In this document: piece by piece, positions 1 through 64,000 of the stretch
How the letters are laid out: each line of letters opens with the position of its first letter
Numbering within the stretch: the stretch's first letter is position 1
Assembly: GCA_002722935.1 (NCBI GenBank)
Contig: PBMX01000010.1
Coordinates: forward strand, 2,169-66,168
Length of the DNA stretch: 64,000 nucleotides
From: Phycisphaerae bacterium
GTDB taxonomy: Bacteria; Planctomycetota; Phycisphaerae; Phycisphaerales; SM1A02
Reading direction: 5' to 3'
The notes under the pieces: model-generated
Database searches by the model: none
Told to the model about the DNA's origin: nothing
Seen by the model: the letters and a program-made list of their open reading frames with translations, nothing else
Program-made: the position numbers and the translations under genes

Positions 1-73
1 TGCTCGATGACGCATCGACCCCACCGGGTTGTCTCTCGATGCGGCCGGGTGACACGACGCACCCCCCTATACT

Positions 74-904
74 GTGACGATGGAAGCGAAGTCGCTCGTA
101 AAGCCGTTGAGGCTTGGAGTCGTGAGATTTCTCAATACCCAGCCCATCATCTCCGGGCTTGAGGTGTGCAACGACATCTCCATGACCGAAGCGGTCCCAA
201 GCAGCCTGATCAACCTGCTCGAAAGTGGAGAGGTCGATGCGGCGCTCTGTTCATCGATCGACTACCAGGTGTCCTCGATGCCGCTGGTCATCCTTCCCGC
301 ACCCTCGCTTGGTTGCCTGGGTGCGACGCGAACCGTCCGCCTCTACTCGAGCAGGCCTTTCGAGGAACTCGAGAAGGTCTGCTGCGATTCCGACAGCCAT
401 ACGTCAGTCGTGCTGCTCCAGGTTCTCCTGCGTGAAGTTCATGGATGCAGGGTGACGGTTCTTCCATTCGATGCGGCTGGTCGGAATGTAGAGTGGCCGG
501 AGGCCGTGATGCTGATCGGTGACAAGGTCGTGTCGGCTTCACCCCCAGCGGAACGCTACCCGTACCAGATGGATCTGGGCGAGGCATGGCATTCATTGAC
601 CGGGTTGCCGTTTCTCTTCGGAATATGGCTTGCAGGTGCCGACCTGGATTCCGACGATGCACGCAGGATCGTCAGTACGCTCGATCGCCAGTACCGCTAC
701 AACCGGATGCATTCCGAGACACTCGTAGGTCGGGAGAGCCGGGCTCGGAACTGGCCGCAGGACATGGCGGAGGACTACCTTTCGTCCGGGATCCGGTACG
801 AGCTGGGTCCATCGCAGCGTGAAGGTCTTGATCGCTTCTACGAACTTGCGGCGGCGCACGGCCTGATCGAGCAGCATCGACCACTTCGATTCGCTGGGGA
901 GTGA
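74..904 (+). CDS. mqnA: chorismate dehydratase MqnA-like (futalosine-pathway menaquinone biosynthesis)
   Basis: 276-aa ORF. N-terminal LRLGVVRFLNTQPIISGL and overall size fit the MqnA/MqnD (VitK2 biosynthesis, binding-protein-like) family. GTG start at 74, alternative ATG at 80. Confidence 0.7.
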   Translation: MTMEAKSLVKPLRLGVVRFLNTQPIISGLEVCNDISMTEAVPSSLINLLESGEVDAALCSSIDYQVSSMPLVILPAPSLGCLGATRTVRLYSSRPFEELEKVCCDSDSHTSVVLLQVLLREVHGCRVTVLPFDAAGRNVEWPEAVMLIGDKVVSASPPAERYPYQMDLGEAWHSLTGLPFLFGIWLAGADLDSDDARRIVSTLDRQYRYNRMHSETLVGRESRARNWPQDMAEDYLSSGIRYELGPSQREGLDRFYELAAAHGLIEQHRPLRFAGE

Positions 905-905
905 C

Positions 906-2492
906 ATGCCACGAACCGCCGCGTTCACGAGCGTCGTCCTGCGGGAACTTCTCCGACAACTTGAATACGCACCGGATGAAACGCACCGTCGACAGATGGA
1001 CGCCGCCGAGCAACTGCTCGATGACATCGAGCCGGAGCGTCTCTACCCCGATGATTTCATCGTCTACCGGATCACGTCCTACCGGATCGATCGACCGGAT
1101 GCATCGACGTCGGTCGTCGGTGATGCCCTGACGAGAGACCTGGTCAATTTCATTCAGCAACTCAGCTGGGATCTCTCCCTCGATCCGGAACAACCCCGTG
1201 GACGTGCGGTCGGCATGGACGAACTGGCTAGAAGACTGGGTGTTTCAAGACGGACGCTTCAACGCTGTCGCAAGGACGGCCTCGTGATGCACTGGGTTCG
1301 TCGCGAAGGAGGCCGACGCGTGCTCTCCTGCTTCCCGGATGCGCTTGACCGGTTTCTCGAGCGACATGGTGAACGACTGGTGCGGGCATCGCGCATGACT
1401 CGGCTGAGCATCGAGGAACAGGAGGCCCTCGTCCGGGGGGCGGGTGAACTGGTGGATCGTGATCCAGGCGCATCTCTCAACGAGATCGCTGCGAGGCTTG
1501 CAGCCGAATCGGGCAGGGGTCATGAAACGATCCGGCGTCTTCTTCGGCGGAACGAGGAGCGCGCCACGACACCGTTGTTCAGCGAACATGGCCCGTTGCG
1601 TGATCGGGACATCGAGATGTCGATCCGGGCGCGTCGAAGGGGGGTTCCTGCGAGACGTATCGCCGACCACTTCGGGAAGAGCCCTGATGCACTGCATCGA
1701 GCGGTGTTCCGTCATCGCCGACGTCGTCTCGCAGCGATTCCGATTGCGTGGTCCTCTCCAGGCGGTGGGGACGAACTTCTCCTGCAGGAGGATGCCGTTC
1801 GATTCGGGCTTCCCCACCCATCCTGTCCCGGAACATCTGGAGCCGGCGAAGGGACTGCGATTGAACCCGGGCTCGATCTTCGAGCATTGAACCTGCTTCA
1901 CGCGAGGGCCGCGCAGGGGCTGGAGGTCATGTCCCCATCGCCGACCGTGGTCGAACTCGACGAGGTCGAGACCGATCTTCGCTGGGCCACGATGCTTCAC
2001 CTGCGTCTGGTCCTCCTGGCATGGGGGCCCGTCGGTCGGATCATCGAGGAGCGATTGCAGCAACCACTTGAAGCCCTGCCCCGGGAGGCCCGCCTGCTCT
2101 ATCGGGACCTCTCGCTTGGAGTCATCAACGACCAGATCGAGCGGAGCGATCCGAACGAGGCTGACGAACTGATGCCTCGCATCGAACGGCGGCTGGATTC
2201 GGTGCTCGACCGTCGGAGCATCGTTCCGACGCCGGGTCGCGCTTCCGTTCGTTCCCGGGACGCGGGCGACGACCTGGAACTCCTGTACAGGTCATGCATC
2301 CCGTGGCCGCACCTGGTTCCCGGCGCGCAGCGACTGGCTTCGCTCGAGGCGATGAATGGTTCCGATGCCGACCTGGTTCGACGGCGGTACGGGCTTGATG
2401 GTTCGGCACCGTCCAGGCTGTCGAGCCTCGCCGAGGCCGGTGGGACCACGATCACGGCCATCGAGCGACGGCTTGGACCGTTCACCTGGTAG
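906..2492 (+). CDS. multi-HTH DNA-binding protein of unknown function (several sigma-70 region-4 / MerR-like helix-turn-helix segments)
   Basis: 528-aa ORF starting 2 nt after the mqnA stop. HTH-like segments: MDELARRLGVSRRTLQRCRKDGL, SLNEIAARLAAESGRGHETIRRLLRR, VPARRIADHFGKSPDALHRAV, and C-terminal LVRRRYGLDGSAPSRLSSLAEAGGTTITAIERRL. No sigma region-2 motif recognised. Confidence 0.6.
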   Translation: MPRTAAFTSVVLRELLRQLEYAPDETHRRQMDAAEQLLDDIEPERLYPDDFIVYRITSYRIDRPDASTSVVGDALTRDLVNFIQQLSWDLSLDPEQPRGRAVGMDELARRLGVSRRTLQRCRKDGLVMHWVRREGGRRVLSCFPDALDRFLERHGERLVRASRMTRLSIEEQEALVRGAGELVDRDPGASLNEIAARLAAESGRGHETIRRLLRRNEERATTPLFSEHGPLRDRDIEMSIRARRRGVPARRIADHFGKSPDALHRAVFRHRRRRLAAIPIAWSSPGGGDELLLQEDAVRFGLPHPSCPGTSGAGEGTAIEPGLDLRALNLLHARAAQGLEVMSPSPTVVELDEVETDLRWATMLHLRLVLLAWGPVGRIIEERLQQPLEALPREARLLYRDLSLGVINDQIERSDPNEADELMPRIERRLDSVLDRRSIVPTPGRASVRSRDAGDDLELLYRSCIPWPHLVPGAQRLASLEAMNGSDADLVRRRYGLDGSAPSRLSSLAEAGGTTITAIERRLGPFTW

Positions 2493-2513
2493 TCATTGGA
2501 TTCCCGGAAGGGA

Positions 2514-3167
2514 TCAACGCTTCGAGAACTGGAACTTCTTGCGGGCGCCGGGCTGTCCAGGCTTCTTCCGCTCGACCTTCCGCGGGTCACGGGTGAGGAA
2601 CCCGTTTTCACGCAAGGTCGATTCGAGGGAGATGTCGTAGTTTCGAAGTGCACGACCAAGACCGAGGATGATGGCACCGGCCTGGCCGGTGTAGCCGCCT
2701 CCGTTGACCTTGGCGTGGATGTCGACCGAGCCGACCATGCTGGTCTTCTCGAGGACCGCGACGAGGTTCTTGCGATCTCGCTCTTCGTTGAAGAATGATT
2801 CCATAGGTCGCTGGTTGACCATGAAGGTGCCTTCACCCGGCTTGATGCGGACCCTGGCGACGGCGGCCTTTCGACGGCCGGTTCCACGCCACCATCCGTG
2901 GGCATCGGCGGGAAGTGATTTCTTCTCCATCATCGAAGCATCGGGTACGGCGGGTGCAGGTTCTTCCACTGGAGCAGCCGCTTCGGCAACGGGTTCAACT
3001 GCAGGAGCCGCTTCGGCAACGGGAGCCGCGTCATCGGTCTTCTCGGGAGTGGATTCCGAGACGGTCTCCGGTGCAGCGTCCGTCGTTTCTTCCGGTGCAG
3101 CATCGGTGGTTTCCGGTGCAGCGTCCGTCGTTTCTTCCGGTGCGGGATTCGTTGCTTCTTCGCTCAT
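2514..3167 (-). CDS. rpsI: 30S ribosomal protein S9 with about 78-aa acidic Pro/Ala/Glu/Thr-rich N-terminal extension
   Basis: The C-terminal 138 aa are canonical S9 (GTGRRKAAVARVRIKPG ... RKVERKKPGQPGARKKFQFSKR). The ORF stays open upstream to the ATG at 3167, 34 nt after the rplM stop. An alternative internal start (MMEKK, 2933) would give a standard-length S9. Confidence 0.9.
   Translation of the reverse strand: MSEEATNPAPEETTDAAPETTDAAPEETTDAAPETVSESTPEKTDDAAPVAEAAPAVEPVAEAAAPVEEPAPAVPDASMMEKKSLPADAHGWWRGTGRRKAAVARVRIKPGEGTFMVNQRPMESFFNEERDRKNLVAVLEKTSMVGSVDIHAKVNGGGYTGQAGAIILGLGRALRNYDISLESTLRENGFLTRDPRKVERKKPGQPGARKKFQFSKR
2976..3136 (-). repeat. in-frame coding tandem repeats inside the S9 N-terminal extension
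   Basis: An 18-nt unit AGCCGCTTCGGCAACGGG occurs at 2976-2993 and 3006-3023. A 24-nt unit CCGGTGCAGCGTCCGTCGTTTCTT occurs at 3068-3091 and 3113-3136, with a 21-nt variant between them. Together they encode PEETTDAA / AEAAPAVEPV repeats. Confidence 0.85.
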
Positions 3168-3201
3168 GGGTACCTGTTGCAGTCTTCCTGGATCGTTTCC
3201 G

Positions 3202-3636
3202 TCAGATGGCCAGTTCGTTCATGTCCTTGACACCCAGGTCATGTTTGGGGCCGGCGTAGACCTTCAGTTTCTTCATCATCGCCCGGCCGAGCCTCGACTT
3301 GGGCAGCATTCGGCGGACCGAGTTCTCGATCACCCGCTCCGGGTGCTTCTCAAGGAGATCATTGATGCTCCTCGATTTCAATCCGCCGGGATATCCGCTG
3401 TAGCTCAGGTGCATCCGCTGCTCACCCTTGCGACCGGTCAGGACGACCTTGGAGGCATTGGTGATGACGACGAAATCACCCGTGTCGACGTGCGGGGTAT
3501 AGGAGGGCTGGTGCTTCCCCATGAGAATGGGTGCGATCTTCGCAGCAATGCGACCCAGGACCTGCCCATCGGCATCGATGTGATGCCACGAGCGGGAGAC
3601 TTCGCCTGGTTTCATGAAGGTGGTCTGCCGGGGCAT
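3202..3636 (-). CDS. rplM: 50S ribosomal protein L13
   Basis: WHHIDADGQVLGRIAAKIAPILMGKHQPSYTPHVDTGDFVVITNA is canonical L13. Start placed at the internal ATG (MPRQTTFMKPGE), giving normal length. Lies upstream of rpsI as in the conserved operon. Confidence 0.9.
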   Translation of the reverse strand: MPRQTTFMKPGEVSRSWHHIDADGQVLGRIAAKIAPILMGKHQPSYTPHVDTGDFVVITNASKVVLTGRKGEQRMHLSYSGYPGGLKSRSINDLLEKHPERVIENSVRRMLPKSRLGRAMMKKLKVYAGPKHDLGVKDMNELAI

Positions 3637-3837
3637 GATGCACCTTGTCCTTCCTGCTTCTTGAAGCGGATCGCCGCTCACCTGTTCCACGCATGGACAC
3701 CAAGTCCATGTAGGAGCGCCTCATGGCTTGCGACCACGAGGCGAAAGAGCGAGGATACCTGCAAGTATGATTCTGTCAAGATCAGGAGGCCTCCTGGGGC
3801 CATTCCCGGGCTCCCAGGGGGGTTTTCAGGCACGTTC

Positions 3838-5283
3838 ATGAACTCGAAACTCGACCCTCCATCCAGACTTGAAGCACCCGTGATCCATCGCTCCTATCCA
3901 TCCATAGCCTGGGGGGTCATTCTTCTCCTGTCCCTTGGGGTGGTCGCCATGCATCTCCTCGAGGCTTCCAGCAGTGCAGGGGCCAAGAACGAGGTCGCCG
4001 AGCAGCACCTCCTCGAGGAGGTGGAAGGCCAGTACGCCCTTGGGATCGAACTCGTTACGGGCGACGCCGCTCTTGCTGGAGCCGCCCTGCGGGGGTTTGA
4101 CATCGGGAGCATGGGCAGGCGCCTGCGTGGCGTGGTCCTCCGGGGTCGACTGCAGGGCAGCGAGGCGGCTCGCGAGTTGCTGCTTCGCATCGAGGTCCAG
4201 GCCGAGGAAGCCGGGTACACCCTGAGCGAGACGGAGCAGGAGACCTACGAACTCCTGTTGCGCCGGTATGCCGAGGATGCGGACGACTCGACCGTGCTCG
4301 GCGAAGATGAGCGTGCGTACCTCGTAGAACACCTGGGATGGTTCGGTCGACTGGCGGTGCTGACCGGGCATGATCCGGAGGAGAAGTCGGCGGTCGATGG
4401 TCCGGCGATTCGAACCTGCATCGCGATCTTCGCCGCCGTCGCCGGCTTCGGTGGAGGATTCTTCATCGGGCTGGTTCTCCTGATCATCCTGATCGTCTTC
4501 GCTTCGATGGGTCGTCTCCATCATGGCCTTGGTTCCCCGGGGCCCGGCGATGGACTTCTCGCGGAAGCCTTCGCCGTCTGGATGATCCTGTTCCTCGTGC
4601 TCCAACTCCTGATAGGTGTCCTGCTCGTGCTGGTTCCCTCGCTGGAACCACACGGTCTTGCGCTCGTGGGAGGCATCCAACTCCTCACCCTCGCTTCGGC
4701 GGCCTGGCCTGTCGTCCGGAGGATGCGCTGGTCCCGTGTTCGCACCGCGATCGGGCTGACGAGAGGCACGGGACTCTGGAAGGAACTCGGCTGGGGGTTC
4801 TGCGGCTGGATGATGATGTTGCCGCTGCTTGCAGTCGGGATCGTGACCATGCTGATCCTCATGGCCCTCACCGGCCCGGGGCAGACCGGAACAGGGTTTG
4901 ATCCAACATCGCAACCGGTGCATCCGATCCTGCTCTCCATCGCGGATTCGAATGCATGGATGATCATCCAGGTCTATTTCGTCGCCGTCATCGTGGCGCC
5001 GATCGTCGAGGAAATCGTCTTCCGCGGCATGCTCTATCGCCAACTCCGTTCCGCAACGGCCATGCTGCGGGTTGGGTGGAGTGTCGCCCTGAGTACGCTG
5101 ATCGTCTCGGTGATCTTCGCGGCCATTCACCCGCAGGGACTGGTCGCCATACCTGCCCTCGCGTCACTGGCCATCGGCATGACCCTCATGCGTGAATGGC
5201 GAGGATCCCTCTTGGGATCGATGACGATGCATGCCTGCAACAACGGGATCATGATCACGATGATGGTTCTGCTCTTTAGCTGA
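3838..5283 (+). CDS. CPBP-family (CAAX-type) intramembrane metalloprotease, polytopic
   Basis: C-terminal motifs EEIVFRG, FAAIHP and HACNNG, plus multiple hydrophobic spans. Start placed at MNSKL (3838); the upstream part of the 859-aa ORF is antisense to rpsI/rplM. Confidence 0.75.
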   Translation: MNSKLDPPSRLEAPVIHRSYPSIAWGVILLLSLGVVAMHLLEASSSAGAKNEVAEQHLLEEVEGQYALGIELVTGDAALAGAALRGFDIGSMGRRLRGVVLRGRLQGSEAARELLLRIEVQAEEAGYTLSETEQETYELLLRRYAEDADDSTVLGEDERAYLVEHLGWFGRLAVLTGHDPEEKSAVDGPAIRTCIAIFAAVAGFGGGFFIGLVLLIILIVFASMGRLHHGLGSPGPGDGLLAEAFAVWMILFLVLQLLIGVLLVLVPSLEPHGLALVGGIQLLTLASAAWPVVRRMRWSRVRTAIGLTRGTGLWKELGWGFCGWMMMLPLLAVGIVTMLILMALTGPGQTGTGFDPTSQPVHPILLSIADSNAWMIIQVYFVAVIVAPIVEEIVFRGMLYRQLRSATAMLRVGWSVALSTLIVSVIFAAIHPQGLVAIPALASLAIGMTLMREWRGSLLGSMTMHACNNGIMITMMVLLFS

Positions 5284-6370
5284 TCGTCAGCGTCGGTCTC
5301 GACCCCTCGTCGAGTTCCGTCGCGATGGACACCTGTCGCGCAAGTTCACTGCACGTACTCAGGAGTGTCTCGGTCAACTCGTCCTCGATCTGGAAATTCA
5401 GGAGAGGCGTTCCATCGTCGGCGTGTTCCCGCATCTTGATGTGTATGGGAATGGCGCCCAGGAAGGGGATCTGCATGGCCTCGGCCATCTTCTCGGTTCC
5501 ACCTCGACCAAAGAGGTCGTACTCGACGCCGTCATTGCCGACGAACCAGCTCATGTTCTCGACCGTCCCGAGTACGCGGACATCGAGTTGCTGGAACATC
5601 CTGACGGCACGTCGCGCGTCTTCAAGTGCAACACGTTGCGGCGTGCAGACGACGACCGATCCTGTCAGGGGAAGCAACTGGGCCAGTGAAAGGGGAACAT
5701 CGCCGGTACCCGGAGGCAGGTCGATGATGAGGTAGTCCAGTTCTCCCCAGTTGGTCTGGAGCACGAGTTGCGAGAAGGCCTTGTGCGCCATCGGGCCGCG
5801 CCAGATCATCGCCTTCTCCGGATCCACGAGCTTGGCGATGCTCATGCACTTGAGCCCGTCGACTTCGAAGGGATCGAGGATGTCTCCTCGAGCGGTCGGC
5901 TGCATGTCGTCAAGACCGAGCATGGTTGCCAGGGATGGTCCGTAGATGTCGCCGTCGAGAAGCCCGACACTGGCCCCGAGCTTCGTCAGCCCGGTCGCAA
6001 GGACGGTCGAGACGGTCGACTTGCCGACCCCACCCTTGCCTGCCCCGACGGCAATGACATGCTTGACGCCGGGGAGGGGACTCGGTTGATCGGTATTGGC
6101 AGCGGCTCGCACACGGGCGCTGAACTCGACATGGATTTCGGGAGCGGCATCACCGACGTTTGTCGCTTCGCGGAGAACGGCCGTCTCGATGTCCGCCTGG
6201 ATCCTGTCCTTCATGGGGCAGGCGGGTGTCGTCAACTCGATGCCCACCGTGATCGCATTTCCATCGATGTCGATCTTCTTGACCATGCCAAGGGTCACAA
6301 GGTCCTTTCCAAGGTCGGGATCGAGGACGGTCGTCAGGGCGGATGTCACGTGATCTTGCGTCAGGGGCAT
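5276..6370 (-). CDS. apbC: Mrp/NBP35/ApbC-family Fe-S cluster carrier ATPase with N-terminal DUF59-like domain
   Basis: Deviant Walker A GKGGVGKSTVS, DLPPGTGD, and an N-terminal VTSALTTVLDPDLGKDLVTLGMV segment. Confidence 0.9.
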   Translation of the reverse strand: MPLTQDHVTSALTTVLDPDLGKDLVTLGMVKKIDIDGNAITVGIELTTPACPMKDRIQADIETAVLREATNVGDAAPEIHVEFSARVRAAANTDQPSPLPGVKHVIAVGAGKGGVGKSTVSTVLATGLTKLGASVGLLDGDIYGPSLATMLGLDDMQPTARGDILDPFEVDGLKCMSIAKLVDPEKAMIWRGPMAHKAFSQLVLQTNWGELDYLIIDLPPGTGDVPLSLAQLLPLTGSVVVCTPQRVALEDARRAVRMFQQLDVRVLGTVENMSWFVGNDGVEYDLFGRGGTEKMAEAMQIPFLGAIPIHIKMREHADDGTPLLNFQIEDELTETLLSTCSELARQVSIATELDEGSRPTLTIS

Positions 6371-6485
6371 GAGGAATCGCCTTCAAGGGGCATTCAGGGG
6401 GTCATGGGGATGGTTTCGACGATGGAAACGTAGAATCATACCAGTCGAAGTACTCACTGGATCACGAATCGAGGTATTGGAAACG

Positions 6486-7574
6486 ATGAACGCCCAAGAC
6501 ATCCTGAAGAACACGTGCCTGCTTGCAGGACTGGTTTCAATCGCCTTGATTTCTCCCACCATGGCCGACGAGGAGGAGCCATTCGACCCGACCTCCCCTG
6601 AGCAGGTCGCCGAACGTGAAGAAGAGAAGGAGGGGGGCAAGGAACCCGAGGAAGGTTTTCTCTCCGGCCCGACGGTCGATCCCTCGAACACCGTGGGTGA
6701 GCGAAACGGCGGCATGTCCGGTGGAAATCGGCAGGGGGGGATGCAGCAGATGGATGTCTTCAGCATCTTCAGCGCCAAGTGCCAGAAGTGCCATGGTCCC
6801 GATTCACAGAAGGGCGGCGTCCAGGTGATGCCCCTCGAGATGGTCTTCAGCGGCTCGGAGAAGCACTGGGTCGTCAAGAAGGGTGATCCGGACAACAGTG
6901 AACTGATCAAGCGGATCAAGTTGGACGCGGGGCATGACGACATCATGCCGCCGGAGGGTGGCCCGCTGTCCGACGCGGAAATCGAGGTCATCGTGGAATG
7001 GGTCAGGTCCGGTGCACCCACCGACGTGCGCCCTTCGCAGGCAAGACAGGCGCGCATCCAGCCTCGACAGTGGGCTCAGGCCTACATGCAACTTGAACTG
7101 GATCAGGAACAGCGAACCGAGGCTGAAACCCTGATGAAGACATACCAGGATCTCAACGGCGAGTTCGACCGTGAGCACCGGGCCCGCATTCGCGAGTTGC
7201 AGCAGAAGATCCGTGAAACCCGTAATACGAATGACACTATTTCAAATGCAGCCAACAAGATGGAACTTGAGCGTCTCCAGGAGGAGCGCCCGAAGTTTGA
7301 ATCCGTCCAGGAGACGCTTTGGAACCTGTTGTCACCCGAGCAGCAGGAACAGATGCGCCTGGCCCTCGAGTCAATGGCATCACGCGGCCAGCAGGGCATG
7401 AACTCCGAACGCCGTCGAGGTCGGAGGCCGGGTGGTCGAAACAGCGGGGGGGAGGAGCTCAGCGAGGAAGAGCGTGAGCGCATCCGTGAACGCATGAAGC
7501 GACGCCGAAATGGTCAGGGATCTCCGCCTCGATCGCCCGAACCCGGCCGGGATGGTGATCCCGGGGAAGATTGA
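6486..7574 (+). CDS. secreted Planctomycete-cytochrome-c (PSCyt1-like) domain protein with charged coiled-coil / LTXXQ-like C-terminal half
   Basis: Signal peptide MNAQDILKNTCLLAGLVSIALISPTMA. Haem-binding-type CQKCHGPDSQKGG followed by DIMPPEGGPL. The C-terminal half is Glu/Arg/Gln-rich (LSPEQQEQMRLAL). Confidence 0.6.
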   Translation: MNAQDILKNTCLLAGLVSIALISPTMADEEEPFDPTSPEQVAEREEEKEGGKEPEEGFLSGPTVDPSNTVGERNGGMSGGNRQGGMQQMDVFSIFSAKCQKCHGPDSQKGGVQVMPLEMVFSGSEKHWVVKKGDPDNSELIKRIKLDAGHDDIMPPEGGPLSDAEIEVIVEWVRSGAPTDVRPSQARQARIQPRQWAQAYMQLELDQEQRTEAETLMKTYQDLNGEFDREHRARIRELQQKIRETRNTNDTISNAANKMELERLQEERPKFESVQETLWNLLSPEQQEQMRLALESMASRGQQGMNSERRRGRRPGGRNSGGEELSEEERERIRERMKRRRNGQGSPPRSPEPGRDGDPGED

Positions 7575-8461
7575 GCAGGAGTTCCCGGCTCCAGGTGAGA
7601 GGCGAGGGCATGGAGTTTCGCGAACGCATCGGCGTGCAGTCGATCAAGTGACGCCCAGTCCTCCTCGTTGCTCCAGATGTACGGATCCCAGAGAGCGATG
7701 CCGTCGGCACGGTGGATGGTTCCATCGGGCGCCGTCCACGTCGCTTGGAGTACTGCGTTTGCATTGGCAAGAAGTTCATCGATGGGCATGAACTTCGTCC
7801 GGTCTCCATCCTGTCCGCAGTAACGCATGCTCAGGTAGACGATGACAGGCTTCCTTCCACGGACCGCTTCAAGAACACGCTGGATGTGGAGTTTGAAATC
7901 GCTGCTGTTCTCCCCGGGCGTGCAGTCATAGGCCGACGGATAGAGCACGCCGCTTCGCGCGATGAGGGGTTCGATCGACAGGCCCTGTTCCTTCCATCCC
8001 TTCGAGACGTTGCGCATGGTCGGCAGGCCCCAGTAGCCCCACTGCAGACCCGGCCTCGCTTCCTGGGCCTCGGCGAGGGCGTCGATGTAGACGGCCATGA
8101 TTTCCTGGAGGCGCTCCGGGTCGAGTTCCCTTGCATTGAGTTCGATCCACCAGGGCTGTTCGTAGTCCATCATGGCCGGCCCGGTGGCATTCAGTGGAAG
8201 GGTTGCATCGACCCACTTCCTGAACTGTCGTCGATCGGTCTCCGTGATCGTTCCATCCTGGTTCCAGTCGACGCCACCGTGGTAGGCGGCGGGAATGGTC
8301 GGGATCCCGAGCCGTTCAATCGTCTTTTTCGTGGCTTCTCCCTGGCCATCGGCCGAGTACTTGATGGCGTCATAGACCATCGGCTTGGATACCACGGGTA
8401 CCGGCACAGGCACTGGTGCCCACGAAAGGATCGGCAGGAGGAAGGGGATCAGGAGCCTCAT
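7514..8461 (-). CDS. secreted GH56-like (hyaluronidase-family) TIM-barrel glycosidase candidate with EF-hand-like loop
   Basis: Signal peptide MRLLIPFLLPILSWAP. Collinear motifs MMDYEQPWW, RPGLQWGYWGLP, GVLYPSAYD, PVIVYLSMRY and ADGIALWD resemble GH56 motifs recalled from bee-venom and human hyaluronidases. Also carries a DWNQDGTITETD Ca-loop-like motif. Confidence 0.55.
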   Translation of the reverse strand: MRLLIPFLLPILSWAPVPVPVPVVSKPMVYDAIKYSADGQGEATKKTIERLGIPTIPAAYHGGVDWNQDGTITETDRRQFRKWVDATLPLNATGPAMMDYEQPWWIELNARELDPERLQEIMAVYIDALAEAQEARPGLQWGYWGLPTMRNVSKGWKEQGLSIEPLIARSGVLYPSAYDCTPGENSSDFKLHIQRVLEAVRGRKPVIVYLSMRYCGQDGDRTKFMPIDELLANANAVLQATWTAPDGTIHRADGIALWDPYIWSNEEDWASLDRLHADAFAKLHALASHLEPGTPAQSSPGSPSRPGSGDRGGDP

Positions 8462-8607
8462 GAGTGCCTATCCTACGCTTGGAAATGACGAGGGCCGAGA
8501 TTGGCTTGAAGTCACCCCCCGGGGATCACCGAAAATCAGGGTGAGCAGGGGCCCAGGACACACCTGCAACCGGGCAGGAGACGCCGGGGAGGGCACGCGG
8601 AGCATCC

Positions 8608-9990
8608 ATGGATCGAATCCAGATCTATCTCGACATCGTTCCGTTGCCGGTTGCGGTGGCCGGGGCGTTCTTCGCGGTCTTCGCCTTCTTCGCCATCCCG
8701 AGCCGGTACAGGCTTTCTGTCGCCCTGACCATCATGCCCATCTGGCTGACCATGTCCCGCCTGCCCGAGTTCGAGATCCAGTGGCTTCCGCCCGCCGCGA
8801 AGATCACGAGCATCATGGGCTATTCGTTCGTCGGCCTGGGAGCCATGTTGCACCCGGGGCCGAGGCGAACCCTTCCGCGGTACGTGTGGCTCTACCTCGT
8901 CATGGCGGTGATCGCCTTCCTGTTCGTGCTCAGGGTCGATGATCGAACGGTCGCATTGATTCTTCGACTGCAATGGCTGACGCTGGTCTTCGCGGCCCTC
9001 ATGCTCGCCCGCACGATCGTCACGACCCAGGACCTGATGCGCATCGTCAATGCACTCGCCTTCGGCTGTTTCCTGGCCTTGGCGCTGCCCCTGTCTGCAC
9101 TGATTCTCTTCCCCGGCGAATCCTTCCTGAAGGGTGGCAACAGGTTCGAGCCCTACGGTGTGAACTCGAACCAGATCGGGATGCTCTTCGCGCTGGCGTT
9201 GCCGTTGCTCGCGTACAAGGGTTTGACCGCCCGCAGGGTCGTCTTCAAGCCGATCCTTCTTGGAGCCGCCGGCATCACCGTTGGAATGGCGTTGCTCACA
9301 GGTTCACGACAGACGCTGCTCGCGATCCTCATGGTTTCAATACCACTGGTCTTCAAGTTCTCGAAGAGACCGGTGATCACGATCGTTGGACTGGCGATCG
9401 GCGCATTCGCAGTCTCGTACGTCATGGGCATGGCGGATGCGACGGCGGTGGAACGACTGAGCGATCTTGAATCGGAACGAATCTACATCTGGGAAGCGTA
9501 TATCCGGGATGTCTTCGCCCAGCGGCCCCTGTTCGGGCTCCTGGGAGTGAGTGGTGAGGAAGCATTCAAGAGCAGCGTCGTCGGCATGCATCCGCACAGC
9601 GCGTATTTCAACATGATGTACATGGGTGGACTCGTCTACACGGTGCCGATGCTCTGGCTCCTGTGGAAGTCGGTCAAGTCGACGAAAACAGTCTGGCAGG
9701 CACGTACGATGCTCGGCACGGATCCACTGCTCATCTCGATCCTGGCCACGCTGCTCCTGGCGATGTACGTACAGGGACTCTTCAACCAGGTGGTCTACTG
9801 GCCCACCTATGCATGGTCCTTCCTGCACGTCATCCTCGCGAGTTTCTTCATGTCGGTGGCGCACGACCTGGAGGTCGAGGACCCGGCCTGGGTCCTGCCC
9901 GATGAAGAGGCGGAATACGATCCCGGCGACTGGTACGACGAGGACGAGGAGGTCGACCCCGGGATGCTGCCGGAAGGTCAACTGGCCTGA
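8608..9990 (+). CDS. O-antigen ligase / Wzy-like polytopic membrane protein
   Basis: 460 aa with at least 10 hydrophobic spans. The LLTGSRQTLLAILMV region is typical of the Wzy_C / O-antigen ligase family. Acidic C-terminal tail. Confidence 0.65.
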   Translation: MDRIQIYLDIVPLPVAVAGAFFAVFAFFAIPSRYRLSVALTIMPIWLTMSRLPEFEIQWLPPAAKITSIMGYSFVGLGAMLHPGPRRTLPRYVWLYLVMAVIAFLFVLRVDDRTVALILRLQWLTLVFAALMLARTIVTTQDLMRIVNALAFGCFLALALPLSALILFPGESFLKGGNRFEPYGVNSNQIGMLFALALPLLAYKGLTARRVVFKPILLGAAGITVGMALLTGSRQTLLAILMVSIPLVFKFSKRPVITIVGLAIGAFAVSYVMGMADATAVERLSDLESERIYIWEAYIRDVFAQRPLFGLLGVSGEEAFKSSVVGMHPHSAYFNMMYMGGLVYTVPMLWLLWKSVKSTKTVWQARTMLGTDPLLISILATLLLAMYVQGLFNQVVYWPTYAWSFLHVILASFFMSVAHDLEVEDPAWVLPDEEAEYDPGDWYDEDEEVDPGMLPEGQLA

Positions 9991-11672
9991 GTGTCCCGCC
10001 TCAGCCATTGCCCCAGGAGCCTGAGTGCACGACGTCGCTCTGGCGCTTCCAGGCCGAAGAGCAATCCGAGGATGCCGTAGGCCGCTGCAAACATGACAGA
10101 GGCTGCCAGCAGGAGAGGCCACTCTCCTTCCCCGGGCGGGAAGTCGATCGCCAGGTAGACCAGCGAGGCGACGATTGAAATCACCAGCGGCCTGCCCAGT
10201 AGACCCAGGAGTCGCGACCAGGTGGTACCGAATCTCGGCGCCGCGATCGCAGGCAGCAGCAGGAGGTGAACCACGAGGAAGGCGAGACTGAATCCCCACG
10301 CCGGGCCGGTCCAGTTCTCGATCCAGATGATCTGTCCCGAGTCGGCCTCGTTCGAGGCGGGGAAGTTGTAGATGAACAGGAAGGCCATCAGCGGGTTGGC
10401 GATCCCGCCGGCGAGGATGAGCGGCGCATATCGCTTGATGTGTCCGGCCCCGTAGAGAAGTTTCATCCAGCCATCGGCGATCGCCCGGCTCATGAGACCG
10501 ATGACCATGATTCGAACGAGCACGACCGTGTGCTGCAGGAAGTCCGCATCTTCGTTCTGCAGTTCACTGCCGACCCAGGTCTGGAGAATCGGTTCGGCGA
10601 GAATGAAGATCGTAAGTGCGCAGGGTATGGCGACGTACCCATGCAACCGCGTCGAATGCCTGGCGATCGAACGAAGCGTGTCGTCCATCTTCGTCGAGGC
10701 GATCCGTGCACTGACCGCATCGAGACCGAACGTCATGCCCAGGGTGCACATCCGGACGTAGCTGACCAGCCTCAGGGCGAGTCCGAACATGGCGCTGCCC
10801 TGGAGACCGAAAACCCCGAGCATGATCCAGGCGCCGATCCGTTCATGCAGGTTCATGGCCGTGACGACGGTGCTGTTCCAGCCGAAGGTTCCGAGTACTT
10901 CCCGGAATGCGCCGACATCCGCCATTCGGAGCTTCGGCCGCAGCCTTGCATCAAGCAGCATGATCCGGCTGACGGCGAAGAGGAGCAGGCAGAGCGACAT
11001 GCCTGCGGCGCAGACGCCGTAGAGCTTCAGGCTCAGTTCGACCTGGTCCGTTCCGAGGACGATGAACAGGACGACCGCCGAGACCAGGTAGGTCAGCCGT
11101 TTCAACGTGAAGTAGAGATTGCTCTCGAAGAAACGCTCGGTGACGATGTACATGTTGTAGGCGGGGGTCAGCAGCACCAGCATGGTGATGGACACGCCTT
11201 CGCATGCAAGGATCCAGAGACCCCCGGTCCGGAAGGCCGGTGGAATCTCGTGGAACGGCCAGATTCCATGCTTCAGCAGGGAGAAGAAGGCGAAGAACAC
11301 GCCAGCCGTCAAGACGGCGACCAGGGCGCAGAGAATGAATGACGAGGCATACACGCGCCTGAAATGAGCAATGTCGTTCTCGGTCGCATCGTCCGCCTCT
11401 GCTGCGTGCCAGACGACGCCCAGTTCGCGGATCATGCTCTGGCGCATGACGTCCTGGAGCATGGCGGCAAGTCCCACGGATGCGCCGATGGCGACAAGGA
11501 GGCCGAATCCCTCCGGCCCGACCCACATGAACTGCACCTTCACCAGGACCAGGCCGATCAGCAGGGTCGACCCGAGGCGACCGTAGTTGCTGGCTATTCG
11601 CTTGATCCCACGGCGGGCTTCGGACATCGAGGTGTGTTCCGGTATTGCTGCTGGTTGCGGTACCTGGCTCAC
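9978..11672 (-). CDS. polysaccharide flippase-like (MOP/Wzx-type) membrane protein
   Basis: 564-aa polytopic protein with length and topology like the polysaccharide biosynthesis (Polysacc_synt) family. Converges on the Wzy-like gene with a 13-nt overlap. Alternative start at M16 (11627). Confidence 0.55.
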   Translation of the reverse strand: MSQVPQPAAIPEHTSMSEARRGIKRIASNYGRLGSTLLIGLVLVKVQFMWVGPEGFGLLVAIGASVGLAAMLQDVMRQSMIRELGVVWHAAEADDATENDIAHFRRVYASSFILCALVAVLTAGVFFAFFSLLKHGIWPFHEIPPAFRTGGLWILACEGVSITMLVLLTPAYNMYIVTERFFESNLYFTLKRLTYLVSAVVLFIVLGTDQVELSLKLYGVCAAGMSLCLLLFAVSRIMLLDARLRPKLRMADVGAFREVLGTFGWNSTVVTAMNLHERIGAWIMLGVFGLQGSAMFGLALRLVSYVRMCTLGMTFGLDAVSARIASTKMDDTLRSIARHSTRLHGYVAIPCALTIFILAEPILQTWVGSELQNEDADFLQHTVVLVRIMVIGLMSRAIADGWMKLLYGAGHIKRYAPLILAGGIANPLMAFLFIYNFPASNEADSGQIIWIENWTGPAWGFSLAFLVVHLLLLPAIAAPRFGTTWSRLLGLLGRPLVISIVASLVYLAIDFPPGEGEWPLLLAASVMFAAAYGILGLLFGLEAPERRRALRLLGQWLRRDTQAS

Positions 11673-11806
11673 ATCCTAGGCACAGAACCGCCCTTGGAGT
11701 ACACCTGGGGGACCTGTGCATCCTGGAGGACCCCATTTTTCCGAATATCGGCTTTGCGTCCATGGTGCCGGGGGTACGGTATTCCAGGAGGGATTCGGGG
11801 CGAAAC

Positions 11807-13150
11807 ATGGATCGAAAGCCACGAAATGGGTATCGATTGGTGCCGCTGGCCGTCGTGTTGGCGAGTGCTCTGTCCTTGCAGGCCCATGGAGGAGAGGGAT
11901 TGGCGTTCGAGGATCATGTCCAGTACCTCACGGGTGGAGAGAACTCCACCGGCGTGGCAGCCGCCGACATCGATGGTGATGGTGACATCGACCTCTTCTT
12001 CTCGAATCGCTGGACGCATGACGTCACGACCCTGCTGAATGACGGGCAGGGATTCTTTGTCGCGGGTCAGGCCGTTGGGGTAGGGGTGACACCCCGCTAC
12101 GTGCGGGCCGCGGATTTCAACGGGGACGATGCTCCCGATTGCACGACGCCCGACTATGACGGTTCGAGCGTCAGCATCGTGCTCAATGACGGTTCAGGAA
12201 TATTGCAATTCCACCAGAGCGTCGATGTATATCGACCCGCCGTGCTCGACATCGTCGACTTCGACTCCGACGGCGACAACGATGTGCTCGTCGCTCACTG
12301 GGACGAGGACTCGAGCCAGCCCAGCCAGGCGCTGGCGATGATGTCCGTGCTGTTCAATGACGGATCGGGCAACTTCACCGCCGGTGAACCGGCGACGATC
12401 GGTATCCAGCCCCGTGGAATGGATGTCACCGACTTCAACAATGACGGGTTGCCCGATGCCATCGTCTGCAACCTCGCATCCAACGACATGGACCTCCTGA
12501 TCAATGCCGGTGATGCCACCTTTCTCCCGACCATGATTCTCGATGCACCCCACCAGCCCAGGTACGTCACGGCAGGGGACTGGAACGACGACGGAGCGGA
12601 GGACATCGCCGTCGTGAGCAAGAGCACCGCGATCATCGAGTTCCAGCGGCACGACGGTGCACTCGGGTTCACGACGACCCAGTCGCTGGCGACGATGAGC
12701 AATCCCCACTCCTGTACGAACGTCGACCTGGACCTCGATGGCGATCTCGATGTCCTCGTATCACACGTGGGATCATTCAACGTCTCCATCTACCTCAATG
12801 ACGGGCAGGGCACCTTCGCTCCGCGGTGGAACCTGTATTCACCCAACGGGCCCGCCGAGGTCATCACGGCCGACCTCGATGGGGATGGCCTGCCCGACAT
12901 CGTCACGGCCAACACGAACAATCACACCTGCTCGGTGCATCTCAACGCATTGGACTACGAGGCGCCCTCGTGCCAGGCCGACCTCGATGGCAACGGGGCG
13001 GTCGATGTCCTCGACCTCCTGCTTGTCATCCAGAACTGGATGTCCTGCGAAGGGGGTACATGCCCACCCGGGGACATCAACGAAAGCGGGCAGATCGACA
13101 TCATCGATCTTCTGTACCTGCTCGAGGCATGGGGGGAGTGTCCTGTTTAA
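11807..13150 (+). CDS. secreted FG-GAP/VCBS-repeat (beta-propeller) protein with C-terminal dockerin-like double EF-hand
   Basis: Signal peptide MDRKPRNGYRLVPLAVVLASALSLQAHG. Repeated D-x-D/N-x-DG-x-x-D plus hydrophobic strand units. C-terminus DLDGNGAVDVLDLLLVIQNW...DINESGQIDIIDLLYLLEAWGEC. Confidence 0.75.
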   Translation: MDRKPRNGYRLVPLAVVLASALSLQAHGGEGLAFEDHVQYLTGGENSTGVAAADIDGDGDIDLFFSNRWTHDVTTLLNDGQGFFVAGQAVGVGVTPRYVRAADFNGDDAPDCTTPDYDGSSVSIVLNDGSGILQFHQSVDVYRPAVLDIVDFDSDGDNDVLVAHWDEDSSQPSQALAMMSVLFNDGSGNFTAGEPATIGIQPRGMDVTDFNNDGLPDAIVCNLASNDMDLLINAGDATFLPTMILDAPHQPRYVTAGDWNDDGAEDIAVVSKSTAIIEFQRHDGALGFTTTQSLATMSNPHSCTNVDLDLDGDLDVLVSHVGSFNVSIYLNDGQGTFAPRWNLYSPNGPAEVITADLDGDGLPDIVTANTNNHTCSVHLNALDYEAPSCQADLDGNGAVDVLDLLLVIQNWMSCEGGTCPPGDINESGQIDIIDLLYLLEAWGECPV

Positions 13151-14513
13151 TCGACTTCCAATCCTGGTGGTCCTCGTGCTCCCGGGCGTTCAGCTCGAGG
13201 CGGGCACCTGTGAACACATCGGGTTCGAGGCCCCGGCCAACTATCAGGTCGAGACCGAGGGCGATGACCTCACGTTCATCCGATGCGTCGAAACGGGCGA
13301 TCTCGATTCCGACGGAGATGTGGATGTCATCGCAAGTGACCGGTACGGGGAGGAAATCGTGATCCTGCTCAATGACGGCGAGGGGAACCTCGAGGAGTGG
13401 GGCTCCGTCTTCTCGGATGGATGTGAACGCAACAGGATCGTCATCCTGGAGGACCTCGATGGCGACGGGCTGCTCGATATCGCCTCCGCCTCCTATGCTG
13501 GAGCTGCCGTGTTCCTCAACGCCGGTTTCGATGGAGACTGGCTCGGGTTTGAACCCGTGGCGGTCTATCCATCCGGCTTCAGTCCACACTGGATCGATGC
13601 CGCCGATCTCGATCTTGATGGCGATCTCGATCTGCTCATCGCCGATTTCGGTGAAACCGACATGGAAACCGGCTGGCATGCCTTTCTCAACAACGGCGAC
13701 GGCACGTTCGCGACCGGCATCGAAACGATTCTGGGATACAACGCACGCTGCATTTCCATCAATGGAACCGATCTTGATGGCGACGGGTACCCGGAGATCA
13801 TGATCGCCGGTGCACGGCTCAACGGCGGGTTCATCCATGTATTCGACAACGCCGGCATCGACTCGAACGGCGACTGGCTTGGTTCGGACTATTCAGTGAG
13901 CATTCCGGTCACCTACGGAGCGTGCTCGATTCGCGCATTCGATCGAGAACACGACGGGGACATGGATCTCGTGGTCGCGCACAGGAGCCAGCCGGAACTG
14001 TCCTTCCTTGTGAATGACGGCTCAGGTGGCCTTGTCCTCGAGACGATGGTCGTCCAGACGAGCATCGAATTGGCGCAGCCCGTCGAGATTGATGGCGACG
14101 GCGTCACGGACATCGCGCTCGTCGTGAAGAACACGGGGCAGATGCGGCTCCTGATCAATGACGGGAGCGGCCAATTCGTGGACAGGGGGTCCACCGGTGG
14201 CGGTGTCGATCCGAAGTTCGCCGCCTTCGCCGACCTCGATTCGGATGGCGACATGGACGGCGTCATGGCCAACTCGTATCCCGGCCAGGATTACGGCTCG
14301 GTTTCGGTCCACCTGAACAACTCGGCCGTACTCGAATCCGGGTGTGAACTCGACCTGAACTGCGATGACCTCGTGAGTACTGGCGATCTCCTGATCGTCC
14401 TGGCCGACTGGGGTCCGAACCCGGACCTGCCGGGAAATGTCAATGGCGACGGCCATGTCAATGTCAACGACCTGCTCATCATCATCGGCGCATGGGGACC
14501 ATGCGACCCCTGA
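13143..14513 (+). CDS. secreted FG-GAP/VCBS-repeat protein paralogue with dockerin-like C-terminus (start unresolved)
   Basis: Same repeat architecture as the upstream gene. C-terminus GDLLIVLADWGPNPDLPGNVNGDGHVNVNDLLIIIGAWGPC. A signal-like FNRLPILVVLVLPGVQLEA follows a CTG at 13143. The nearest in-frame ATG is 13005, inside the upstream gene; a GTG lies at 13167. Confidence 0.7.
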   Translation: MFNRLPILVVLVLPGVQLEAGTCEHIGFEAPANYQVETEGDDLTFIRCVETGDLDSDGDVDVIASDRYGEEIVILLNDGEGNLEEWGSVFSDGCERNRIVILEDLDGDGLLDIASASYAGAAVFLNAGFDGDWLGFEPVAVYPSGFSPHWIDAADLDLDGDLDLLIADFGETDMETGWHAFLNNGDGTFATGIETILGYNARCISINGTDLDGDGYPEIMIAGARLNGGFIHVFDNAGIDSNGDWLGSDYSVSIPVTYGACSIRAFDREHDGDMDLVVAHRSQPELSFLVNDGSGGLVLETMVVQTSIELAQPVEIDGDGVTDIALVVKNTGQMRLLINDGSGQFVDRGSTGGGVDPKFAAFADLDSDGDMDGVMANSYPGQDYGSVSVHLNNSAVLESGCELDLNCDDLVSTGDLLIVLADWGPNPDLPGNVNGDGHVNVNDLLIIIGAWGPCDP

Positions 14514-14587
14514 CGGGTGCGTGCTGGACGGATGAACGCTCCCGAACCGATGAGTTCAGCACCCGAAGCCCGTGAGTCGACCACCCC

Positions 14588-15409
14588 ATGACGGATGATC
14601 CACGCCGACACCCACTGACGTTCCTGGTGCTTGGATGCCAGCGATGCGGCACGACCTGGCTGGATGCCGCGCTTCGTGAACATCCCCAGATCTATCTTCC
14701 TTCGCAGAAGCAGACCTATTTCTTCGATCGCCACCAGGATCGTGGAATCGACTGGTACCTTTCGCAGTTCGATGGCGTCGAAGAGGGACATGCGGCCGTC
14801 GGAGAAGTGGCCACTGGATACTGCCTGCCCGAGGTGGTTGCGGATGTCGCCGACGTATTCGGTGACGTCGACGTCCTGCTCATCGTTCGCAATCCGATCG
14901 ATCGTGTCTACAGCAACTACCAGGTTCGACGACAGGAACAGGGGTGGGGCTCGTTCGAGGAGGCCATCAAGTCCGATCCGGATCTCCTCGCTCGGAGCAG
15001 CTATGCCGACCAGCTTGAGGTCATCCTCGCCCACTGGCCTTCCGACCGTGTTCACGTCCTCTTCCAGGATGATCTCGAGCAGGACGATCGAGCCTTCCTT
15101 GCCCAGGCCCTCCGGATTCTCGGCGTGGACGAGTCGTTCGAGTCCAGCCAGTTCGGACAGGTGAGGAACTCGGCGATGTTCCCGCGAATCAGGGGAACGG
15201 CCCAGTCACTCGGCCTCCGTTCCATCCTCGGCATGCTCAGCCGGAGTCCGCTTGGAAACGCGGTCCGACGCATGCGCAAGAAGCGGTCGGGACGAGGCTA
15301 CCATTCGATGAATCCACGGACCCGAGAGGAACTCGTCGCCTACTTCAGGCCGTTGAACGAACGTCTCGCTGCCCAGACAGGTCGTGACCTGTCACATTGG
15401 AACCGATGA
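14588..15409 (+). CDS. PAPS-dependent sulfotransferase family protein
   Basis: 5'-phosphosulfate-binding-type motif LVLGCQRCGTTWL and 3'-phosphate-binding-type motif VRNPIDRVYSNY. 273 aa. Confidence 0.8.
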   Translation: MTDDPRRHPLTFLVLGCQRCGTTWLDAALREHPQIYLPSQKQTYFFDRHQDRGIDWYLSQFDGVEEGHAAVGEVATGYCLPEVVADVADVFGDVDVLLIVRNPIDRVYSNYQVRRQEQGWGSFEEAIKSDPDLLARSSYADQLEVILAHWPSDRVHVLFQDDLEQDDRAFLAQALRILGVDESFESSQFGQVRNSAMFPRIRGTAQSLGLRSILGMLSRSPLGNAVRRMRKKRSGRGYHSMNPRTREELVAYFRPLNERLAAQTGRDLSHWNR

Positions 15410-15416
15410 GGAACAC

Positions 15417-16586
15417 GTGCGAATCGGAAACTACATCTCTGTGGTGGCTGGAGAACTCGGGTACGAGCACAACGTGTCCGGGCACATCCAGGTTCCATTG
15501 GAAGGCATGAGGCGACTGAAGGAGGCAGGGCACGATGTGCACCTCGTCACGAACGAGTTCGGCGAGGATCGATCATTGCCTGCCTGCCTCGATGAAACCA
15601 TTCCGGTCCACCTGGTGAGCGATGCACGGAACCGGGGAGGCATTCTCACCCGGGACTCCGACCAGGGACGGGGCGTGAAACTCGCGGCGCTGCGTCGACA
15701 GGTCCGCCAATTGAAGGGGATCTGCCTGGAGCACGGCTTCGACGTGCTCCACCTTCACGGGTACAACCGGACAGCGCACCTGGGTGGGGGACTGAGGCTG
15801 ATGGGACTTCCCTGCCCGGTCGTCTGTACCGTCTTCGGCGGAATCTTCCCTGAACGATGCGGTCTCCTGACACGAAGACTCTGGAACAGGGTCGATGCCC
15901 TGGTGACCGCGACCCGGTTCGTGAAGCAGGAGTACGAGGCCCAGGGATTGAACGTCAGCCAGGTTCGACATGGACTCATCCGGGACCTCCGGAGTGAATA
16001 TGAAGGCACCCCGGAATCCTCGAGACGACGTGTTCTCTTCTGGCGGGACCCATCGACCGAGAACGGGGCCGATCTCGCTCTCGAGGCCTATCGTGCGCTC
16101 GCTCCACGCTACCCCGACATCGACTTCGATTTCGCGATACGTCCCTACTGGGATCCCATAGACGGAATCGACGAACTGGCGGTGGAACACGACAACGTGC
16201 ATGTCTACCGGTTTCCCTATTCCGATGGCATCACCCTTCCCGGTCTTGTCGTGAACTCCCTCTGCGTCCTCCAGCCGATGAGACAGTTGACGATCAATCC
16301 GCAACTCGTCATCGCCGAGAGCCTGGCCGCGGGCGTCGCCACCATCTCTTCCGATCTCGGATCCACCGGGGAACTGGTGCAGGACGGTGTCACCGGTCGA
16401 CTGGTGCCGGTCGGGGACGGCAAGGCATTGACCGATGCCCTCGACGGCCTCCTGGCCGATCCGGCTGCGCTTGAAGCGATGGGACACGCAGCCAGCGAGG
16501 ACATGGCCGCCCGGTGGAACTGGGAGCACTTCATCAATGACGTCATGTCCATCTACAATCGTGTCATTCCCGGGAGCGCTGCATGA
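15417..16586 (+). CDS. glycosyltransferase family 4 (GT-B, Glycos_transf_1)
   Basis: EX7E-type region IAESLAAGVATISSDLGSTGELVQDGVTGRLV. Start placed at the GTG (VRIGNY...) 8 nt after the sulfotransferase stop; the ORF track opens at 15384. Confidence 0.8.
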   Translation: MRIGNYISVVAGELGYEHNVSGHIQVPLEGMRRLKEAGHDVHLVTNEFGEDRSLPACLDETIPVHLVSDARNRGGILTRDSDQGRGVKLAALRRQVRQLKGICLEHGFDVLHLHGYNRTAHLGGGLRLMGLPCPVVCTVFGGIFPERCGLLTRRLWNRVDALVTATRFVKQEYEAQGLNVSQVRHGLIRDLRSEYEGTPESSRRRVLFWRDPSTENGADLALEAYRALAPRYPDIDFDFAIRPYWDPIDGIDELAVEHDNVHVYRFPYSDGITLPGLVVNSLCVLQPMRQLTINPQLVIAESLAAGVATISSDLGSTGELVQDGVTGRLVPVGDGKALTDALDGLLADPAALEAMGHAASEDMAARWNWEHFINDVMSIYNRVIPGSAA

Positions 16587-17725
16587 AGGTTCTTCACTGG
16601 TATCGATCGATGGATCTGGAGATGGGGGGCGTGGTCCGCGCCGTCCTGGACATCTCCGGGGCCATGGCCGACCGGGGGCATGAACAGGTCATCGCCACGT
16701 TCGAACAGGCTGAACTGGAATCGATGTGGACTTCGCACGGCGCCAACCGGTCCGTCCTCCAGTTGACTTCATCGGGCCATCGCCGTCGACCGCTCGCCGG
16801 CGAGTCCCTTCAACGCATCGAGGCCGAGATCGGGAACTGCGATGCCGTGCACCTGCATGGCGTGTGGGACCCGGCCTGTTACCAGTTGGCGGGCATCGCC
16901 GAACGTGCGGGCGTTCCATATCTGGTGAGTCCGCATGGTGTCCTCGACGACTGGTGCATGAAACAGAAGTCCTTCAAGAAACGGCTGTACCTCGCCATGG
17001 GCTGCCGTCGCATGCTCAACAAGGCGAAGGCTGTTCACTGCACCGCCGAGGGAGAACGTCAGCAGGCGACGCGCTGGTTCAACCCCGACCGCGCACGCGT
17101 CGTGCCCCTTGTCTTCGACCTTGATGAATACCTCGTCCTTCCCGGTCCCGAGGAAGCCCACGATGCCTTCCCGTCGCTCTTCGAAGGTCCCCCGGTTCTG
17201 CTCTTTCTGAGCAGGATTCATGTGAAGAAGGGGCTCGAACATCTCGTCGCTGCAGCGGCCGAACTTCATGCACGCGGTGAATCCGTCCGTGTCGCGATTG
17301 CCGGGACAGGTGACCTCGACTACGTGGAACGGCTCAAGGAGCAGGTCGCATCGTGCGGCATGGAGGAAGTCGTCCACTTCATCGGGTTCGTCTCGGGGAC
17401 CAGGAAGGTGTCCCTCTACCAGGCGTCCGACCTCTTCGTCCTGCCGACGCACCAGGAGAACTGGGGGTTCGTGCTCCTCGAGTCCCTGGCATGCCAGACG
17501 GGACTGGTAACGACCAAAAGCGTGGACATCTGGCCGGAACTGGAAGCCTCGGGGGGTGCCGTCATCGTCGAACGTTCGGCGAAGTCGCTGGCGGATGCCA
17601 TCCAGCCGCTCCTCGCGAAGCCTTCGCGGCTCGAGACGATGGGGAAGCGTGGACGCGAATGGGTCCTGGAGGAACAGGATGCCGACCGGGTCGCGGAACT
17701 CTACGTCCAGTTGTACTCGGATTGA
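16583..17725 (+). CDS. glycosyltransferase family 4
   Basis: MKVLHWYRSMDLEMGGVVRAV N-terminus, plus PTHQENWGFVLLESLACQTGLVTT (EX7E region). 4-nt overlap with the upstream GT gene. Confidence 0.8.
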   Translation: MKVLHWYRSMDLEMGGVVRAVLDISGAMADRGHEQVIATFEQAELESMWTSHGANRSVLQLTSSGHRRRPLAGESLQRIEAEIGNCDAVHLHGVWDPACYQLAGIAERAGVPYLVSPHGVLDDWCMKQKSFKKRLYLAMGCRRMLNKAKAVHCTAEGERQQATRWFNPDRARVVPLVFDLDEYLVLPGPEEAHDAFPSLFEGPPVLLFLSRIHVKKGLEHLVAAAAELHARGESVRVAIAGTGDLDYVERLKEQVASCGMEEVVHFIGFVSGTRKVSLYQASDLFVLPTHQENWGFVLLESLACQTGLVTTKSVDIWPELEASGGAVIVERSAKSLADAIQPLLAKPSRLETMGKRGREWVLEEQDADRVAELYVQLYSD

Positions 17726-17732
17726 ATCCGTG

Positions 17733-18887
17733 TCACTCGAGGCCCAGCGCCGTGTCGAGACGTGCGGCAATCGCGGGCCAGGTGTAGTGTTCGCGCACGA
17801 GTGCGGCGCCCGCGGACCCCATCCGACTTCGGGCATCCGTTGAGGAAACCACTTCATGCATGGCCTGGCCGACCGCTTCCGGGTCGAGCGGAGTCACCAG
17901 GCCTGCGCCTGCCTCGGCGACCTCGGGAAAGTGACATGCCTCGGTGATCACGACCGGTGTTCCGCAGCCCAGCGCCTCGGTGATCGCCATCGAGAATCCC
18001 TCCTGGCGACTGGGAAGGCAGAAGCAGTCGCAGTCGACGAGCGCGGCGAGCTTGTCGGTTCCGTACACCGGACCGATGCAATGGATGTTGCTGCGTGCTG
18101 AACTCGCCTCGATGATCGTATGCAGCGTCGATTCGTACCCGTCATCAGGTCCGGCGATCACGAGACGCAGTTCCGGTACGCGTGCATGGACCTGCTCGAA
18201 GGCCGAGACGAGAATGTCGAGGCCCTTCTTGTAGTGGAGCCTGCTGAGGAACAGCACGAATGGTTCGTCGTCGAGTTCCCGTCGGCTCTCCCGGAACGTG
18301 CCCCGTTCGGGAAGGGGTTCGATTTCCTCGAGGAAGATCCCGTTGGGGATCACCTCGATAGTCGCCGCTCCGACATGCGGTTTCATGCCAGCCTCCTCGT
18401 CGCGATTGAGGGCGTGGATGAAACGCGACCCCTCGAGCATGTTCTGGCCGCGGAAGGCCAGTGCGAGGCGCTTGCGCAGGCGTCCCTGGTCCATGCACCA
18501 CGGATCGAGCATTCCGTGGGGGGTGATGATCCAGTCGGTGCCGGTGCGACGCGCTTCGCGCGCGGCGTTGTGCAGGATCGGATCCCATACACCGTGGAGG
18601 TGCACCAGTTCGTATGCTTCGACGTGCTCGCGAAGCCACGTCCTCGCCTGCCTGGCTCTGACTCGTTCAATGGGACCACCTGGTTCCAGGAGGTGTACGT
18701 TTAGCAGCCCGTTTCCGGGGAGCGATGTGATCATCGAGTCGATTCGTTCCCTCGCGGAGGTTTCGGCATGCGCGAGCACATCGACATCATGTCCGCGCAT
18801 TTCCTGTGCGGCCCCGAGTCGCGTTACGACAACGGGAGGGCCGCCTTCAGCCGGGTCGAGGGAAGAGATGACGTGGAGAATGTGCAT
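17733..18887 (-). CDS. glycosyltransferase family 4
   Basis: MHILHVISSLDPAEGGPPVVV N-terminus, plus PSRQEGFSMAITEALGCGTPVVITE. Confidence 0.8.
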   Translation of the reverse strand: MHILHVISSLDPAEGGPPVVVTRLGAAQEMRGHDVDVLAHAETSARERIDSMITSLPGNGLLNVHLLEPGGPIERVRARQARTWLREHVEAYELVHLHGVWDPILHNAAREARRTGTDWIITPHGMLDPWCMDQGRLRKRLALAFRGQNMLEGSRFIHALNRDEEAGMKPHVGAATIEVIPNGIFLEEIEPLPERGTFRESRRELDDEPFVLFLSRLHYKKGLDILVSAFEQVHARVPELRLVIAGPDDGYESTLHTIIEASSARSNIHCIGPVYGTDKLAALVDCDCFCLPSRQEGFSMAITEALGCGTPVVITEACHFPEVAEAGAGLVTPLDPEAVGQAMHEVVSSTDARSRMGSAGAALVREHYTWPAIAARLDTALGLE

Positions 18888-19007
18888 TCAAGTGGCTTCA
18901 AGGTCGGTACAGGCGTAAACAGGTTGCCCTTGGGAGTCTAGGTCACTACCATCGGCTGTTTCCCGGTGTATTCATTCCAAACCAGCCCCAGCAGGAGCCC
19001 TGCCGCG

Positions 19008-20201
19008 ATGCCCTCACATGATCTGATTGCCCCGAACGGTGGAACACTGGTCGACAGGTTCGTTACCGGTGATGAAGCAGCCAAGCTCAAGGACGCTGCC
19101 GATTCGATGCCGTCCATCACATTGACCTTCAAGCAGGCCTGCGACCTGGAGATGATCGCCATTGGAGCGTTCAGTCCCTTGACGGGATTCGTCGGTCCAG
19201 AGGATTTCAAGTCCATCTGCACGACGATGCGAACCGCGGACGGTACGCCGTGGCCCATTCCGATCACGCTTGCGGTCGATGCCGAAACCAAGGATTCCCT
19301 CGCGGTCGGCGGCCAGGCGGCCCTCTACCACGCCGATGGCACCTTGATGGCGGTCATCGACGTCGAGTCGATCTACGAGCACGACAAGGCCCTTGAACTT
19401 CCCAATGTGTTCCGGACCGATGACCCCGCCCACCCGGGTGTCCAGGCCGTCCTCGAGGAAGGCGACTGGCTGGTCGGCGGACCAATCCATGTCCTGACCG
19501 TGACGCCCGAGCATGAGCCGGGAGAGCAGTTCACCGATCATCGCCTGGTACCGGCGGCGACTCGTGCGGCCTTCAGTGAGCGTGGCTGGAAGACCGTCGC
19601 GGCCTTCCAGACCAGGAACCCCATTCACCGCGCGCACGAGTACCTATGCAAGTGTGCTCAGGAGATCTGTGACGGACTGCTGATCCATCCGCTCGTTGGT
19701 GAAACCAAGCCCGGAGACATTCCGGCCGATGTCCGCATGCAGTGCTACGAGACCATCATCGACCACTACTTCGTCGATGACAGGACGATGTTGACGGTGA
19801 TGCCGGCCGCCATGCGCTACGCCGGCCCGCGTGAAGCCGTCCTGCATGCACTCGTTCGACAGAACTACGGCGTGACCCACTTCATCGTCGGTCGCGATCA
19901 TGCCGGCGTGGGCGACTACTACGGCACCTACGATGCCCAGAACATCTTCGACGAGTTCGAACTCGGCGAAATCGGCGTGACGCCCCTGAAGTTCGAGCAC
20001 GCCGCCTGGAGCAACAAGGCTCAGGGCATGGTCAGCAGCAAGACCTTCCCGAAGATCGAGGGTGACCAGATCTTCCTGAGCGGCACGAAGGTCCGCGAAC
20101 TGCTTGACAAGGGCGAGCGTCCACCGGCCGAGTTCTCTCGACCGGAGGTGGCGGATGTACTCATCGAATGGGCGACCGCCGAGTCGACTGCGGCGGTCTG
20201 A
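19008..20201 (+). CDS. sat: sulfate adenylyltransferase (ATP sulfurylase, Sat type)
   Basis: [14 protein letters not shown] and [16 protein letters not shown] motifs. Start placed at [15 protein letters not shown]; the ORF opens at a GTG at 18966. Confidence 0.9.
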
Positions 20202-20238
20202 TCGAATCACGTTTCAACGAAGCAGGAGCACGAGAGAC

Positions 20239-20859
20239 ATGGCTGAACAGGTAGCGACAAACATCACCTGGCATGACGGAACGGTCACGAGGGACGAGCG
20301 CAAGGCCGTTCTCAAGCAGAAGGGCTGCACCGTCTGGTTCACGGGACTTTCCGGTAGCGGCAAGAGCACGATCGCAGTTGCGCTCGAGCAGGTGCTGTTC
20401 CAGCGAGGGCACGTCGCCTATCGACTTGATGGCGACAACGTCCGCATGGGTCTCAACAAGAACCTTGGCTTCTCGGCCGAGGATCGAGCCGAGAACATCA
20501 GGAGAATCGGCGAGGTCTGCAAGCTCTTTGCCGATTCCTGTGTCATCACCCTCTCGAGTTTCATCAGTCCCTATCGCGAAGATCGCGACCAGGCACGCTC
20601 GCTTCACGCCGATGGAGACATCGATTTCATCGAGTGCTACGTCGAGTGTCCGCTCGAGGTCGCCGAGGAGCGTGACCCCAAGGGCCTCTACAAGAAGGCT
20701 CGTGCAGGCGAGATCAAGGGATTCACGGGCATCGACGATCCATACGAGGAGCCCGAGTCCGCGGAACTCGTGATCAATACGGCTGAATGTTCACTCGAGG
20801 AGTCCGTCCAGGCCGTCCTCGACTGCCTCGAAGCCAGGGGCCTCCTGAAGGCCGACTGA
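20239..20859 (+). CDS. cysC: adenylyl-sulfate (APS) kinase
   Basis: [19 protein letters not shown]-loop, [19 protein letters not shown]. Start at [12 protein letters not shown]. Confidence 0.92.
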
Positions 20860-20885
20860 TCCGTTCGAGACCGGATGCAAACGAC

Positions 20886-20921
20886 AGGTGCCCACGTCCA
20901 GGCGTGGGCACCTTCTTTTTT
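20886..20921 (+). terminator. intrinsic terminator after cysC
   Basis: Perfect 11-bp stem AGGTGCCCACG / CGTGGGCACCT with a 6-nt loop, followed by TCTTTTTTC. Confidence 0.8.
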
Positions 20922-20937
20922 CGGATCGACCCGGTGA

Positions 20938-22023
20938 TCAGCTGCCGCCGTGGATCACGACGTCGTCGAACTTCTCGATGTCATCCGGAGAGATGTCATC
21001 CCAGCCGGATTCGTAACCACCGGCGGGAGTCAGGGGTCCGTCCTGATGTGACAGGAAGACTCCGTCGGGTCCGGCTGAAAGAAGCATGTAGGATCCGCGT
21101 GCAGTGCCGTATTGCCATGCGACCGGATCTCCATCCGGTGGATCGTAGAAGGCCGGGTGGGCCACGAGGACCGTGAGCCACCGGCGCTGCTCGACATCAT
21201 TGCCGTTGCCCTCCTGTCCCGCGAGCCGACTCCCGGTGATGGCTCCGGATCCGGGGACGGTCGTCTGCAACTGTCGCTGGCGATCTTCTCCAAGGGCCTT
21301 CGCCTTGAAGTACAGGCCAAGGCCGCTGGGGCTGAACTGGCCCATTTCATTGCTGCCGCTGGTCCCGGCTTCATCGACGAGGGGTCCACTCTTGCGTACC
21401 TGGCGAATGAAGACGATCGGGTTACCCCAGGAGTCCTGGAGATCGGGGAGGGCGTTGAATCCCTGTTCTGCGGCGTCGGTTCCATTCGGATTCGCCGTAT
21501 CGCTCCAGCGATTGATCATTTCGTTCGTCTTCGGGGAGAAGTAGGGGGGATACGGTTTCCCGTTGATGACCGGGCCTTCGCTGATGCGTGTCAGGTCGAC
21601 GATGACCTCCCACTGGCGACCGGGAGAGGCCGGGTCGGCGAGACTGAGTTCGACCGGTTTCCTCGCATTCTGCTTGAACTCCTCGTAGGACTCGTAGGTG
21701 CTGCTGTCGCTGGCGTCATCGCTGGTTCGCACGCGGTACCCACCCATGAGATGAAGCAGGGCGCTCTGCGTGCTGGTCAGGTTGGTGCCGTCTCCGAGTA
21801 CGCGTGGAGGCACGATGCTCGGGTACTCGCCGTGCTCCATGGCGAAGGCGTCGCATGCCGCTGAAAAGGATTGCAGGGTTGCGGACGTCTTGCTCTTGTT
21901 CGCCGATTCGGCTGCACCACTGAGAGCAACGAGCAGGATCCCTGCAAGTACGGCGATGATGCTGATGACGACAAGCAGTTCAACAAGCGTGAATGCGTGT
22001 TTCCTCGAGGTGCGTTGTTTCAT
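20938..22023 (-). CDS. prepilin-type N-terminal cleavage/methylation domain protein (type II secretion pseudopilin-like)
   Basis: N-terminus MKQRTSRKHAFTLVELLVVISIIAVLAGILLVAL. 361 aa. Confidence 0.8.
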   Translation of the reverse strand: MKQRTSRKHAFTLVELLVVISIIAVLAGILLVALSGAAESANKSKTSATLQSFSAACDAFAMEHGEYPSIVPPRVLGDGTNLTSTQSALLHLMGGYRVRTSDDASDSSTYESYEEFKQNARKPVELSLADPASPGRQWEVIVDLTRISEGPVINGKPYPPYFSPKTNEMINRWSDTANPNGTDAAEQGFNALPDLQDSWGNPIVFIRQVRKSGPLVDEAGTSGSNEMGQFSPSGLGLYFKAKALGEDRQRQLQTTVPGSGAITGSRLAGQEGNGNDVEQRRWLTVLVAHPAFYDPPDGDPVAWQYGTARGSYMLLSAGPDGVFLSHQDGPLTPAGGYESGWDDISPDDIEKFDDVVIHGGS

Positions 22024-22183
22024 TGGGTCTGGTCTCGGTCAACAAGAAACTCGTATCGGCGAACCCTTCGCCGCATGCACGTTCGTGCCTGTTCCCGTTC
22101 CACGTGTCCGCTGCCTTGAGCAGTCTACGTCGATGCACGGGTTTCGCCAGTGGGAAGTGCCGTTTTTCAGCGGTGTTGCCCGC

Positions 22184-22660
22184 TCATGCCTGTCGCATGG
22201 CGGCATTCCTGAGGAATGGTTCGAGGAAGCGATCGATGAACGTCGAGGTCGCCAGTACGGAAGCCTCGTGGTGTTCACCCCAGAAGCAGGCATGACCGAT
22301 GCCTCCTTCCTGGTCCATGAGCACCTGGTACTGCCCCTCGACGAGCAGGGCCGTGGGGAGCCGGGTTGCGAGCATCGCCGATGCTGCATTGCTGGCCGGG
22401 CTGCCGATGGACATGCTGGGTTGCAGCATGAGTGCATGGTCATTGAGGTACCAGAGATCCGTCATCACGAGGGGATGCAGGTCCGTCCCGGGAATGATGG
22501 ACGGAATCTCCTGGTGAATCGCATCCCTGAGTGCGTTGCCAAGTGGGCGATCGCCCAACTCAGGGCCGGGTCCGGCGCCGACGATGATCGGGAGAATCCT
22601 GGAGGCCTCGGGTACCTCATCTGGCCGGAGTTCGTTGATGTTGGAATGGGCGTCGGACAT
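22184..22660 (-). CDS. hypothetical protein, possibly translationally coupled to prfA
   Basis: 158-aa ORF whose ATG (22658-22660) directly abuts the prfA stop codon (22661-22663). No family recognised. Confidence 0.55.
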   Translation of the reverse strand: MSDAHSNINELRPDEVPEASRILPIIVGAGPGPELGDRPLGNALRDAIHQEIPSIIPGTDLHPLVMTDLWYLNDHALMLQPSMSIGSPASNAASAMLATRLPTALLVEGQYQVLMDQEGGIGHACFWGEHHEASVLATSTFIDRFLEPFLRNAAMRQA

Positions 22661-23743
22661 TCAGAGATCAGCCAGCCTGTTCGCCGTCTCCAGTTCGACC
22701 AGGGCGTCGATCATCGGTTGCAGTTCTCCTGCAAGCGACTTCTCGAGGTTGTAGGACTCGCCGAGACGGTGATCGACGACGAGATTCTCCTTGGCCCGGT
22801 ACGTCCTGATCTTCTCCGCCCTCGAGCCGGAACCGATCATGCTCCGTCGCTGCTGGGCCCGCTCGGCATCGGCTTCCGCCTTCTGTCGTTCATAGAGGCG
22901 TGCTCGAAGCAGTTTCCAGGCCTTCTCCCTGTTCTGCGACTGGCTCTTGGTGTCCTGCATTCGCACCTCGATGCCCGTGGGTTCGTGAATCAGGTGCACC
23001 GCAGTCGAGACCTTGTTCACGTTCTGGCCACCGGGTCCGGTCGCCGTCGTGATCATTTCCTTCACGTCGTTGGCATCGAGCTGGACATCGACTTCCTCGG
23101 GTTCCGGAAGCACGGCGACGGTGGCCGTCGAGGTATGGACCCTGCCCTGTGCTTCGGTCGCTGGTACACGCTTGACCTGGTGGGTTCCTCCCTCGAAGCA
23201 GAGGTTCGCCCAGGCACCTTCCCCGGCGACGGACAGCAGGCAGAGTTTGCATCCACCCACGTCTCCCTCGGAGCGATCGAGTTCCTCGCAACTCCACTTG
23301 CGCTGGGCTGCGAACCGTTGATACATCTCGACGAGGTCTCCCGCCCAGAGCGCGGCCTCGTCGCCGCCGACACCGGCGCGGATTTCCAGGATCAGCGATC
23401 CGATGGCCATGTCGTCCGCCGTCACGAGCAATGACTGGAGTTCCTCGAAGAGAGCTGCGGATTCCGTCTCGAGTTCATCGAGTTCACCGCGTGCCAGGTC
23501 TACGAGTTCCGGGTCGTTTTCACCTGCAGCCACGTTCCGTGCTTCCTCGATGCGTCGTTGCAGGAGCGACCAGTGCCTGTATCGCTCGACGAGTGGTTGG
23601 AGAGCCGCCTTCCTGATGGAGCAGGATCGAACGCGCCTGTGGTCTGCAAGCACCTCCGGCTCGAGCAGTTCCGCCTCCAGGTGCGCGTACTGCTCCTCGA
23701 TCTCGGCGAGCTTTCGAAGCAGGTTCTCAGGCAGGGTGCTCAT
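22661..23743 (-). CDS. prfA: peptide chain release factor 1
   Basis: GGQNVNKVSTAVHLIHEPTGIEV (GGQ motif) and a PATE (PxT-type) tripeptide region VPATEAQGRVHTS. 360 aa. Confidence 0.95.
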   Translation of the reverse strand: MSTLPENLLRKLAEIEEQYAHLEAELLEPEVLADHRRVRSCSIRKAALQPLVERYRHWSLLQRRIEEARNVAAGENDPELVDLARGELDELETESAALFEELQSLLVTADDMAIGSLILEIRAGVGGDEAALWAGDLVEMYQRFAAQRKWSCEELDRSEGDVGGCKLCLLSVAGEGAWANLCFEGGTHQVKRVPATEAQGRVHTSTATVAVLPEPEEVDVQLDANDVKEMITTATGPGGQNVNKVSTAVHLIHEPTGIEVRMQDTKSQSQNREKAWKLLRARLYERQKAEADAERAQQRRSMIGSGSRAEKIRTYRAKENLVVDHRLGESYNLEKSLAGELQPMIDALVELETANRLADL

Positions 23744-23761
23744 GGTGATCCCGGCAGCGGT

Positions 23762-25228
23762 TCAGGACAGCAGTTCGGTCCGCACCGTACCGTGGACGTC
23801 CGTCAGGCGGAAGTCCCGCCCCTGGGACCTGAAGGTCAATTGCTCGTGATCGATGCCCAGCATGTGGAGCATCGTCGCCTGCAGGTCATGGACGCTGATT
23901 GGATTCTCGTCGACGTGGGCACCCCAGGGGTCCGTGGACCCGATGACGGCGCCGGCCTTCGTGCCGCCACCGGCCATCCAGATGGTGAAGCATCCCGGGT
24001 GGTGGTCACGGCCCAGGAAGGTGCTTCCATTTCGCTTCTCGTTCATGACGGTCCGTCCGAACTCGCCCGACCAGACGACCAGCGTTTCCTCCAGCAGCCC
24101 GCGTCGCTTCAGGTCCAGCAGGAGCGCGGTGACGGGTCGATCCATCCCGCGACACTTGGCCGGGAGTTGTGTCATCAGGTCGTCACCCGGGCCGGTTCCA
24201 TGGACGTCCCAGCCCCAGTCGTACAACTGGACGAAGCGGACTCCCGATTCACTGAGCCGGCGGGCCAGCAGGCAGTTGTTGGCGAACGTGGCCGCCCCGG
24301 GCTGGGCACCGTAGAGCTCGAGGGTTTCGGGTGATTCCATCGAGATGTCCATGATGCCCGGAACCGCGGTCTGCATCCTGAAGGCGAGTTCATACTGCTG
24401 GATTCTGGAGAGGATCTCCGGATCACCCAGGGACTCCGCCTGCATCTGGTTGAGCCTGTTGATCGCGTCGATCGTGTTCGATCGAAGTTCACGGTCCATG
24501 CCGGCCGGATCATGGACGTCGAGCACGGGATCACCACCACTGCGACACTGCACGCCGGAGTGGACCGTGGGGAGAAACCCGCTGTCCCAGGCGGCCGTCC
24601 CCGCCGATGGTTTCTTTCCGCCGGACACGAGCACGAGGAAGGACGGCAGGTCCTGGTTCTCAGTGCCAAGTCCCCATGAAAGCCACGAACCCATCGAGGG
24701 TCGGCCCTGCAAGGCATGGCCCGTCTGCAGCAGCAGTTGGGCCGGCGCATGATTGAACTGGTCCGTGTACATCGATCGAACGATGCAGACGTCATCGACG
24801 ATCTCCTTGAAGTGCGGGAGGAGTTCACTGACCCAGGCGCCGTTTCCGCCGACCTGCTCGAAGGAGTAGGGCGTCCCGAGCACCATCGCATCGGGTTTCA
24901 CGAAGGCCGATCGCTCCGCATAGCAGTCGACCGGTGCGACTTCACCATGCCGCTTGTTGAGCAGGGGCTTGTAGTCGAAGAGATCATGGTGCGGTGGTGA
25001 CCCGGCCATGTGCAGGTAGATGACACGCTTGGCCCTTGGAAGACCGTGGGGCAGTGGGCTCGGGTTCGTGGAGTTCCCCGTGATGGATCCCATGACCCCG
25101 TTGTTGAGCAGCCCCGAGAGGGCGGCGGCGCCGAAACTGCACGTCGCCCGACCCAGGAAGTGGCGGCGGGTCTGGCACTCCGCCCGGGCGTGATCGAGCA
25201 TCGGGTTGTGGGGGGGGAGTGGTGTCAT
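23762..25228 (-). CDS. DUF1501 (sulfatase-fold) protein with twin-arginine-like signal
   Basis: QTRRHFLGRATCSFGAAALSG Tat-like N-terminus and GRDHHPGCFTIWMAGGG. Start ATG overlaps the stop of the upstream DUF1553 gene (ATGA). Confidence 0.85.
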   Translation of the reverse strand: MTPLPPHNPMLDHARAECQTRRHFLGRATCSFGAAALSGLLNNGVMGSITGNSTNPSPLPHGLPRAKRVIYLHMAGSPPHHDLFDYKPLLNKRHGEVAPVDCYAERSAFVKPDAMVLGTPYSFEQVGGNGAWVSELLPHFKEIVDDVCIVRSMYTDQFNHAPAQLLLQTGHALQGRPSMGSWLSWGLGTENQDLPSFLVLVSGGKKPSAGTAAWDSGFLPTVHSGVQCRSGGDPVLDVHDPAGMDRELRSNTIDAINRLNQMQAESLGDPEILSRIQQYELAFRMQTAVPGIMDISMESPETLELYGAQPGAATFANNCLLARRLSESGVRFVQLYDWGWDVHGTGPGDDLMTQLPAKCRGMDRPVTALLLDLKRRGLLEETLVVWSGEFGRTVMNEKRNGSTFLGRDHHPGCFTIWMAGGGTKAGAVIGSTDPWGAHVDENPISVHDLQATMLHMLGIDHEQLTFRSQGRDFRLTDVHGTVRTELLS

Positions 25229-28200
25229 GGTCGGGTGACGAACTCGTCGAGGTTCATGATGACATTGCTGACGGCCGTCATCGCCGCCGCATCGCAGGGA
25301 TCCATGCCTTCCGGGAGATCGCCCAGTGGGCGTGTCGCGAGAAGGCGGGCCTGCTCGACGTCCCGGCTGCATGATTCGACGGCGTTTTCGTAGAGGTCGC
25401 GGAGAACCTCTTCCTCCGATGGTGTCGGTGGCCGGGAGAGTGCGTGGATGAAGAGGATGTGCAGTCGCTGGTTGAGGTCCATGCCTCCCTCCTCGATGCA
25501 CCTGCGTCCAAGCGCCTGCGCAGCCTCGATGAAGACCGAGTCGTTCAGGAGGACAAGCGCCTGGAGAGGGGTGTTGGATCGTTGGCGCTCGATCGTGCAG
25601 AACTCGCGGGAGGGTGCATCGAAGGTGGCGAAGGCGGGGTAATGCCCGGTGCGACGCCAGTCTGTGTACAGGCTGCGTCGATGGAGATCGTCCCCGGTGC
25701 TGACGGGTTGCACATAGTTGTCGAATGCCTGTGGGAGCATTCCCTTGGGCAGGTAGGGCGTGACCGATGGTCCACCGATCCGATCGGTCTTCAGCAGTCC
25801 GGAAGCAGCCAATGCCTGGTCTCGTATCTGTTCTGCACCATGCCGCAGCCGGGGAGCATGGCTCAGGAGCCTGTTCGACGGATCGATCTCGCGTGCCCGG
25901 TTCGTGGCCCGGGCCGATTGCCTGTAGGTCGCGCTGGTGACCAGCAGTCGCAGGAGCTCCTTCTGGGACCAGTCGAGTTCTCCCTGCCAGTGCAGGGCCA
26001 GCCAGTCGAGGAGTTCCGGGTGCGAGGGCCTCGCTCCCTGCACCCCGAGGTCATCGACCGTTTCGACCAGGCCGTGTCCGAAGATGCGCGACCAGGTCCT
26101 GTTCACCTGGGTTCGAGCGGTCAGTGGATTGTCCGGAGCCACGAGCCAACGGGCGACCCCAAGCCGGTTCCTGGGGGCTGCTTCAGGCCATGAATGGAGG
26201 AATGCCGGAACGTGTGGATCCAGTTCGCCACGTTCGAGGTCAGGGTTCATGAAACTGCCACCGAGGAACAGGTGCGTTGCCCGCTGTTTCTCCTCGGGGA
26301 GCTCGCGCATGACGAGCGCCGTTGGAATCGTCTTCATGAACGCGTCCCGGCTCGCCGTCGCTTCCTCGAGTTCGACTCGGATCGCTTCCAGTTCAGGGGC
26401 ATGCTCGAGTACATGTCGAGCCAGAGTTTCCAGTTGTACAGAGGTTCGCTGGTCCGTCGGTGTCGTGCAGATGGACTCGATGTCCGCGGGGAGCGGCAGG
26501 TGAGCCCCGGCATCGCTCGTTCCGGACAACCGAAATCGCTCGAGTACATGCTGTGTTCCATGTGACTGCCTGATCGTGATGACCAGGCGCTGTCCATCCT
26601 CCAGGACCAGTGGCTCGACAAGGCGAAGGAGCACGGCCTGTTCGTCATTGTTCGGATGGATCGCCCAACCCGTCTTTCCATGCTCGTCCTCGTCGATGAT
26701 GCCCGACGCCGGGTAGTCGGCCTGCTCGTAGGTGGCCCTGGCCTCCTCGAACGTGACGGGGGCCGCCGCTGGTCCGGTCGTGGATAGATCGAGATCATTC
26801 ACAACGAAGTTGCCATGCCCGGTTCGGCCCGGTCCACGGCCGTCGGGCCCCTCGATCGCCTCGAGGCGGAGAGCGCTGATCGACTCCAGTCCCGGTTCGA
26901 CTTCGACCGTGTAGGTGTCCACCAGTGGGACGTCTCCGCCGGCGACGATGACACCTTCATCGCCGACGACGAGGGTCGCCCCCGAATCGGTTTCAAGACG
27001 CATCGGCTTGAAGATTTCCCACGGAGTCGGAGCGGTACGACGGGATTCCCAGCGGGCGACGGCGGACATGATCTCCTCGTCGGGTGGTGACAATCTCTTC
27101 TCGAGGGACGCCACCCTCGCTTCAAGTCCGACGAGTTGTTCCTGCTGGTCGCGGGTGGGCGCCTTGATGAAGGGGGCGTCATCGTCAAGGTCGGCGTCCT
27201 CGGTCTGGTTGAAGAAGGCGTAGAGGCCGTAGTACTCCTCGTGTCCGAGGGGATCGAACTTGTGCGAATGGCATTGGGCGCAGCTTGCCGTCAACCCCAT
27301 CCAGGACTGCATGCTCGTGTTGACACGATCGATCACCGCGGCCGAACGGAACTCCTCGTTGTCCGTTCCACCTTCCGTGTTCGTCTGCGTGTTCCTGTGA
27401 AAGCCGGTCGCGATCCGGGTCGTGATCGTAGGCTCATCAAGCAGGTCGCCGGCGAGTTGCACCTGCGTGAACTCGTCGAAGGGCATGTCCTCGTTGTAGG
27501 CGTCGATGACCCAGTCGCAGTATCTCCACATCGTCCGTGGCCGGTCCTTCTCGAATCCCTGGCTGTCGGCGTACCGGGCGATGTCGAGCCAGGCCACCGC
27601 CTGCTGCTCGCCGTAGCGAGGTGAAGCGAGCAGGCGGTCGACGACGCGTTCGTACGCGTCCGCGGACCGGTCGGCCAGGAACGCCTCCATTTCGGATTTC
27701 GTCGGCGGCAGTCCGACCAGGTCGAACGTCACTCGCCGGAGGAGGGTGCGCGGGTTCGCTTCCGATGCGGGAGCAAGGCTTTCGCGTTCCAGCCGGGCAA
27801 GGATGAACCGGTCGATTGGATTCCGGGCCCAGTCGTCATTCCCCACGTCGGGCAGTTCGGGAGTGACGGGCGGCACGAATGACCAGTGACGCGGCCAGTG
27901 GGCGCCTTGTTCGATCCACTGCCGCAACACCTCGACCTCGCCGGGTGTCAGCGCATCGCCGACCTCGGCCGGAGGCATTCGGTCCTGTCCATCGGACCCG
28001 ATGCGAAGCAGAAGGAGACTTTCATGCGGGTGGTCCGTATTGATCGCCTTGCCTGTATCCCGCATTGCAACTGCATCGTCACGCGTATCCAGCCGGAGGC
28101 CCGCTTGCCTGGCATTCTCATCAGGACCATGGCACGCGAAGCAGTTGTTCGACAGGATGGGAAGCACATCCCTGTTGAAATCCACTGTTCCGCCGTCGGC

Positions 28201-28281
28201 ATCATCAACCATCGCCCGGGCTGTAGATGGGACCAACCCGGCAAGGCAGCATGCAAGAACAATCAGGAGGCGATGCTTCAC
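25225..28281 (-). CDS. PSCyt1 + DUF1549 + DUF1553 (PSD1) protein
   Basis: FNRDVLPILSNNCFACHGPD; NPIDRFILARLE...LLRRVTFDLVGLPPT...LLASPRYGEQQAVAWLDIARYADSQG; second CAQCHSHKFDP motif. 1018 aa with a signal peptide. Confidence 0.85.
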   Translation of the reverse strand: MKHRLLIVLACCLAGLVPSTARAMVDDADGGTVDFNRDVLPILSNNCFACHGPDENARQAGLRLDTRDDAVAMRDTGKAINTDHPHESLLLLRIGSDGQDRMPPAEVGDALTPGEVEVLRQWIEQGAHWPRHWSFVPPVTPELPDVGNDDWARNPIDRFILARLERESLAPASEANPRTLLRRVTFDLVGLPPTKSEMEAFLADRSADAYERVVDRLLASPRYGEQQAVAWLDIARYADSQGFEKDRPRTMWRYCDWVIDAYNEDMPFDEFTQVQLAGDLLDEPTITTRIATGFHRNTQTNTEGGTDNEEFRSAAVIDRVNTSMQSWMGLTASCAQCHSHKFDPLGHEEYYGLYAFFNQTEDADLDDDAPFIKAPTRDQQEQLVGLEARVASLEKRLSPPDEEIMSAVARWESRRTAPTPWEIFKPMRLETDSGATLVVGDEGVIVAGGDVPLVDTYTVEVEPGLESISALRLEAIEGPDGRGPGRTGHGNFVVNDLDLSTTGPAAAPVTFEEARATYEQADYPASGIIDEDEHGKTGWAIHPNNDEQAVLLRLVEPLVLEDGQRLVITIRQSHGTQHVLERFRLSGTSDAGAHLPLPADIESICTTPTDQRTSVQLETLARHVLEHAPELEAIRVELEEATASRDAFMKTIPTALVMRELPEEKQRATHLFLGGSFMNPDLERGELDPHVPAFLHSWPEAAPRNRLGVARWLVAPDNPLTARTQVNRTWSRIFGHGLVETVDDLGVQGARPSHPELLDWLALHWQGELDWSQKELLRLLVTSATYRQSARATNRAREIDPSNRLLSHAPRLRHGAEQIRDQALAASGLLKTDRIGGPSVTPYLPKGMLPQAFDNYVQPVSTGDDLHRRSLYTDWRRTGHYPAFATFDAPSREFCTIERQRSNTPLQALVLLNDSVFIEAAQALGRRCIEEGGMDLNQRLHILFIHALSRPPTPSEEEVLRDLYENAVESCSRDVEQARLLATRPLGDLPEGMDPCDAAAMTAVSNVIMNLDEFVTRP

Positions 28282-28391
28282 AGGGCCGAATCTAGGATGC
28301 CCTGCGGGTGGCTACAAGTCTGGAATGGTGGATAGATGACGAATACGGCAGGGAGCCGCCACCCGGCCCTGGAACGGTTGGATTCAGGGAA

Positions 28392-28464
28392 CTCCCCCGG
28401 CTGGACTCGAACCAGCAACCTAGCGGTTAACAGCCGCTCGCTCTACCAATTGAGCTACAGGGGA
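28392..28464 (-). tRNA. tRNA-Asn (anticodon GTT)
   Basis: Manual cloverleaf on the reverse strand: acceptor TCCCCTG/CGGGGGA, D arm GCTC-AATTGGTA-GAGC, anticodon arm AGCGG-CTGTTAA-CCGCT, T arm GCTGG-TTCGAGT-CCAGC. No encoded CCA. Confidence 0.9.
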
Positions 28465-28513
28465 TGAATGGGGCAGAATAGCGGTTCCCGGCCCTCCCGG
28501 TCAACGAGGGGGC

Positions 28514-28541
28514 TTGCATCTGCCGCTGTCGAACCTACCAT
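28514..28541 (+). promoter_or_regulatory. candidate sigma-70-type promoter for rpmE
   Basis: TTGCAT (28514-28519), 16-nt spacer, TACCAT (28536-28541), about 60 nt upstream of the rpmE ATG. Pattern match only. Confidence 0.3.
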
Positions 28542-28603
28542 GTGGGGCTTCCAGCAGCCGTGGGCCGCTGGATTCATCGACCCCAGGAAGTGAAGAGGCA
28601 GTC

Positions 28604-28828
28604 ATGAAAGACGGCATTCATCCCGAGTACTACCCAGAAGCGAAGGTCTTCTTTCGTGGTGAGCAGGTCATGACCGTCGGTGCGACCGTGCCGGAGTTGA
28701 CGGTTGAGATCTGGTCCGGATCACACCCCTTCTACACGGGCAAATCCTCCTTCGTGGACACGGCCGGCCGGGTCGAGAAGTTCCAGAAGAAGTACCAGGG
28801 CGACTATTTCAAGAACAAGAAGAAGTAA
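28604..28828 (+). CDS. rpmE: 50S ribosomal protein L31
   Basis: [22 protein letters not shown]...HPFYTGK...VEKFQKKY. Start placed at the internal ATG, giving 74 aa. Confidence 0.9.
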
Positions 28829-28886
28829 GTAGTCCACCCGGGTCGTTGACACGACTTCAAGTTCAACGCGAGAATGCCCCGAGGAG

Positions 28887-30281
28887 GTGCTCATGAACGC
28901 ACCCAACTGCTCGTGGAAGTTCCCGAAGATTCTCACGTCCGTAGGGACCTCGCTCCAGCCGGGGCGGTTGGTCATCGCGTTGCTCACCGTCACGCTGCTC
29001 ATGCTCGGTGGTGGAATCTGGGACGGCCTGGTGCCCGCCACCGTCAGTCCTCAAGGCCTCGAGGCGGGGACCTGGTCGGGTGAACACGAACTGGAGGATG
29101 CGGGCCTGCTGCGACGCTCCCTGCGACGGTGGACCGATGTCGACCTGTCCAACGAGCAAGACACTCCGACCGCCTCGGAGGTCCTTGAAGCGCTCAGGAA
29201 TTCGAGAGCTACGGCGATCAGTGACGGCGAGAGTGATGAACGTGTCCGGGCGATCACGCGAACCATCAACCAGGTGGAGGCCATCAGGCCTCGAGGTGCC
29301 TTCGAGGCGACGGTTGAAACACTTGGCGGCAACCTCAACCAGTTCATCGACGGCATGGTGCAACTTGCTCCGAGCCGGGTCATCGATGCGGTCGTGGGAA
29401 CGGTGTACCACCTTCCGGCAAGTCTCTGGCATGCAGGCCAATGCTGGTTCCTCGTCTTCTACGGGCTCTTCTTCTGCTTCGTCGTCGGCATCGGCGGAGG
29501 TGCGTTGTCGCGAATGGAGGCCTGCCAGCACGCGGCCAACGAGCGATTGACGATGCGCGACGCGATGAACCACTCGATCGAATACTGGCCCCGGTTCCTC
29601 GTCGCGCTTGCCATGCCGATGCTTCTTGCCGTGGTCATGTACGGCATCCTGCTGCTGATCGGGTTCGCCGGGATGAACATTCCCGGCCTGAACATCCTGA
29701 CGGGACTGCTCTACGGACTGGCACTGCTGGTGGGATTCCTGCTGGTCCTTCTGCTGCTGGGATACTCGGCTTGCAGCACCCTGCTCATCCCGGCCGTCGC
29801 CGTCGAGAACTGCGAGGGAGCCGACTCCATGCAGCGTGCCTGGGCCTACGTGCTCAACAGGCCGCTGCACATGCTGGTCTACCTGGTTACCGCGCTCGTC
29901 GGCCTTGCACTTGGTTTCCTCGTGGTCAACGTGTTTGCAACCATGACGATCAATCTCACCTCCTCGTCCATCGGCGCAGCGACATTCAACGATGCCATCA
30001 TCGAAGCGGGTCGCATGACGAGCGTCTTCGCTCCCATCGAGGGCCGGGCGTCGGGGGAATCGAGCATGTGGACCACGACCTGGACGGCTGGTCTCATCTC
30101 CACATGGATGATGCTCGTGCAGTACATGGTTGCGGGGTGGATCTTCTCCTACGTCATGGCCGCAAGCACGAGGGTCTACCTGCTGATGCGACAGGCCTGC
30201 GATGGACAGGATGAACGCCTGATCTGGTGGCCGGGCATGGTCGAGGGAACCTTGTCGGACGGCCCGGGCCGCGATGCCTGA
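28887..30281 (+). CDS. polytopic membrane protein, unknown function
   Basis: 464-aa ORF with one N-terminal span, a soluble segment of about 130 aa, then at least 5 long hydrophobic spans. No motif recognised. Confidence 0.55.
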   Translation: MLMNAPNCSWKFPKILTSVGTSLQPGRLVIALLTVTLLMLGGGIWDGLVPATVSPQGLEAGTWSGEHELEDAGLLRRSLRRWTDVDLSNEQDTPTASEVLEALRNSRATAISDGESDERVRAITRTINQVEAIRPRGAFEATVETLGGNLNQFIDGMVQLAPSRVIDAVVGTVYHLPASLWHAGQCWFLVFYGLFFCFVVGIGGGALSRMEACQHAANERLTMRDAMNHSIEYWPRFLVALAMPMLLAVVMYGILLLIGFAGMNIPGLNILTGLLYGLALLVGFLLVLLLLGYSACSTLLIPAVAVENCEGADSMQRAWAYVLNRPLHMLVYLVTALVGLALGFLVVNVFATMTINLTSSSIGAATFNDAIIEAGRMTSVFAPIEGRASGESSMWTTTWTAGLISTWMMLVQYMVAGWIFSYVMAASTRVYLLMRQACDGQDERLIWWPGMVEGTLSDGPGRDA

Positions 30282-30310
30282 ACAAGGATCACTCCGGTCT
30301 CAACGTCCAG

Positions 30311-30351
30311 AAAAAGAAAAGAGCCCGCCAGCCTTGCAGCTGAACGGGCTC
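30311..30351 (-). terminator. intrinsic terminator (reverse-strand orientation)
   Basis: Stem GAGCCCG / CGGGCTC with a 17-nt loop. On the reverse strand it is followed by TTTTCTTTTT. Lies 140 nt downstream of the udg stop. Confidence 0.6.
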
Positions 30352-30490
30352 CTTGTGGGGGGGGCACGTTTGGAGAAACCCGTGTTCCGCGTCGACTGAC
30401 AGCCGCGTGCACGGAAGGCCTCTCACTTGTGGCTTTCGTCCAGTGGGCAACAGTGGTTGCATGGCACTTCAAGAAGAAGCCATTTCAATT

Positions 30491-31285
30491 TCATTTCAAT
30501 CCAAGAAGTTCCATGACCTTCTGCAGGTCGCTCCAGACCTGGTTCCTGGTCTCCTTGGTGTAGTTCCGCAGGAGGTATGCGGGGTGGAAGGTGGGCATGA
30601 CCGGAATGTGGAGGTCATCATCGATCCATGAAGCCCAGCGGCCCCTGAGCCGGGTAATTCCTTCCTTCGTCTTGAGGACGAACTTCGTAGATGGACTTCC
30701 AAGTGTGACGATCGCGGCAGGTTGGATGATCCTTATCTGCTCGACGAGGTAGGGAGCAGAGGCCTCGATCTCCTCCGAAGTAGGGGTCCTGTTGTCAGGT
30801 GGCCTGGCTTTCAGGATGTTTGCGATGTAGACATCTTCACGCTGGAGACCCATCGATTCGATCATCTGGCCCAGTTTCTTGCCAGCGGCTCCGACGAAGG
30901 GTCTGCCGGTCCTGTCCTCCTCGGCACCCGGGGCTTCACCGATGAACATCAACCGAGCTTCGGGATCTCCTTCCCCGAACACGGGTTGGGTCGCTTCAGC
31001 GAGAGTGGGGCACAGCGGAAACTCCGCTTCTACTTTTGCCTTCAAGGAGGCCAGAAGCGGCGCCTTTTGGCAGTCATTTGAACCGGTTTCAGAAGCCGTC
31101 AAGATTACCGGTCCTTCCTCATCAACTTTGCCAGTCGTGTTGACCGGGATGAAGTCGACTCCCAGGAGTGCTTCGGTCTCAAGCTGTTGCTTGGCAAGTC
31201 GTTGCTGCTGGGCAGGTTCGGTTGGCATGGGCAGGTCGGCCTCCGGTAGGGGTGCTTTCTTGGGGTGCAGAGAATCGCGATTCAC
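30491..31285 (-). CDS. uracil-DNA glycosylase, family 4
   Basis: GEGDPEARLMFIGEAPGAEEDRTGRPFVGAAGKKL and HPAYLLRN motifs, with an N-terminal extension of about 90 aa. Confidence 0.85.
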   Translation of the reverse strand: MNRDSLHPKKAPLPEADLPMPTEPAQQQRLAKQQLETEALLGVDFIPVNTTGKVDEEGPVILTASETGSNDCQKAPLLASLKAKVEAEFPLCPTLAEATQPVFGEGDPEARLMFIGEAPGAEEDRTGRPFVGAAGKKLGQMIESMGLQREDVYIANILKARPPDNRTPTSEEIEASAPYLVEQIRIIQPAAIVTLGSPSTKFVLKTKEGITRLRGRWASWIDDDLHIPVMPTFHPAYLLRNYTKETRNQVWSDLQKVMELLGLK

Positions 31286-31419
31286 GTTCCTGGAGTGACA
31301 TTTTATCGAGAATTGTGTTGCCTTTGGCCCTCATATCGCAACAATGCTCGCCGGAGAGAGGGGAGTTGTTTACCGACGTATCTGTCCTTGAACCGAACAC
31401 AGAAACTGGACCCTCTCTG

Positions 31420-31998
31420 ATGACTTTCGCATCACGTACAACAAGTTTACAGGCCTATCACATGTTGCTTTTCCGCAACGGTGTGCACCCCGAGTTCTTC
31501 AATATCGAGGGCCGCAAGCGGATCGAGCACATGGGCTACGAGTTTGAAGCATGGCACTTCAAGGGTGGCCATGTCTGCCTCTTCGAGTTCGAGGGTGTCT
31601 GCCTTGTCGAGGTTGTTACCCCGGATCTCGAGACTCTGCCCGATCGTGGCCTCGTCACCACCATCCCCTGTGCAGGAGAGAAGGATCACGATTCCGTCTT
31701 TGGTGAGCGTATCACCTACATGACATCGATCCAGACCGAGACCCTCTCGGAGCACCTGTACCTGGGCACGTACAACGAACTCGCCGAGCATGCCAACGGG
31801 GCCGAGTGCCTTGTAACCGATTGGCGTGACATCGATGGGCAGAAGAACCTGTCGATCGTCGAACTCCAGCGATACAGCGACCAGGTTCACGTTCAGGGAT
31901 ACCACCTTCGCAGCGACTGCTCGATGGTGCTTCGGACCCAGTCGATCTTCCAGGCCGGGGTCAGCGAAGATGATTCCACTGAAGAAGAGACCGACTGA
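31420..31998 (+). CDS. conserved hypothetical protein (possibly DUF2617-like; name uncertain)
   Basis: 192 aa from MTFASRTTSLQAYHMLLFRNGVHPEFF. Coding-like codon usage and an acidic C-terminal tail. Confidence 0.55.
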   Translation: MTFASRTTSLQAYHMLLFRNGVHPEFFNIEGRKRIEHMGYEFEAWHFKGGHVCLFEFEGVCLVEVVTPDLETLPDRGLVTTIPCAGEKDHDSVFGERITYMTSIQTETLSEHLYLGTYNELAEHANGAECLVTDWRDIDGQKNLSIVELQRYSDQVHVQGYHLRSDCSMVLRTQSIFQAGVSEDDSTEEETD

Positions 31999-32022
31999 TC
32001 GGTCCTCTCACGTAGAGCGATT

Positions 32023-32493
32023 TCACGCACCCCCTTCGAGTTTCGAAGGGGGTGTGTTCACGATGAGGGTCACCGGACCGTCATTGACCAGTTGGACCTG
32101 CATCATGGCGCCGAAGAGGCCGGTCTTCACGTCGAGGCCATGGACCTGTCGCAAGGCGTCTGCAACCTGTTCATACAGTCGCTCCCCGTGAGTGGGCTCA
32201 GCGGCCTGGATGAAACTCGGCCGGTTTCCCTTGGCGGTATTCCCGAGCAATGTGAACTGGCTCACGAGGAGGACCTGCCCCCCGGTGTCCTGGACCGACC
32301 GGTTCATTCGTTCCTCTTCATCCTTGAATACCCTGAGCCGTGCCAGTTTCCCCGCCATCCAGTCGGCCGCTGCGTCATCATCCCCGGTGGCGACGCCGAG
32401 GAGTACCAGCAAACCGCCTTCAATGCAGGCACTGTATGCGGGCTTTTCTACGGTGACGGAGGCTGACAGGACACGTTGTACGACGGCAATCAT
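32023..32493 (-). CDS. dtd: D-aminoacyl-tRNA deacylase
   Basis: MIAVVQRV...LLVSQFTL...GNRPSF...NDGPVTL are canonical Dtd motifs. Start placed at the internal ATG. Confidence 0.9.
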   Translation of the reverse strand: MIAVVQRVLSASVTVEKPAYSACIEGGLLVLLGVATGDDDAAADWMAGKLARLRVFKDEEERMNRSVQDTGGQVLLVSQFTLLGNTAKGNRPSFIQAAEPTHGERLYEQVADALRQVHGLDVKTGLFGAMMQVQLVNDGPVTLIVNTPPSKLEGGA

Positions 32494-32742
32494 GGGTGAG
32501 TCTCGTTCCGCGGACTTCGGTCCAATGGGGTATCCCGGAGAAGAATAACTGGCTTTCAATGCATGGAGTTCGTGAATCAGGCCGGCCAGGGGCAATATCC
32601 CATCGAAAGAGAGCGTTCCCCCCATGCCAGATTTGAGGGGGCATGACCTCGAAATCGGGATATCATGACCCCCTGAACAACCCTGTGCCTCACGTGCGAG
32701 AGCTCACGTCGGGAGGCACATACCGAGACGAGGACTTTCCCA

Positions 32743-34410
32743 ATGCGTTCCATCAACTCCCTTCGTGTGCTGCCCATGGCAGCAGTTTCCTGCTTCCTGG
32801 TGGCGAGCTTCTCCATGGCCCAGGCCACGGGTGGTTCGGCGCCGGCACCCAAGCCTCCAAAGCCCCTGGGGCCGGTGGGGCCGAGCAGTCCTGCAGCACC
32901 GGCGGCCGAGGAAGAGGACATCGTCCAGGTCATCACCGCGACGCCCGAGGAGATCAATCTCGGTGAGTTCTCGACCAGTGAAACCCTCCCCGGCACGGTG
33001 ACCCTCAAGAACACCTCCGATGAATCCGTCACGATCGTTTCGGCGAAGGCCTCCTGTGGATGCACCACGGCGGACTTCAAGCGCAATACCGTGCTGAATC
33101 CCGGCGAGGAAGTCGACGTCACAATCCGTCTTCGCGGGGGTCCGACCGCACGCGTTCTCAACAAGACGGTGACCTTCACGATCGAGGGCTATCCACAGCT
33201 CCAGGTGCCGGTCAAGGGCACCTCGGTTTCGTACGTCACGATGAGTCCCGACAGGATCGGGCAGGACGAGAATCCCGATGGAGAGATCGTGCTCGAATCC
33301 ATCGATGGAGATCCCTTCAAGATCGTGAACGTGCAGCCCGCGATTCTCGCTGAGATGCCGACGGAAGCCGCATCCAAGCACGTGGTGAAGATCGACTGGG
33401 ACAAGTTCTGGGCGGATGCACGGAACGCCAAGGTCACCTTCTTCTTCGATCATCCACGTTGCAACCAGCATTACTTCCTGGTGAAGTTGAACCCCGAGCA
33501 ACGGGCCGAGATCAATCGTCGCATTCGTGAAACCGGCCGCAAGGGCAATGAGCCGACGAAGGCTCCGAAGGGTTCACAGAACTCGACGACGACGCCCGTC
33601 GTACAAGACATCAAGGTGCTCGTGAAGCAGGGGCGTACCGACGAAATCCTGCAGCGCATCAATGACAACACGGTGGATGTCGACTATCAGGACAAGAGTG
33701 GAATGAGCATCATCGGCATGGCCGCCAAGGAAGGCAATGACGAGATGATGACCGCCCTGATCGAGGCTGGCGGTGACTTCGACGCCGCGGACAATGTGGG
33801 TCGTACGCCGTTGATGCACGCGGGTACTTCGAAGAATCCGGTCGCGGTCCGCGTGCTCATCGATGCGGGGGCCGACGTCAACAAGCAGGACACCTTCATC
33901 GGCGGTCCGCTTGCCTGGACCTGCGGGTTCGGAACAGCCGAGTCCGTCCAGGATCTCATCGATGCCGGCGCACAGGCGGAGACCGTCGGTGCGGCAACCG
34001 GGTTCACACCCCTCATCTGGGCCTCGGGCTTCGGCGACCCCAACTCAGTTCCGATTCTCCTCGAGGCTGGAGCGAACATCGAAGCGAAGGACACCATCGA
34101 TGGTGGCACACCTCTCATCCACGCCTCGAGAACAGGTGAGCTCATCGCCGTCAAGAGCCTTGTGGAAGGTGGGGCGGACATCAATACAGCTGACAGGAAC
34201 GGCAAGACGGCCTTCCTCAACGCAGCCGGTCACTCCGGAGGTTCAGTCGAGAAACTGACCGTGCTCATCGAGGCCGGTTCAGATCTCGGGGCCACGGACA
34301 ATGCCGGACGCAATGCACTCGATCTGGCCAGGGCCCGAACGGATGCAGACGCCTCCGCGGTCATCGTGCTTCTCGAGCAGCATGTCGATGCCTCGGCTGA
34401 CGAGGACTGA
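32743..34410 (+). CDS. secreted DUF1573-domain protein fused to ankyrin repeats
   Basis: Signal peptide; DUF1573 hallmark KASCGCTTADF inside an Ig-like module. The C-terminal half carries about 7 ankyrin repeats (GRTPLMHAG...LIDAGADVNKQD and similar). Confidence 0.8.
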   Translation: MRSINSLRVLPMAAVSCFLVASFSMAQATGGSAPAPKPPKPLGPVGPSSPAAPAAEEEDIVQVITATPEEINLGEFSTSETLPGTVTLKNTSDESVTIVSAKASCGCTTADFKRNTVLNPGEEVDVTIRLRGGPTARVLNKTVTFTIEGYPQLQVPVKGTSVSYVTMSPDRIGQDENPDGEIVLESIDGDPFKIVNVQPAILAEMPTEAASKHVVKIDWDKFWADARNAKVTFFFDHPRCNQHYFLVKLNPEQRAEINRRIRETGRKGNEPTKAPKGSQNSTTTPVVQDIKVLVKQGRTDEILQRINDNTVDVDYQDKSGMSIIGMAAKEGNDEMMTALIEAGGDFDAADNVGRTPLMHAGTSKNPVAVRVLIDAGADVNKQDTFIGGPLAWTCGFGTAESVQDLIDAGAQAETVGAATGFTPLIWASGFGDPNSVPILLEAGANIEAKDTIDGGTPLIHASRTGELIAVKSLVEGGADINTADRNGKTAFLNAAGHSGGSVEKLTVLIEAGSDLGATDNAGRNALDLARARTDADASAVIVLLEQHVDASADED

Positions 34411-34520
34411 TCGCAGCGACGATTCGAAGCGTTACCACGCCCCGGGGTTCTTGCCCCGGGGCGTGTTCGTTCGGGAACCTCGTCTGCTACACTGGCCGAT
34501 CCGGAAGAAGGAGCAACCAC

Positions 34521-36071
34521 ATGACGACCGCAACCCATATGAAGGACAGCGCCACCATGCCGTCCCACTACACGAACCTGCTTGATCTCGCACGCGAGGC
34601 GAACCTCGTCGGCGGCAGCATGTCCATCCTCGGTTGGGACCAGGAGGTCCTGATGCCCGAAGGCGGCATCGAGTACCGAGGAAGGCAGCTGGCCCTGCTG
34701 GCCAAGCTTCATCACGAGATGAGCACGAGCACGGCCTTCGCCGATGCCCTCGCCGAGTGCGAAGCCGACGGTGATCTGGTGGATGACCCAACGAGCCCCT
34801 CGGCCGTGAATCTCCGTGAACTGCGCTGGTCCCTTGACCGGAGGACGAAGCTCCCGGCCGAACTGGTCGAGGAGGAGGCGAAACTCTCCAGCGAGGGGAT
34901 GCACGCCTGGAAGAACGCCAGGGCCGAGTCCGACTTCTCCGCCTTTGCTCCTTCACTGAAGAAGATCGTCGACATGCTCCGTCGAAAGGCCGAGTGCTAC
35001 GGCTGGGCGGAGGGCGGGGAAGCCTGGGATGCACTGGCCGAGGATTACGAGAAGGGATGCACCGCCGCCTGGGTGGAATCCATCTTCACGCCCTTGCGTG
35101 AACGACTCCAGGGTCTGCTCGACGACATCATGGGCGCCTCCACCTCACCAAGCAACGCCTTCAACGAGATCGAACTGCCCGTGGATCAGCAGAAGACCTT
35201 CGTTCGAGCCGTCGCCGACCGTTTCGGGTTCGATTTCAACCGTGGACGACTGGATGAATCGACGCATCCCTTCTGCAGCGGTTCGCATTGCAACGACATC
35301 CGGATGACGACGCGTTTCCACGTCGCGAACGTGAACGACGCGCTCGGTTCTACCATGCACGAGACCGGGCACGGACTCTACGAGCAGGGGCTTCTTCCAG
35401 AGCACATCGGGACGCCAATGGGTGATTCCGTGTCGCTGGGCATCCACGAATCGCAGAGCCGTATGTGGGAGAACCAGGTCGGCCGCAGCGAATCGTTCTG
35501 GCGATGGTGTCACCCGATGCTCAAGGAGCACTTCGGTGATGCCGTCTCTTCGCTGAGTTTCGATGATGTCTACGGTGGAGCGAACATCGTGAAGCCCGAC
35601 TTCATCCGTGTCGAGGCCGATGAATCGACCTACAACATGCACATCATGATCCGCTTCGAACTGGAACGCGCCATCATGTCCGGCGACCTGGACGTGGATG
35701 ACATTCCCGAGGCGTGGAACTCCAAGTACCGCGAGTACCTTGGGATCGAGGTGCCGAATGACGCCAGGGGCTGTCTCCAGGACATCCACTGGTCGATGAC
35801 ATCCATGGGCTACTTCCCGACATATACGCTGGGGAACCTCTACTGCGCCCAGTTCTTCGAGAAGGCGATGGCGGACCATCCGGGCCTGCACGACGAGTTC
35901 GCCAAGGGCGAGTTCGGCACGCTGCTGGGCTGGTTGCGGACGAACATCCACGAGCATGGCCAGCGATACCGTGCGGCGGAACTCTGCGAAGTCGTCACTG
36001 GATCGCCGCTGACGGCTGACCCGCTGCTTCGACACCTTGAAGGCAAGCTTCGACCGCTCTACGGCGTCTGA
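34521..36071 (+). CDS. M32 carboxypeptidase (Taq-type thermostable carboxypeptidase 1 family)
   Basis: HETGHGLYEQG (HEXXH), STHPFC (HPF), HESQSRMWEN and IRVEADE motifs. Confidence 0.9.
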   Translation: MTTATHMKDSATMPSHYTNLLDLAREANLVGGSMSILGWDQEVLMPEGGIEYRGRQLALLAKLHHEMSTSTAFADALAECEADGDLVDDPTSPSAVNLRELRWSLDRRTKLPAELVEEEAKLSSEGMHAWKNARAESDFSAFAPSLKKIVDMLRRKAECYGWAEGGEAWDALAEDYEKGCTAAWVESIFTPLRERLQGLLDDIMGASTSPSNAFNEIELPVDQQKTFVRAVADRFGFDFNRGRLDESTHPFCSGSHCNDIRMTTRFHVANVNDALGSTMHETGHGLYEQGLLPEHIGTPMGDSVSLGIHESQSRMWENQVGRSESFWRWCHPMLKEHFGDAVSSLSFDDVYGGANIVKPDFIRVEADESTYNMHIMIRFELERAIMSGDLDVDDIPEAWNSKYREYLGIEVPNDARGCLQDIHWSMTSMGYFPTYTLGNLYCAQFFEKAMADHPGLHDEFAKGEFGTLLGWLRTNIHEHGQRYRAAELCEVVTGSPLTADPLLRHLEGKLRPLYGV

Positions 36072-37153
36072 GCGACCCAGGATCCGTGCATGCACGAGGT
36101 CTCGGCGCGTCCCGTGATGTGCGCGAGCGTGATGGGGATGCCATCTTCGGCGAGGGCTCCGAGGACGGCCATGGCAGCCGCCTCCCGCTCCATGCCGTCA
36201 TCGAGCAGGTCGACGTCCACTCCGAGCGACTCCTGGATGCAGGAGACGAGGCATCGGTTCATGGTGCCTCCGCCTGCAAGCAGGACTTCACGCGTGTCAT
36301 GGCCCTTGATTCCGGCCGCGAGGCAGGCGGCGATGGCTGCAGCGGCCGAGGCGGCTGCATCCCCCGCATCATGGTGTTCCAACGTGGCCCGGACCCAATC
36401 GAGGCACTCATCACCGGAACCCAGTGACCGTCCACCGGTCCGCTGGGCCTCGAGGAGTGCATGTAGTCCATCAACCAGTTCGGGATCGCTGGCACCGGCC
36501 ATCGCCCTGCTGCCCCCCTCGTCGTAGGGTTGGTCCAGCCCCAGGCGTGCGATGGCGTCAAGTACCTGGTTGCAGGCGCAGATATCGGCGCCTTGAACAT
36601 GCTGGAGTGGATCCGTCGCGTCGGATCCGGGAAGAAAGGTGGCGTTGATGAACCCGCCGAGGTTCACGATGGCCACGGGGTGGGGTCGCCTGTAGAGGAT
36701 CCAGTCAGACAGTGGTGTGATGGGGGCTCCCTGCCCGCCTGCGGCGCGGTCCATGCCTCGCAGGTCGCTGACGATGCGGGCTTTGAAGCGGTGCGCCAGC
36801 GGGAAGGGGTCGATCAACTGCCAGGAGTCGGGTGGTGCATGGTGCACCGTCTGGCCGTGAACCGCGATGAGGTCGATGTCCGACTCGAGCCCGATGGCCG
36901 CGATGGCCTCTCCGCAGGCTTCCCCGAGAAGTCGCCGCAGGCGGGCGATTTCCGAGGCCTGCATCGGTTCATCACATGCAAGCCTGCGCATGGGTTCGGA
37001 CAGTTCACCCAGCGGCTGTGAGGCATGGCCCAGTTCCTTCGCGCTCATCTCCAGGCCATGCCCGTCGAGTTCGATGGCGCAGGCATCGATCGCATCGATG
37101 CTTTTCCCCGTCATGACCCCGACGGCGATCCGGGATGTCACTCGACCTGGCAT
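36059..37153 (-). CDS. anmK: anhydro-N-acetylmuramic acid kinase
   Basis: GVMTGKSIDAIDA, HGQTVHH, GGQGAPITP and LLAGGGTMN follow the AnmK pattern. Start at the internal ATG MPGRV. Confidence 0.8.
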   Translation of the reverse strand: MPGRVTSRIAVGVMTGKSIDAIDACAIELDGHGLEMSAKELGHASQPLGELSEPMRRLACDEPMQASEIARLRRLLGEACGEAIAAIGLESDIDLIAVHGQTVHHAPPDSWQLIDPFPLAHRFKARIVSDLRGMDRAAGGQGAPITPLSDWILYRRPHPVAIVNLGGFINATFLPGSDATDPLQHVQGADICACNQVLDAIARLGLDQPYDEGGSRAMAGASDPELVDGLHALLEAQRTGGRSLGSGDECLDWVRATLEHHDAGDAAASAAAAIAACLAAGIKGHDTREVLLAGGGTMNRCLVSCIQESLGVDVDLLDDGMEREAAAMAVLGALAEDGIPITLAHITGRAETSCMHGSWVAQTP

Positions 37154-37191
37154 GAGCCGCAGTTCCTTCCGGTGAGGTATCCTCCGCATCC

Positions 37192-38190
37192 ATGGCGGAC
37201 ATCGGACACAGGGTACTGGTCACGGGCGGAGCCGGGTTCCTCGGATCGCACTTGTGCGATGCGCTCGTCGATCGCGGTCACGAGGTGACCTGCGTCGACA
37301 ACTTCCTGACGGGGCACCGCCAGCACGTGGCCCATCTCGAGGGTCATGATCGGTTCTCGATCATCGAGCATGACATCATCGAGCCGATCGATCTTTCCGT
37401 CGATGCCATCTTCAACCTCGCCTGCCCGGCTGCACCCGGGCATTACCAGGCCGACCCGATACACACCTGGAAGACGTCCGTCTTCGGTATCAGCAACATG
37501 GTCGAACTGGCCAGGCGCAATGGTGCAACCCTGTTCCACAGTTCCACGAGCGAGGTCTACGGCGATCCCGACGTGTCGCCGCAGCCCGAGAGTTATCGCG
37601 GGCATGTGAATCCCATCGGCCCACGCGCCTGCTACGACGAGGGAAAGCGTGCCGCCGAGACCCTGCTGTTCGACGTGCACAGGAGGGGTGATGTCCGCAT
37701 CAAGGTCGTCAGGATCTTCAACACCTACGGTCCGAGGATGCATCCATACGACGGCCGTGTCGTGAGCAACTTCATCAGGCAGGCCCTTGCCGAGGAGGAC
37801 ATCACCATCTTCGGGGATGGAACCCAGACTCGTTCCTTCTGCTACGTGGATGACCTCATCGATGGATTCCTGCGCATGATGGAGGGTCCGGATGACCTCC
37901 CGGGTCCGGTCAACATGGGCAACCCGGAGGAGCGGACGATTCTCGACCTGGCCGAGCGGGTGCTGGCCCTGGTCGGTTCCTCTTCGAAGCTCGTGAAAAG
38001 GCCACTTCCTCCGGATGACCCGCTGCAGAGGCGTCCCGATATCTCCCTTGCCCGGGAGCGACTGGGCTGGAGCCCTTCAGTCGGAATCGAGGAGGGGCTT
38101 CAGCAGACCCTGGAGGCCTTCAGGGGGCTTGATCTGGATGAATGGACCCCACCGACCGAGTACTGGCAAGGGCCTCCTCTGGAGGCCTGA
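37192..38190 (+). CDS. UDP-glucuronate decarboxylase (UDP-xylose synthase), SDR family
   Basis: [35 protein letters not shown] and [10 protein letters not shown] (YxxxK), followed by [10 protein letters not shown]. Confidence 0.85.
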
Positions 38191-38254
38191 GGGGCTCCAG
38201 GGCCGCCTGAGGGTGAATCTGGGCCCCCGTTTCCAGCCATGAGGTTGATCCTGG

Positions 38255-38323
38255 CCGAAACACCCGAACAGATTCCGAAAATTTATACCGAATATCTACC
38301 GAACAGACCTTGCGGAATCCGAT
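38255..38323 (+). promoter_or_regulatory. phased CCGAA direct-repeat array in the AT-rich recA upstream region
   Basis: Exact CCGAA at 38255, 38264, 38275, 38288 and 38299 (spacings 9/11/13/11), plus variants CGGAA (38313) and CCGAT (38319). Surrounds an AAATTTATAC stretch. The last exact copy ends about 77 nt before the recA ATG. Confidence 0.5.
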
Positions 38324-38379
38324 CATTCTGGCATCCTGTCGGACTTTGACGGATCAAGTGACTTGGAAAGGAATTCAGC

Positions 38380-39645
38380 ATGGTCAAGCAGACACGGAAG
38401 AACACCGGAACACGCGCGAACAAGGCCGATGGCAAAGAGCAGGCCGCCCGGAATGGGTCAACGCAGCGTGGTAGAGTGAACGAGAGCCGTAGAACGGACA
38501 CGGCCACTACCAAAACCAAGGATGGGAAGCATGCCATGAGCAAGCCGGCGAGCAGGAAATCGAACAAGAAAGCGGAAGCAGGACAGGACCAGGCTCTTGA
38601 GCGAGCCATTGCACAGATCGACCAGACCTTCGGCGAAGGATCGATCATGCGACTGGCTGGAGAGCATCGGGCGATTCCAAGCATTTCAACTGGATGCCTC
38701 AGTCTCGACCTGGCCCTTGGCGGACGCGGCATACCGCGTGGTCGCATCGTCGAAATCTACGGTCCGGAATCATCCGGCAAGACGACGCTTGCACTGACCG
38801 TTGCTGCAAATGCACAGCGTGATGGTGGTGTTGCAGCCTTCATCGACGCGGAGCATGCGCTTGACCCCACGTGGGCACGACGTCTTGGCGTCGATCTCGA
38901 CAGCCTCCTGGTGTCGCAGCCGGATACGGGTGAGCAGGCGCTGGAAATCTGTGAACTTCTCGTTCGAAGTGCTGCCGTGGACATCGTCGTCATCGACTCG
39001 GTGGCCGCGCTCATTCCACGAGCTGAAATCGAGGGAGAAATGGGTGATACGCACGTCGGCCTGCAGGCGAGGCTCATGAGCCAGGCCATGCGGAAGTTGA
39101 CGGGTGCGATCGCCAAGAGCGGTGCGACGGTGATCTTCATCAACCAGTTGCGGGAGAAGATCGGGGTGATGTTCGGTTCACCGGAAACGACATCCGGTGG
39201 ACGTGCCCTGAAGTTCTACTCGTCTGTGCGAGTCGATATTCGGCGGATTGGCGCCATCAAGGATGGCGACCAGAATGTCGGAAACAGGGTTCGCGCACGC
39301 GTTGTCAAGAACAAGATTGCACCTCCATTCCGTGATGCGGAGTTCGACATCATGTTCAACGAGGGCATCAGTACATCCGGAGACATGTTGGATCTCGCGG
39401 TGGCTGATGGCATCGTCCAGAAGTCCGGCGCATGGTTCAGTTGCGGAGAGATTCGCCTGGGCCAGGGGCGAGAAAACTCCAAGACGTACCTCCGAGAGAA
39501 CCCGGACCTGTTCGAGGAGATTCGTACGAGGATTCTCCAGGGTCGCGGCTTGCTGGAAGCCCCGGGGCAGGATGAAGACGCCGGGGCAGCCACGGATACG
39601 GAGCCCGTTGCCGAGGACGCCAAGAAGGCCATGGCCGGCACGTGA
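38380..39645 (+). CDS. recA: recombinase RecA (with possible about 52-aa basic N-terminal extension)
   Basis: [36 protein letters not shown] and [30 protein letters not shown] lies 7 nt upstream of the ATG at 38380. Alternative start at M53 (38536). Confidence 0.95.
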
Positions 39646-39751
39646 CCGATCCTGCCGGGCGTCAGCAAGTGTCGGGCTGACCATCGTTGCAGTTTGGCTG
39701 CAAGGGACTACCATTCCCCGTTCGTCCTTCCATGATTCGATGGGCGACGCC

Positions 39752-39837
39752 GCGGCTGTGGCGGAATTGGCAGACGCGCTAGATTCAGGTTCTAGTGGGA
39801 GTAATATCCCGTGGAGGTTCGACTCCTCTCAGCCGCA
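39752..39837 (+). tRNA. tRNA-Leu (anticodon CAG)
   Basis: Manual fold: acceptor GCGGCTG/CAGCCGC, anticodon arm CTAGA-TTCAGGT-TCTAG, long variable arm, T arm GGAGG-TTCGACT-CCTCT. Confidence 0.9.
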
Positions 39838-39893
39838 TTCTTCCGTTGAATGCCGCCCAGGCCAGGTTCAGGGCAGCGTGCAGGGGAATCTGG

Positions 39894-39927
39894 ATACCCC
39901 CGACCCCGACAGGGTGCGGGGGTATTT
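39894..39927 (+). terminator. hairpin terminator candidate after tRNA-Leu
   Basis: Perfect 9-bp stem ATACCCCCG / CGGGGGTAT with a 14-nt loop, followed by TTT. Confidence 0.5.
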
Positions 39928-40015
39928 CATGCCTCCAGGTGGGAAGACCGGCCGTTTCACGACGGGCACAAGGCCTGTGCTCCTCTACAATCAACGGACC
40001 GTGAAACCAGTGGAC

Positions 40016-41218
40016 ATGATCTATCTCGACCACAATGCAACGACCCCGATGGCTCCGGAAGTCATGGGGGCCATGCAGGAGGTCGTTTCCGAGCAGTGGG
40101 CGAATCCCTCCAGCATCCATCGGCTTGGACAGCTTGCCAAGCGTCGACTCGAAGGAGCTCGGGAACGTGTCTCTGCATTCATCGGCTCCGAGCCCGATGA
40201 GATCGTCTTCACCGGCGGTGGTACGGAATCCGTGAACACGGCCATCCGTTCCTGTCTCAGGGAACGGTCGGACCGCAGGCTGGTCGTGACCAGTCAGGTG
40301 GAGCACTCGGCCGTCAGGGAACTGCTTGAGGACCTGGAGCCCACCGGTGTCGAAACCCTGAAGTTGCCCAATGACAGCAATGGGGTCGTCGATGTCGAAG
40401 CCCTGTCGAAGCTCCTCGCCGAACGTGGAGATGAAACTGCATTGGTGTCGGTGATGTGGGCGAACAATGAAACCGGTGTCATCGAGCCGGTTGGGAGAGT
40501 CGGGGCATTGTGCCGTGAACATGGTGTGCTCTTTCACAGCGATGGAACCCAATGGGTAGGGAAGATGCCCGCCGACATGTCCTCGATGCCGTTCGACATG
40601 TTGAGTTTCGCGGCCCACAAGTTTCATGGGCCAAAGGGAGTAGGTGTCCTGTACACGCGAAGAAACACTCCCTATCACTCGCTGGTGATCGGCGGTGGGC
40701 AGGAGGGGGGACGTCGGGGTGGCACGGAAAATGTTCCGGGGATCGTCGGTCTCAGTGAAGCCTGCAACCTCTCGGAGGCCTGGTTCAAGTCAGGTGGCCC
40801 GGATCACATGTCCAGCGTTCGAGCCGGCTTCGAGGATGGTCTCCTCGAGATGCTGCCCGATGCGTGCATCAACGGTCGTGAAGCCGATCGCATGTGGTCT
40901 ACGACGAGTGTCGGCTTCCCGGGACTCGAGTCCGAACTGGTACTCCTGATGCTCTCGGAACATGGCGTCTGCGCCTCATCGGGTTCGGCGTGTTCTTCCG
41001 GAGCCCTGAAGCCCTCCAAGGTCATCGAAGCCATCGGCCGGCAACCCTGCCAGGTCGCCGATGTTCCATACGGTGCGGTGCGGTTGAGCCTCGGCAGGGA
41101 AACGACGTCCGAGGAGTTGGCGAAGGCCACGACAATCATCGGGGATGTGGTCAATCGCCTCCAGGAGGACCGGGATGGAGTGTCGGTTCAGCGTACGGAG
41201 CAACTGGACCCGTCTTGA
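40016..41218 (+). CDS. cysteine desulfurase (class V aminotransferase, NifS/IscS-like)
   Basis: MIYLDHNATTPM, FTGGGTESVN, AHKFHGPKGVGVLY (PLP-Lys region) and SSGSACSSG (active-site Cys loop). The upstream part of the 656-aa ORF crosses tRNA-Leu and is rejected. Confidence 0.88.
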   Translation: MIYLDHNATTPMAPEVMGAMQEVVSEQWANPSSIHRLGQLAKRRLEGARERVSAFIGSEPDEIVFTGGGTESVNTAIRSCLRERSDRRLVVTSQVEHSAVRELLEDLEPTGVETLKLPNDSNGVVDVEALSKLLAERGDETALVSVMWANNETGVIEPVGRVGALCREHGVLFHSDGTQWVGKMPADMSSMPFDMLSFAAHKFHGPKGVGVLYTRRNTPYHSLVIGGGQEGGRRGGTENVPGIVGLSEACNLSEAWFKSGGPDHMSSVRAGFEDGLLEMLPDACINGREADRMWSTTSVGFPGLESELVLLMLSEHGVCASSGSACSSGALKPSKVIEAIGRQPCQVADVPYGAVRLSLGRETTSEELAKATTIIGDVVNRLQEDRDGVSVQRTEQLDPS

Positions 41219-41253
41219 TGGACCGGGTCATGCAGCGGTACAATCCCCACTTC

Positions 41254-41326
<73 letters not shown>

Positions 41327-41426
41327 TTTCGTCACCATGGACCTGGGTGCATGCACCCTGTCCTGCCGATCCTCCAACAGGTGATCATGCCCAGCCCGGC
41401 CCCCGGGGGCTTGCACTGCGCATGAA

Positions 41427-41527
41427 ACTGCCCTGAGTAGGGCTCGCAGAAGAGAGGGAAGCGACAGTGTCTCTGTGGTGGGGAAGCGACACCACCGCAT
41501 GCGAGGGAGGATCCCGCTCAGGGCAGT
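41427..41527. other. about 100-nt nested inverted-repeat element (candidate structured RNA or palindromic element)
   Basis: Outer 11-bp inverted repeat ACTGCCCTGAG (41427-41437) / CTCAGGGCAGT (41517-41527). Inner pairings CTCGCA (41443-41448) / TGCGAG (41500-41505) and GGTGG (41477-41481) / CCACC (41492-41496). Internal 11-nt direct repeat GGGAAGCGACA at 41456 and 41481. Confidence 0.4.
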
Positions 41528-41880
41528 ACCCAGCCAGGCGGAACCCAGCCGGTTGACGGATGGTAGTTGGGTTCCAAAGGGCTGTTTCGCCTGTATACGG
41601 TTGGTGCAGGAGGTGTGGACAGGTTGCGTATGAAGTTGGCTGCGGCAGGATCAGCAGCCTGCGGGCTGAAGTTAGGATTCATTCATTCTCCGCTTCAAGC
41701 GTGGACAAAATTGAAAAAGTACCTCGATTAAAGGCCACCAAAGGCGGTTCAGACCTTATTTGGGTTGAATGTGCCTCCAACAGCTTCCCTCACCTGCTAA
41801 CGTGCCGCTCTTGGCCTCAGGCAGGTGCTGTTTGCCTGTCCGAGGAGACAAGAATGGTGTTCGATTAAGGATTGAGTGTT

Positions 41881-42087
41881 ATGGCTTCAGGTACGATCGG
41901 TCGTTACTTCGACCAGAATGGTTTTGGTTTCATCAAGCCCGACGCAGGTGAAAAAGATCTCTTTGTTCACATTACAGAGGTGAAGACGGAAGGCGTCTCT
42001 TCACTGACCGAAGGTCAACGAGTGACCTATGAGGAAATTGAGGGTCAAAAGGGCCCCAAGGCAGTCAACGTCGAAATCGTCGACTGA
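41881..42087 (+). CDS. cold-shock protein (CspA family)
   Basis: MASGTIGRYFDQNGFGFIKPDAGEKDLFVHITEV carries RNP1/RNP2-type motifs. 68 aa. Confidence 0.92.
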   Translation: MASGTIGRYFDQNGFGFIKPDAGEKDLFVHITEVKTEGVSSLTEGQRVTYEEIEGQKGPKAVNVEIVD

Positions 42088-42112
42088 CCACCCTCATGAT
42101 TCAAACTTCGAA

Positions 42113-42151
42113 CCGAGGCCGGCTTTCAAAGGTCGGCCTCGGTGTCTTTTT
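42113..42151 (+). terminator. intrinsic terminator after the csp gene
   Basis: 9-bp stem CCGAGGCCG / CGGCCTCGG with a 12-nt loop, followed by TGTCTTTTT. Confidence 0.75.
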
Positions 42152-42169
42152 ACTTGTCCCCTTCGTTCG

Positions 42170-43138
42170 ATGAATACACAACACCAGCAGCAGAACATTC
42201 CCGGGGAACTTCTTGAGAGGCTCGGGACCATCTACGATCCGGAAGTTGCAGGCCTTGTCGAAGCGTCGTTCGCCAGCCTTCCCCCACTGTCCTTTCGTGT
42301 CATCGGAAATGACGGTGCGCGGTCCGGCGTGGTCGAGGAACTTCGCGAATCTGGATTCGCACCCGAGCCTGTTCCATGGTGCAAGGGAGCTTTCGTCGCC
42401 AGGGGTGGTACTCGCCATGGATTGCAGGACACAGTCTCGTGGTCCGAGGGTCGAATCTTCATCCAGTCGCTTTCGAGCATGGCTGCTGCGGTTGCGCTTG
42501 AGGTCGAGCCGGGTCATCATGTGCTTGATCTCTGCGCGGCGCCCGGTGGAAAGACCGCCATGCTCGGTCTTGATCAGCGTGGCCGGGGCGTCTTGCTTGC
42601 GAACGATCGCAGCAGGAAGCGCCTTGCTTCTCTCCGATCGGTTCTTGACCAGCATGGCGTCTCGCATGCCGAGTTGCAGAATCGAACCGGGGAATCCTAC
42701 GGAGGAACTCATCGGGACTGTTTTGACCGCGTCCTGGTCGATGCTCCCTGCAGTGGTGAGGCCATGTTGCGACAGGATGACGTCGCGGGGTGTGAAGACT
42801 GGAGCACCAGGAGAATACGAAGGCTGGCCTCTCAGCAGGCCAGGCTGTTGACAGCGGGACTTCGCACCTTGAAGCCGGGAGGGATCCTGGTGTATTCGAC
42901 CTGCACCTATGCGCCGGAAGAGAACGAGGGAGTCCTCGACAAGGTTCTCCGCCGGATCGATGTCCCGGTCGAGATCGATCCTCTTCCCATGTTCCTGCCC
43001 GAGGGCCTGCCAGGCCTGAGAGAGTGGGAGGGTGTCTCATACGACACATCGATCCGGCATGGGCTTCGCCTGGTGCCTGGCGGAGATTGCACCGGTTTCT
43101 TCATCGCCAGGCTGAGGCGTTCATCAAGCGACTCGTAA
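42170..43138 (+). CDS. RsmB/RsmF (NOL1/NOP2/Sun) family RNA cytosine-C5 methyltransferase
   Basis: DLCAAPGGKT, DRVLVDAPCSGE and VYSTCTYAPEENE motifs. Lacks a NusB-like N-terminal domain. Confidence 0.8.
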   Translation: MNTQHQQQNIPGELLERLGTIYDPEVAGLVEASFASLPPLSFRVIGNDGARSGVVEELRESGFAPEPVPWCKGAFVARGGTRHGLQDTVSWSEGRIFIQSLSSMAAAVALEVEPGHHVLDLCAAPGGKTAMLGLDQRGRGVLLANDRSRKRLASLRSVLDQHGVSHAELQNRTGESYGGTHRDCFDRVLVDAPCSGEAMLRQDDVAGCEDWSTRRIRRLASQQARLLTAGLRTLKPGGILVYSTCTYAPEENEGVLDKVLRRIDVPVEIDPLPMFLPEGLPGLREWEGVSYDTSIRHGLRLVPGGDCTGFFIARLRRSSSDS

Positions 43139-43166
43139 ACCCTTCATCCCGGATTCCCTGTGAAAC

Positions 43167-43194
43167 GACCCCGGGAGCAGGTGCACCCGGGGTC
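43167..43194. terminator. GC-rich hairpin between convergent genes
   Basis: Perfect 9-bp stem GACCCCGGG / CCCGGGGTC with a 10-nt loop. No U-tract on either strand. Confidence 0.4.
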
Positions 43195-43221
43195 GGTGTT
43201 CACATTGGGACTCTCCAGGTC

Positions 43222-43701
43222 TCAGGAGCGTCGACGTCGCCTCTTCATGCCCAGTCCGGCAGTCAGGAGCAGCACGAGCGGTCCTGGTCCGGGCAGCATG
43301 TTGCCATTGTTCATCGAACCATTCGATCCATGCTCGGTGAACTGGCTGTATGAAATCGACATCGAGTCACTCTCGGTGCTCACGAATCCTGTTACCAGAT
43401 CCGTCTTCACCCTGGCGGTCTCGAATGCAGGGCCGACTGCATTGTCGATCAGGCTTCCGCCATCAAGGCCACCCAGATCGAACCCGGGTCGGTTGATGAT
43501 CACGATCGCTGTATTGCCACCATGGCTTCTTCCGCCCTGGTTGGTATGAAGGTTGGGTGGTTTGAACCAGCCCACATTCGACAATTCGCCGCCGGGCTTG
43601 AGTGCATTGATGTACAGGCTGGCGTTTGCCGCCGAAGTCATCAATCCAAGAAGAACAAGGCTGATGGATGCAAGTCCGAGATGTCTGCTTGTTCGTGTCA
43701 T
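43222..43701 (-). CDS. secreted protein with PEP-CTERM-like sorting tail
   Basis: Signal peptide MTRTSRHLGLASISLVLLGLMTSAANA. C-terminus LPGPGPLVLLLTAGLGMKRRRRRS (Pro motif, hydrophobic span, Arg cluster). Confidence 0.7.
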   Translation of the reverse strand: MTRTSRHLGLASISLVLLGLMTSAANASLYINALKPGGELSNVGWFKPPNLHTNQGGRSHGGNTAIVIINRPGFDLGGLDGGSLIDNAVGPAFETARVKTDLVTGFVSTESDSMSISYSQFTEHGSNGSMNNGNMLPGPGPLVLLLTAGLGMKRRRRRS

Positions 43702-43715
43702 GCCGTGTCCTCCTT

Positions 43716-44981
43716 TCATGATGCCTGGACAACATTGGCATTCTGGAGAATTCGCCAACCTGTCTTCCTGAATTGCGGGAAACGACCCATTGTGCCCGTG
43801 ATCATCTTGATGTCATCGGAATCGATGGTCATGGGTATGGCCTGTCCGGTCCAGCCCACGAAACGTTGATGTCCCGTGTACTGAAGAGTGAAGACGCGTT
43901 CACGCATCGACCAGTTGTCCAGTCGATTCGCGATCTCATCCGCCTTGTTCGTGAACAACGCCATCATGCGATGCAGGTCACGCTCGTCCGAGACGTGTCG
44001 TATCGCGACGTTGCATCCGAAGATGCACCACCATCCATAGCTCTCGAGGAGGTCGCCACCCTCGACCTGCTCGAGGTCGATGATGTCGTTCAGTGCATCA
44101 TTGATGACTGCAAGAGCTTCGCGTGCGTCCTTCGATCCAAGCGATACCTCGGCTTCAAGAACTCCTCCGCGGCAGGTCCGGGCCACTCCTTCGTAGCATT
44201 CATGGACCTCCTTGGCGAGAACCTCGAAATCCGATGTCGCTTCGGTCAGGATCGACCTGGCGGCTTCGGCATGCTGTGCCGCATGCTCGGGCTCGGCATC
44301 GATCAGTCGTCGATGCGTGTGTCCGAGCACATACTTCGCGAATGCATGGGTACATCGATCCCATTCCGTCGCCGGAGGTTCGGACTCGAATCGAGCGAGC
44401 AGTTCATTGGCTGTCGCACGTGACTCGACAAGGTGCCAGAGCGTGTAGTAGGCATTTGCAAGGTTGCTTTCGAGCGCTCGACGAAGTTCGCCGTCGATGG
44501 GGCTTTCGCGAAGACCACGCTGGGCGGCCTCAAGGCTGCGGGTGTATCGACCGAGTCCGTCCCAGCCACCAAGTTCCCTGTTGCAGGCGAGGGCTCGCTC
44601 CGATGGTGTCCGAGCGGCATCCATTGCTCGTCGAGCGTACTTGACCATGTCGCGGAACTCACCCTTGGCGTGTGCCTCGCGGGCGGCTGCGTTGAGTGAA
44701 TCGAATTCGCTCGAATCGTCAACGTGCTCGGTGTCTTCGCCGAGTTTCGCTTCGAGAGCGAACTCGTTGGTCAGGCAGTCCGTCACGTCGCCGATGCTCC
44801 AATCAAGGGCGTCGGCAAGCTGGACGACGAGGTCCAACTTCGGGTTCCCACTGCCGGGAACCAGCTTGGTCGGATCACGACCAAGAGTGGCCGCAAGTTC
44901 CTTCCTGCTCCAGCCCCTGTATACCTGAGCCAGGTCGAGCAGTCGCTCAAGACGTTTGCGCTTGGTGCTCGATTCATGCAT
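43716..44981 (-). CDS. XRE-type HTH regulator with C-terminal TPR-like helical-repeat domain
   Basis: N-terminal WSRKELAATLGRDPTKLVPGSGNPKLDLVVQLADALDWSIGDV, then about 330 aa of helical repeats rich in A/L/R/E (AREAHAKGEFRDMVKYARRAMDAA...). Confidence 0.7.
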   Translation of the reverse strand: MHESSTKRKRLERLLDLAQVYRGWSRKELAATLGRDPTKLVPGSGNPKLDLVVQLADALDWSIGDVTDCLTNEFALEAKLGEDTEHVDDSSEFDSLNAAAREAHAKGEFRDMVKYARRAMDAARTPSERALACNRELGGWDGLGRYTRSLEAAQRGLRESPIDGELRRALESNLANAYYTLWHLVESRATANELLARFESEPPATEWDRCTHAFAKYVLGHTHRRLIDAEPEHAAQHAEAARSILTEATSDFEVLAKEVHECYEGVARTCRGGVLEAEVSLGSKDAREALAVINDALNDIIDLEQVEGGDLLESYGWWCIFGCNVAIRHVSDERDLHRMMALFTNKADEIANRLDNWSMRERVFTLQYTGHQRFVGWTGQAIPMTIDSDDIKMITGTMGRFPQFRKTGWRILQNANVVQAS

Positions 44982-45007
44982 GATGTAACTCCTCTCAATC
45001 CTCTTTC

Positions 45008-45067
45008 CCTGTGGCTGAATCCCCTCAGGATCTTGCTCTCATGGCCACAAGGGCCATCCGCCACAGG
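45008..45067. promoter_or_regulatory. nested inverted repeats upstream of the HTH/TPR regulator gene
   Basis: CCTGTGGC (45008-45015) / GCCACAGG (45060-45067) enclose ATGGCC (45041-45046) / GGCCAT (45052-45057). Located 27-86 nt upstream of the regulator ATG on the reverse strand. Confidence 0.4.
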
Positions 45068-45208
45068 TAAAACGTACTCCTCGCAGGGAACACACAGCTG
45101 AAAAAAGAGAAAAGTCGCCATGGATTCCCGAATCTGGCCCCCGCGCAGTTCCTACTGGAGTCTGCACAGCCGATTTCAGGTGATTTAACGCCGTTTACCC
45201 GGGGGAAG

Positions 45209-45226
45209 TCATTGCTCCAGCAATGA
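45209..45226. promoter_or_regulatory. 18-nt perfect palindrome immediately upstream of ORF 45236
   Basis: TCATTGCT-CC-AGCAATGA ends 10 nt before the ATG at 45236. Confidence 0.4.
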
Positions 45227-45235
45227 TGGCGGGGA

Positions 45236-45703
45236 ATGACAGTTCATCCTCAAGTGATGTTCGTGCACATTTTCACGATGTTGCTCCTGCTCCATGCAGG
45301 CTGTGATGCCTCGGATTTGTCGCCCGTGTCGGGTCGAACCAGGTTCCACGTGGATTCAGATGGGGGAATCGGTGAATTTCATACGACGTCCTTCACCACC
45401 AGGGAAGTGCGGTGGAACTGCTCCAGGATGTGCATACCGTCAACCATCCTCCTCCATGTTGACCTGCCTCCATCACTCGGTGGAACATGCAGGTTCGACG
45501 GCAGCCTCGTGGAAATAGCCGTCTCTCTCCGTCAACTGGACATCCGCTCGGCACGGTTTGATCCTGGAGGGACGGGAATGCCGACAGTGATCGCCAATTG
45601 GACCGATGGGTCATGCCGTCTCGAGGTCGAGGGCTTCCGCGTTTTCCCCATGGAGGTTCATGCCGTCGTGGGAGGAGCCTGCACGGAAGCAGGGACCAGA
45701 TAG
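45236..45703 (+). CDS. hypothetical Cys-rich secreted/lipoprotein candidate
   Basis: 155-aa ORF with hydrophobic N-terminus FTMLLLLHAGC (lipobox-like) and 6 Cys. Divergent from the HTH regulator. No family recognised. Confidence 0.4.
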   Translation: MTVHPQVMFVHIFTMLLLLHAGCDASDLSPVSGRTRFHVDSDGGIGEFHTTSFTTREVRWNCSRMCIPSTILLHVDLPPSLGGTCRFDGSLVEIAVSLRQLDIRSARFDPGGTGMPTVIANWTDGSCRLEVEGFRVFPMEVHAVVGGACTEAGTR

Positions 45704-45754
45704 CCCCGGGACCGTGTACGCTGTAGATCGCCCGCATCAATGGAGTCCATGAGC

Positions 45755-46567
45755 ATGTGCAGATGGCTTGCATACATCGGTTCCCCGATTCAGATGGACG
45801 ACCTGCTCCTGAAACCGGAGCACTCGATGATCGACCAGTCACGCCACGCAAGGCAGTCGACCTACGAAATCAATGCCGATGGATTCGGAGCCGGGTGGTA
45901 TGGCGATTCGAGTGAGCCCGGGATGTACCACGACATCCGCCCGATCTGGAACGATCAGAACTTCCATGAGATCGCCAGGCACGTGCGGTCGCATCTGTTC
46001 ATGTGTCATATCCGCGCATCCTCCGGATCGGCAGTCGTCCGTTCCAACTGCCATCCCTACAGGCATGGCACATGGTTGTTCCAGCACAACGGCGAGATCA
46101 ACGAATTCGGTCGCATCAGGCATGCGCTGGTCACGAAGATCGATCCGGACATCTTCGCCACCATGCGGGGGGCGACCGACACCGAGGTGATGTTCCAACT
46201 GGCCTTGACCTTCGGGCTCATGGACGATCCGCTCGAGGGAGTCCGGCGAATGATCGAGGAAGTCGAGGAGCAGCGTGAACAGCACGGGGTCGAGAAGCCG
46301 TTCCTCATGACGGTTGCGGTGTCCGATGGAACGACGCTCTGGGCATTTCGCCATGCAAGTCACGGGACGCCTCCCTCGCTGTACCACTCGCACTCCCGTG
46401 CAGCCCTGCAGGAAGCATCGGGCGACCGGTTCACTCTCCCCGATGATTCCGTCATCGTGCTGTCGGAACCGCTGGACAGCGTGGGTGAACATTGGGTTGA
46501 AGTTCCGGCGTCCTCGGCGCTGGTCGTCCGCCCGGGTGAAGCCCGGATCCTGCCTCTTACCGGTTGA
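45755..46567 (+). CDS. class II (Ntn-type) glutamine amidotransferase, YafJ/EgtC-like
   Basis: Start chosen so that the protein begins MCRWLAYIGSP (catalytic Cys2), followed by DGFGAGWY and HIRASSGSAVVRSNCHPY. Confidence 0.8.
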   Translation: MCRWLAYIGSPIQMDDLLLKPEHSMIDQSRHARQSTYEINADGFGAGWYGDSSEPGMYHDIRPIWNDQNFHEIARHVRSHLFMCHIRASSGSAVVRSNCHPYRHGTWLFQHNGEINEFGRIRHALVTKIDPDIFATMRGATDTEVMFQLALTFGLMDDPLEGVRRMIEEVEEQREQHGVEKPFLMTVAVSDGTTLWAFRHASHGTPPSLYHSHSRAALQEASGDRFTLPDDSVIVLSEPLDSVGEHWVEVPASSALVVRPGEARILPLTG

Positions 46568-46941
46568 TCAGCATGGGTTCCCGGCGATTGATGATCCTGG
46601 TCTCCTTCGTGCTCGCGTGCATCGCCGAAGCGGGATTCCTCGCCAACTGGTGGATCATGACTTCACACGGGGCGTCCGGCCCGGGAATCGCGACGATGGC
46701 GTGGGCCTGGCCACCGAGTTGGTTGGTCCTGTTCCTGTCCGCTTCATCGTGCATGTGGCTGGAGCGGAGACTTGGACCTTCGGAGAACGACCTGCAGCGG
46801 CGAGCGACCGCAGCCGTGATGCTGTTGAGGCTCTTCTCTCCGGCCCTGTTGCTCATCGGTCCGGGCATCGTGATGTTCTACTCGCTGGTCATGGTCCTGA
46901 CCGCGATCGGTGTGACATCGACCCAGGGTGTTGCAGGCTGA
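46564..46941 (+). CDS. small membrane protein, hypothetical
   Basis: 125-aa ORF with about 4 hydrophobic spans. TTG start overlaps the upstream stop; alternative ATG at 46573. Confidence 0.4.
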   Translation: MISMGSRRLMILVSFVLACIAEAGFLANWWIMTSHGASGPGIATMAWAWPPSWLVLFLSASSCMWLERRLGPSENDLQRRATAAVMLLRLFSPALLLIGPGIVMFYSLVMVLTAIGVTSTQGVAG

Positions 46942-46942
46942 A

Positions 46943-48433
46943 TCAGCTGGTGGCGGGCGCGATGGATGGCAGCACCCTGTGCCCGATGTCGCGTCGCCAG
47001 AATGCTCCGGCGAACTGGACGCTTTCGCAGGCCGTGTTCGCCGCATCGCGTGCCGAGGCGAGGTCGGTTCCCAGGGCCGTGACACCAAGGACTCGTCCTC
47101 CGGCGGTACGGACGGCTCCATCCTCGCCCAGATCCGTGCCGGCATGGAAGATCAGCACATCATCCCGTCCTTCGAAGGCATCGAGCCCCGAGATCTCGAA
47201 TCCATGTTCGCAGGCGCCCGGATATCCCTTGGAACACATCACGACGCAGCAGGCTGATTCCTCGGCGAAGCTGAACTGGACCTCGTGGAGGCGGCCCGTT
47301 GCGGTCGCCCACAGGACCTCGACCATGTCACCCCTGAAGCGTGCCATGAGCGGCTGGCATTCCGGGTCGCCGAAGCGGCAGTTGAACTCGAGCACCTTCG
47401 GTCCCGCTGGGGTCAACATCAGTCCCGCGTAGAGGACGCCTCGATACTCGATGCCGTCGCGGCGAAGCGCATCGATTGTCGGAAGCATGATGTCCTGCTC
47501 GATCCGTTCCAGCAGGTCCAGTTCCAGGAGGGGAGTGGGGCAGTAGGCGCCCATGCCGCCGGTGTTCGGGCCGGTATCTCCCTCGCCGACCTGCTTGTGA
47601 TCCTGGCATGGATCGAGAATCCAGATCGTCTGTCCGTCCACCAGTGCCAGGACGCTCAGTTCCTGCCCCTCGAGGAACTCCTCGATCAGCAGGGAGGCTC
47701 CGGCATCACCGAAGGCCCGGTCATCCATGATGTGATCGATCGCTTCGAGAGTTTCCATTGCGTTGGAGCAGATGATCACGCCCTTGCCCGCGGCAAGTCC
47801 GGCCGCCTTGACGACGCACCGTTCATCATGGGCTTCCAGGAGGGACTGGATCGGTTCCGAGAGCTTCGGAAAGGGAACGGCCCCCCGGTCGTCGTTGGAT
47901 GCGAGGAATTTCCGGAGAGCGCCTGCGTCCTCCTCGAGCCCCGCAGCGGCGAGTTCATCGTCGATGCCCCTGAGTGCGTATCTCCTCGCCGAATTGGCAT
48001 CCGTGAATGTCCGGGTGTCCGCGGTCGGAACGGAGGCCTGCCGCATGATCTCCTTGGCAAAGGCCTTGTCGGCTTCGAGTTGGGCGGCCGCCCGGCAGGG
48101 ACCGAAGACGGCGCAACCGACTTCCTCGAGGGCGTCGACGATTCCCTCGGCCAGGGGTCCTTCCGGACCGACGACGACCAGGTGGATCGACTCGCGTTCA
48201 CACCACCGCTGGAGTTGAAAGATGTTCGAGGTGTCCCAGCCGTGTGGACACGCTTCGCCCAGTGCGTTGAGTCCGGCGTTGGAAGCGTGCGTAAGCCAGA
48301 GTCGACCGAGTTTCGGAGACTGCTTCATCGCCCATGCAAGCGCGTGTTCCCGTCCGCCTCCGCCAACAAGCAGAACGTTGCACGTGTCCGGGCATGATCC
48401 ATCTGGCCTGGGCATCCGTGCAGTGTACCTCAT
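46943..48433 (-). CDS. purD: phosphoribosylamine--glycine ligase
   Basis: LLVGGGGREHALAWA, AAGLAAGKGV, DTGPNTGGMGAY, EFNCRFGDPE and GGRVLGVTA. Alternative start at M7 (48415). Carries an insertion of about 49 aa relative to E. coli PurD as recalled. Confidence 0.92.
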   Translation of the reverse strand: MRYTARMPRPDGSCPDTCNVLLVGGGGREHALAWAMKQSPKLGRLWLTHASNAGLNALGEACPHGWDTSNIFQLQRWCERESIHLVVVGPEGPLAEGIVDALEEVGCAVFGPCRAAAQLEADKAFAKEIMRQASVPTADTRTFTDANSARRYALRGIDDELAAAGLEEDAGALRKFLASNDDRGAVPFPKLSEPIQSLLEAHDERCVVKAAGLAAGKGVIICSNAMETLEAIDHIMDDRAFGDAGASLLIEEFLEGQELSVLALVDGQTIWILDPCQDHKQVGEGDTGPNTGGMGAYCPTPLLELDLLERIEQDIMLPTIDALRRDGIEYRGVLYAGLMLTPAGPKVLEFNCRFGDPECQPLMARFRGDMVEVLWATATGRLHEVQFSFAEESACCVVMCSKGYPGACEHGFEISGLDAFEGRDDVLIFHAGTDLGEDGAVRTAGGRVLGVTALGTDLASARDAANTACESVQFAGAFWRRDIGHRVLPSIAPATS

Positions 48434-48460
48434 CGATCTGCATGATCGAGAGGTGGGATC

Positions 48461-50551
<2,091 letters not shown>

Positions 50552-50590
50552 CGCGGGTGGTCCGTCCTGCCCCGGCAGGCGGTGCCCGGG

Positions 50591-50974
50591 CTAGTCAAGC
50601 GGGTACTTCTCATCGTAGGCAGCCTGGTCGAGCAGGCTGTCCATGTCACCGCTGCCATCGTGCCGAATCCTGATGAGCCATCCCTCGCCGAAGGGATCAC
50701 TGTTGAGCAGCGCTGGATTCGAAACAGCGGCTTCGTTCGTTTCGACGATTTCTCCCCCGAGCGGTGAATAGACGTCGCTGGTGGTCTTGACCGACTCGAC
50801 TTCACCGACGGCATCGCCCACGGCGATGGTCGTGCCTACGCCCTGCATCTCGACCCACGTGATGTCGGTCAGTTCATTGGCTGCATACTGGGTGATTCCG
50901 ATGGTGATGAGGTCGTCATCGATCCGGAACCACTCGTGGGAATCAGTGAAACGACAGTCTGCGGGGCTTGGCAT
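50591..50974 (-). CDS. gcvH: glycine cleavage system protein H
   Basis: FTDSHEWFRIDDDLITIGITQYA and the lipoyl-Lys motif GEVESVKTTSDVYSP. Confidence 0.92.
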   Translation of the reverse strand: MPSPADCRFTDSHEWFRIDDDLITIGITQYAANELTDITWVEMQGVGTTIAVGDAVGEVESVKTTSDVYSPLGGEIVETNEAAVSNPALLNSDPFGEGWLIRIRHDGSGDMDSLLDQAAYDEKYPLD

Positions 50975-51104
50975 GTCTCTGGGTCTCCTGGTCCGGTGCC
51001 ACATCCTGGGACCGATCTATCGAGGCCATGGTAGCGTCCGGAGGCAGGAAACGTGATCCCTCAGGGTCCCGCATATGCGGCTACACTCTCCACCTGTTCG
51101 AACC

Positions 51105-51899
51105 ATGTCCCTCCTCCTGACCTTGTCGACCGCCTCGTTGCAGGCCCTGCTGGACCCCAAGGCCGATCCGCCCCGGACCTTGATGGATGTCCCTGATTAC
51201 ACCATCAATACGCTGCAGTTGCGTGGCCTGAACATCAATGCCTCGCAGTTGTCGGGATGGGGTCTCGAGGACCTCGACGCTCTCCGTGACAGGGCGGACA
51301 AGGCGGCCTGCCCCTGTCTGGTTCTCTTCGAGGAGACCCCTCTGGCCTTCGGACATGATGACGAGGCTGAATACGACGCCGTGACGCAGCGAGTGAAGCG
51401 CCTGGCGACGGCAGCGAATCGACTCGGCTGCAACTCGGTGACGGTTCGCTGCGATGCCGATGACGATGATGAGCGAATGGAGATGGCGGCCGGTCATTTC
51501 AAGGACCTCATGGCGGCCATCGAGCACCTGGAGTTGAATCTCCTCATCGCGCCCCACGAGGGAATGACGGATGATCCGGACAGGCTCACGGACCTGATCA
51601 AGCAGGTCGGTGGATTCCGGATCGGTGCGATGCCGACCTTCGCCCGCGGGCAGTCCGAGGAAGTGGAACTCGAGCATCTTCGAAAGCTCGCTCCGTACGC
51701 TGGAGCGATCCAGCTGGGTGTCGACGCTTTCAATCGAAACAAGCGGCACAAGGGCCTCGAGTTGTCCGCCGCGATCGACACCATCAGGAAGGTCGGCTAC
51801 GTCAACACGGTGACGATCGACTACGTCGGTGGGGGAGATCCTTCGCGTGACATCGAACTGGCCAGGGCGCAATTGCAGGCGGCGATCGACGAAGAGTGA
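51105..51899 (+). CDS. xylose-isomerase-like TIM-barrel (sugar phosphate isomerase/epimerase family) protein, tentative
   Basis: Product of about 264 aa whose length and alternating pattern suggest the AP_endonuc_2-type barrel. No sharp motif. First gene in a chain of four genes with overlapping start and stop codons. Confidence 0.45.
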   Translation: MSLLLTLSTASLQALLDPKADPPRTLMDVPDYTINTLQLRGLNINASQLSGWGLEDLDALRDRADKAACPCLVLFEETPLAFGHDDEAEYDAVTQRVKRLATAANRLGCNSVTVRCDADDDDERMEMAAGHFKDLMAAIEHLELNLLIAPHEGMTDDPDRLTDLIKQVGGFRIGAMPTFARGQSEEVELEHLRKLAPYAGAIQLGVDAFNRNKRHKGLELSAAIDTIRKVGYVNTVTIDYVGGGDPSRDIELARAQLQAAIDEE

Positions 51900-52603
51900 T
51901 GGGCATGCCATCAAATCGGATCATCACGATTGACGGGCCGGCCGGCAGTGGCAAGAGCACCGTTGCGCACCTCCTCGCCGAGCGACTTGGGATCGATTAC
52001 CTGGATTCGGGGGCGATGTATCGCGCCGCGACCCTCCTGGCACTCAAGCGTGGCATCGACCCGGCCGATGGTGAAACCCTGGCGCCGGTCCTCGAGGAGG
52101 CGACGCTCCGCTTCGACTGGTCCAAGAGTCCGCCACCCCTCTGCCTCGACGGCGAGGACGTATCGACCGCCATTCGCACGATGGAATTCAGCAGCCAGGT
52201 CTCCGAGGTCGCCCGGCAGGGTGTCATCAGGGAGGTGCTGGTTCGGCAGCAGCAGCGGATCGCTTCCGAGCACCCGCACCTGGTGACGGAGGGGCGGGAT
52301 CAGGGTTCGGTCGTCTTCCCTGACGCACTCGTTCATTTCTACCTGCATGCAGATCCCGCCGTGCGGGCACGTCGCCGAGTCGACCAGCTCGCCGGGCAGG
52401 GCATCGAGGTGCAACTCGAGGAGATCACCGCCGATATCGAACGACGCGACCGGATCGATTCCACCAGGACGGTCGGTCCACTGGTTCGCCCCGAGGGCGC
52501 GGTAGACATCGACTCATCCTCGATGAGCATCGAGGAGGTCGTGGACGTGATGGCCGGGGAGGTCGAATCGAAGCTCTCCAGTGAGGAAGGCACGTCGTGC
52601 TGA
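51899..52603 (+). CDS. cmk: cytidylate kinase
   Basis: ITIDGPAGSGKSTVAHLLAERLGIDYLDSGAMYRA. ATG overlaps the upstream TGA (TGATG). Confidence 0.9.
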   Translation: MGMPSNRIITIDGPAGSGKSTVAHLLAERLGIDYLDSGAMYRAATLLALKRGIDPADGETLAPVLEEATLRFDWSKSPPPLCLDGEDVSTAIRTMEFSSQVSEVARQGVIREVLVRQQQRIASEHPHLVTEGRDQGSVVFPDALVHFYLHADPAVRARRRVDQLAGQGIEVQLEEITADIERRDRIDSTRTVGPLVRPEGAVDIDSSSMSIEEVVDVMAGEVESKLSSEEGTSC

Positions 52604-53361
52604 GGTGGCTCCAGTTCAAGCGACGCAGTACTCGACTTCCCTGGTACCACGTGCTGATCTGGTGGACCTTCGTTCCACAGTGGATCTGCAAGCCTGTTCT
52701 CTGGTTCCTCTACAGGACCCGCTGGCTCGGCAGGGAGCATGTCCCACGCACCGGCCCGGCGATGTTCATCGCGAATCACCAGAGCCACTATGACCCGGTC
52801 CTTGTGGGCATCCCACTCGGTGATCGCTGTCCTCGATCACTGGCAAGGAGCACGTTGAAGACAGATTCGCGATTCTGGGGCTGGTTCATCGGCTATGCCT
52901 TCGATTCGATCTGGTTGAAGCAGGGCAAGGGTGATGCGGGTGCGATGAAGGCGGCCCTCAACGAGTTGAAGGAAGGTCGGGTTTCCGTGATCTATCCCGA
53001 GGGTGCCCGAACCCCGGACGGCTCCATCAAGGAGTTCCAGCGTGGCGCCTTTCTCCTGATCAAGCGTGGCATGGCGCCTGTCATCCCCGCGGCCATCGAG
53101 GGAGCACACGACGCCTGGCCGTCCGGCCGTCCCAAGCCGAAGCTTCGTGGACGGATCATGGTCAAGTTCGGGGAACCCATTCCAGCGGATGTCCTCGTCG
53201 AGATGGGGCCGGAGCAGGCCTTGCAGCACGTGCGTGGAATCATCGAGGGAATGCGACTTGAACTGCGGGCGAAGATCCGGAAGGCCTCGGATGGTCGGTA
53301 TCCAGCCGCCGGTCCCGGAGATGATGACTGCAGGCTCGCCGATGGGGGAGCCCAGGCCTGA
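52597..53361 (+). CDS. plsC: 1-acyl-sn-glycerol-3-phosphate acyltransferase
   Basis: FIANHQSHYDP (HX4D) and IYPEGARTPDG motifs. GTG start overlaps the end of cmk. Confidence 0.85.
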   Translation: MLRWLQFKRRSTRLPWYHVLIWWTFVPQWICKPVLWFLYRTRWLGREHVPRTGPAMFIANHQSHYDPVLVGIPLGDRCPRSLARSTLKTDSRFWGWFIGYAFDSIWLKQGKGDAGAMKAALNELKEGRVSVIYPEGARTPDGSIKEFQRGAFLLIKRGMAPVIPAAIEGAHDAWPSGRPKPKLRGRIMVKFGEPIPADVLVEMGPEQALQHVRGIIEGMRLELRAKIRKASDGRYPAAGPGDDDCRLADGGAQA

Positions 53362-55049
53362 TGGAACATGCCTCGACCATGGTGTTCTGGACGGTCCTCG
53401 GTGACATCGTCATCCTGCTGGGTGCCGCGGCCCTGCTCGGGATGCTCTTCGAGCGCATGGGAATGAGCGCCATCATCGGTTCACTCGTCGCAGGTGTTCT
53501 CGTCGGCCCGGGCATATTCAATCTCATCGGAACTCCCGCGGAGATGATGGAACGGGCGGCGGAGATCGGGGTCGCACTGCTCCTGTTCACCATCGGGCTG
53601 GAGATGTCGAGAAAGCGACTGCTTGCCTTCGGCCTGCAGGGCGTGAAGGCGGGCATCCTGCAGGTGTCGGCGACGATGGGCGCGAGCATGCTGATCATCA
53701 TCGCCTGGGGCCTCGACTGGCGCGCCTCCATCGCGGTCGGTGCCATGGTGGCCCTGAGTTCAACGGCCTCGGTTGCCCGCGTGCTGACGGATCGCAGTGA
53801 ACTGGATTCGGAACATGGACGAATCTCCATGGCCGTCCTGATCGTCCAGGACCTGGCCATCGTGCCCCTGATGCTGGTCGTGAGTTTCCTGGGTGAACGA
53901 AGCGAAATGACGGGCCTGGCCGACCAGATCAGTGGCACGGCGATGGGGCTGGTCGTCTTCATCGGGGCCTTCGTCCTGGCTGGATTGCTCCTGCTGCCTC
54001 GTCTCTTCGGATCGACCGCGAGAACGGGGAACCACGACCTGCCCGTCGTCCTGGCGCTGGTGACGTGCCTGCTTGCATGCTGGGTCGCATGGAGGCTGGG
54101 GCTCTCGCCGGCCCTGGGAGCCTTCGTTGCGGGTCTCGTCCTGGCGGATTCGCCCTTCGCCAAGCAGATTCGATCGGATGTCGTCGCCTTCAAGGCGGTA
54201 TTCCTGACGTTGTTCTTCGCATCCATCGGCATGCTTGCCGACATTCCATGGTTGTTGACCGGCACGAACCTCCTGTTTGTCCTGGGCATCTCGATGGCCA
54301 TCGTCGTCGGAAAGTTGATCATGACGGGGGCCGTGGTGCGCATGCTCGGGGTCTCGCCGAGGACGTCGATCGGAACCGGGCTCAGCCTTGCGCAGATCGG
54401 GGAGTTCTCCTTCGTCATCGGGGCGGTCGCCGTCGGCAATGCGTTGATATCGCATGACGTCTTCCAGGTGCTGACCTCGGCCTCGCTGATCACCCTGCTG
54501 CTGGTTCCCTTCCTCGCCGGTCGTGCGCGGGACCTCTCCGCGACACTGGAACGAGTGCTCCTGCGGATCGGCCTGGTTCGCCATGCAGCGGTTGATCCTC
54601 CCAATGCGGAGGATCTGCACGGTCATGTCATCGTCGTGGGGGCGGGGCCTGCGGGGCAGGGTGTCATACGCAGTCTTCGCGAGCGAGGTCTTGAACCCCT
54701 GGTGATCGAGCTGAATCCCAGCACGGTCCAGACCCTGCGCACGTGGGACCTGCGAGCGATCCTCGGGAACGCCACGAGGCCCGACATTCTTCTCCATGCA
54801 GGCGTTTCTTCGGCGAGGGCGGTCATCGTCACCCTGCCGGATACGCATACCTCGGTACTGGTGATCGAGCAGGTGAGAAATCTGGCCGCGCACATCCAGA
54901 TCATCGCGAGAGCCCGGTACAACATTCACGTCGGGCTGCTTGAGGATGCCGGGGCGAACATGATCGTGAACGAAGAGGACCGGGTGGGCGACGCCATGGG
55001 CGTCATCGCGATCGAGGGCCTCGAGAGCACGACCAGCGAGTCACCCTGA
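53361..55049 (+). CDS. CPA2-family cation:proton antiporter with C-terminal RCK/TrkA domain (Kef-type)
   Basis: About 12 hydrophobic spans followed by a Rossmann motif HVIVVGAGPAGQGVIRSL and a TrkA-C-like end. ATG overlaps the plsC stop (TGATG). Confidence 0.85.
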   Translation: MEHASTMVFWTVLGDIVILLGAAALLGMLFERMGMSAIIGSLVAGVLVGPGIFNLIGTPAEMMERAAEIGVALLLFTIGLEMSRKRLLAFGLQGVKAGILQVSATMGASMLIIIAWGLDWRASIAVGAMVALSSTASVARVLTDRSELDSEHGRISMAVLIVQDLAIVPLMLVVSFLGERSEMTGLADQISGTAMGLVVFIGAFVLAGLLLLPRLFGSTARTGNHDLPVVLALVTCLLACWVAWRLGLSPALGAFVAGLVLADSPFAKQIRSDVVAFKAVFLTLFFASIGMLADIPWLLTGTNLLFVLGISMAIVVGKLIMTGAVVRMLGVSPRTSIGTGLSLAQIGEFSFVIGAVAVGNALISHDVFQVLTSASLITLLLVPFLAGRARDLSATLERVLLRIGLVRHAAVDPPNAEDLHGHVIVVGAGPAGQGVIRSLRERGLEPLVIELNPSTVQTLRTWDLRAILGNATRPDILLHAGVSSARAVIVTLPDTHTSVLVIEQVRNLAAHIQIIARARYNIHVGLLEDAGANMIVNEEDRVGDAMGVIAIEGLESTTSESP

Positions 55050-55082
55050 GTCGATCCGCTGCACCCGCACGGGGGTGCAACG

Positions 55083-56585
55083 ATGATTCGAACCATCGAC
55101 AGTTTCCTGCTGGATGGAATACACGCCCAGCGATGTCGGGTGGAAGTGGATGTATCGGGTTCTTCCCGGCCGACAACGACGATCGTCGGGCTGCCGGACT
55201 CGGCTGTTCGAGAATCGATCGAACGTGTACGAACAGCCATCGTCAACTCGGGTCATGAGTTTCCTCTGGGGCGAATCACGATCAATCTATCGCCCGCTGA
55301 CCAGCGCAAGGAAGGACCAGTCTACGATCTCCCGATCGCGTTGGCCCTGCTTGCGGCAACCGGCGTGTTGACTCCAGAAGGCGCGAGGGCTTCACTGCAG
55401 TGCCTCGCGGCGGGGGAACTGGCTCTTGATGGATCTCTCAGGCCGGTGCGAGGCATCGTGGGGCTTGGGATTCTTGCACGAAGGCTGAAGCGACCCGAGG
55501 TCATCGTGCCCGTGGAGAACGCGGGGGAAATCGCGATCATCGACGGTATCCGTGCTCTCCCTGCCCGTTCACTTGGACAGGTCATCCTGCACCTGAACAG
55601 GATTGAACTTCTCCCGGCCGCAAGTCCATCCCGTACCTCGGGTGAGAACCGGGGGCGTGCGGTGCATGGACTCGGTGACATCAAGGGCCAGGAAGGAGCG
55701 AAGCGGGCGTTGATCGTGGCTGCGGCGGGATGGCATCATCTCCTTCTCCTGGGACCGCCTGGGTGTGGGAAAACGCTCATGGCCCGTGCACTGCCGGGAC
55801 TGCTTCCGAGCCTTGAGCCCGAGGCATGCCTTGAGTTGATGCAGATCGAATCCTGTGCGGGCCTGCCCCTTCATGGCGATGGAATGGCACGGCAACGGCC
55901 GGTTCGCAGCCCGCATCACACGGCATCGTCGCCGGCGATCGTCGGTGGAGGATCTCATCCCAGGCCGGGTGAAGCCAGCCTTGCGCATCACGGGGTGCTG
56001 TTTCTCGATGAACTTCCGGAGTTCGATCGACGTGTACTCGAGACGCTGCGCCAACCGCTGGAAGATCACGTCGTCACCATCGCTCGTGTAAAGGGAACAC
56101 TGACCTTTCCTGCGAAGTTCCTGCTCGTCGCTGCCGCCAATCCCTCCCGGTCAGGTCAGGGATGCAGGTGGGAGCATGGGTACATGTCTCGTCTCTCGCG
56201 ACCGTTGCTCGATCGGATCGATCTGCAGGTTGAAGTCCAGCCAGTTCCCATACGTCGTCTCCGCGAAGACTCCGGAGAGGGTCTCTCGACCCGGGAAGCC
56301 GCGGAACTGGTTGCAGGGGCCAACCGTATCCAGCGTCAACGGCAGGGCATTGTCCCCAACAGCATGCTTGCTGGTGACGAGTTGGACAGGCATGCCTTGA
56401 TGACGAGTGAAGCCGACGCCTTCATGGATGAGGCAGCCGAGGAACTGGGTCTGAGCGCGCGGGGGTGGAACTCCATCCGTCGCATCGCGAGAACCACGGC
56501 GGATCTTGCAACAAGGGATCGCATCGAGTTGGAGGACGTCATCGAGGCGGTCGGGTACAGGGCACTCGACGCGGGGATGTCCTGA
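55083..56585 (+). CDS. YifB/ComM-family Mg-chelatase-like AAA+ ATPase
   Basis: Lon-like N-terminal domain (VYDLPIALALLAA), Walker A LLLGPPGCGKT, GVLFLDELPEF and LLDRIDLQVEV. Confidence 0.9.
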   Translation: MIRTIDSFLLDGIHAQRCRVEVDVSGSSRPTTTIVGLPDSAVRESIERVRTAIVNSGHEFPLGRITINLSPADQRKEGPVYDLPIALALLAATGVLTPEGARASLQCLAAGELALDGSLRPVRGIVGLGILARRLKRPEVIVPVENAGEIAIIDGIRALPARSLGQVILHLNRIELLPAASPSRTSGENRGRAVHGLGDIKGQEGAKRALIVAAAGWHHLLLLGPPGCGKTLMARALPGLLPSLEPEACLELMQIESCAGLPLHGDGMARQRPVRSPHHTASSPAIVGGGSHPRPGEASLAHHGVLFLDELPEFDRRVLETLRQPLEDHVVTIARVKGTLTFPAKFLLVAAANPSRSGQGCRWEHGYMSRLSRPLLDRIDLQVEVQPVPIRRLREDSGEGLSTREAAELVAGANRIQRQRQGIVPNSMLAGDELDRHALMTSEADAFMDEAAEELGLSARGWNSIRRIARTTADLATRDRIELEDVIEAVGYRALDAGMS

Positions 56586-56588
56586 GGT

Positions 56589-56843
56589 TCAGTCGTTCTC
56601 GAGGGGGTTCTCGTAGGCGACCCCGTCTTCGCGGTCCTGCTTGTCCTGGCCGGAGCCGATGACGGCACCAGTACCTGCACCAATGGCACCACCGACGCCT
56701 GCGCCGACGGGGCCACCAATGAGGGCTCCGGCACCGGCACCCGCAGCACCACCCATGAGGGCGTCATCCGCGGTATGGCTGCCGCAGCCGGCAACGAGGA
56801 ACAGGGAACTGGAAAGGACGAGCGTTGTGCTCAGGCGATTCAT
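56589..56843 (-). CDS. glycine-zipper lipoprotein
   Basis: Lipobox LFLVAGC followed by GGAAGAGAGALIGGPVGAGVGGAIGAGTGAVIG. Confidence 0.7.
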   Translation of the reverse strand: MNRLSTTLVLSSSLFLVAGCGSHTADDALMGGAAGAGAGALIGGPVGAGVGGAIGAGTGAVIGSGQDKQDREDGVAYENPLEND

Positions 56844-56915
56844 GGTGGGACTCCTCTTCTCAAAGGGGTGTGTTGTGTACCAAGGTGCAGTCTATAGCTC
56901 TTGAGGACGGGCGTG

Positions 56916-59903
56916 TCACATGCCCGGTGCAAATCCACGGCGCATCGTATTTTCACACAGTGCCCTTGGAACCACGAACTGGGACAGGTACTCGCCGCCC
57001 CCGGCCTTGGATCCGATGCCGGACATGCCGAAGCCCCCGAAGGGCTGTCTTCCGACAAGCGCACCGGTACAGGACCGATTGAGGTAGAGATTGCCGACCC
57101 GGAACTCCCTCGTGGCCCGCTCAAGATGACTGGGCATCCTGCTGTAGACACCTCCAGTGAGCTTGTACGAGGGCATGTTGGCGATCTGAAGGGCATGGTC
57201 GAAATCCCTGGCTCGCAGCAGGGCGAGTACCGGCCCGAAGATCTCCCTGGTGGCGAGATATCCGTCCACCGGGGCGTCCACGAAGATGTGGGGTGCTATG
57301 AAGGGTTTCCCGACACGCTCGGCCAAGCCTTGCGGCACGCTGCCGGCATGGGCCAGGGTCGATTCTGCGTGGCCCTGCGCGATGGCCTCCTCGATCCGGT
57401 CGGCCGCCTCCTGGTCGATGACCGGCCCGATGTCGGTTCCCGGTGCAAGGGGATCACCGATGACCAGGGACTCCGTCGAGGCGACGAGCCGCTCGATGAA
57501 GGTGTCCCATGCCGACTCGACCACGATGGCCCTGCTGCAGGCGGAACACTTCTGGCCCTGGTAGTTGAATGCGCTGTCGCGAACACCGAGCACCGCTTCG
57601 TCCAGGTCCGCAGATGCGTCGACGATGATCGCGTTCTTGCCGCCCATTTCACAGACGACCCGCTTCACCCATGGCTGGTTCTCGGGTGTGGAGCCGGCCG
57701 CTTCGACGATATCGAGCCCGACCGCCTTGGACCCGGTGAAGGCGATCAATGAAACTCGTGGATCGCGGACGAGCGCAGCACCGACCGTTTCACCCTCACC
57801 CGGGAGGAAGTGGAGGACCTCGCGAGGGACACCCGCCGCCCAGAGCAGATCGCACGCGATGCGGGCGATGCCCGGTGTCTGCTCGGCGGGTTTCACGATG
57901 ACCGTGTTCCCCGTGACGAGGGCCGCTGCGGTCATGCCCATGCAGATGGCCAGTGGGAAGTTCCACGGGCTGATGACGACGGCGACGCCGCGTCCCTCGT
58001 GGAATTGGAGGTCGAGTTCACCCATGAACCGGCCCAGGCGGCGATGCTCGTTGAACGAGAAGGCCTGCCTGGCGTAGTACTCGCAGAAATCGATGGCCTC
58101 GCAGACGTCGGCGTCGGCCTCCCGCCAGGTCTTCCCTGATTCACGGATGAGAACGCCGGAAAGCTCATCCCTTCTCGTACGCATCGCCGCCGCGGTGGCG
58201 ACGAGCATGGCGGACCGTTCATCCTGTTCACGATCCCTCCAGGCCGGGAAGGCCGAGGTCGCGGCGGCAAGCGCCTTGTCGGCGTCCTTGAGCGTACTCG
58301 TGTTCTCGACGGACGGGACCCGTGATCGACCGATGGCCTCGGCGAAGTTCTCGCGATTGGCGGCGAGGGAGAAATCACGCATCGGTTCGGTGAAGAAGGG
58401 GCGACCGTCGTCGATTGACGGAACACCATCACTCAGGGCATGTCGTTCCGGTCGAGCCGCTGCACGTGCAAGGCCCGGGTCCTCTCCCTCGGAACCATGG
58501 GGCGAAGCAAGGAGTTCATCGGCGGTCATCGTGTCCAGGGCGCTTCCGCGCAGCCAGGATTCGTTGGAGGTGTTCTCGAGCAGCCTCCGCACGAGGTAGG
58601 CCATGCCGGGAATCATCTCACCCACGGGCACGTATTCCCGGATCCGCAGACCACGTTCGTTGCAGACCTGCTTCATCTGGTCGTTCATGCCACGGAGCAT
58701 CTGGACCTCGAACGCGTTCATGGGAAGGCCCGCTTCCTCGACCGCCACGATTCCGCACGCGAGGGAACGAACATTGTGTGAACCAAGGGCGAGCTTCGTG
58801 CCGCCGTGCCCGGCCTCCCTCGGGGTCGCCTCGATGAACTGGTGCGTCATGCGTTCGAAGCAGGCGTCCGTATCGCGCTTTCTCGACCAGACCGGTTCCG
58901 GCCAGCCGTGCATGTCGGCATTGATGATCTCCTCGTCCCAGTAGGCACCCTTCACGAGCCGGACGGTGACGACGCGACCGGTCGCCTTCGACCACTCGAT
59001 GATGCGCCTTGCATCCTCGTCTCCGCTTCGGAGGTAGGCCTGCAATGCCAGCCCGGCTTCGAAGTCGTACGTTTCGCAGCAGCGTTCGAACAACGAAAGG
59101 GTGAGGTCCTTGAACGCATGATGCTCCATGTCGAAGTTCACGAGAACGCCGTTGCGACCCGCTCGTTCGAGGATCGGCCCGATCATGTCCACGAGGCCGT
59201 CGAGCGAACCCTCGAAGTCGATTGGATCCGTCCTTGCGTAGAGGGAGCTGATCTTGATCGAGACATTCGTCCGCGGGACGGGCCCGAGGTGATCCGTTTC
59301 CAGGACGGGGTTGGACTTCCAGTCTCCCACCTCGCGAGGAAGTGTTTCGACGAGGTCCATGTATCGCTGCTGGTAGACCTCGGCTTCACTGCAACTGACG
59401 CAGGCTTCGCCGAGCAGGTCGACCGTGAAGCCGATGCCCTGGTCCCACATCTTCTTCAACTGGGGAAGGGCCGACGCGGCATCGGTTCCGGCGATGAATC
59501 GGCCGGCCATGGCCGTGATCCGTCCCGAAACCATCTTCGACATGGCCCCCTTGAGAAGACCGCCCGCGCCCAGTCCAACTCCAAGCCCCGGGGGAAGGGT
59601 GACTCCCGGCTGGGACAGGTAATCGACGAGGTGCTCATGAACCTGCTTCGGCGTCTTCAGGCTTGGGAAGGTGTCGATGAATCGGAAGAGCTGGACCTTG
59701 AAGGCCTCGTCCTTCATGGCCCAGTCCATGAGCTTGTCGGACCAGAACGCCGTCGAGAGCATCCCGGATCCGGCCTTGTTCATCTCCTCGAGAAGTGAAC
59801 GGCCACAGTCCTGGATCCGCGCCTCGAGGGCGGGATCGGATGCTGCGTGTCCAGTCGTGTCCGCGACTGCCGTGCGGGTTCGATTCTTTCGGAAAAGTGC
59901 CAT
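56916..59903 (-). CDS. putA: bifunctional proline dehydrogenase / L-glutamate-gamma-semialdehyde dehydrogenase
   Basis: N-terminal PRODH barrel region and C-terminal ALDH motifs (VVCEMGGKNA, QGQKCSACSR). Start placed at the internal ATG MALFRKN. Confidence 0.9.
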   Translation of the reverse strand: MALFRKNRTRTAVADTTGHAASDPALEARIQDCGRSLLEEMNKAGSGMLSTAFWSDKLMDWAMKDEAFKVQLFRFIDTFPSLKTPKQVHEHLVDYLSQPGVTLPPGLGVGLGAGGLLKGAMSKMVSGRITAMAGRFIAGTDAASALPQLKKMWDQGIGFTVDLLGEACVSCSEAEVYQQRYMDLVETLPREVGDWKSNPVLETDHLGPVPRTNVSIKISSLYARTDPIDFEGSLDGLVDMIGPILERAGRNGVLVNFDMEHHAFKDLTLSLFERCCETYDFEAGLALQAYLRSGDEDARRIIEWSKATGRVVTVRLVKGAYWDEEIINADMHGWPEPVWSRKRDTDACFERMTHQFIEATPREAGHGGTKLALGSHNVRSLACGIVAVEEAGLPMNAFEVQMLRGMNDQMKQVCNERGLRIREYVPVGEMIPGMAYLVRRLLENTSNESWLRGSALDTMTADELLASPHGSEGEDPGLARAAARPERHALSDGVPSIDDGRPFFTEPMRDFSLAANRENFAEAIGRSRVPSVENTSTLKDADKALAAATSAFPAWRDREQDERSAMLVATAAAMRTRRDELSGVLIRESGKTWREADADVCEAIDFCEYYARQAFSFNEHRRLGRFMGELDLQFHEGRGVAVVISPWNFPLAICMGMTAAALVTGNTVIVKPAEQTPGIARIACDLLWAAGVPREVLHFLPGEGETVGAALVRDPRVSLIAFTGSKAVGLDIVEAAGSTPENQPWVKRVVCEMGGKNAIIVDASADLDEAVLGVRDSAFNYQGQKCSACSRAIVVESAWDTFIERLVASTESLVIGDPLAPGTDIGPVIDQEAADRIEEAIAQGHAESTLAHAGSVPQGLAERVGKPFIAPHIFVDAPVDGYLATREIFGPVLALLRARDFDHALQIANMPSYKLTGGVYSRMPSHLERATREFRVGNLYLNRSCTGALVGRQPFGGFGMSGIGSKAGGGEYLSQFVVPRALCENTMRRGFAPGM

Positions 59904-60037
59904 GTGAAGGATGCGGATCCAGTCTGAAACCGGGGGAAGTATACCAGTGGGACCCATGTGCCCGGAATGGAAGCGAAGGGCCTCGGTTCTCCTTGTTCCG
60001 GGTATGGTGGTCCGCTCATGCGGAAGAAGGCGACATC

Positions 60038-60943
60038 ATGACGATGGCCCAGGCCGGAGACACGTGGACGACGCGTCGACTCCTGGACTGGATGCAGGAG
60101 CACTTCCAGTCCAGGCAGGTGCATGCGCCCGACGTGACGTCACAGATGCTTCTTTCGCACGTGCTGGGAGTCGAGCCCATCATGCTGTATACGGATCCTG
60201 ATCGACCGGCATCCAACGAGGAACGAGCCCGACTTCGTGAACTCGTCGCCAGGGCCGCGAACCATGAGCCGGTTCAGCATCTCGTGGGGGAGGGGTACTT
60301 CCTGGGACGGTCCTTCGAAGTCACCGAAGCCGTCCTGATTCCCCGCACGGCAACCGAGGTCATCCTGCAGGTCGTGATGGATCGACACCGGGGCGGAGCC
60401 GCCGATGGGGATGTGCCCGGCTTCAGGCATGCGCTCGACCTGGGAACCGGATCCGGTTGCCTGGCGATCTCCCTGGCACTCCAGGTACCGGGGCTCCAGG
60501 TACTGGCGACCGATGCCAGTGCCGACTCACTCGAGATCGCCGGCAGGAACATCGAGCGACACGGCGTATCCGAGCAGGTCAGGCTGCGGGAGGGAAACTG
60601 GTTCGAAGCCGTCGAGGGCGAAGCCCCGGAGGGGGGGTTCGATCTGATCGTCAGCAATCCTCCCTACATAGCCGATGCGACCTGGGAGTCGCTTGACGCA
60701 AGTGTCCGGGACCATGAACCGCCAGGCGCACTCAGGGGAGGGGCCGATGGACTCGAGTGCATCCGCTCGATCCTGGAAGATGTCGATGGCTTCCTGTCTC
60801 CACGCGGCCTGTTCGTACTCGAGTTCGGGGATGACCAGGCCCAGAACGTGCTCCGGATGGGGAATGAACTGGGCCCGTCCCGGATCCAGCGGGATGCCTT
60901 CGGCGATGAGCGTGTGCTCGTGATCGATCGGTCCGGGACCTGA
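60038..60943 (+). CDS. prmC: release-factor glutamine N5-methyltransferase
   Basis: DLGTGSGCLAISLA and IVSNPPYI motifs. Start at MTMAQAGDTW; the upstream part of the ORF is antisense to putA. Confidence 0.85.
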   Translation: MTMAQAGDTWTTRRLLDWMQEHFQSRQVHAPDVTSQMLLSHVLGVEPIMLYTDPDRPASNEERARLRELVARAANHEPVQHLVGEGYFLGRSFEVTEAVLIPRTATEVILQVVMDRHRGGAADGDVPGFRHALDLGTGSGCLAISLALQVPGLQVLATDASADSLEIAGRNIERHGVSEQVRLREGNWFEAVEGEAPEGGFDLIVSNPPYIADATWESLDASVRDHEPPGALRGGADGLECIRSILEDVDGFLSPRGLFVLEFGDDQAQNVLRMGNELGPSRIQRDAFGDERVLVIDRSGT

Positions 60944-60953
60944 AGGCTCGATC

Positions 60954-62408
60954 TCAGGTGACGGCCTTCGTGACCGCATCGACCAATTGGGAAGTCTTGA
61001 AGGGCTTGAAGAGCACGGTCTGCATCCCTTCCTGGCTCGCTCTGACGATCGAGTGGTTCGGGTCGTAGCCGAACCCCGTCATGAGAATCACCGGGATGCC
61101 CGGGAATCGATCCTGGGACTCCCTGAAGAGTTCATAGCCGTTGAGATCGGGCATCTTGATGTCCGAGAGCAGGAGATCCGGCGACGAATCGGCCCTGGCG
61201 ACTTCCTCCAACTGCTCGATCGCCTCTGCGCCGTTGGAGCAGATCATGACCTCGCAACCGAGTTGTTCCAGGATCTTCGCGACCATCCTCCGGATGTTCG
61301 GTTCATCGTCGGCGACGATGACGCGTTTCCCCGCGAGGGCTTCGACGGGTTCCAGCGCCGCGAGCGCCTGCTCGGCATCCAGGATCGAGCGGGGGCCTGC
61401 TGCGGACGCCTGGATCCTGTTCCGCATCATGTGAATGGCGTCGTTGAGACGAGCAAGTCGTTCATCTCCCTCGTCCGCGTCATGCTTCAACTCCTGGACG
61501 ATCAGGGAGATGTCCTGCAGCGGCGTTTCGAGATCGGACAGGAGCGACATGGAGGCCTGCTCGCTCGTCGTGAAACGCTCGACCACGAGCAGGTCGAGCA
61601 TGTGCATGGCCATCGCGATGTACTCACCGAAGAGCTCGGCCAGTTCCTCGTCCTTCTCCGTGAAATGAGCCTTGGAGTTCGATTCGATGTTGAAGACACC
61701 GATGATGTCCTCGTGCATCCGCAGCGGGACGGTCAATGTCGAGGCGGCGTCGTCAAGTCCTTCCCTGTACAGCGGATCGTCCTGCACGTCGTCGCAGCGG
61801 TAGGAACGACCGGTTGCGGCCACCCATCCCGAAATGCCGTTGCCGGCTTCCTCTGCATAGATCACTTCACCGATCTTCAGGGGGTTGATGTTCTCCGCGA
61901 TGACCAGTTCAAGCTGGCGGGTCCTGGGCTCGAGCAGCCGGATCTCGAAGTTGTCGAATTTCAACTCCCGGCGGACATGCTCGACGATCTTCTCCTCGAG
62001 GAGGCGCAGCCGTTCAGCGACGTTCAGTTCCTCGACGGTGGATCGATCGAGGTGGAGCAATTCGACTCCGGCGGCGGCGATCACCTGTCGGCGGAGCTGG
62101 TGATTGCGGTCATCAGTCACCTCGAAGAGCATCCCGAGCCAGGCACCTCCCTCGGCCGGGGCCCTGAGGACTTCCCAGTGTCGTCCATCCTCGCTGAGGT
62201 GGGTTCTTCGGACCGGCTCCTCGGATGTGCCGCACCAGGAGATGCAGGCCTCGCGGAGAGTCTGGGAGAGGTCATCGAACCTGGGGTTGCTCCAGCGGGG
62301 CTTGCCATCGACCACGAGCACGATCGCGTCACCCAGCGTTCCCAGGTCCATGGGTTCGCCGTCGCTGGATCCACCAACCAGGTGCAATCGAGGTGGAGTA
62401 TCGTGCAT
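60954..62408 (-). CDS. GAF-domain protein with C-terminal receiver (REC) domain
   Basis: Central GAF-like region (LTVPLRMHEDIIGVFNIES). C-terminal REC: RVIVADDEPNIRRMV...LLLSDIKMPDLNGYEL...PVILMTGF...LFKPF. Confidence 0.8.
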   Translation of the reverse strand: MHDTPPRLHLVGGSSDGEPMDLGTLGDAIVLVVDGKPRWSNPRFDDLSQTLREACISWCGTSEEPVRRTHLSEDGRHWEVLRAPAEGGAWLGMLFEVTDDRNHQLRRQVIAAAGVELLHLDRSTVEELNVAERLRLLEEKIVEHVRRELKFDNFEIRLLEPRTRQLELVIAENINPLKIGEVIYAEEAGNGISGWVAATGRSYRCDDVQDDPLYREGLDDAASTLTVPLRMHEDIIGVFNIESNSKAHFTEKDEELAELFGEYIAMAMHMLDLLVVERFTTSEQASMSLLSDLETPLQDISLIVQELKHDADEGDERLARLNDAIHMMRNRIQASAAGPRSILDAEQALAALEPVEALAGKRVIVADDEPNIRRMVAKILEQLGCEVMICSNGAEAIEQLEEVARADSSPDLLLSDIKMPDLNGYELFRESQDRFPGIPVILMTGFGYDPNHSIVRASQEGMQTVLFKPFKTSQLVDAVTKAVT

Positions 62409-62509
62409 CGTCTCAAGCCCTCCCCGGGTTCCGGAAGCCCTTCAGGGGAAGCGTAGTCCGTATTCGCCTTGCGGCAACCGTCCAGCATCGGATTGGATTG
62501 GAGGCTCGC

Positions 62510-62538
62510 TTGACAATCGACGCCACGAACTGAATAGT
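62510..62538 (+). promoter_or_regulatory. candidate sigma-70-type promoter of the ABC-2 operon, -10 overlapped by a CGAAC-N6-GTTCG palindrome
   Basis: TTGACA (62510-62515), 17-nt spacer, AATAGT (62533-62538). The inverted repeat CGAAC TGAATA GTTCG spans the -10 element. Confidence 0.35.
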
Positions 62539-62613
62539 TCGACGATCCGCGGACCGGCGGCCAGATGGTGCATCGGCCTGATCCGGGGAGTCCCCTTGGA
62601 GTCATGGTGCGGT

Positions 62614-63381
62614 TTGCAGGCAACTGAAGGGCAACATGACGGAATCATCGTCCGGGGACTGGTCAAGCGGTTCGGGCGTATTCTCGCCGTAGACAACCTC
62701 GACCTGGACGTGGAACCCGGCTCGGTGGTGGGTTTCCTGGGGCACAACGGGGCGGGGAAGACCACCTCGATGCGGATGATCTGCGGGGTCTTGCCGCCGA
62801 CACGGGGATCGATCCGTGTCGGGGGCCATGATCTGCAGGCCAACCCCTCCGGCGCGGCAGGCATCATCGGCTACCTTCCGGAGGGTTCACCCCTCTACCC
62901 GGAACTGAGGGTTCTCGAGTACCTGCGGTTTCGATCCCGCCTCTACTCGCTCCAGGATCCCGTGGGATCCATCGACAGGGCCGTCGACCGGTGCGGGTTG
63001 CGGGACGTCGTAACTCGACCCATCGGTCAGTTGTCACGTGGGTATCGCCAACGCGTCGGACTGGCCGCCGCGATCCTTCATGATCCAGCGGTGCTTGTCC
63101 TGGATGAACCTACGTCCGGGCTCGATCCACTTCAGGTCATCGAGGTTCGTCAACTCATCGAGGAACTCTCGGAGGATCGAACGATCCTGCTCTCCACCCA
63201 CGTGCTCCAGGAAGTCGAGGCGATCTGTGACCGGGTGATCCTGCTGGCTCGAGGTCGACTCGTGGCACAGGGGGATCTCGCCTCCCTTCGAAGCGAGGCG
63301 GGCATGGAATCGGCGTCGTTGGAAGACCTCTTCGTATCCCTGACGGCCAAGGCGTTCTCATCGGGGGGAAGCGTGTCATGA
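62614..63381 (+). CDS. ABC-2-type transporter ATP-binding protein (GldA-like)
   Basis: GFLGHNGAGKTTSMRMI (Walker A), LSRGYRQRVGLA (signature) and VLVLDEPTSGLD (Walker B). Start uncertain (TTG at 62614 or 62596). Confidence 0.85.
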   Translation: MQATEGQHDGIIVRGLVKRFGRILAVDNLDLDVEPGSVVGFLGHNGAGKTTSMRMICGVLPPTRGSIRVGGHDLQANPSGAAGIIGYLPEGSPLYPELRVLEYLRFRSRLYSLQDPVGSIDRAVDRCGLRDVVTRPIGQLSRGYRQRVGLAAAILHDPAVLVLDEPTSGLDPLQVIEVRQLIEELSEDRTILLSTHVLQEVEAICDRVILLARGRLVAQGDLASLRSEAGMESASLEDLFVSLTAKAFSSGGSVS

Positions 63382-64000
63382 GAACGTGCAGCGCCATCGC
63401 CGGGCGGGACTTCCGCTCGTTCTTCCTCTTCCCGTCCGGCTACGTCGTGATCGCACTGTTTCTTCTCGGAAACAGCATCGTCTTCATGGGCGACGTCTTC
63501 GTACAGGGACAGCCGGCGACCATGCGGAGCATCTTCGACTTCGATGTCGTCCTGCTGCTCTTCCTGTGTCCTGCGGTGACGATGCGATCAGTCTGCGAGG
63601 AACGAAGACTGGGGACACTGGAGTTGATCGCCGCAAGCCCGGCAAGCACGACATCATTCATCGTCGGCAAGTTCCTCTCCGCCCTCGCCTCGCTGATCGT
63701 CATACTGCTCCCGACCCTCGTCCTGGTGATGCTGCTCGAGGTGTACGGACAGCCCGACTACGGGGAGATCGCATCGGGATACCTGGGCCTGCTGCTCGTT
63801 GGTTCGATGTACCTCTCCAGCGGGATACTCGCCTCGGTCGTCTCCGGTTCCCAGACGATCGCCTACCTGCTGTCCGTCTTCTTCTTCGTCCTGCTGAGTC
63901 TCGGTCGGGAAGCGTTGCCGGGGTGGATCGGACCCGATGCCTGGTCGGTGATCAAGCCGTTCGATCCGTTCCTGCGGATGCAGGATTTCACCATCGGCCT
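63378..64000 (+). CDS. ABC-2-type transporter permease (GldF-like), 3' end outside the window
   Basis: My own translation from the ATG overlapping the upstream TGA gives MRTCSAIAGRDFRSFFLFPSGYVVIALFLL...VTMRSVCEERRLGTLELIAASP, the typical ABC-2 permease N-terminus. Open to the window end. Confidence 0.7.
   Translation, partial: MRTCSAIAGRDFRSFFLFPSGYVVIALFLLGNSIVFMGDVFVQGQPATMRSIFDFDVVLLLFLCPAVTMRSVCEERRLGTLELIAASPASTTSFIVGKFLSALASLIVILLPTLVLVMLLEVYGQPDYGEIASGYLGLLLVGSMYLSSGILASVVSGSQTIAYLLSVFFFVLLSLGREALPGWIGPDAWSVIKPFDPFLRMQDFTIG

Follow-up and report, generated by a model that had tools for sequence, protein, structure and literature searches.

A remote planctomycete homologue of the GH56 hyaluronidases known from animals and venoms, encoded beside a Wzy-like gene

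Our analysis confirmed that a protein encoded in the marine planctomycete DNA examined here (the window, the whole stretch of 64,000 nucleotides) is genuinely, although only remotely, related to the animal and venom hyaluronidases (GH56). With moderate confidence, we regard it as an exported, very divergent member of the GH56 superfamily that is predicted to be catalytically competent and whose bacterial branch would act as accessories of the Wzx/Wzy-dependent surface-glycan pathways. The literature consulted here assigns GH56 to animals and venoms, with choanoflagellates added more recently, and it bears out the view of the earlier note that the characterised members come from animals or venoms; however, bacterial GH56-like sequences proved to be numerous, and at 50% identity the exported proteins fall into approximately 330 clusters, drawn from Planctomycetota, Bacteroidota, and a single Paceibacterota genome. 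Their carriers include cultured Flavobacterium, Chryseobacterium, Sphingobacterium, Pedobacter, and Chitinophaga, and some of the sequences have already been labelled 'hyaluronidase' or GH56 by automatic annotation.

Identification and family assignment of the GH56-like protein

The GH56-like gene (7514..8461, minus strand) is a real open reading frame with an ATG start that encodes a protein of 315 aa, an exported homologue of (beta/alpha)-barrel glycosidases. All the peptides that the earlier note had quoted were found in its translation in collinear order, namely DWNQDGTITETD (aa 65-76), GPAMMDYEQPWW (aa 94-105), RPGLQWGYWGLP (aa 136-147), GVLYPSAYD (aa 171-179), KPVIVYLSMRY (aa 204-214), and ADGIALWD (aa 252-259). 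The N-terminus, which begins MRLLIPFLLPILSWAP, is hydrophobic (hydropathy maximum of 2.16 at residues 3-14) and consistent with export; by sequence and hydropathy, this signal or anchor region covers aa 1 to ~25 (8387..8461, minus strand) and is followed by a Pro/Val-rich linker. Signal peptides or lipoboxes were also predicted in most members of the wider family.

The proposed homology to GH56 was supported by the profile searches, by the predicted fold and by the search for a better-matching family. PF01630 (Glyco_hydro_56) was the top Pfam match of the query, but the single protein remained below the cutoff (E=0.0059, 16 bits against a gathering threshold of 23.2 bits) and the match spans profile positions 158-272 only. 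The same profile was the best Pfam match for 26 of the 28 members of the clade and for 49 of the 55 members of the wider family (best E 2e-15), some of which exceeded the cutoff (28.5 bits for P0091 and 30.2 bits for P0093). When compared with the PDB, the clade profile retrieved only GH56 chains (2atm, 1fcq, and 2pe4, with E values of 1.7e-4, 3.5e-4, and 0.04), and GH56 chains were also the only matches of a PF01630-positive bacterial group of the Bacteroidota type taken alone (1fcq 1.6e-17, 2atm 2.8e-13, 2pe4 1.3e-10, and 9jub 5.1e-10); the clade and this group aligned with each other with 99.9% probability (E=3e-31, hhalign). Profiles were needed for these comparisons, as a single-sequence phmmer search of the PDB reached bee Hya only at E=0.33; a response-regulator match in the same search was discarded as spurious. 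No better bacterial family emerged from the Pfam, NCBIfam, and Foldseek searches of the query, and NCBIfam held no model for the query, for the Wzy-like protein encoded beside it, or for two relatives discussed below (the fusion protein P0066 and P0096).

The five motif pairings with GH56 that had been proposed in the earlier note were all recovered by HMMER alignments of the family profiles with the bee structure (1fcq_A), and because these alignments give the same pairings, the motif matches are not due to chance. In these alignments, GPAMMDYEQPWW pairs with bee GVGVIDFES (106-114), RPGLQWGYWGLP with RPAANWGYYAYP (176-187), GVLYPSAYD with DVLLPSVY (220-227), KPVIVYLSMRY with KKVLPYYWYKY (260-270), and ADGIALWD with DGFIIWG (296-302). 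An alignment based on the clade only set DYEQPWW against bee 'REHPFW', which was rejected as a gap-avoidance artefact, since the bacterial protein is ~28 residues shorter than the animal and venom enzymes between the catalytic strand and the RPxxWGY motif and the broader profiles pair the D-x-E with GVGVIDFE.

Conservation of the active site and predicted fold

The catalytic motif D99-Y100-E101 (8159..8167, minus strand) corresponds to bee Asp111/Glu113. The D99-x-E101 pair is invariant in the clade, and in the wider family E101 is present in 55 of 55 sequences and D99 in 53. Within RPGLQWGYWGLP (8021..8056, minus strand), the alignments and the per-column table place W144 at the position of bee Tyr184 and, by established numbering, of HYAL1 Tyr202; the query and its clade carry Trp144, with Tyr143 adjacent, and the wider bacterial family has mostly Tyr in this column. 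In Y174-P-S-A-Y178 (7928..7942, minus strand), Y178 aligns with bee Tyr227 and, by established numbering, with the HYAL1 Tyr247 that positions the acetamido group, and is invariant in the clade and found in 54 of the 55 wider-family members. KPVIVYLSMRY (7820..7852, minus strand) brings Y209 to bee Tyr265 and includes R213, which is invariant in the bacterial members (55/55) and falls in the column of bee K269 and of F in HYAL1. Moreover, W258 of ADGIALWD (7685..7708, minus strand) aligns with bee Trp301 (HYAL1 W321), the Trp of the -1 pocket; it is kept in 53 of 55 wider-family sequences, and the alignments made with HMMER and with hhalign both keep Y178 and W258 in register.

It could be argued that the protein has lost catalysis and serves only as a glycan-binding module, a tether or scaffold for the polymer close to Wzy, given that the query lies under the Pfam threshold and that Tyr184/202 is replaced by Trp. 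The retention of catalytic residues in 53 to 55 of 55 proteins that are only ~20% identical (Glu in all 55; Asp, Tyr178, and Trp258 in 53-54) is instead a signature of selection on catalysis, and we consider a dead module very improbable.

The AF2 model of the query (pLDDT 84.8, pTM 0.83) consists of alternating strand and helix elements arranged as a beta/alpha barrel, with D99-Y-E101 right after strand 94-98, and all of its top PDB matches were GH56 structures. Foldseek ranked 1fcu, 2pe4, 1fcq, and 2atm as the top four (E values of 2e-9 to 1e-8, TM 0.48-0.57), while the next fold after the GH56 structures appeared at E 1.2e-5; a second model, that of P0096, gave the same ranking with GH56 first. 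The TM-scores to GH56 structures are only moderate, about 0.5-0.6. PslG was among the weaker structural neighbours of the query model, and a Foldseek comparison with viral structures returned generic TIM-barrel glycosidases only.

By the Foldseek ranking, the query thus shares its barrel with the GH56 enzymes of animals and venoms (bee Hya 1FCQ/1FCV, wasp Ves v 2 2ATM, human HYAL1 2PE4, and PH-20 9JUB), and it also has in common with them the collinear motifs, the D-x-E pair, the Tyr and Trp residues of the -1 subsite (Y178, Y209, and W258), and the predicted export. It differs from them in an identity of only ~15%, in Trp144 in place of Tyr184/202, in the bacterial Arg213 in place of Lys or Phe, and in a clade-specific EF-hand-like loop; presumably, it also has neither the conserved disulfides nor the EGF-like C-terminal domain of the bee and human structures.

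The EF-hand/dockerin-like loop, recognised by its sequence pattern, runs from D65 to D76 (8234..8269, minus strand), and in the query it fits the whole pattern D-x-[DNS]-x-[DNS]-G-x-[ILV]-x-x-x-[DE]. Among the 28 clade members, the residues of positions 1 (D, 28/28), 3 (N/D, 27/28), 5 (S/D/N, 28/28), 6 (G, 28/28), and 8 (I, 28/28) are conserved, and position 12, where the canonical pattern has an acidic residue, is N in 20 and D in 8. The loop had been said to precede the barrel; in the model (local pLDDT ~71) it is part of the barrel domain itself, with an early strand on one side and helix 74-87 on the other.

Genomic context of the GH56-like gene in the window

As the earlier note had reported, the GH56-like gene is divergent from a Wzy-like gene (8608..9990, plus strand), from which it is separated by an intergenic region of 146 bp (8462..8607). 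The promoter and terminator scan of this region was uninformative; no sigma-70-type consensus was found in it, a result that says little for this phylum. The neighbour encodes a multi-pass membrane protein of 460 aa with at least eight TM segments that is a kept partner of the GH56-like gene. It has no Pfam match of its own, and its orthologues match Wzy_C weakly. Its identity to the N-terminal half of P0066, a segment that matches Wzy_C (PF04932) at E=7e-6, is 32% (E=2e-74), and we regard it as a putative polymerase or ligase of the Wzy type. A candidate Wzx-like flippase of the MOP superfamily follows (9978..11672, minus strand), whose match to MatE is sub-threshold (20.7 bits against a cutoff of 24.9) and whose orthologues match MatE and Polysacc_synt_3 in Pfam.

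Further downstream, Pfam matches identified two FG-GAP/VCBS repeat proteins (11645..14513, plus strand), the first of which has a dockerin-like segment; their orthologues have 471 and 459 aa, and as the listed ORFs overlap, the true start of the second gene is probably near 13.1 kb. These genes are followed by a PAPS-dependent sulfotransferase that matches Sulfotransfer_1 and Sulfotransfer_3 (14588..15409, plus strand) and by three GT4 glycosyltransferases (15384-16586 and 16583-17725, plus strand; 17733-18887, minus strand), the best NCBIfam match of which was the cyanobacterial HpsP, below the cutoff. An ATP sulfurylase (18966-20201) and an APS kinase (20104-20859), which would supply PAPS, complete this segment (18966..20859, plus strand; Pfam E=2.4e-91 and 5.8e-72) and are kept in the orthologous loci, as is the sulfotransferase. 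This combination of sulfotransferase, GT4 enzymes, and PAPS synthesis suggests that the polymer made here is sulfated. No priming phosphoglycosyltransferase, PCP (Wzz/Wzc), or OPX (Wza) was seen among the annotated ORFs of the first 30 kb of the window, and the locus does not encode a HexNAc-nucleotide pathway, so that N-acetylhexosamine in its polymer is only putative. The GC profile is uniform (59-64%), with no island signature.

Pairing with Wzy across bacterial lineages

GH56-like genes of other bacteria were likewise found in loci for Wzx/Wzy glycan biosynthesis, often directly adjoining a Wzy gene, and the distant members lie inside operons of the O-antigen or capsule type. The divergent Wzy-like neighbour of the query is kept in orthologous loci at 55% and ~40% identity. 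Both flanks are syntenic in the clade of the query, however, and this synteny alone could reflect vertical inheritance; the case for a functional linkage therefore rests on a fusion, on a tandem arrangement, and on distant lineages. In one lineage the Wzy-like homologue is fused to the GH56-like domain (P0066, present on 4 contigs), with a K/R-rich loop and then an additional TM helix, a topology predicted to put the glycosidase domain outside the cytoplasm, and in another locus (L008) the Wzy-like and GH56-like genes are in tandem. As for the distant lineages, GT4 (26) and Wzy_C (12) were the commonest families among the 102 neighbours in 17 Bacteroidota loci, Wzy_C again ranked first among the neighbour families of 10 other loci, and a Wzy_C gene directly adjoins the GH56-like gene in six of the loci (L014, L019, L020, L029, L036, and L038). 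Several Planctomycetota paralogues (L043-L048) had no Wzy gene within three genes. These neighbours were scored by Pfam batch scans, since a purpose-made Wzy HMM of four sequences detected no more than the in-clade orthologue, Wzy proteins diverging too quickly for it.

Two other candidate interpretations were examined and rejected. A recent horizontal transfer from an animal does not agree with the native composition of the gene, nor with the depth and diversity that the family shows in two bacterial phyla, and a reading of the 'GLPEP...RVPSGR' tail of a sister subclade as PEP-CTERM was dismissed, as no hydrophobic segment follows the motif.

The genomic context also bears on the suggestion that the enzyme could degrade hyaluronan or chondroitin from the environment, to which it gives no support. 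A catabolic hydrolase of the hyaluronidase or chondroitinase type, feeding on GAGs or on HexNAc-containing sulfated polymers of animals, algae, or microbes, would agree with the GH56 homology and its intact catalytic residues, with the export signal, with the known ability of marine PVC bacteria to degrade sulfated polysaccharides, and with the auto-annotation of one of the 49 close homologues as 'hyaluronidase'. Nonetheless, no sulfatases, lyases, transporters, or catabolic genes for uronate or hexosamine adjoin the gene in the window or in the orthologous loci, biosynthetic genes and Wzy_C dominate the neighbours in the 27 further loci, where no catabolic family appeared among the top 25 neighbour families of the 17 Bacteroidota loci, and a fusion to a Wzy-like membrane protein would be senseless for a foraging enzyme; we consider such a role improbable. 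The other suggestion, that the protein could trim a self polymer, is favoured by the conserved pairing and the fusion with Wzy, and most likely the enzyme trims the polysaccharide of the cell itself rather than digesting animal tissue.

The partnership with Wzy is equally relevant to a possible action on the cell wall, in which a peptidoglycan-directed endo-beta-N-acetylglucosaminidase would open the wall locally for the polysaccharide export machinery. The beta-1,4-linked GlcNAc of peptidoglycan suits substrate-assisted catalysis, and Cwp19, a peptidoglycan-active barrel of C. difficile, was the best non-GH56 structural neighbour of both models. Yet Cwp19 fell behind the GH56 structures by 3 to 6 orders of magnitude in score, the gene is paired specifically with Wzy and not with the export (OPX/PCP) components, and it varies with highly variable loci of the O-antigen type, as would be expected of a glycan-specific enzyme, which leaves this explanation very improbable.

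Proposed role in the processing of the self-made polymer

Our best reading, derived from sequence and gene context, is that the protein may be an endo-beta-N-acetylhexosaminidase of the periplasm or cell surface, where it would process the polymer of its own locus. The homology, the conserved residues, the export signals, and the link with Wzy are demonstrated by our data, whereas we infer its substrate, bond specificity, and physiological role as follows. The repeat units would be made by the GT4 enzymes, sulfated by the cytoplasmic sulfotransferase with PAPS from the ATP sulfurylase and APS kinase of the locus, flipped by Wzx, and then polymerised by the Wzy-like protein, and the GH56-like enzyme, positioned next to Wzy in the periplasm or on the cell surface, would cut the beta-HexNAc linkages of this polymer. 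Following GH56 chemistry, it is expected to be a retaining enzyme with substrate-assisted catalysis, in which Glu101 would serve as the acid/base and Asp99 and Tyr178 would orient the nucleophile, which is the 2-acetamido group of the subsite -1 sugar, within a pocket probably lined by Trp258, Tyr209, and Trp144. The cleavage may determine how long the chains become, free the polymer, or remove aberrant products.

A related proposal is that the enzyme is a retaining transglycosylase of the oxazolinium type that transfers polymer segments together with the Wzy-like protein (possibly a ligase-type Wzy_C), cross-linking or re-attaching chains or moving the polymer from the lipid carrier to an acceptor. 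GH56 enzymes of animals and venoms show transglycosylation according to a review, the coupling is tight, even to the point of fusion, with a family (Wzy_C) that holds both polymerases and ligases, and R213 is invariant in bacteria and absent from the animal enzymes. However, the same residues serve hydrolysis too, and the known in-locus exopolysaccharide glycosidases are hydrolases or lyases; we regard transglycosylation as unlikely and prefer hydrolytic processing of the self-made polymer.

O-antigens, capsules, and many exopolysaccharides depend on the Wzx/Wzy pathway, in which the control of chain length and the release of the polymer are understood only in part. The large bacterial GH56-like branch, with its intact catalytic residues and its consistent genomic partnership with Wzy, including fusion, is of interest in this respect. 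It is possible, if rather doubtful, that GH56-like glycosidases are both an unrecognised and widespread accessory of the bacterial Wzx/Wzy pathways, working physically with Wzy in chain length, release, or transfer, and the old bacterial family that gave rise to the hyaluronidases of animals and of related unicellular organisms, which would then not be a holozoan invention. Confirmation of the bacterial branch and of its partnership with Wzy would bring a further class of enzymes into the Wzx/Wzy pathway and provide an evolutionary source for the animal hyaluronidases, new HexNAc-specific endo-glycosidases for glycan engineering, and a self-contained sulfated-polysaccharide locus in a planctomycete, a trait considered rare in bacteria.

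Comparison with known glycan-processing systems

The biosynthetic, Wzy-linked context of the bacterial gene differs from that of the animal and venom GH56 enzymes, which act in extracellular-matrix turnover or in venom. Enzymes that process exopolysaccharides are encoded in several biosynthetic loci, such as PslG (GH39), PelA, BcsZ (GH8), AlgL, and PgaB, as well as ExoK/ExsH (GH16) of the Wzy-dependent succinoglycan pathway. The query resembles them as a secreted or periplasmic cleaving enzyme encoded in the biosynthetic locus of its presumed substrate; it differs in belonging to another GH family, in a mechanism that would be substrate-assisted and need a 2-acetamido sugar, and in its specific pairing with a Wzy polymerase, including covalent fusion. 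In the literature library that was searched, no paper joins the terms GH56 and Wzy, and a broader query brought up no relevant paper on GH56.

Among the sulfated systems, the xss (synechan) cluster of Synechocystis 6803 directs a Wzx/Wzy-dependent sulfated exopolysaccharide and combines sulfotransferase and GT genes with Wzx and Wzy (PMC8205485), and Pontiella has a cluster for a putative sulfated GAG-like exopolysaccharide with sulfotransferase genes among glycosyltransferase genes (PMC7356697). No glycoside hydrolase was reported for either cluster (PMC8205485, PMC7356697), and beyond them the locus in the window has its own ATP sulfurylase and APS kinase, the FG-GAP/dockerin proteins, and the GH56-like gene. 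Additionally, WadA, a bimodular Wzy_C/O-antigen-ligase protein in which GT121 is appended to GT25, provides a precedent in which the fusion of a globular enzyme domain to a membrane domain of the Wzy_C type signals coupled action on the same glycan (PMC10920833). The appended domain of WadA is a glycosyltransferase, whereas that of P0066 is a GH56-like glycosidase, and in the window the two functions are encoded by two separate divergent genes.

GH56 Homology and Active Site

The open reading frame at positions 7514..8461 of the window (minus strand, ATG start) encodes a protein of 315 amino acids, hereafter the query, in which all the peptides quoted in the earlier note were found in the order given, and its hydrophobic N-terminus (MRLLIPFLLPILSWAP followed by a Pro/Val-rich stretch) is consistent with export. 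Considered alone, the query gave sub-threshold signals for GH56: PF01630 was its best Pfam match (E=0.0059; 16 bits, where the cutoff is 23.2), bee-venom hyaluronidase (bee Hya) was reached by phmmer at E=0.33, and no NCBIfam model matched the query, its Wzy-like neighbor or the homologues P0066 (a Wzy fusion) and P0096 (Bacteroidota type). At the profile level the signal is decisive. A word-indexed search returned 49 homologues, all in Phycisphaerae/Planctomycetota metagenome-assembled genomes and one of them auto-named "hyaluronidase"; PF01630 was the best Pfam match in 26 of the 28 aligned clade members, and the clade profile matched three PDB chains and no others, each of them GH56 (wasp Ves v 2, 1.7e-4; bee Hya, 3.5e-4; human HYAL1, 0.04). 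When 1.84 billion representative proteins were searched exhaustively with a profile, 332 clusters were found at E<=1e-3. Among 55 aligned proteins (the query and 54 mostly distant members of about 300 aa, 17-41% identical to it), 49 matched PF01630 (best E 2e-15), and some members of the wider family scored above its gathering score. Furthermore, the clade aligned with a 16-sequence Bacteroidota-type group containing no query-clade sequence (profile-profile probability 99.9%, E=3e-31, 227 columns), whose own profile matched bee Hya (1.6e-17), Ves v 2 (2.8e-13), HYAL1 (1.3e-10), PH-20 (5.1e-10) and nothing else. The homology to animal hyaluronidases proposed in the earlier note is thus borne out by profiles that match only GH56 chains in the PDB.

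The predicted fold agrees with the (beta/alpha) barrel expected from that proposal. In the AlphaFold2 model (mean pLDDT 84.8, pTM 0.83) strands and helices alternate, with D99-Y-E101 directly after strand 94-98, and Foldseek, run against the PDB, ranked the GH56 crystal entries 1fcu, 2pe4, 1fcq and 2atm first (E 2e-9 to 1e-8, TM 0.48-0.57), followed by Cwp19 (1.2e-5) and by GH5/GH10 barrels and PslG near 1e-4. The model of P0096 (pLDDT 89.1) likewise placed all six GH56 entries on top, then Cwp19 at 3.7e-4. Since the TM-scores are moderate, the query is a divergent relative of the animal enzymes and not a close copy.

Residues were mapped through HMMER alignments to 1fcq_A, whose numbering is that of the literature, pairing D99/E101 of the query with D111/E113 of bee Hya, W144 with Y184, Y178 with Y227, Y209 with Y265, R213 with K269 and W258 with W301. 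Conservation among the bacterial members was nearly complete for E101 and R213 (55/55 each), Y178 (54/55), and D99 and W258 (53/55 each), while the invariant columns of the 28-sequence clade alignment include D99-Y-E101, W141-G-Y-W-G-x-P147, P175, Y178, R213 and W258-D259, with Y174 nearly invariant. Position 144 is Tyr in most of the 55 proteins and Trp in the clade of the query, a change that may shift substrate binding. The mapping and conservation make it likely that the query is catalytically competent, and the reading of the protein as an inactive binding module is contradicted by the invariant catalytic residues. GH56 enzymes are retaining and substrate-assisted, the nucleophile being the 2-acetamido group of the substrate; by the same chemistry, the query would require a beta-linked N-acetylhexosamine in subsite -1. 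Arg213 (codon at 7823-7825), which aligns with Lys269 of bee Hya and with a Phe of human HYAL1, is a candidate for the residue that determines a substrate feature specific to the bacterial enzymes, e.g., an acidic or sulfated group. The pairing of DYEQPWW with the bee "REHPFW" in one clade-only alignment was rejected as an artefact, the stretch from the catalytic strand to the RPxxWGY motif being about 28 residues shorter in the bacterial proteins.

In reviews and one comparative study, GH56 enzymes are those of mammals or venoms, with choanoflagellates and a filasterean added later. Bacterial assignments come from automatic annotation only (dbCAN counts in Acidobacteria and the one "hyaluronidase" label), and most bacterial members are labeled "hypothetical protein". 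We class the query in a new branch of the GH56 superfamily that is bacterial and coupled to Wzy; CAZy might file it in GH56 or in a sister family, because the single-sequence score lies below the Pfam threshold and one active-site Tyr is replaced.

Glycan Locus and Association With Wzy Polymerases

The gene is divergent from the Wzy-like gene, as the earlier note had described, and this partner (8608..9990) encodes a 460-aa multi-pass membrane protein that opens a compact, conserved glycan locus ending at an APS kinase gene (8608-20859). A Wzx-like MOP-family protein (MatE sub-threshold) comes next, followed by two FG-GAP/VCBS proteins, a PAPS-type sulfotransferase, three GT4 glycosyltransferases, whose best NCBIfam match was the cyanobacterial hormogonium-polysaccharide HpsP (sub-threshold), and ATP sulfurylase with APS kinase. 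PCP, OPX and priming transferase genes were not found within 8608-20859. The genes probably make up a Wzx/Wzy-dependent pathway that produces a sulfated glycan and supplies its own PAPS, alike in logic to the xss/synechan cluster, in which no hydrolase was reported (PMC8205485). The FG-GAP/VCBS proteins, predicted to be of beta-propeller type and one with a dockerin-like calcium-binding segment, are encoded between a flippase gene and a sulfotransferase gene in all orthologous loci (window 11645-14513; L001 3608-6410; L003 3580-4920). Base composition is uniform across the window. The other flank carries planctomycete cytochrome c, Mrp/NUBPL ATPase, Rce1-like protease and housekeeping genes, the first of these overlapping the 3' end of the GH56-like gene convergently by about 61 nt (7514-7574; about 40 nt in L001, 10945-10984), and downstream of the glycan locus lies a typical planctomycete DUF1501/PSCyt1-PSCyt2-PSD1 gene pair (23762-28281).

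The more interesting result extends beyond 7514..8461, to a systematic partnership between this enzyme family and Wzy polymerases across phyla, fusion included. The arrangement is kept in the orthologous loci L001 (55% identity) and, at about 40%, L003 and the P0021 contig (JGI 3300072015), but synteny inside the clade proves little, because the housekeeping flank is conserved too. In the P0021 contig and L002 (1212-2114) the GH56-like gene runs without any intergenic gap into a second sulfotransferase gene, which suggests that glycosidase and sulfation enzyme are co-transcribed in that lineage. The argument for a functional link is carried instead by a fusion, a tandem and distant members in O-antigen/capsule-type operons. 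P0066 (802 aa; four contigs from several sequencing runs) carries a GH56-like domain C-terminal to a Wzy_C-like membrane domain, and the Wzy-like protein of the window aligns with its residues 1-422 (32% identity, E=2e-74), so that the two divergent neighbors are one polypeptide elsewhere. A loop with nine Lys/Arg and one extra transmembrane helix ahead of the GH domain predict that this domain is extracytoplasmic, which agrees with the free-standing proteins having a signal peptide. The tandem is that of L008, where the gene immediately upstream of the GH56-like one, and in the same orientation, is Wzy-like (38% identity, E=3e-35).

Operons of the O-antigen/capsule type contain members only about 20-25% identical to the query, together with Wzx, Wzy_C, GT2/GT4, DegT aminotransferase and NeuB/CMP-sugar genes. 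We scanned species-representative genomes and obtained 37 loci, distributed over Flavobacterium, Chryseobacterium, Sphingobacterium, Pedobacter, Chitinophaga, Mucilaginibacter, Saprospiraceae, many Phycisphaerae/Planctomycetota and one Paceibacterota genome. The 102 genes within three positions of the GH56-like gene in 17 Bacteroidota loci belonged most often to GT4-type glycosyltransferases (26) and Wzy_C (12); other recurrent neighbors were Wzx flippases, HisH/HisF-like pairs and sugar-nucleotide epimerases. Wzy_C was the most frequent neighbor family in ten other loci as well, and the directly adjacent membrane protein was Wzy_C in L014, L019, L020, L029 and L036 (all above the Pfam threshold) and in Tepidisphaera L038 (28 bits). 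Wzy_C genes are usually few per genome, and the co-occurrence would therefore be far above chance. The association, though strong, is not universal: some paralogues from Planctomycetota (L043-L048) have no Wzy gene nearby. The HisH/HisF-like (GATase + His_biosynth) pairs, present in about seven Bacteroidota loci (e.g., L009 12393-13764), resemble WbuY/WbuZ-type enzymes, makers of acetamidino or N-acyl amino sugars, which fits a glycosidase needing a 2-acetamido sugar. In the literature searched, GH56 and Wzy do not occur together in any paper, and the one fusion noted in a CAZy survey of Wzy-type polymerases is with GT25, not with a GH (PMC10920833).

Proposed Function

Homology, conserved residues, signals for export and the linkage of the genes were observed, and from them we infer substrate, bond specificity and physiological role: the query is most likely an exported GH56-superfamily endo-beta-N-acetylhexosaminidase that works together with the Wzy-like protein on the polymer made by its own locus, which is probably sulfated. 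This reading is preferred to the rival peptidoglycan hydrolase. The enzyme would act in the periplasm or at the surface, in chain trimming, polymer release or clearance of aberrant product. Parallels are offered by PslG, BcsZ, AlgL and PelA, which belong to synthase-dependent systems, and by ExoK/ExsH, from a system that depends on Wzy. A transglycosylase or transfer enzyme, a less likely rival, would agree with both GH56 chemistry and the fusion. A foraging hyaluronidase or chondroitinase, the rival suggested by the kinship with the animal enzymes, is opposed by the absence of a catabolic context; SusC/D, sulfatase and lyase families were not among the top 25 neighbor families of the 17 Bacteroidota loci. 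Altogether, the observation made in the earlier note and its main interpretation both hold.

Loop, Tail and Domain Fusions

The segment D65-W-N-Q-D-G-T-I-T-E-T-D76 fits the EF-hand/dockerin loop pattern, as claimed earlier, but it lies within the barrel domain, at the animal "GN(I/L)T"-type segment, and not before the barrel. Loop positions 1, 3, 5, 6 and 8 are conserved in the clade and position 12 is Asn in 20 of the 28 sequences; calcium binding is possible. A sister subclade (e.g., P0016, P0021 and P0043) has a conserved C-terminal tail, "GLPEPxNS ... RVPSGRI" (alignment columns ~340-414), which the window protein lacks; a PEP-CTERM signal was ruled out, as no hydrophobic segment follows the motif. 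Further forms of the GH56-like domain (P0055, P0061, P0067, P0134 and L037 9188-11236) comprise fusions with dockerin repeats, with EGF-like/Cys-rich repeats and with a right-handed beta-helix domain, and a 682-aa copy in a Candidatus Paceibacterota (CPR) genome.

Follow-up and report, generated by a model that had tools for sequence, protein, structure and literature searches.

The synechan locus xss of Synechocystis PCC 6803 is a Wzx/Wzy cluster with sulfotransferases (PMC8205485). The wps-1 cluster of Actinoplanes missouriensis (PMC13390465, 2026) combines Wzx and Wzy with a heparan-sulfate (HS)-type sulfotransferase and a glycoside hydrolase; it is adjoined by a sulfate adenylyltransferase/APS kinase gene, the deletion of which severely impairs sporangium formation, as in the cluster mutants (PMC13390465). 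A putative sulfated-GAG cluster, with a sulfotransferase among GT2/GT4 genes, is carried by Pontiella sulfatireligans F21, which makes a sulfated GAG-like exopolymer (PMC7356697). The initial annotation of the locus studied here held that it was not a described cluster type; this goes too far, because both xss (PMC8205485) and wps-1 (PMC13390465) are comparable.

In the window, by which we mean the whole stretch of 64,000 nucleotides analysed, from an uncultured marine planctomycete of the class Phycisphaerae, the region from 7.5 to 20.9 kb encodes a GH56-like hydrolase, a Wzy_C-family protein, a MOP flippase, two FG-GAP propellers, a sulfotransferase, three GT4 glycosyltransferases (GT4a, GT4b and GT4c), Sat and CysC, and closes with a terminator. 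Every component listed by the initial annotation was found at or near the place given for it, but the picture of the strands needs correction: the genes for the flippase and for the third GT4 actually lie on the minus strand, and therefore there are at least four transcription units. Similarly, sat-cysC had been said to follow directly. The two genes are indeed nearby, but the minus-strand GT4c gene, which converges on GT4b and diverges from sat, parts them from the sulfotransferase operon and leaves them with their own 120-bp upstream region. About 45 further ORFs across the window, scanned with Pfam, proved to be housekeeping genes only, and the earlier claim that the window contains no cysH, sulfite reductase (sir) or cysDN was borne out.

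From the directly observed family assignments, conserved catalytic and PAPS-binding residues, and gene order with its conservation, we consider it probable that this block, conserved in the lineage, is a module for an extracytoplasmic sulfated glycan that depends on a flippase and is fed with PAPS from the block itself. Besides the collinear housekeeping flanks and the distant loci described below, further points count against this reading: the Wzy-like and MOP proteins of the window score below the Pfam cut-offs, and neither the window nor any related locus contains a priming phosphoglycosyl transferase (WecA/WbaP type), a co-polymerase or an outer-membrane exporter.

The predicted PAPS-dependent sulfotransferase of the heparan-sulfate (carbohydrate) type (273 aa; 14588..15409, plus strand) was identified by Pfam and a PDB profile search. 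The earlier sulfotransferase call is upheld, with Sulfotransfer_3 at 50.8 bits (cut-off 27) and Sulfotransfer_1 at 48.2 bits (cut-off 22). The two PAPS-type motifs quoted at the time occupy residues 16-25 (GCQRCGTTWL) and 100-111 (VRNPIDRVYSNY), and both are kept across 20 homologues. The best relative in the PDB is the bacterial sulfotransferase 3rnl (6e-36), followed by HS 3-O-sulfotransferases and the NDST sulfotransferase domain (1e-14 to 3e-17), and no structure of a tyrosylprotein sulfotransferase (TPST) is among the PDB matches. R19, E73, R101 and S109 align with the catalytic and PAPS-binding residues of 3-OST-1, such that the 5'-PSB Arg, the catalytic-base Glu and the 3'-PB Arg/Ser match those of the HS 3-OST/NDST enzymes. 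Judged by its sequence, the enzyme looks carbohydrate-directed. It has neither a transmembrane segment nor a signal peptide, and therefore probably acts in the cytoplasm. The nearest homologue outside the planctomycetes (42% identity) is alphaproteobacterial and is flanked on one side by an acetyltransferase and on the other by a Polysacc_synt_3 flippase (9e-68), followed by a DUF5935+Wzy_C protein (5e-22), with GT2 genes flanking the group. This predicted Wzx and Wzy_C neighbourhood lends independent support, from another phylum, to a flippase-dependent sulfated glycan.

The PAPS supply would come from Sat, a homo-oligomeric ATP sulfurylase with PUA_2 and ATP-sulfurylase domains (19008..20201, plus strand), and CysC, the APS kinase that makes PAPS (20240..20859, plus strand). 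Both were assigned by Pfam and NCBIfam: Sat matches ATP-sulfurylase at 2e-91 as well as PUA_2, and the NCBIfam sulfate adenylyltransferase model at 513.9 bits (cut-off 387), while CysC matches APS_kinase at 6e-72 and the NCBIfam model at 279 bits (cut-off 163). In all likelihood sat truly starts at ATG 19008 and cysC at ATG 20240, both preceded by AGGAG. The strong intrinsic terminator proposed earlier 3' of cysC was recovered at 20886..20913 (plus strand) as the best-ranked candidate of a scan; its 12-bp stem, in which 8 pairs are G-C, bears a loop of 4 nt and precedes TCTTTTTT.

The unity of the block proposed by the initial annotation extends to relatives, as about 22 marine Phycisphaerae MAGs share the collinear order GH56-like, Wzy_C, MOP, FG-GAP, sulfotransferase, GT4a, sat, cysC. 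Across these, identity drops to 47% for the sulfotransferase and about 60% for the release factor. The invariant core is the sulfotransferase with GT4a: the two genes are adjacent, at most 100 bp apart, in 33 of the 35 loci holding GT4a, usually together with FG-GAP genes. In at least 13 relatives sat lies directly after GT4a on the same strand.

Could Sat-CysC instead provide general sulfate activation for assimilation, with a PAPS reductase elsewhere, the glycan genes adjoining through clade-wide collinearity and the sulfotransferase drawing on a common PAPS pool? The housekeeping genes mrp and release factor, which flank the block, are equally collinear, and therefore much of the synteny could be backbone conservation and not selection for linkage. 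Furthermore, the sat-cysC pair of the window is served by a separate upstream region and a separate terminator, and nine more distant Phycisphaerales loci hold the sulfotransferase-GT4a pair with no sat-cysC, Wzy_C or GH56-like gene within 10 kb; MOP is absent too from eight of the nine, while L033 retains a MOP homologue 5.9 kb off. On the other hand, the sulfotransferase or GT4a still has sat-cysC as its neighbour in three independently rearranged loci (L022/L089, L032 and L071), in L089 even with both flanks changed. None of cysH, cysI, cysJ, cysD and cysN lies beside sat-cysC within the flanks examined at the 22 loci, or anywhere in the 1.45 Mb of the window and related loci, and an Rfam scan of 7000-23000, which includes the region upstream of sat, found no riboswitch. 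We regard a purely general role as unlikely; the reading of the initial annotation, PAPS for the glycan rather than for sulfur assimilation, is tentative, and we infer that Sat-CysC may serve mainly sulfation. Dual use, for both assimilation and sulfation, would not contradict the sulfated-glycan reading.

The Wzy_C-family polytopic membrane protein of the O-antigen ligase/polymerase type (460 aa; 8608..9990, plus strand) has about nine hydrophobic segments, and the MOP-superfamily (Wzx-like) flippase (9978..11672, minus strand) has 12. The latter probably starts at ATG 11627 (549 aa); its gene and the Wzy-like gene converge and overlap by 13 nt. Both calls were made because of orthologues and a structure model, not the Pfam scores of the window proteins themselves. 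The window's own Wzy-like protein has no Pfam match, but 17 of its 24 orthologues match Wzy_C (best 4e-10); in its GMHPHSAYFN motif H330 is invariant and H328 nearly so. For its AlphaFold (AF2) model (pLDDT 86.7) the only significant fold match in the PDB is the O-antigen ligase WaaL (7tpg, 5.6e-4). The window MOP protein reaches 20.7 bits for MatE, under the cut-off of 24.9; its orthologues match MatE in 27 of 28 cases and Polysacc_synt_3 in 20 of 28 (best 9e-10). The earlier label "Wzx/Wzy-type" is thus sustained through orthologues as far as Wzx-like and Wzy_C are concerned, but not for a complete system, given the missing priming transferase, co-polymerase and exporter and a sole fold match that is a ligase. 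Since the Wzy_C fold is common to both, the protein may be either a polymerase or a ligase.

Upstream and divergent from the Wzy-like gene lies a gene for a putative secreted GH56-like glycoside hydrolase (315 aa; 7514..8461, minus strand), which is co-conserved with the block and present in 22/34 loci (those with enough upstream flank). The protein has a hydrophobic N-terminal signal. Its family profile matches GH56 hyaluronidases in the PDB (1.4e-4), and the top four folds for its AF2 model (pLDDT 85) are all GH56 (4e-9, TM about 0.55). The window protein scores 16 bits, under the Pfam cut-off of 23.2 bits; distant family members exceed the Glyco_hydro_56 cut-off, and D99-x-E101 of the window protein aligns with their DWE motif. 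The top match of the window protein is the TIM-barrel fold of the GH56 hyaluronidases (human HYAL1 and Hyal of bee venom), with which it has in common the D-x-E of catalysis, the tyrosine of PSxY and the motif WGY[YW]xxP. It differs from them in its bacterial origin, an identity of 16-19% and a deletion of about 28 residues past the catalytic strand.

The first FG-GAP gene (11807..13150) opens the plus-strand operon with a ribosome-binding site and encodes a secreted seven-bladed propeller (FG-GAP_3 x7, 3e-43) with a signal-peptide-like N-terminus and a C-terminal dockerin (Dockerin_1, 5e-10). The second (13167..14513, plus strand; FG-GAP_3 x5, 3e-33) has a dockerin-like C-terminus seen by eye only. 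Its start is uncertain (GTG 13167 or 13176; 445 aa in metagenome contig calls), and reading of the start region revealed no obvious start codon yielding a signal peptide. The description of both as secreted therefore fits the first protein but not clearly the second. Genes of this type recur beside the sulfotransferase-GT4a pair across the order, even in distant Phycisphaerales, in one to five copies. This recurrence would suit protein O-glycosylation, in which the Wzy_C protein, as a PglL/WaaL-type ligase, puts a short sulfated oligosaccharide on secreted proteins, most plausibly the propellers. The same is true of the sole structural match to WaaL, the lack of a co-polymerase or exporter and a weak match (1e-3) of the window Wzy-like protein to TIGR03097, the exosortase-associated "O-glycosylation ligase" model. 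However, the Wzy_C fold does not tell ligases from polymerases, the propeller sequences as read have no Ser/Thr/Ala-rich acceptor linkers, and a polymer suits a GH56-type endo-hydrolase better than a short protein-linked glycan does, which makes this explanation quite improbable.

Among the glycosyltransferases, GT4a (15417..16586, plus strand; both the N- and the C-domain of GT4 in Pfam) forms the invariant pair with the sulfotransferase, and its stop overlaps the start of GT4b (16583..17725, plus strand; Glycos_transf_1, 3e-32). GT4b is an accessory, HpsP-like enzyme (NCBIfam HpsP 7e-50, below cut-off) that varies among relatives, being missing or inverted in many. For the accessory GT4c (17733..18887, minus strand; Glycos_transf_1, 4e-32), only L005, the closest relative, has an unmistakable orthologue (75% identity); in other loci it gives only 23-34% matches, which overlap GT4a or GT4b-like genes. 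The least probable alternative, namely that the sulfotransferase and GT4a make a sulfated glycolipid, e.g. a sulfated glycosyl-diacylglycerol (a phosphorus-free anionic membrane lipid), next to a separate pathway of Wzy_C, MOP and GH56-like proteins, would account for the invariance of this pair alone, the single glycosyltransferase in the block of many relatives, the absent priming transferase, the best PDB matches of GT4a (PimA and BshA, with lipid or small acceptors, over the C-terminal donor-binding region only) and the action of the known bacterial carbohydrate sulfotransferases NodH and Stf0 on glycolipids (PMC11625862), but is opposed by the direct adjacency of the alphaproteobacterial homologue to Wzx and Wzy_C genes, the operon shared with secreted FG-GAP/dockerin proteins and the polysaccharide chains used by the HS-type relatives.

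In the sulfated-glycan pathway that we favour, a short oligosaccharide would be assembled on the cytoplasmic side of the membrane, attached to a lipid carrier, always with GT4a and with GT4b and GT4c as lineage-variable extras; the identities of carrier, acceptor and sugars are inferred. The soluble, signal-less sulfotransferase may then O-sulfate one sugar of the lipid-linked intermediate with PAPS from the adjoining genes (sulfate to APS by Sat, APS to PAPS by CysC), whereupon the MOP protein would flip the sulfated unit across the membrane. The Wzy_C-family protein might either polymerise this unit or ligate it en bloc to the acceptor. Trimming or remodelling of the product by the secreted GH56-like enzyme would imply a beta-linked N-acetylhexosamine in the glycan. 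The co-transcribed, secreted Ca-binding FG-GAP/dockerin propellers may be extracytoplasmic partners, as glycan binders or carriers.

How does this compare with known systems? Synechan xss, a Wzx/Wzy-type cluster as the window block putatively is, combines GT4/GT2 enzymes with sulfotransferases of the cytoplasm. Its XssA is distantly homologous to the window sulfotransferase (26% identity over 175 aa, 9e-17) and GT4c resembles XssG (25% identity, 4e-15), while BLASTP found no similarity of the window Wzy-like and MOP proteins to XssF and XssH. Unlike the window, xss has its own priming transferase, co-polymerase and regulator set; it lacks the PAPS genes, glycoside hydrolase and FG-GAP proteins, and belongs to a different phylum. 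The wps-1 cluster, likened here by gene description, follows the same overall logic, with sulfation putative in both. It differs in its Gram-positive actinomycete host, a GH26 instead of a GH56-like hydrolase, the presence of Wzz, the absence of FG-GAP/dockerin genes and a PAPS enzyme described as a single sulfate adenylyltransferase/APS kinase family gene in place of sat and cysC. Pontiella sulfatireligans F21 is likewise marine and of the PVC superphylum; by description its cluster is similar, but PAPS, GH56-like and FG-GAP genes, all found in the window, are not reported for it (PMC7356697).

An ATP sulfurylase and APS kinase encoded beside the sulfotransferase that they feed are also seen in NodPQ-NodH of Sinorhizobium and RaxPQ-RaxST of Xanthomonas, and the R-x-G 5'-PSB motif of NodH (PMC11625862) resembles R19-C-G of the window enzyme. 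However, NodPQ and RaxPQ have a CysDN-type (GTPase-coupled) sulfurylase, not one of the Sat type. They duplicate housekeeping copies, and the sulfate is passed to a lipo-chitooligosaccharide in the one system and to a peptide in the other. The animal HS 3-O-sulfotransferases and NDST domain belong to the same fold family as the window sulfotransferase (about 20-25% identity), with aligned 5'-PSB (K/R-x-G-T), catalytic Glu (VEKTPAYF vs VGEVATGY) and 3'-PB (R...S), but they reside in the Golgi lumen and modify completed chains, whereas the window enzyme is predicted to be cytoplasmic, and its substrate is presumably a lipid-linked intermediate. Comparable blocks are known from cyanobacteria and an actinomycete, and that of the marine Phycisphaerae is a further variant.

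The block, which runs from the GH56-like gene to cysC, is a real and conserved feature, and we consider it reasonably probable that it makes a sulfated surface glycan that is fed by PAPS and depends on a flippase. With gene starts adjusted by direct inspection of the DNA, the ORF listing, Pfam and NCBIfam recovered every component named in the initial annotation; the strand of two genes had to be corrected, and both membrane proteins match their families weakly by their own sequences. The secreted GH56-like protein (7514-8461, minus strand) is followed by a Wzy_C-family membrane protein (Wzy-like, 8608-9990, plus), a MOP flippase (9978-11672, minus, likely start at 11627), a protein with seven FG-GAP units and a dockerin (FG-GAP1, 11807-13150, plus) and one with five FG-GAP units (FG-GAP2, about 13170-14513, plus). 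The sulfotransferase SULT (14588-15409, plus), the glycosyltransferases GT4a (15417-16586, plus), GT4b (16583-17725, plus) and GT4c (17733-18887, minus), the ATP sulfurylase Sat (19008-20201, plus) and the APS kinase CysC (20240-20859, plus) complete it. An intrinsic terminator after cysC (20886-20913, plus; 12-bp stem, 8 G-C pairs, T-run) ranked first in the terminator scan.

These genes form at least four transcription units rather than a single operon. The tight same-strand run extends from FG-GAP1 through GT4b, with a gap of 7 nt between SULT and GT4a and an overlap of 4 nt between GT4a and GT4b, and sat-cysC has a separate 120-bp upstream region. The Wzy-like and MOP genes are convergent, their 3′ ends overlapping by 13 nt (9978-9990). 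For FG-GAP2, no ATG, GTG or TTG start that yields a full signal peptide is present at 13140-13180; in frame there are just two GTG codons, at 13167 and 13176, both within the hydrophobic stretch, 17-26 nt past the FG-GAP1 stop, and a conserved AGTCE follows this stretch both in the window and in the related locus L089. Neither a riboswitch nor any other RNA element turned up in an Rfam scan of 7000-23000.

Outside the block, the 64-kb window holds housekeeping genes: menaquinone, mrp, release factor, DUF1501/PSD1, UDG, Dtd, M32 peptidase, AnmK, an NAD-epimerase (37.2 kb), purD, uvrB, gcvH, cmk, plsC and putA. The uvrB gene (48461-50551, minus) apparently lies in two ORFs, an N-terminal one of 559 aa (48872-50551) with helicase and UvrB_inter domains and a C-terminal one of 130 aa (48461-48853) with UvrB and UVR domains, which could mean that the gene is truly split or that a frameshift or a sequencing error divides it. 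A class-V aminotransferase (NifS/IscS-like, 39248-41218, plus) carries a 257-aa N-terminal extension without a Pfam match, and the sole domain of an 859-aa protein (2704-5283, plus) is a C-terminal Rce1-like CAAX-protease. The host, a planctomycete of the class Phycisphaerae, is marine and uncultured. Its GH56-like and Wzy-like proteins match CMJ36_01645 and CMJ36_01650 at 100% identity, and an identical copy of SULT is present on Tara Oceans metagenome contigs.

Profile searches bear out the sulfotransferase call. SULT exceeds the curated cut-offs of both Pfam Sulfotransfer_3 (50.8 bits, cut-off 27) and Sulfotransfer_1 (48.2 bits, cut-off 22). In the PDB, a profile of 20 homologues matches the bacterial sulfotransferase 3rnl best (6e-36), followed only by the heparan sulfate (HS) 3-O-sulfotransferases 1, 3 and 5 and the NDST1 sulfotransferase domain (3e-17 to 3e-14), while cytosolic SULTs are far weaker matches. 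Both PAPS-binding motifs are present: in the 5′-phosphosulfate loop GCQRCGTTW, R19 is invariant and aligned to the Lys of KGGT in 3-OST-1, and in the 3′-phosphate-binding motif RNPIDRVYS, R101 and S109 are invariant and aligned to the 3-OST-1 motif. The equally invariant E73 aligns to the Glu of VEKTPAYF in 3-OST-1 (Glu90); this Glu is the catalytic base in HS sulfotransferases. Profile, motifs and catalytic Glu thus mark SULT as a predicted PAPS-dependent carbohydrate sulfotransferase of the HS 3-OST/NDST-like type. Neither a signal peptide nor a TM segment was found in SULT, which should therefore be cytoplasmic, where PAPS is made. An R-x-G variant of the 5′-PSB loop also distinguishes NodH (PMC11625862). 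A distant homologue of SULT (29% identity) is encoded on S. meliloti pSymB, within a stretch that is unannotated in the plasmid table. A literature search on Phycisphaerae sulfotransferases returned nothing.

Is the PAPS made here for this enzyme? A scan of the genome collection with the SULT profile gave 80 loci, against which all window proteins were run by tblastn. SULT homologues at 45% identity or more occur in 42 loci, nearly all of them Phycisphaerae or Planctomycetota MAGs, and in about 22 the block is syntenic, in the order mrp, [PSCyt], GH56-like, Wzy_C, MOP, FG-GAP (0-2), SULT, GT4a, [0-2 extra GT4], sat, cysC, pilin-like and release factor. Identities across these collinear loci are 47-82% for SULT and 60-90% for the release factor. 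Every collinear-type locus with enough downstream sequence contains sat-cysC, and sat directly follows GT4a on the same strand in at least 13. The collinearity extends to mrp and the release factor, so that synteny alone could be conservation of the backbone, and three rearranged loci are more telling for the linkage of sat-cysC than collinearity. In L022/L089, cysC and sat (both minus) lie directly upstream of SULT (plus), with FG-GAP and GT4a near and entirely different flanks; in L032 an inversion leaves GT4a-sat-cysC together; and in L071 GT4a and SULT (both plus) are divergent from sat-cysC. The linkage of sat and cysC to SULT is thus conserved in 22 loci, the three rearranged ones among them. 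A prepilin-type (N_methyl) protein of 361 aa (20938-22023, minus) lies directly downstream of cysC and converges on its terminator, a position kept in all collinear relatives (33-91% identity); its gene is absent from the rearranged L089, so it probably belongs to the backbone and not to the system.

The strongest rival explanation holds that Sat-CysC is mainly assimilatory and that its PAPS is shared, which would be compatible with a sulfated surface glycan. Pfam scans of the window ORFs found no cysH, sulfite reductase or cysDN, in agreement with the initial annotation. In 1.45 Mb of sequence (window plus loci), E. coli CysH, CysI, CysJ, CysD and CysN gave no tblastn match, while CysC matched in 22 loci; sat-cysC was thus not found beside cysH/sir in these related loci. 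With the linkage surviving rearrangement, we regard a mainly assimilatory role as unlikely, and treat dedicated, non-assimilatory PAPS synthesis as a candidate reading.

Wzx/Wzy-type is a candidate designation for the pathway, and a polymer is only one of two readings of the Wzy_C protein. The window Wzy-like and MOP proteins both fall under the Pfam cut-offs (MatE 20.7 bits vs 24.9 for MOP), while their orthologues are recognized as MatE in 27 of 28 and Polysacc_synt_3 in 20 of 28 cases for MOP, and as Wzy_C in 17 of 24 for the Wzy-like protein. Neither family profile matched PDB sequences. When the Wzy-like protein was modelled with AlphaFold (alignment of 50 sequences, pLDDT 86.7, pTM 0.86), a single significant PDB neighbour emerged, the O-antigen ligase WaaL (E 5.6e-4, TM 0.49/0.55), all other fold matches having E >0.1, and the fold assignment is therefore right. 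With hhalign, the profile of the Wzy-like family gave no signal against WaaL, WcaD, WzyE and WbbH of E. coli; the bona fide Wzy_C protein of the alphaproteobacterial locus L047, used as positive control, gave none either, so hhalign against single-sequence templates is uninformative. The modelled fold does not discriminate between polymerase and ligase. Pfam scans found no priming phosphoglycosyl transferase, and neither the window nor any Phycisphaerae locus contains a WecA/WcaJ homologue; such an enzyme could be encoded elsewhere in the genome. No Wzz/Wzc co-polymerase or Wza exporter was seen among the Pfam-scanned window ORFs, and WzzE had no match in the related loci.

If the Wzy_C protein is a ligase, a sub-case is protein O-glycosylation with the propellers as acceptors. 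The propellers do accompany SULT and GT4a closely: the "unknown" 424-439-aa neighbours in L085, L088 and L089, three of the more distant or rearranged loci, are all FG-GAP-type propellers with signal peptides, in one to five copies. What persists is therefore a trio of propeller(s), SULT and GT4a. We rate protein O-glycosylation as rather improbable.

A further alternative, less probable again, is that SULT-GT4a produces a sulfated glycolipid. In nine more distant Phycisphaerales loci SULT-GT4a is kept, often with further GT4 genes, and sat-cysC, Wzy_C and GH56-like are all absent within 10 kb; MOP is missing in 8 of the 9, the exception (L033) retaining a homologue 5.9 kb upstream of SULT. 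GT4a lies within 100 bp of SULT in 33 of 35 loci. Its profile matches the PDB only in the generic C-terminal donor-binding region, so an acceptor is not indicated. Another phylum lends independent support to the flippase-dependent reading: a flippase and a Wzy_C protein reappear beside the closest non-planctomycete SULT homologue (42% identity), on the alphaproteobacterial chromosome L047. Here the homologue has an Acetyltransf_6 gene on one side and on the other a Polysacc_synt_3 flippase (9e-68), which is followed by a DUF5935+Wzy_C protein (5e-22), with GT2 genes flanking the group. By tblastn these neighbours have no homology to those in the window, and the pairing of sulfotransferase with flippase/Wzy_C therefore arose or persisted separately. 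Protein tyrosine sulfation as the main role of SULT was rejected, the PDB matches being HS enzymes with TPST structures absent.

The extra GT4s number zero to two per locus, the kind of variation that a diversifying surface glycan should show. GT4b and GT4c best match the hormogonium-polysaccharide glycosyltransferase HpsP, under its cut-off. Cyanobacterial SULT homologues (L056, L060, L062 and L077; about 9150-10900; 29-31% identity) lie directly downstream of a GT4c-like GT4, which suggests that an old GT4-sulfotransferase pairing is shared with cyanobacterial EPS loci. A second sulfotransferase occurs in the more distant Phycisphaerales loci L088 and L058; that of L088 (18374-19225, minus) is located about 7.5 kb downstream of SULT-GT4a among methyltransferase, Hexapep and GT4 genes. 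Contig JANQNW010000016 has two SULT homologues roughly 80 kb apart, the second at 33% identity. Genomes with a second sulfotransferase may make more heavily modified glycans.

The GH56-like gene, which the initial annotation had listed as a separate finding, belongs to the block. The window protein reaches 16 bits against Pfam Glyco_hydro_56, under the cut-off of 23.2, while several distant members of about 310-340 aa exceed it (28-39 bits). An exhaustive profile search with the family gave 331 cluster representatives at 50% identity, and the profile matches venom hyaluronidases by sequence (1.4e-4). The top four Foldseek matches of the model (pLDDT 85) are all GH56 structures (4e-9 to 1.5e-8; the next is at 9e-6). 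In a joint alignment, D99-x-E101 falls on the DWE catalytic motif of the GH56-positive relatives, WGYWGLP on G[FY]YG[LI]P and LYPSAY on FPSVY, and D99, E101, Y178, R213 and W258 are invariant. Model and alignment together thus provide the TIM-barrel, the catalytic D-x-E and the acetamido-positioning Tyr/Trp residues of GH56. The locus exposes a bacterial branch of this otherwise animal-centred family. GH56 enzymes are substrate-assisted endo-beta-N-acetylhexosaminidases; given this chemistry, co-conservation with the block hints that the product may contain HexNAc. NCBI already calls one Phycisphaerales member "hyaluronidase", and the planctomycete paper that mentions GH56 reports it as absent. 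In the closest relative, MAG bin61s (84% identity), the orthologue (L005:4121-4960, minus) has an in-frame stop codon, which could mark a pseudogene or stem from misassembly.

From the family assignments, conserved residues and gene linkage established here we propose the following route to a PAPS-fed, flippase-dependent sulfated surface glycan, for which we infer carrier, acceptor, sugars and product size. At the inner membrane face, GT4a, with or without GT4b and GT4c, would build up a short lipid-linked oligosaccharide, and SULT would sulfate it with PAPS from Sat and CysC. The MOP protein would flip the sulfated oligosaccharide and the Wzy_C protein polymerise or ligate it, while the GH56-like enzyme and the FG-GAP/dockerin propellers would act outside the cytoplasm. 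A more specific and tentative version, to which we give little weight, is a sulfated, HexNAc-containing GAG-like polymer made by the flippase/Wzy_C route and remodelled by a functional bacterial GH56. In many relatives, its repeat could be no larger than a disaccharide of a priming HexNAc and the GT4a sugar, which would be sulfated in the cytoplasm. If this is true, the GH56-like protein would be the first functional bacterial GH56-type endo-hexosaminidase, Ca-binding FG-GAP/dockerin propellers would arrange the polymer at the cell surface, and a bacterial route to sulfated GAG-like matter would be defined genetically.

Sulfated polysaccharides are usually viewed as algal or animal products that are degraded by marine bacteria, including planctomycetes. 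With a conserved sulfation module, widespread uncultured marine Phycisphaerae would not only consume sulfated organic matter but also produce it, with consequences for the stickiness of particles, the binding of metals and the marine pool of sulfur esters. Sulfated GAG-like matter has been found chemically in marine isolates (Pontiella cultures) and granular sludge, without known genes. The compact, testable set of a sulfotransferase, one conserved GT4 and Sat-CysC helps to ask which bacterial genes make such polymers.

The overall interpretation of the initial annotation is largely sensible; its suggestion that the cluster type is undescribed overreaches, because precedents exist in synechan (PMC8205485) and wps-1 (PMC13390465). 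Synechan was described as the first Wzx/Wzy cluster with sulfotransferases, sulfated EPS being stated as otherwise unknown outside cyanobacteria (PMC8205485); SULT is a distant homologue of its XssA (26% identity, 9e-17). The wps-1 cluster of Actinoplanes missouriensis, described in a 2026 paper, combines Wzx/Wzy/Wzz, two sulfotransferases (one HS-type) and a GH26, and is adjoined by a sulfate adenylyltransferase/APS kinase gene (PMC13390465), the same design logic as in the window. For the PVC bacterium Pontiella, a sulfated GAG-like exopolymer and a putative cluster are reported, with the remark that no prokaryotic GAG sulfotransferase is known (PMC7356697). Classical examples in which PAPS genes adjoin a sulfotransferase gene are NodPQ-NodH and RaxPQ-RaxST (PMC11625862, PMC4216712), and the window likewise has conserved ATP sulfurylase and APS kinase genes next to SULT. 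Compared with these systems, the locus lacks priming, co-polymerase and export genes and is distinguished by its planctomycete lineage, a very small conserved GT set, Sat and CysC as separate genes instead of CysDN or a fusion, the GH56-like hydrolase and the obligatory FG-GAP/dockerin partners.
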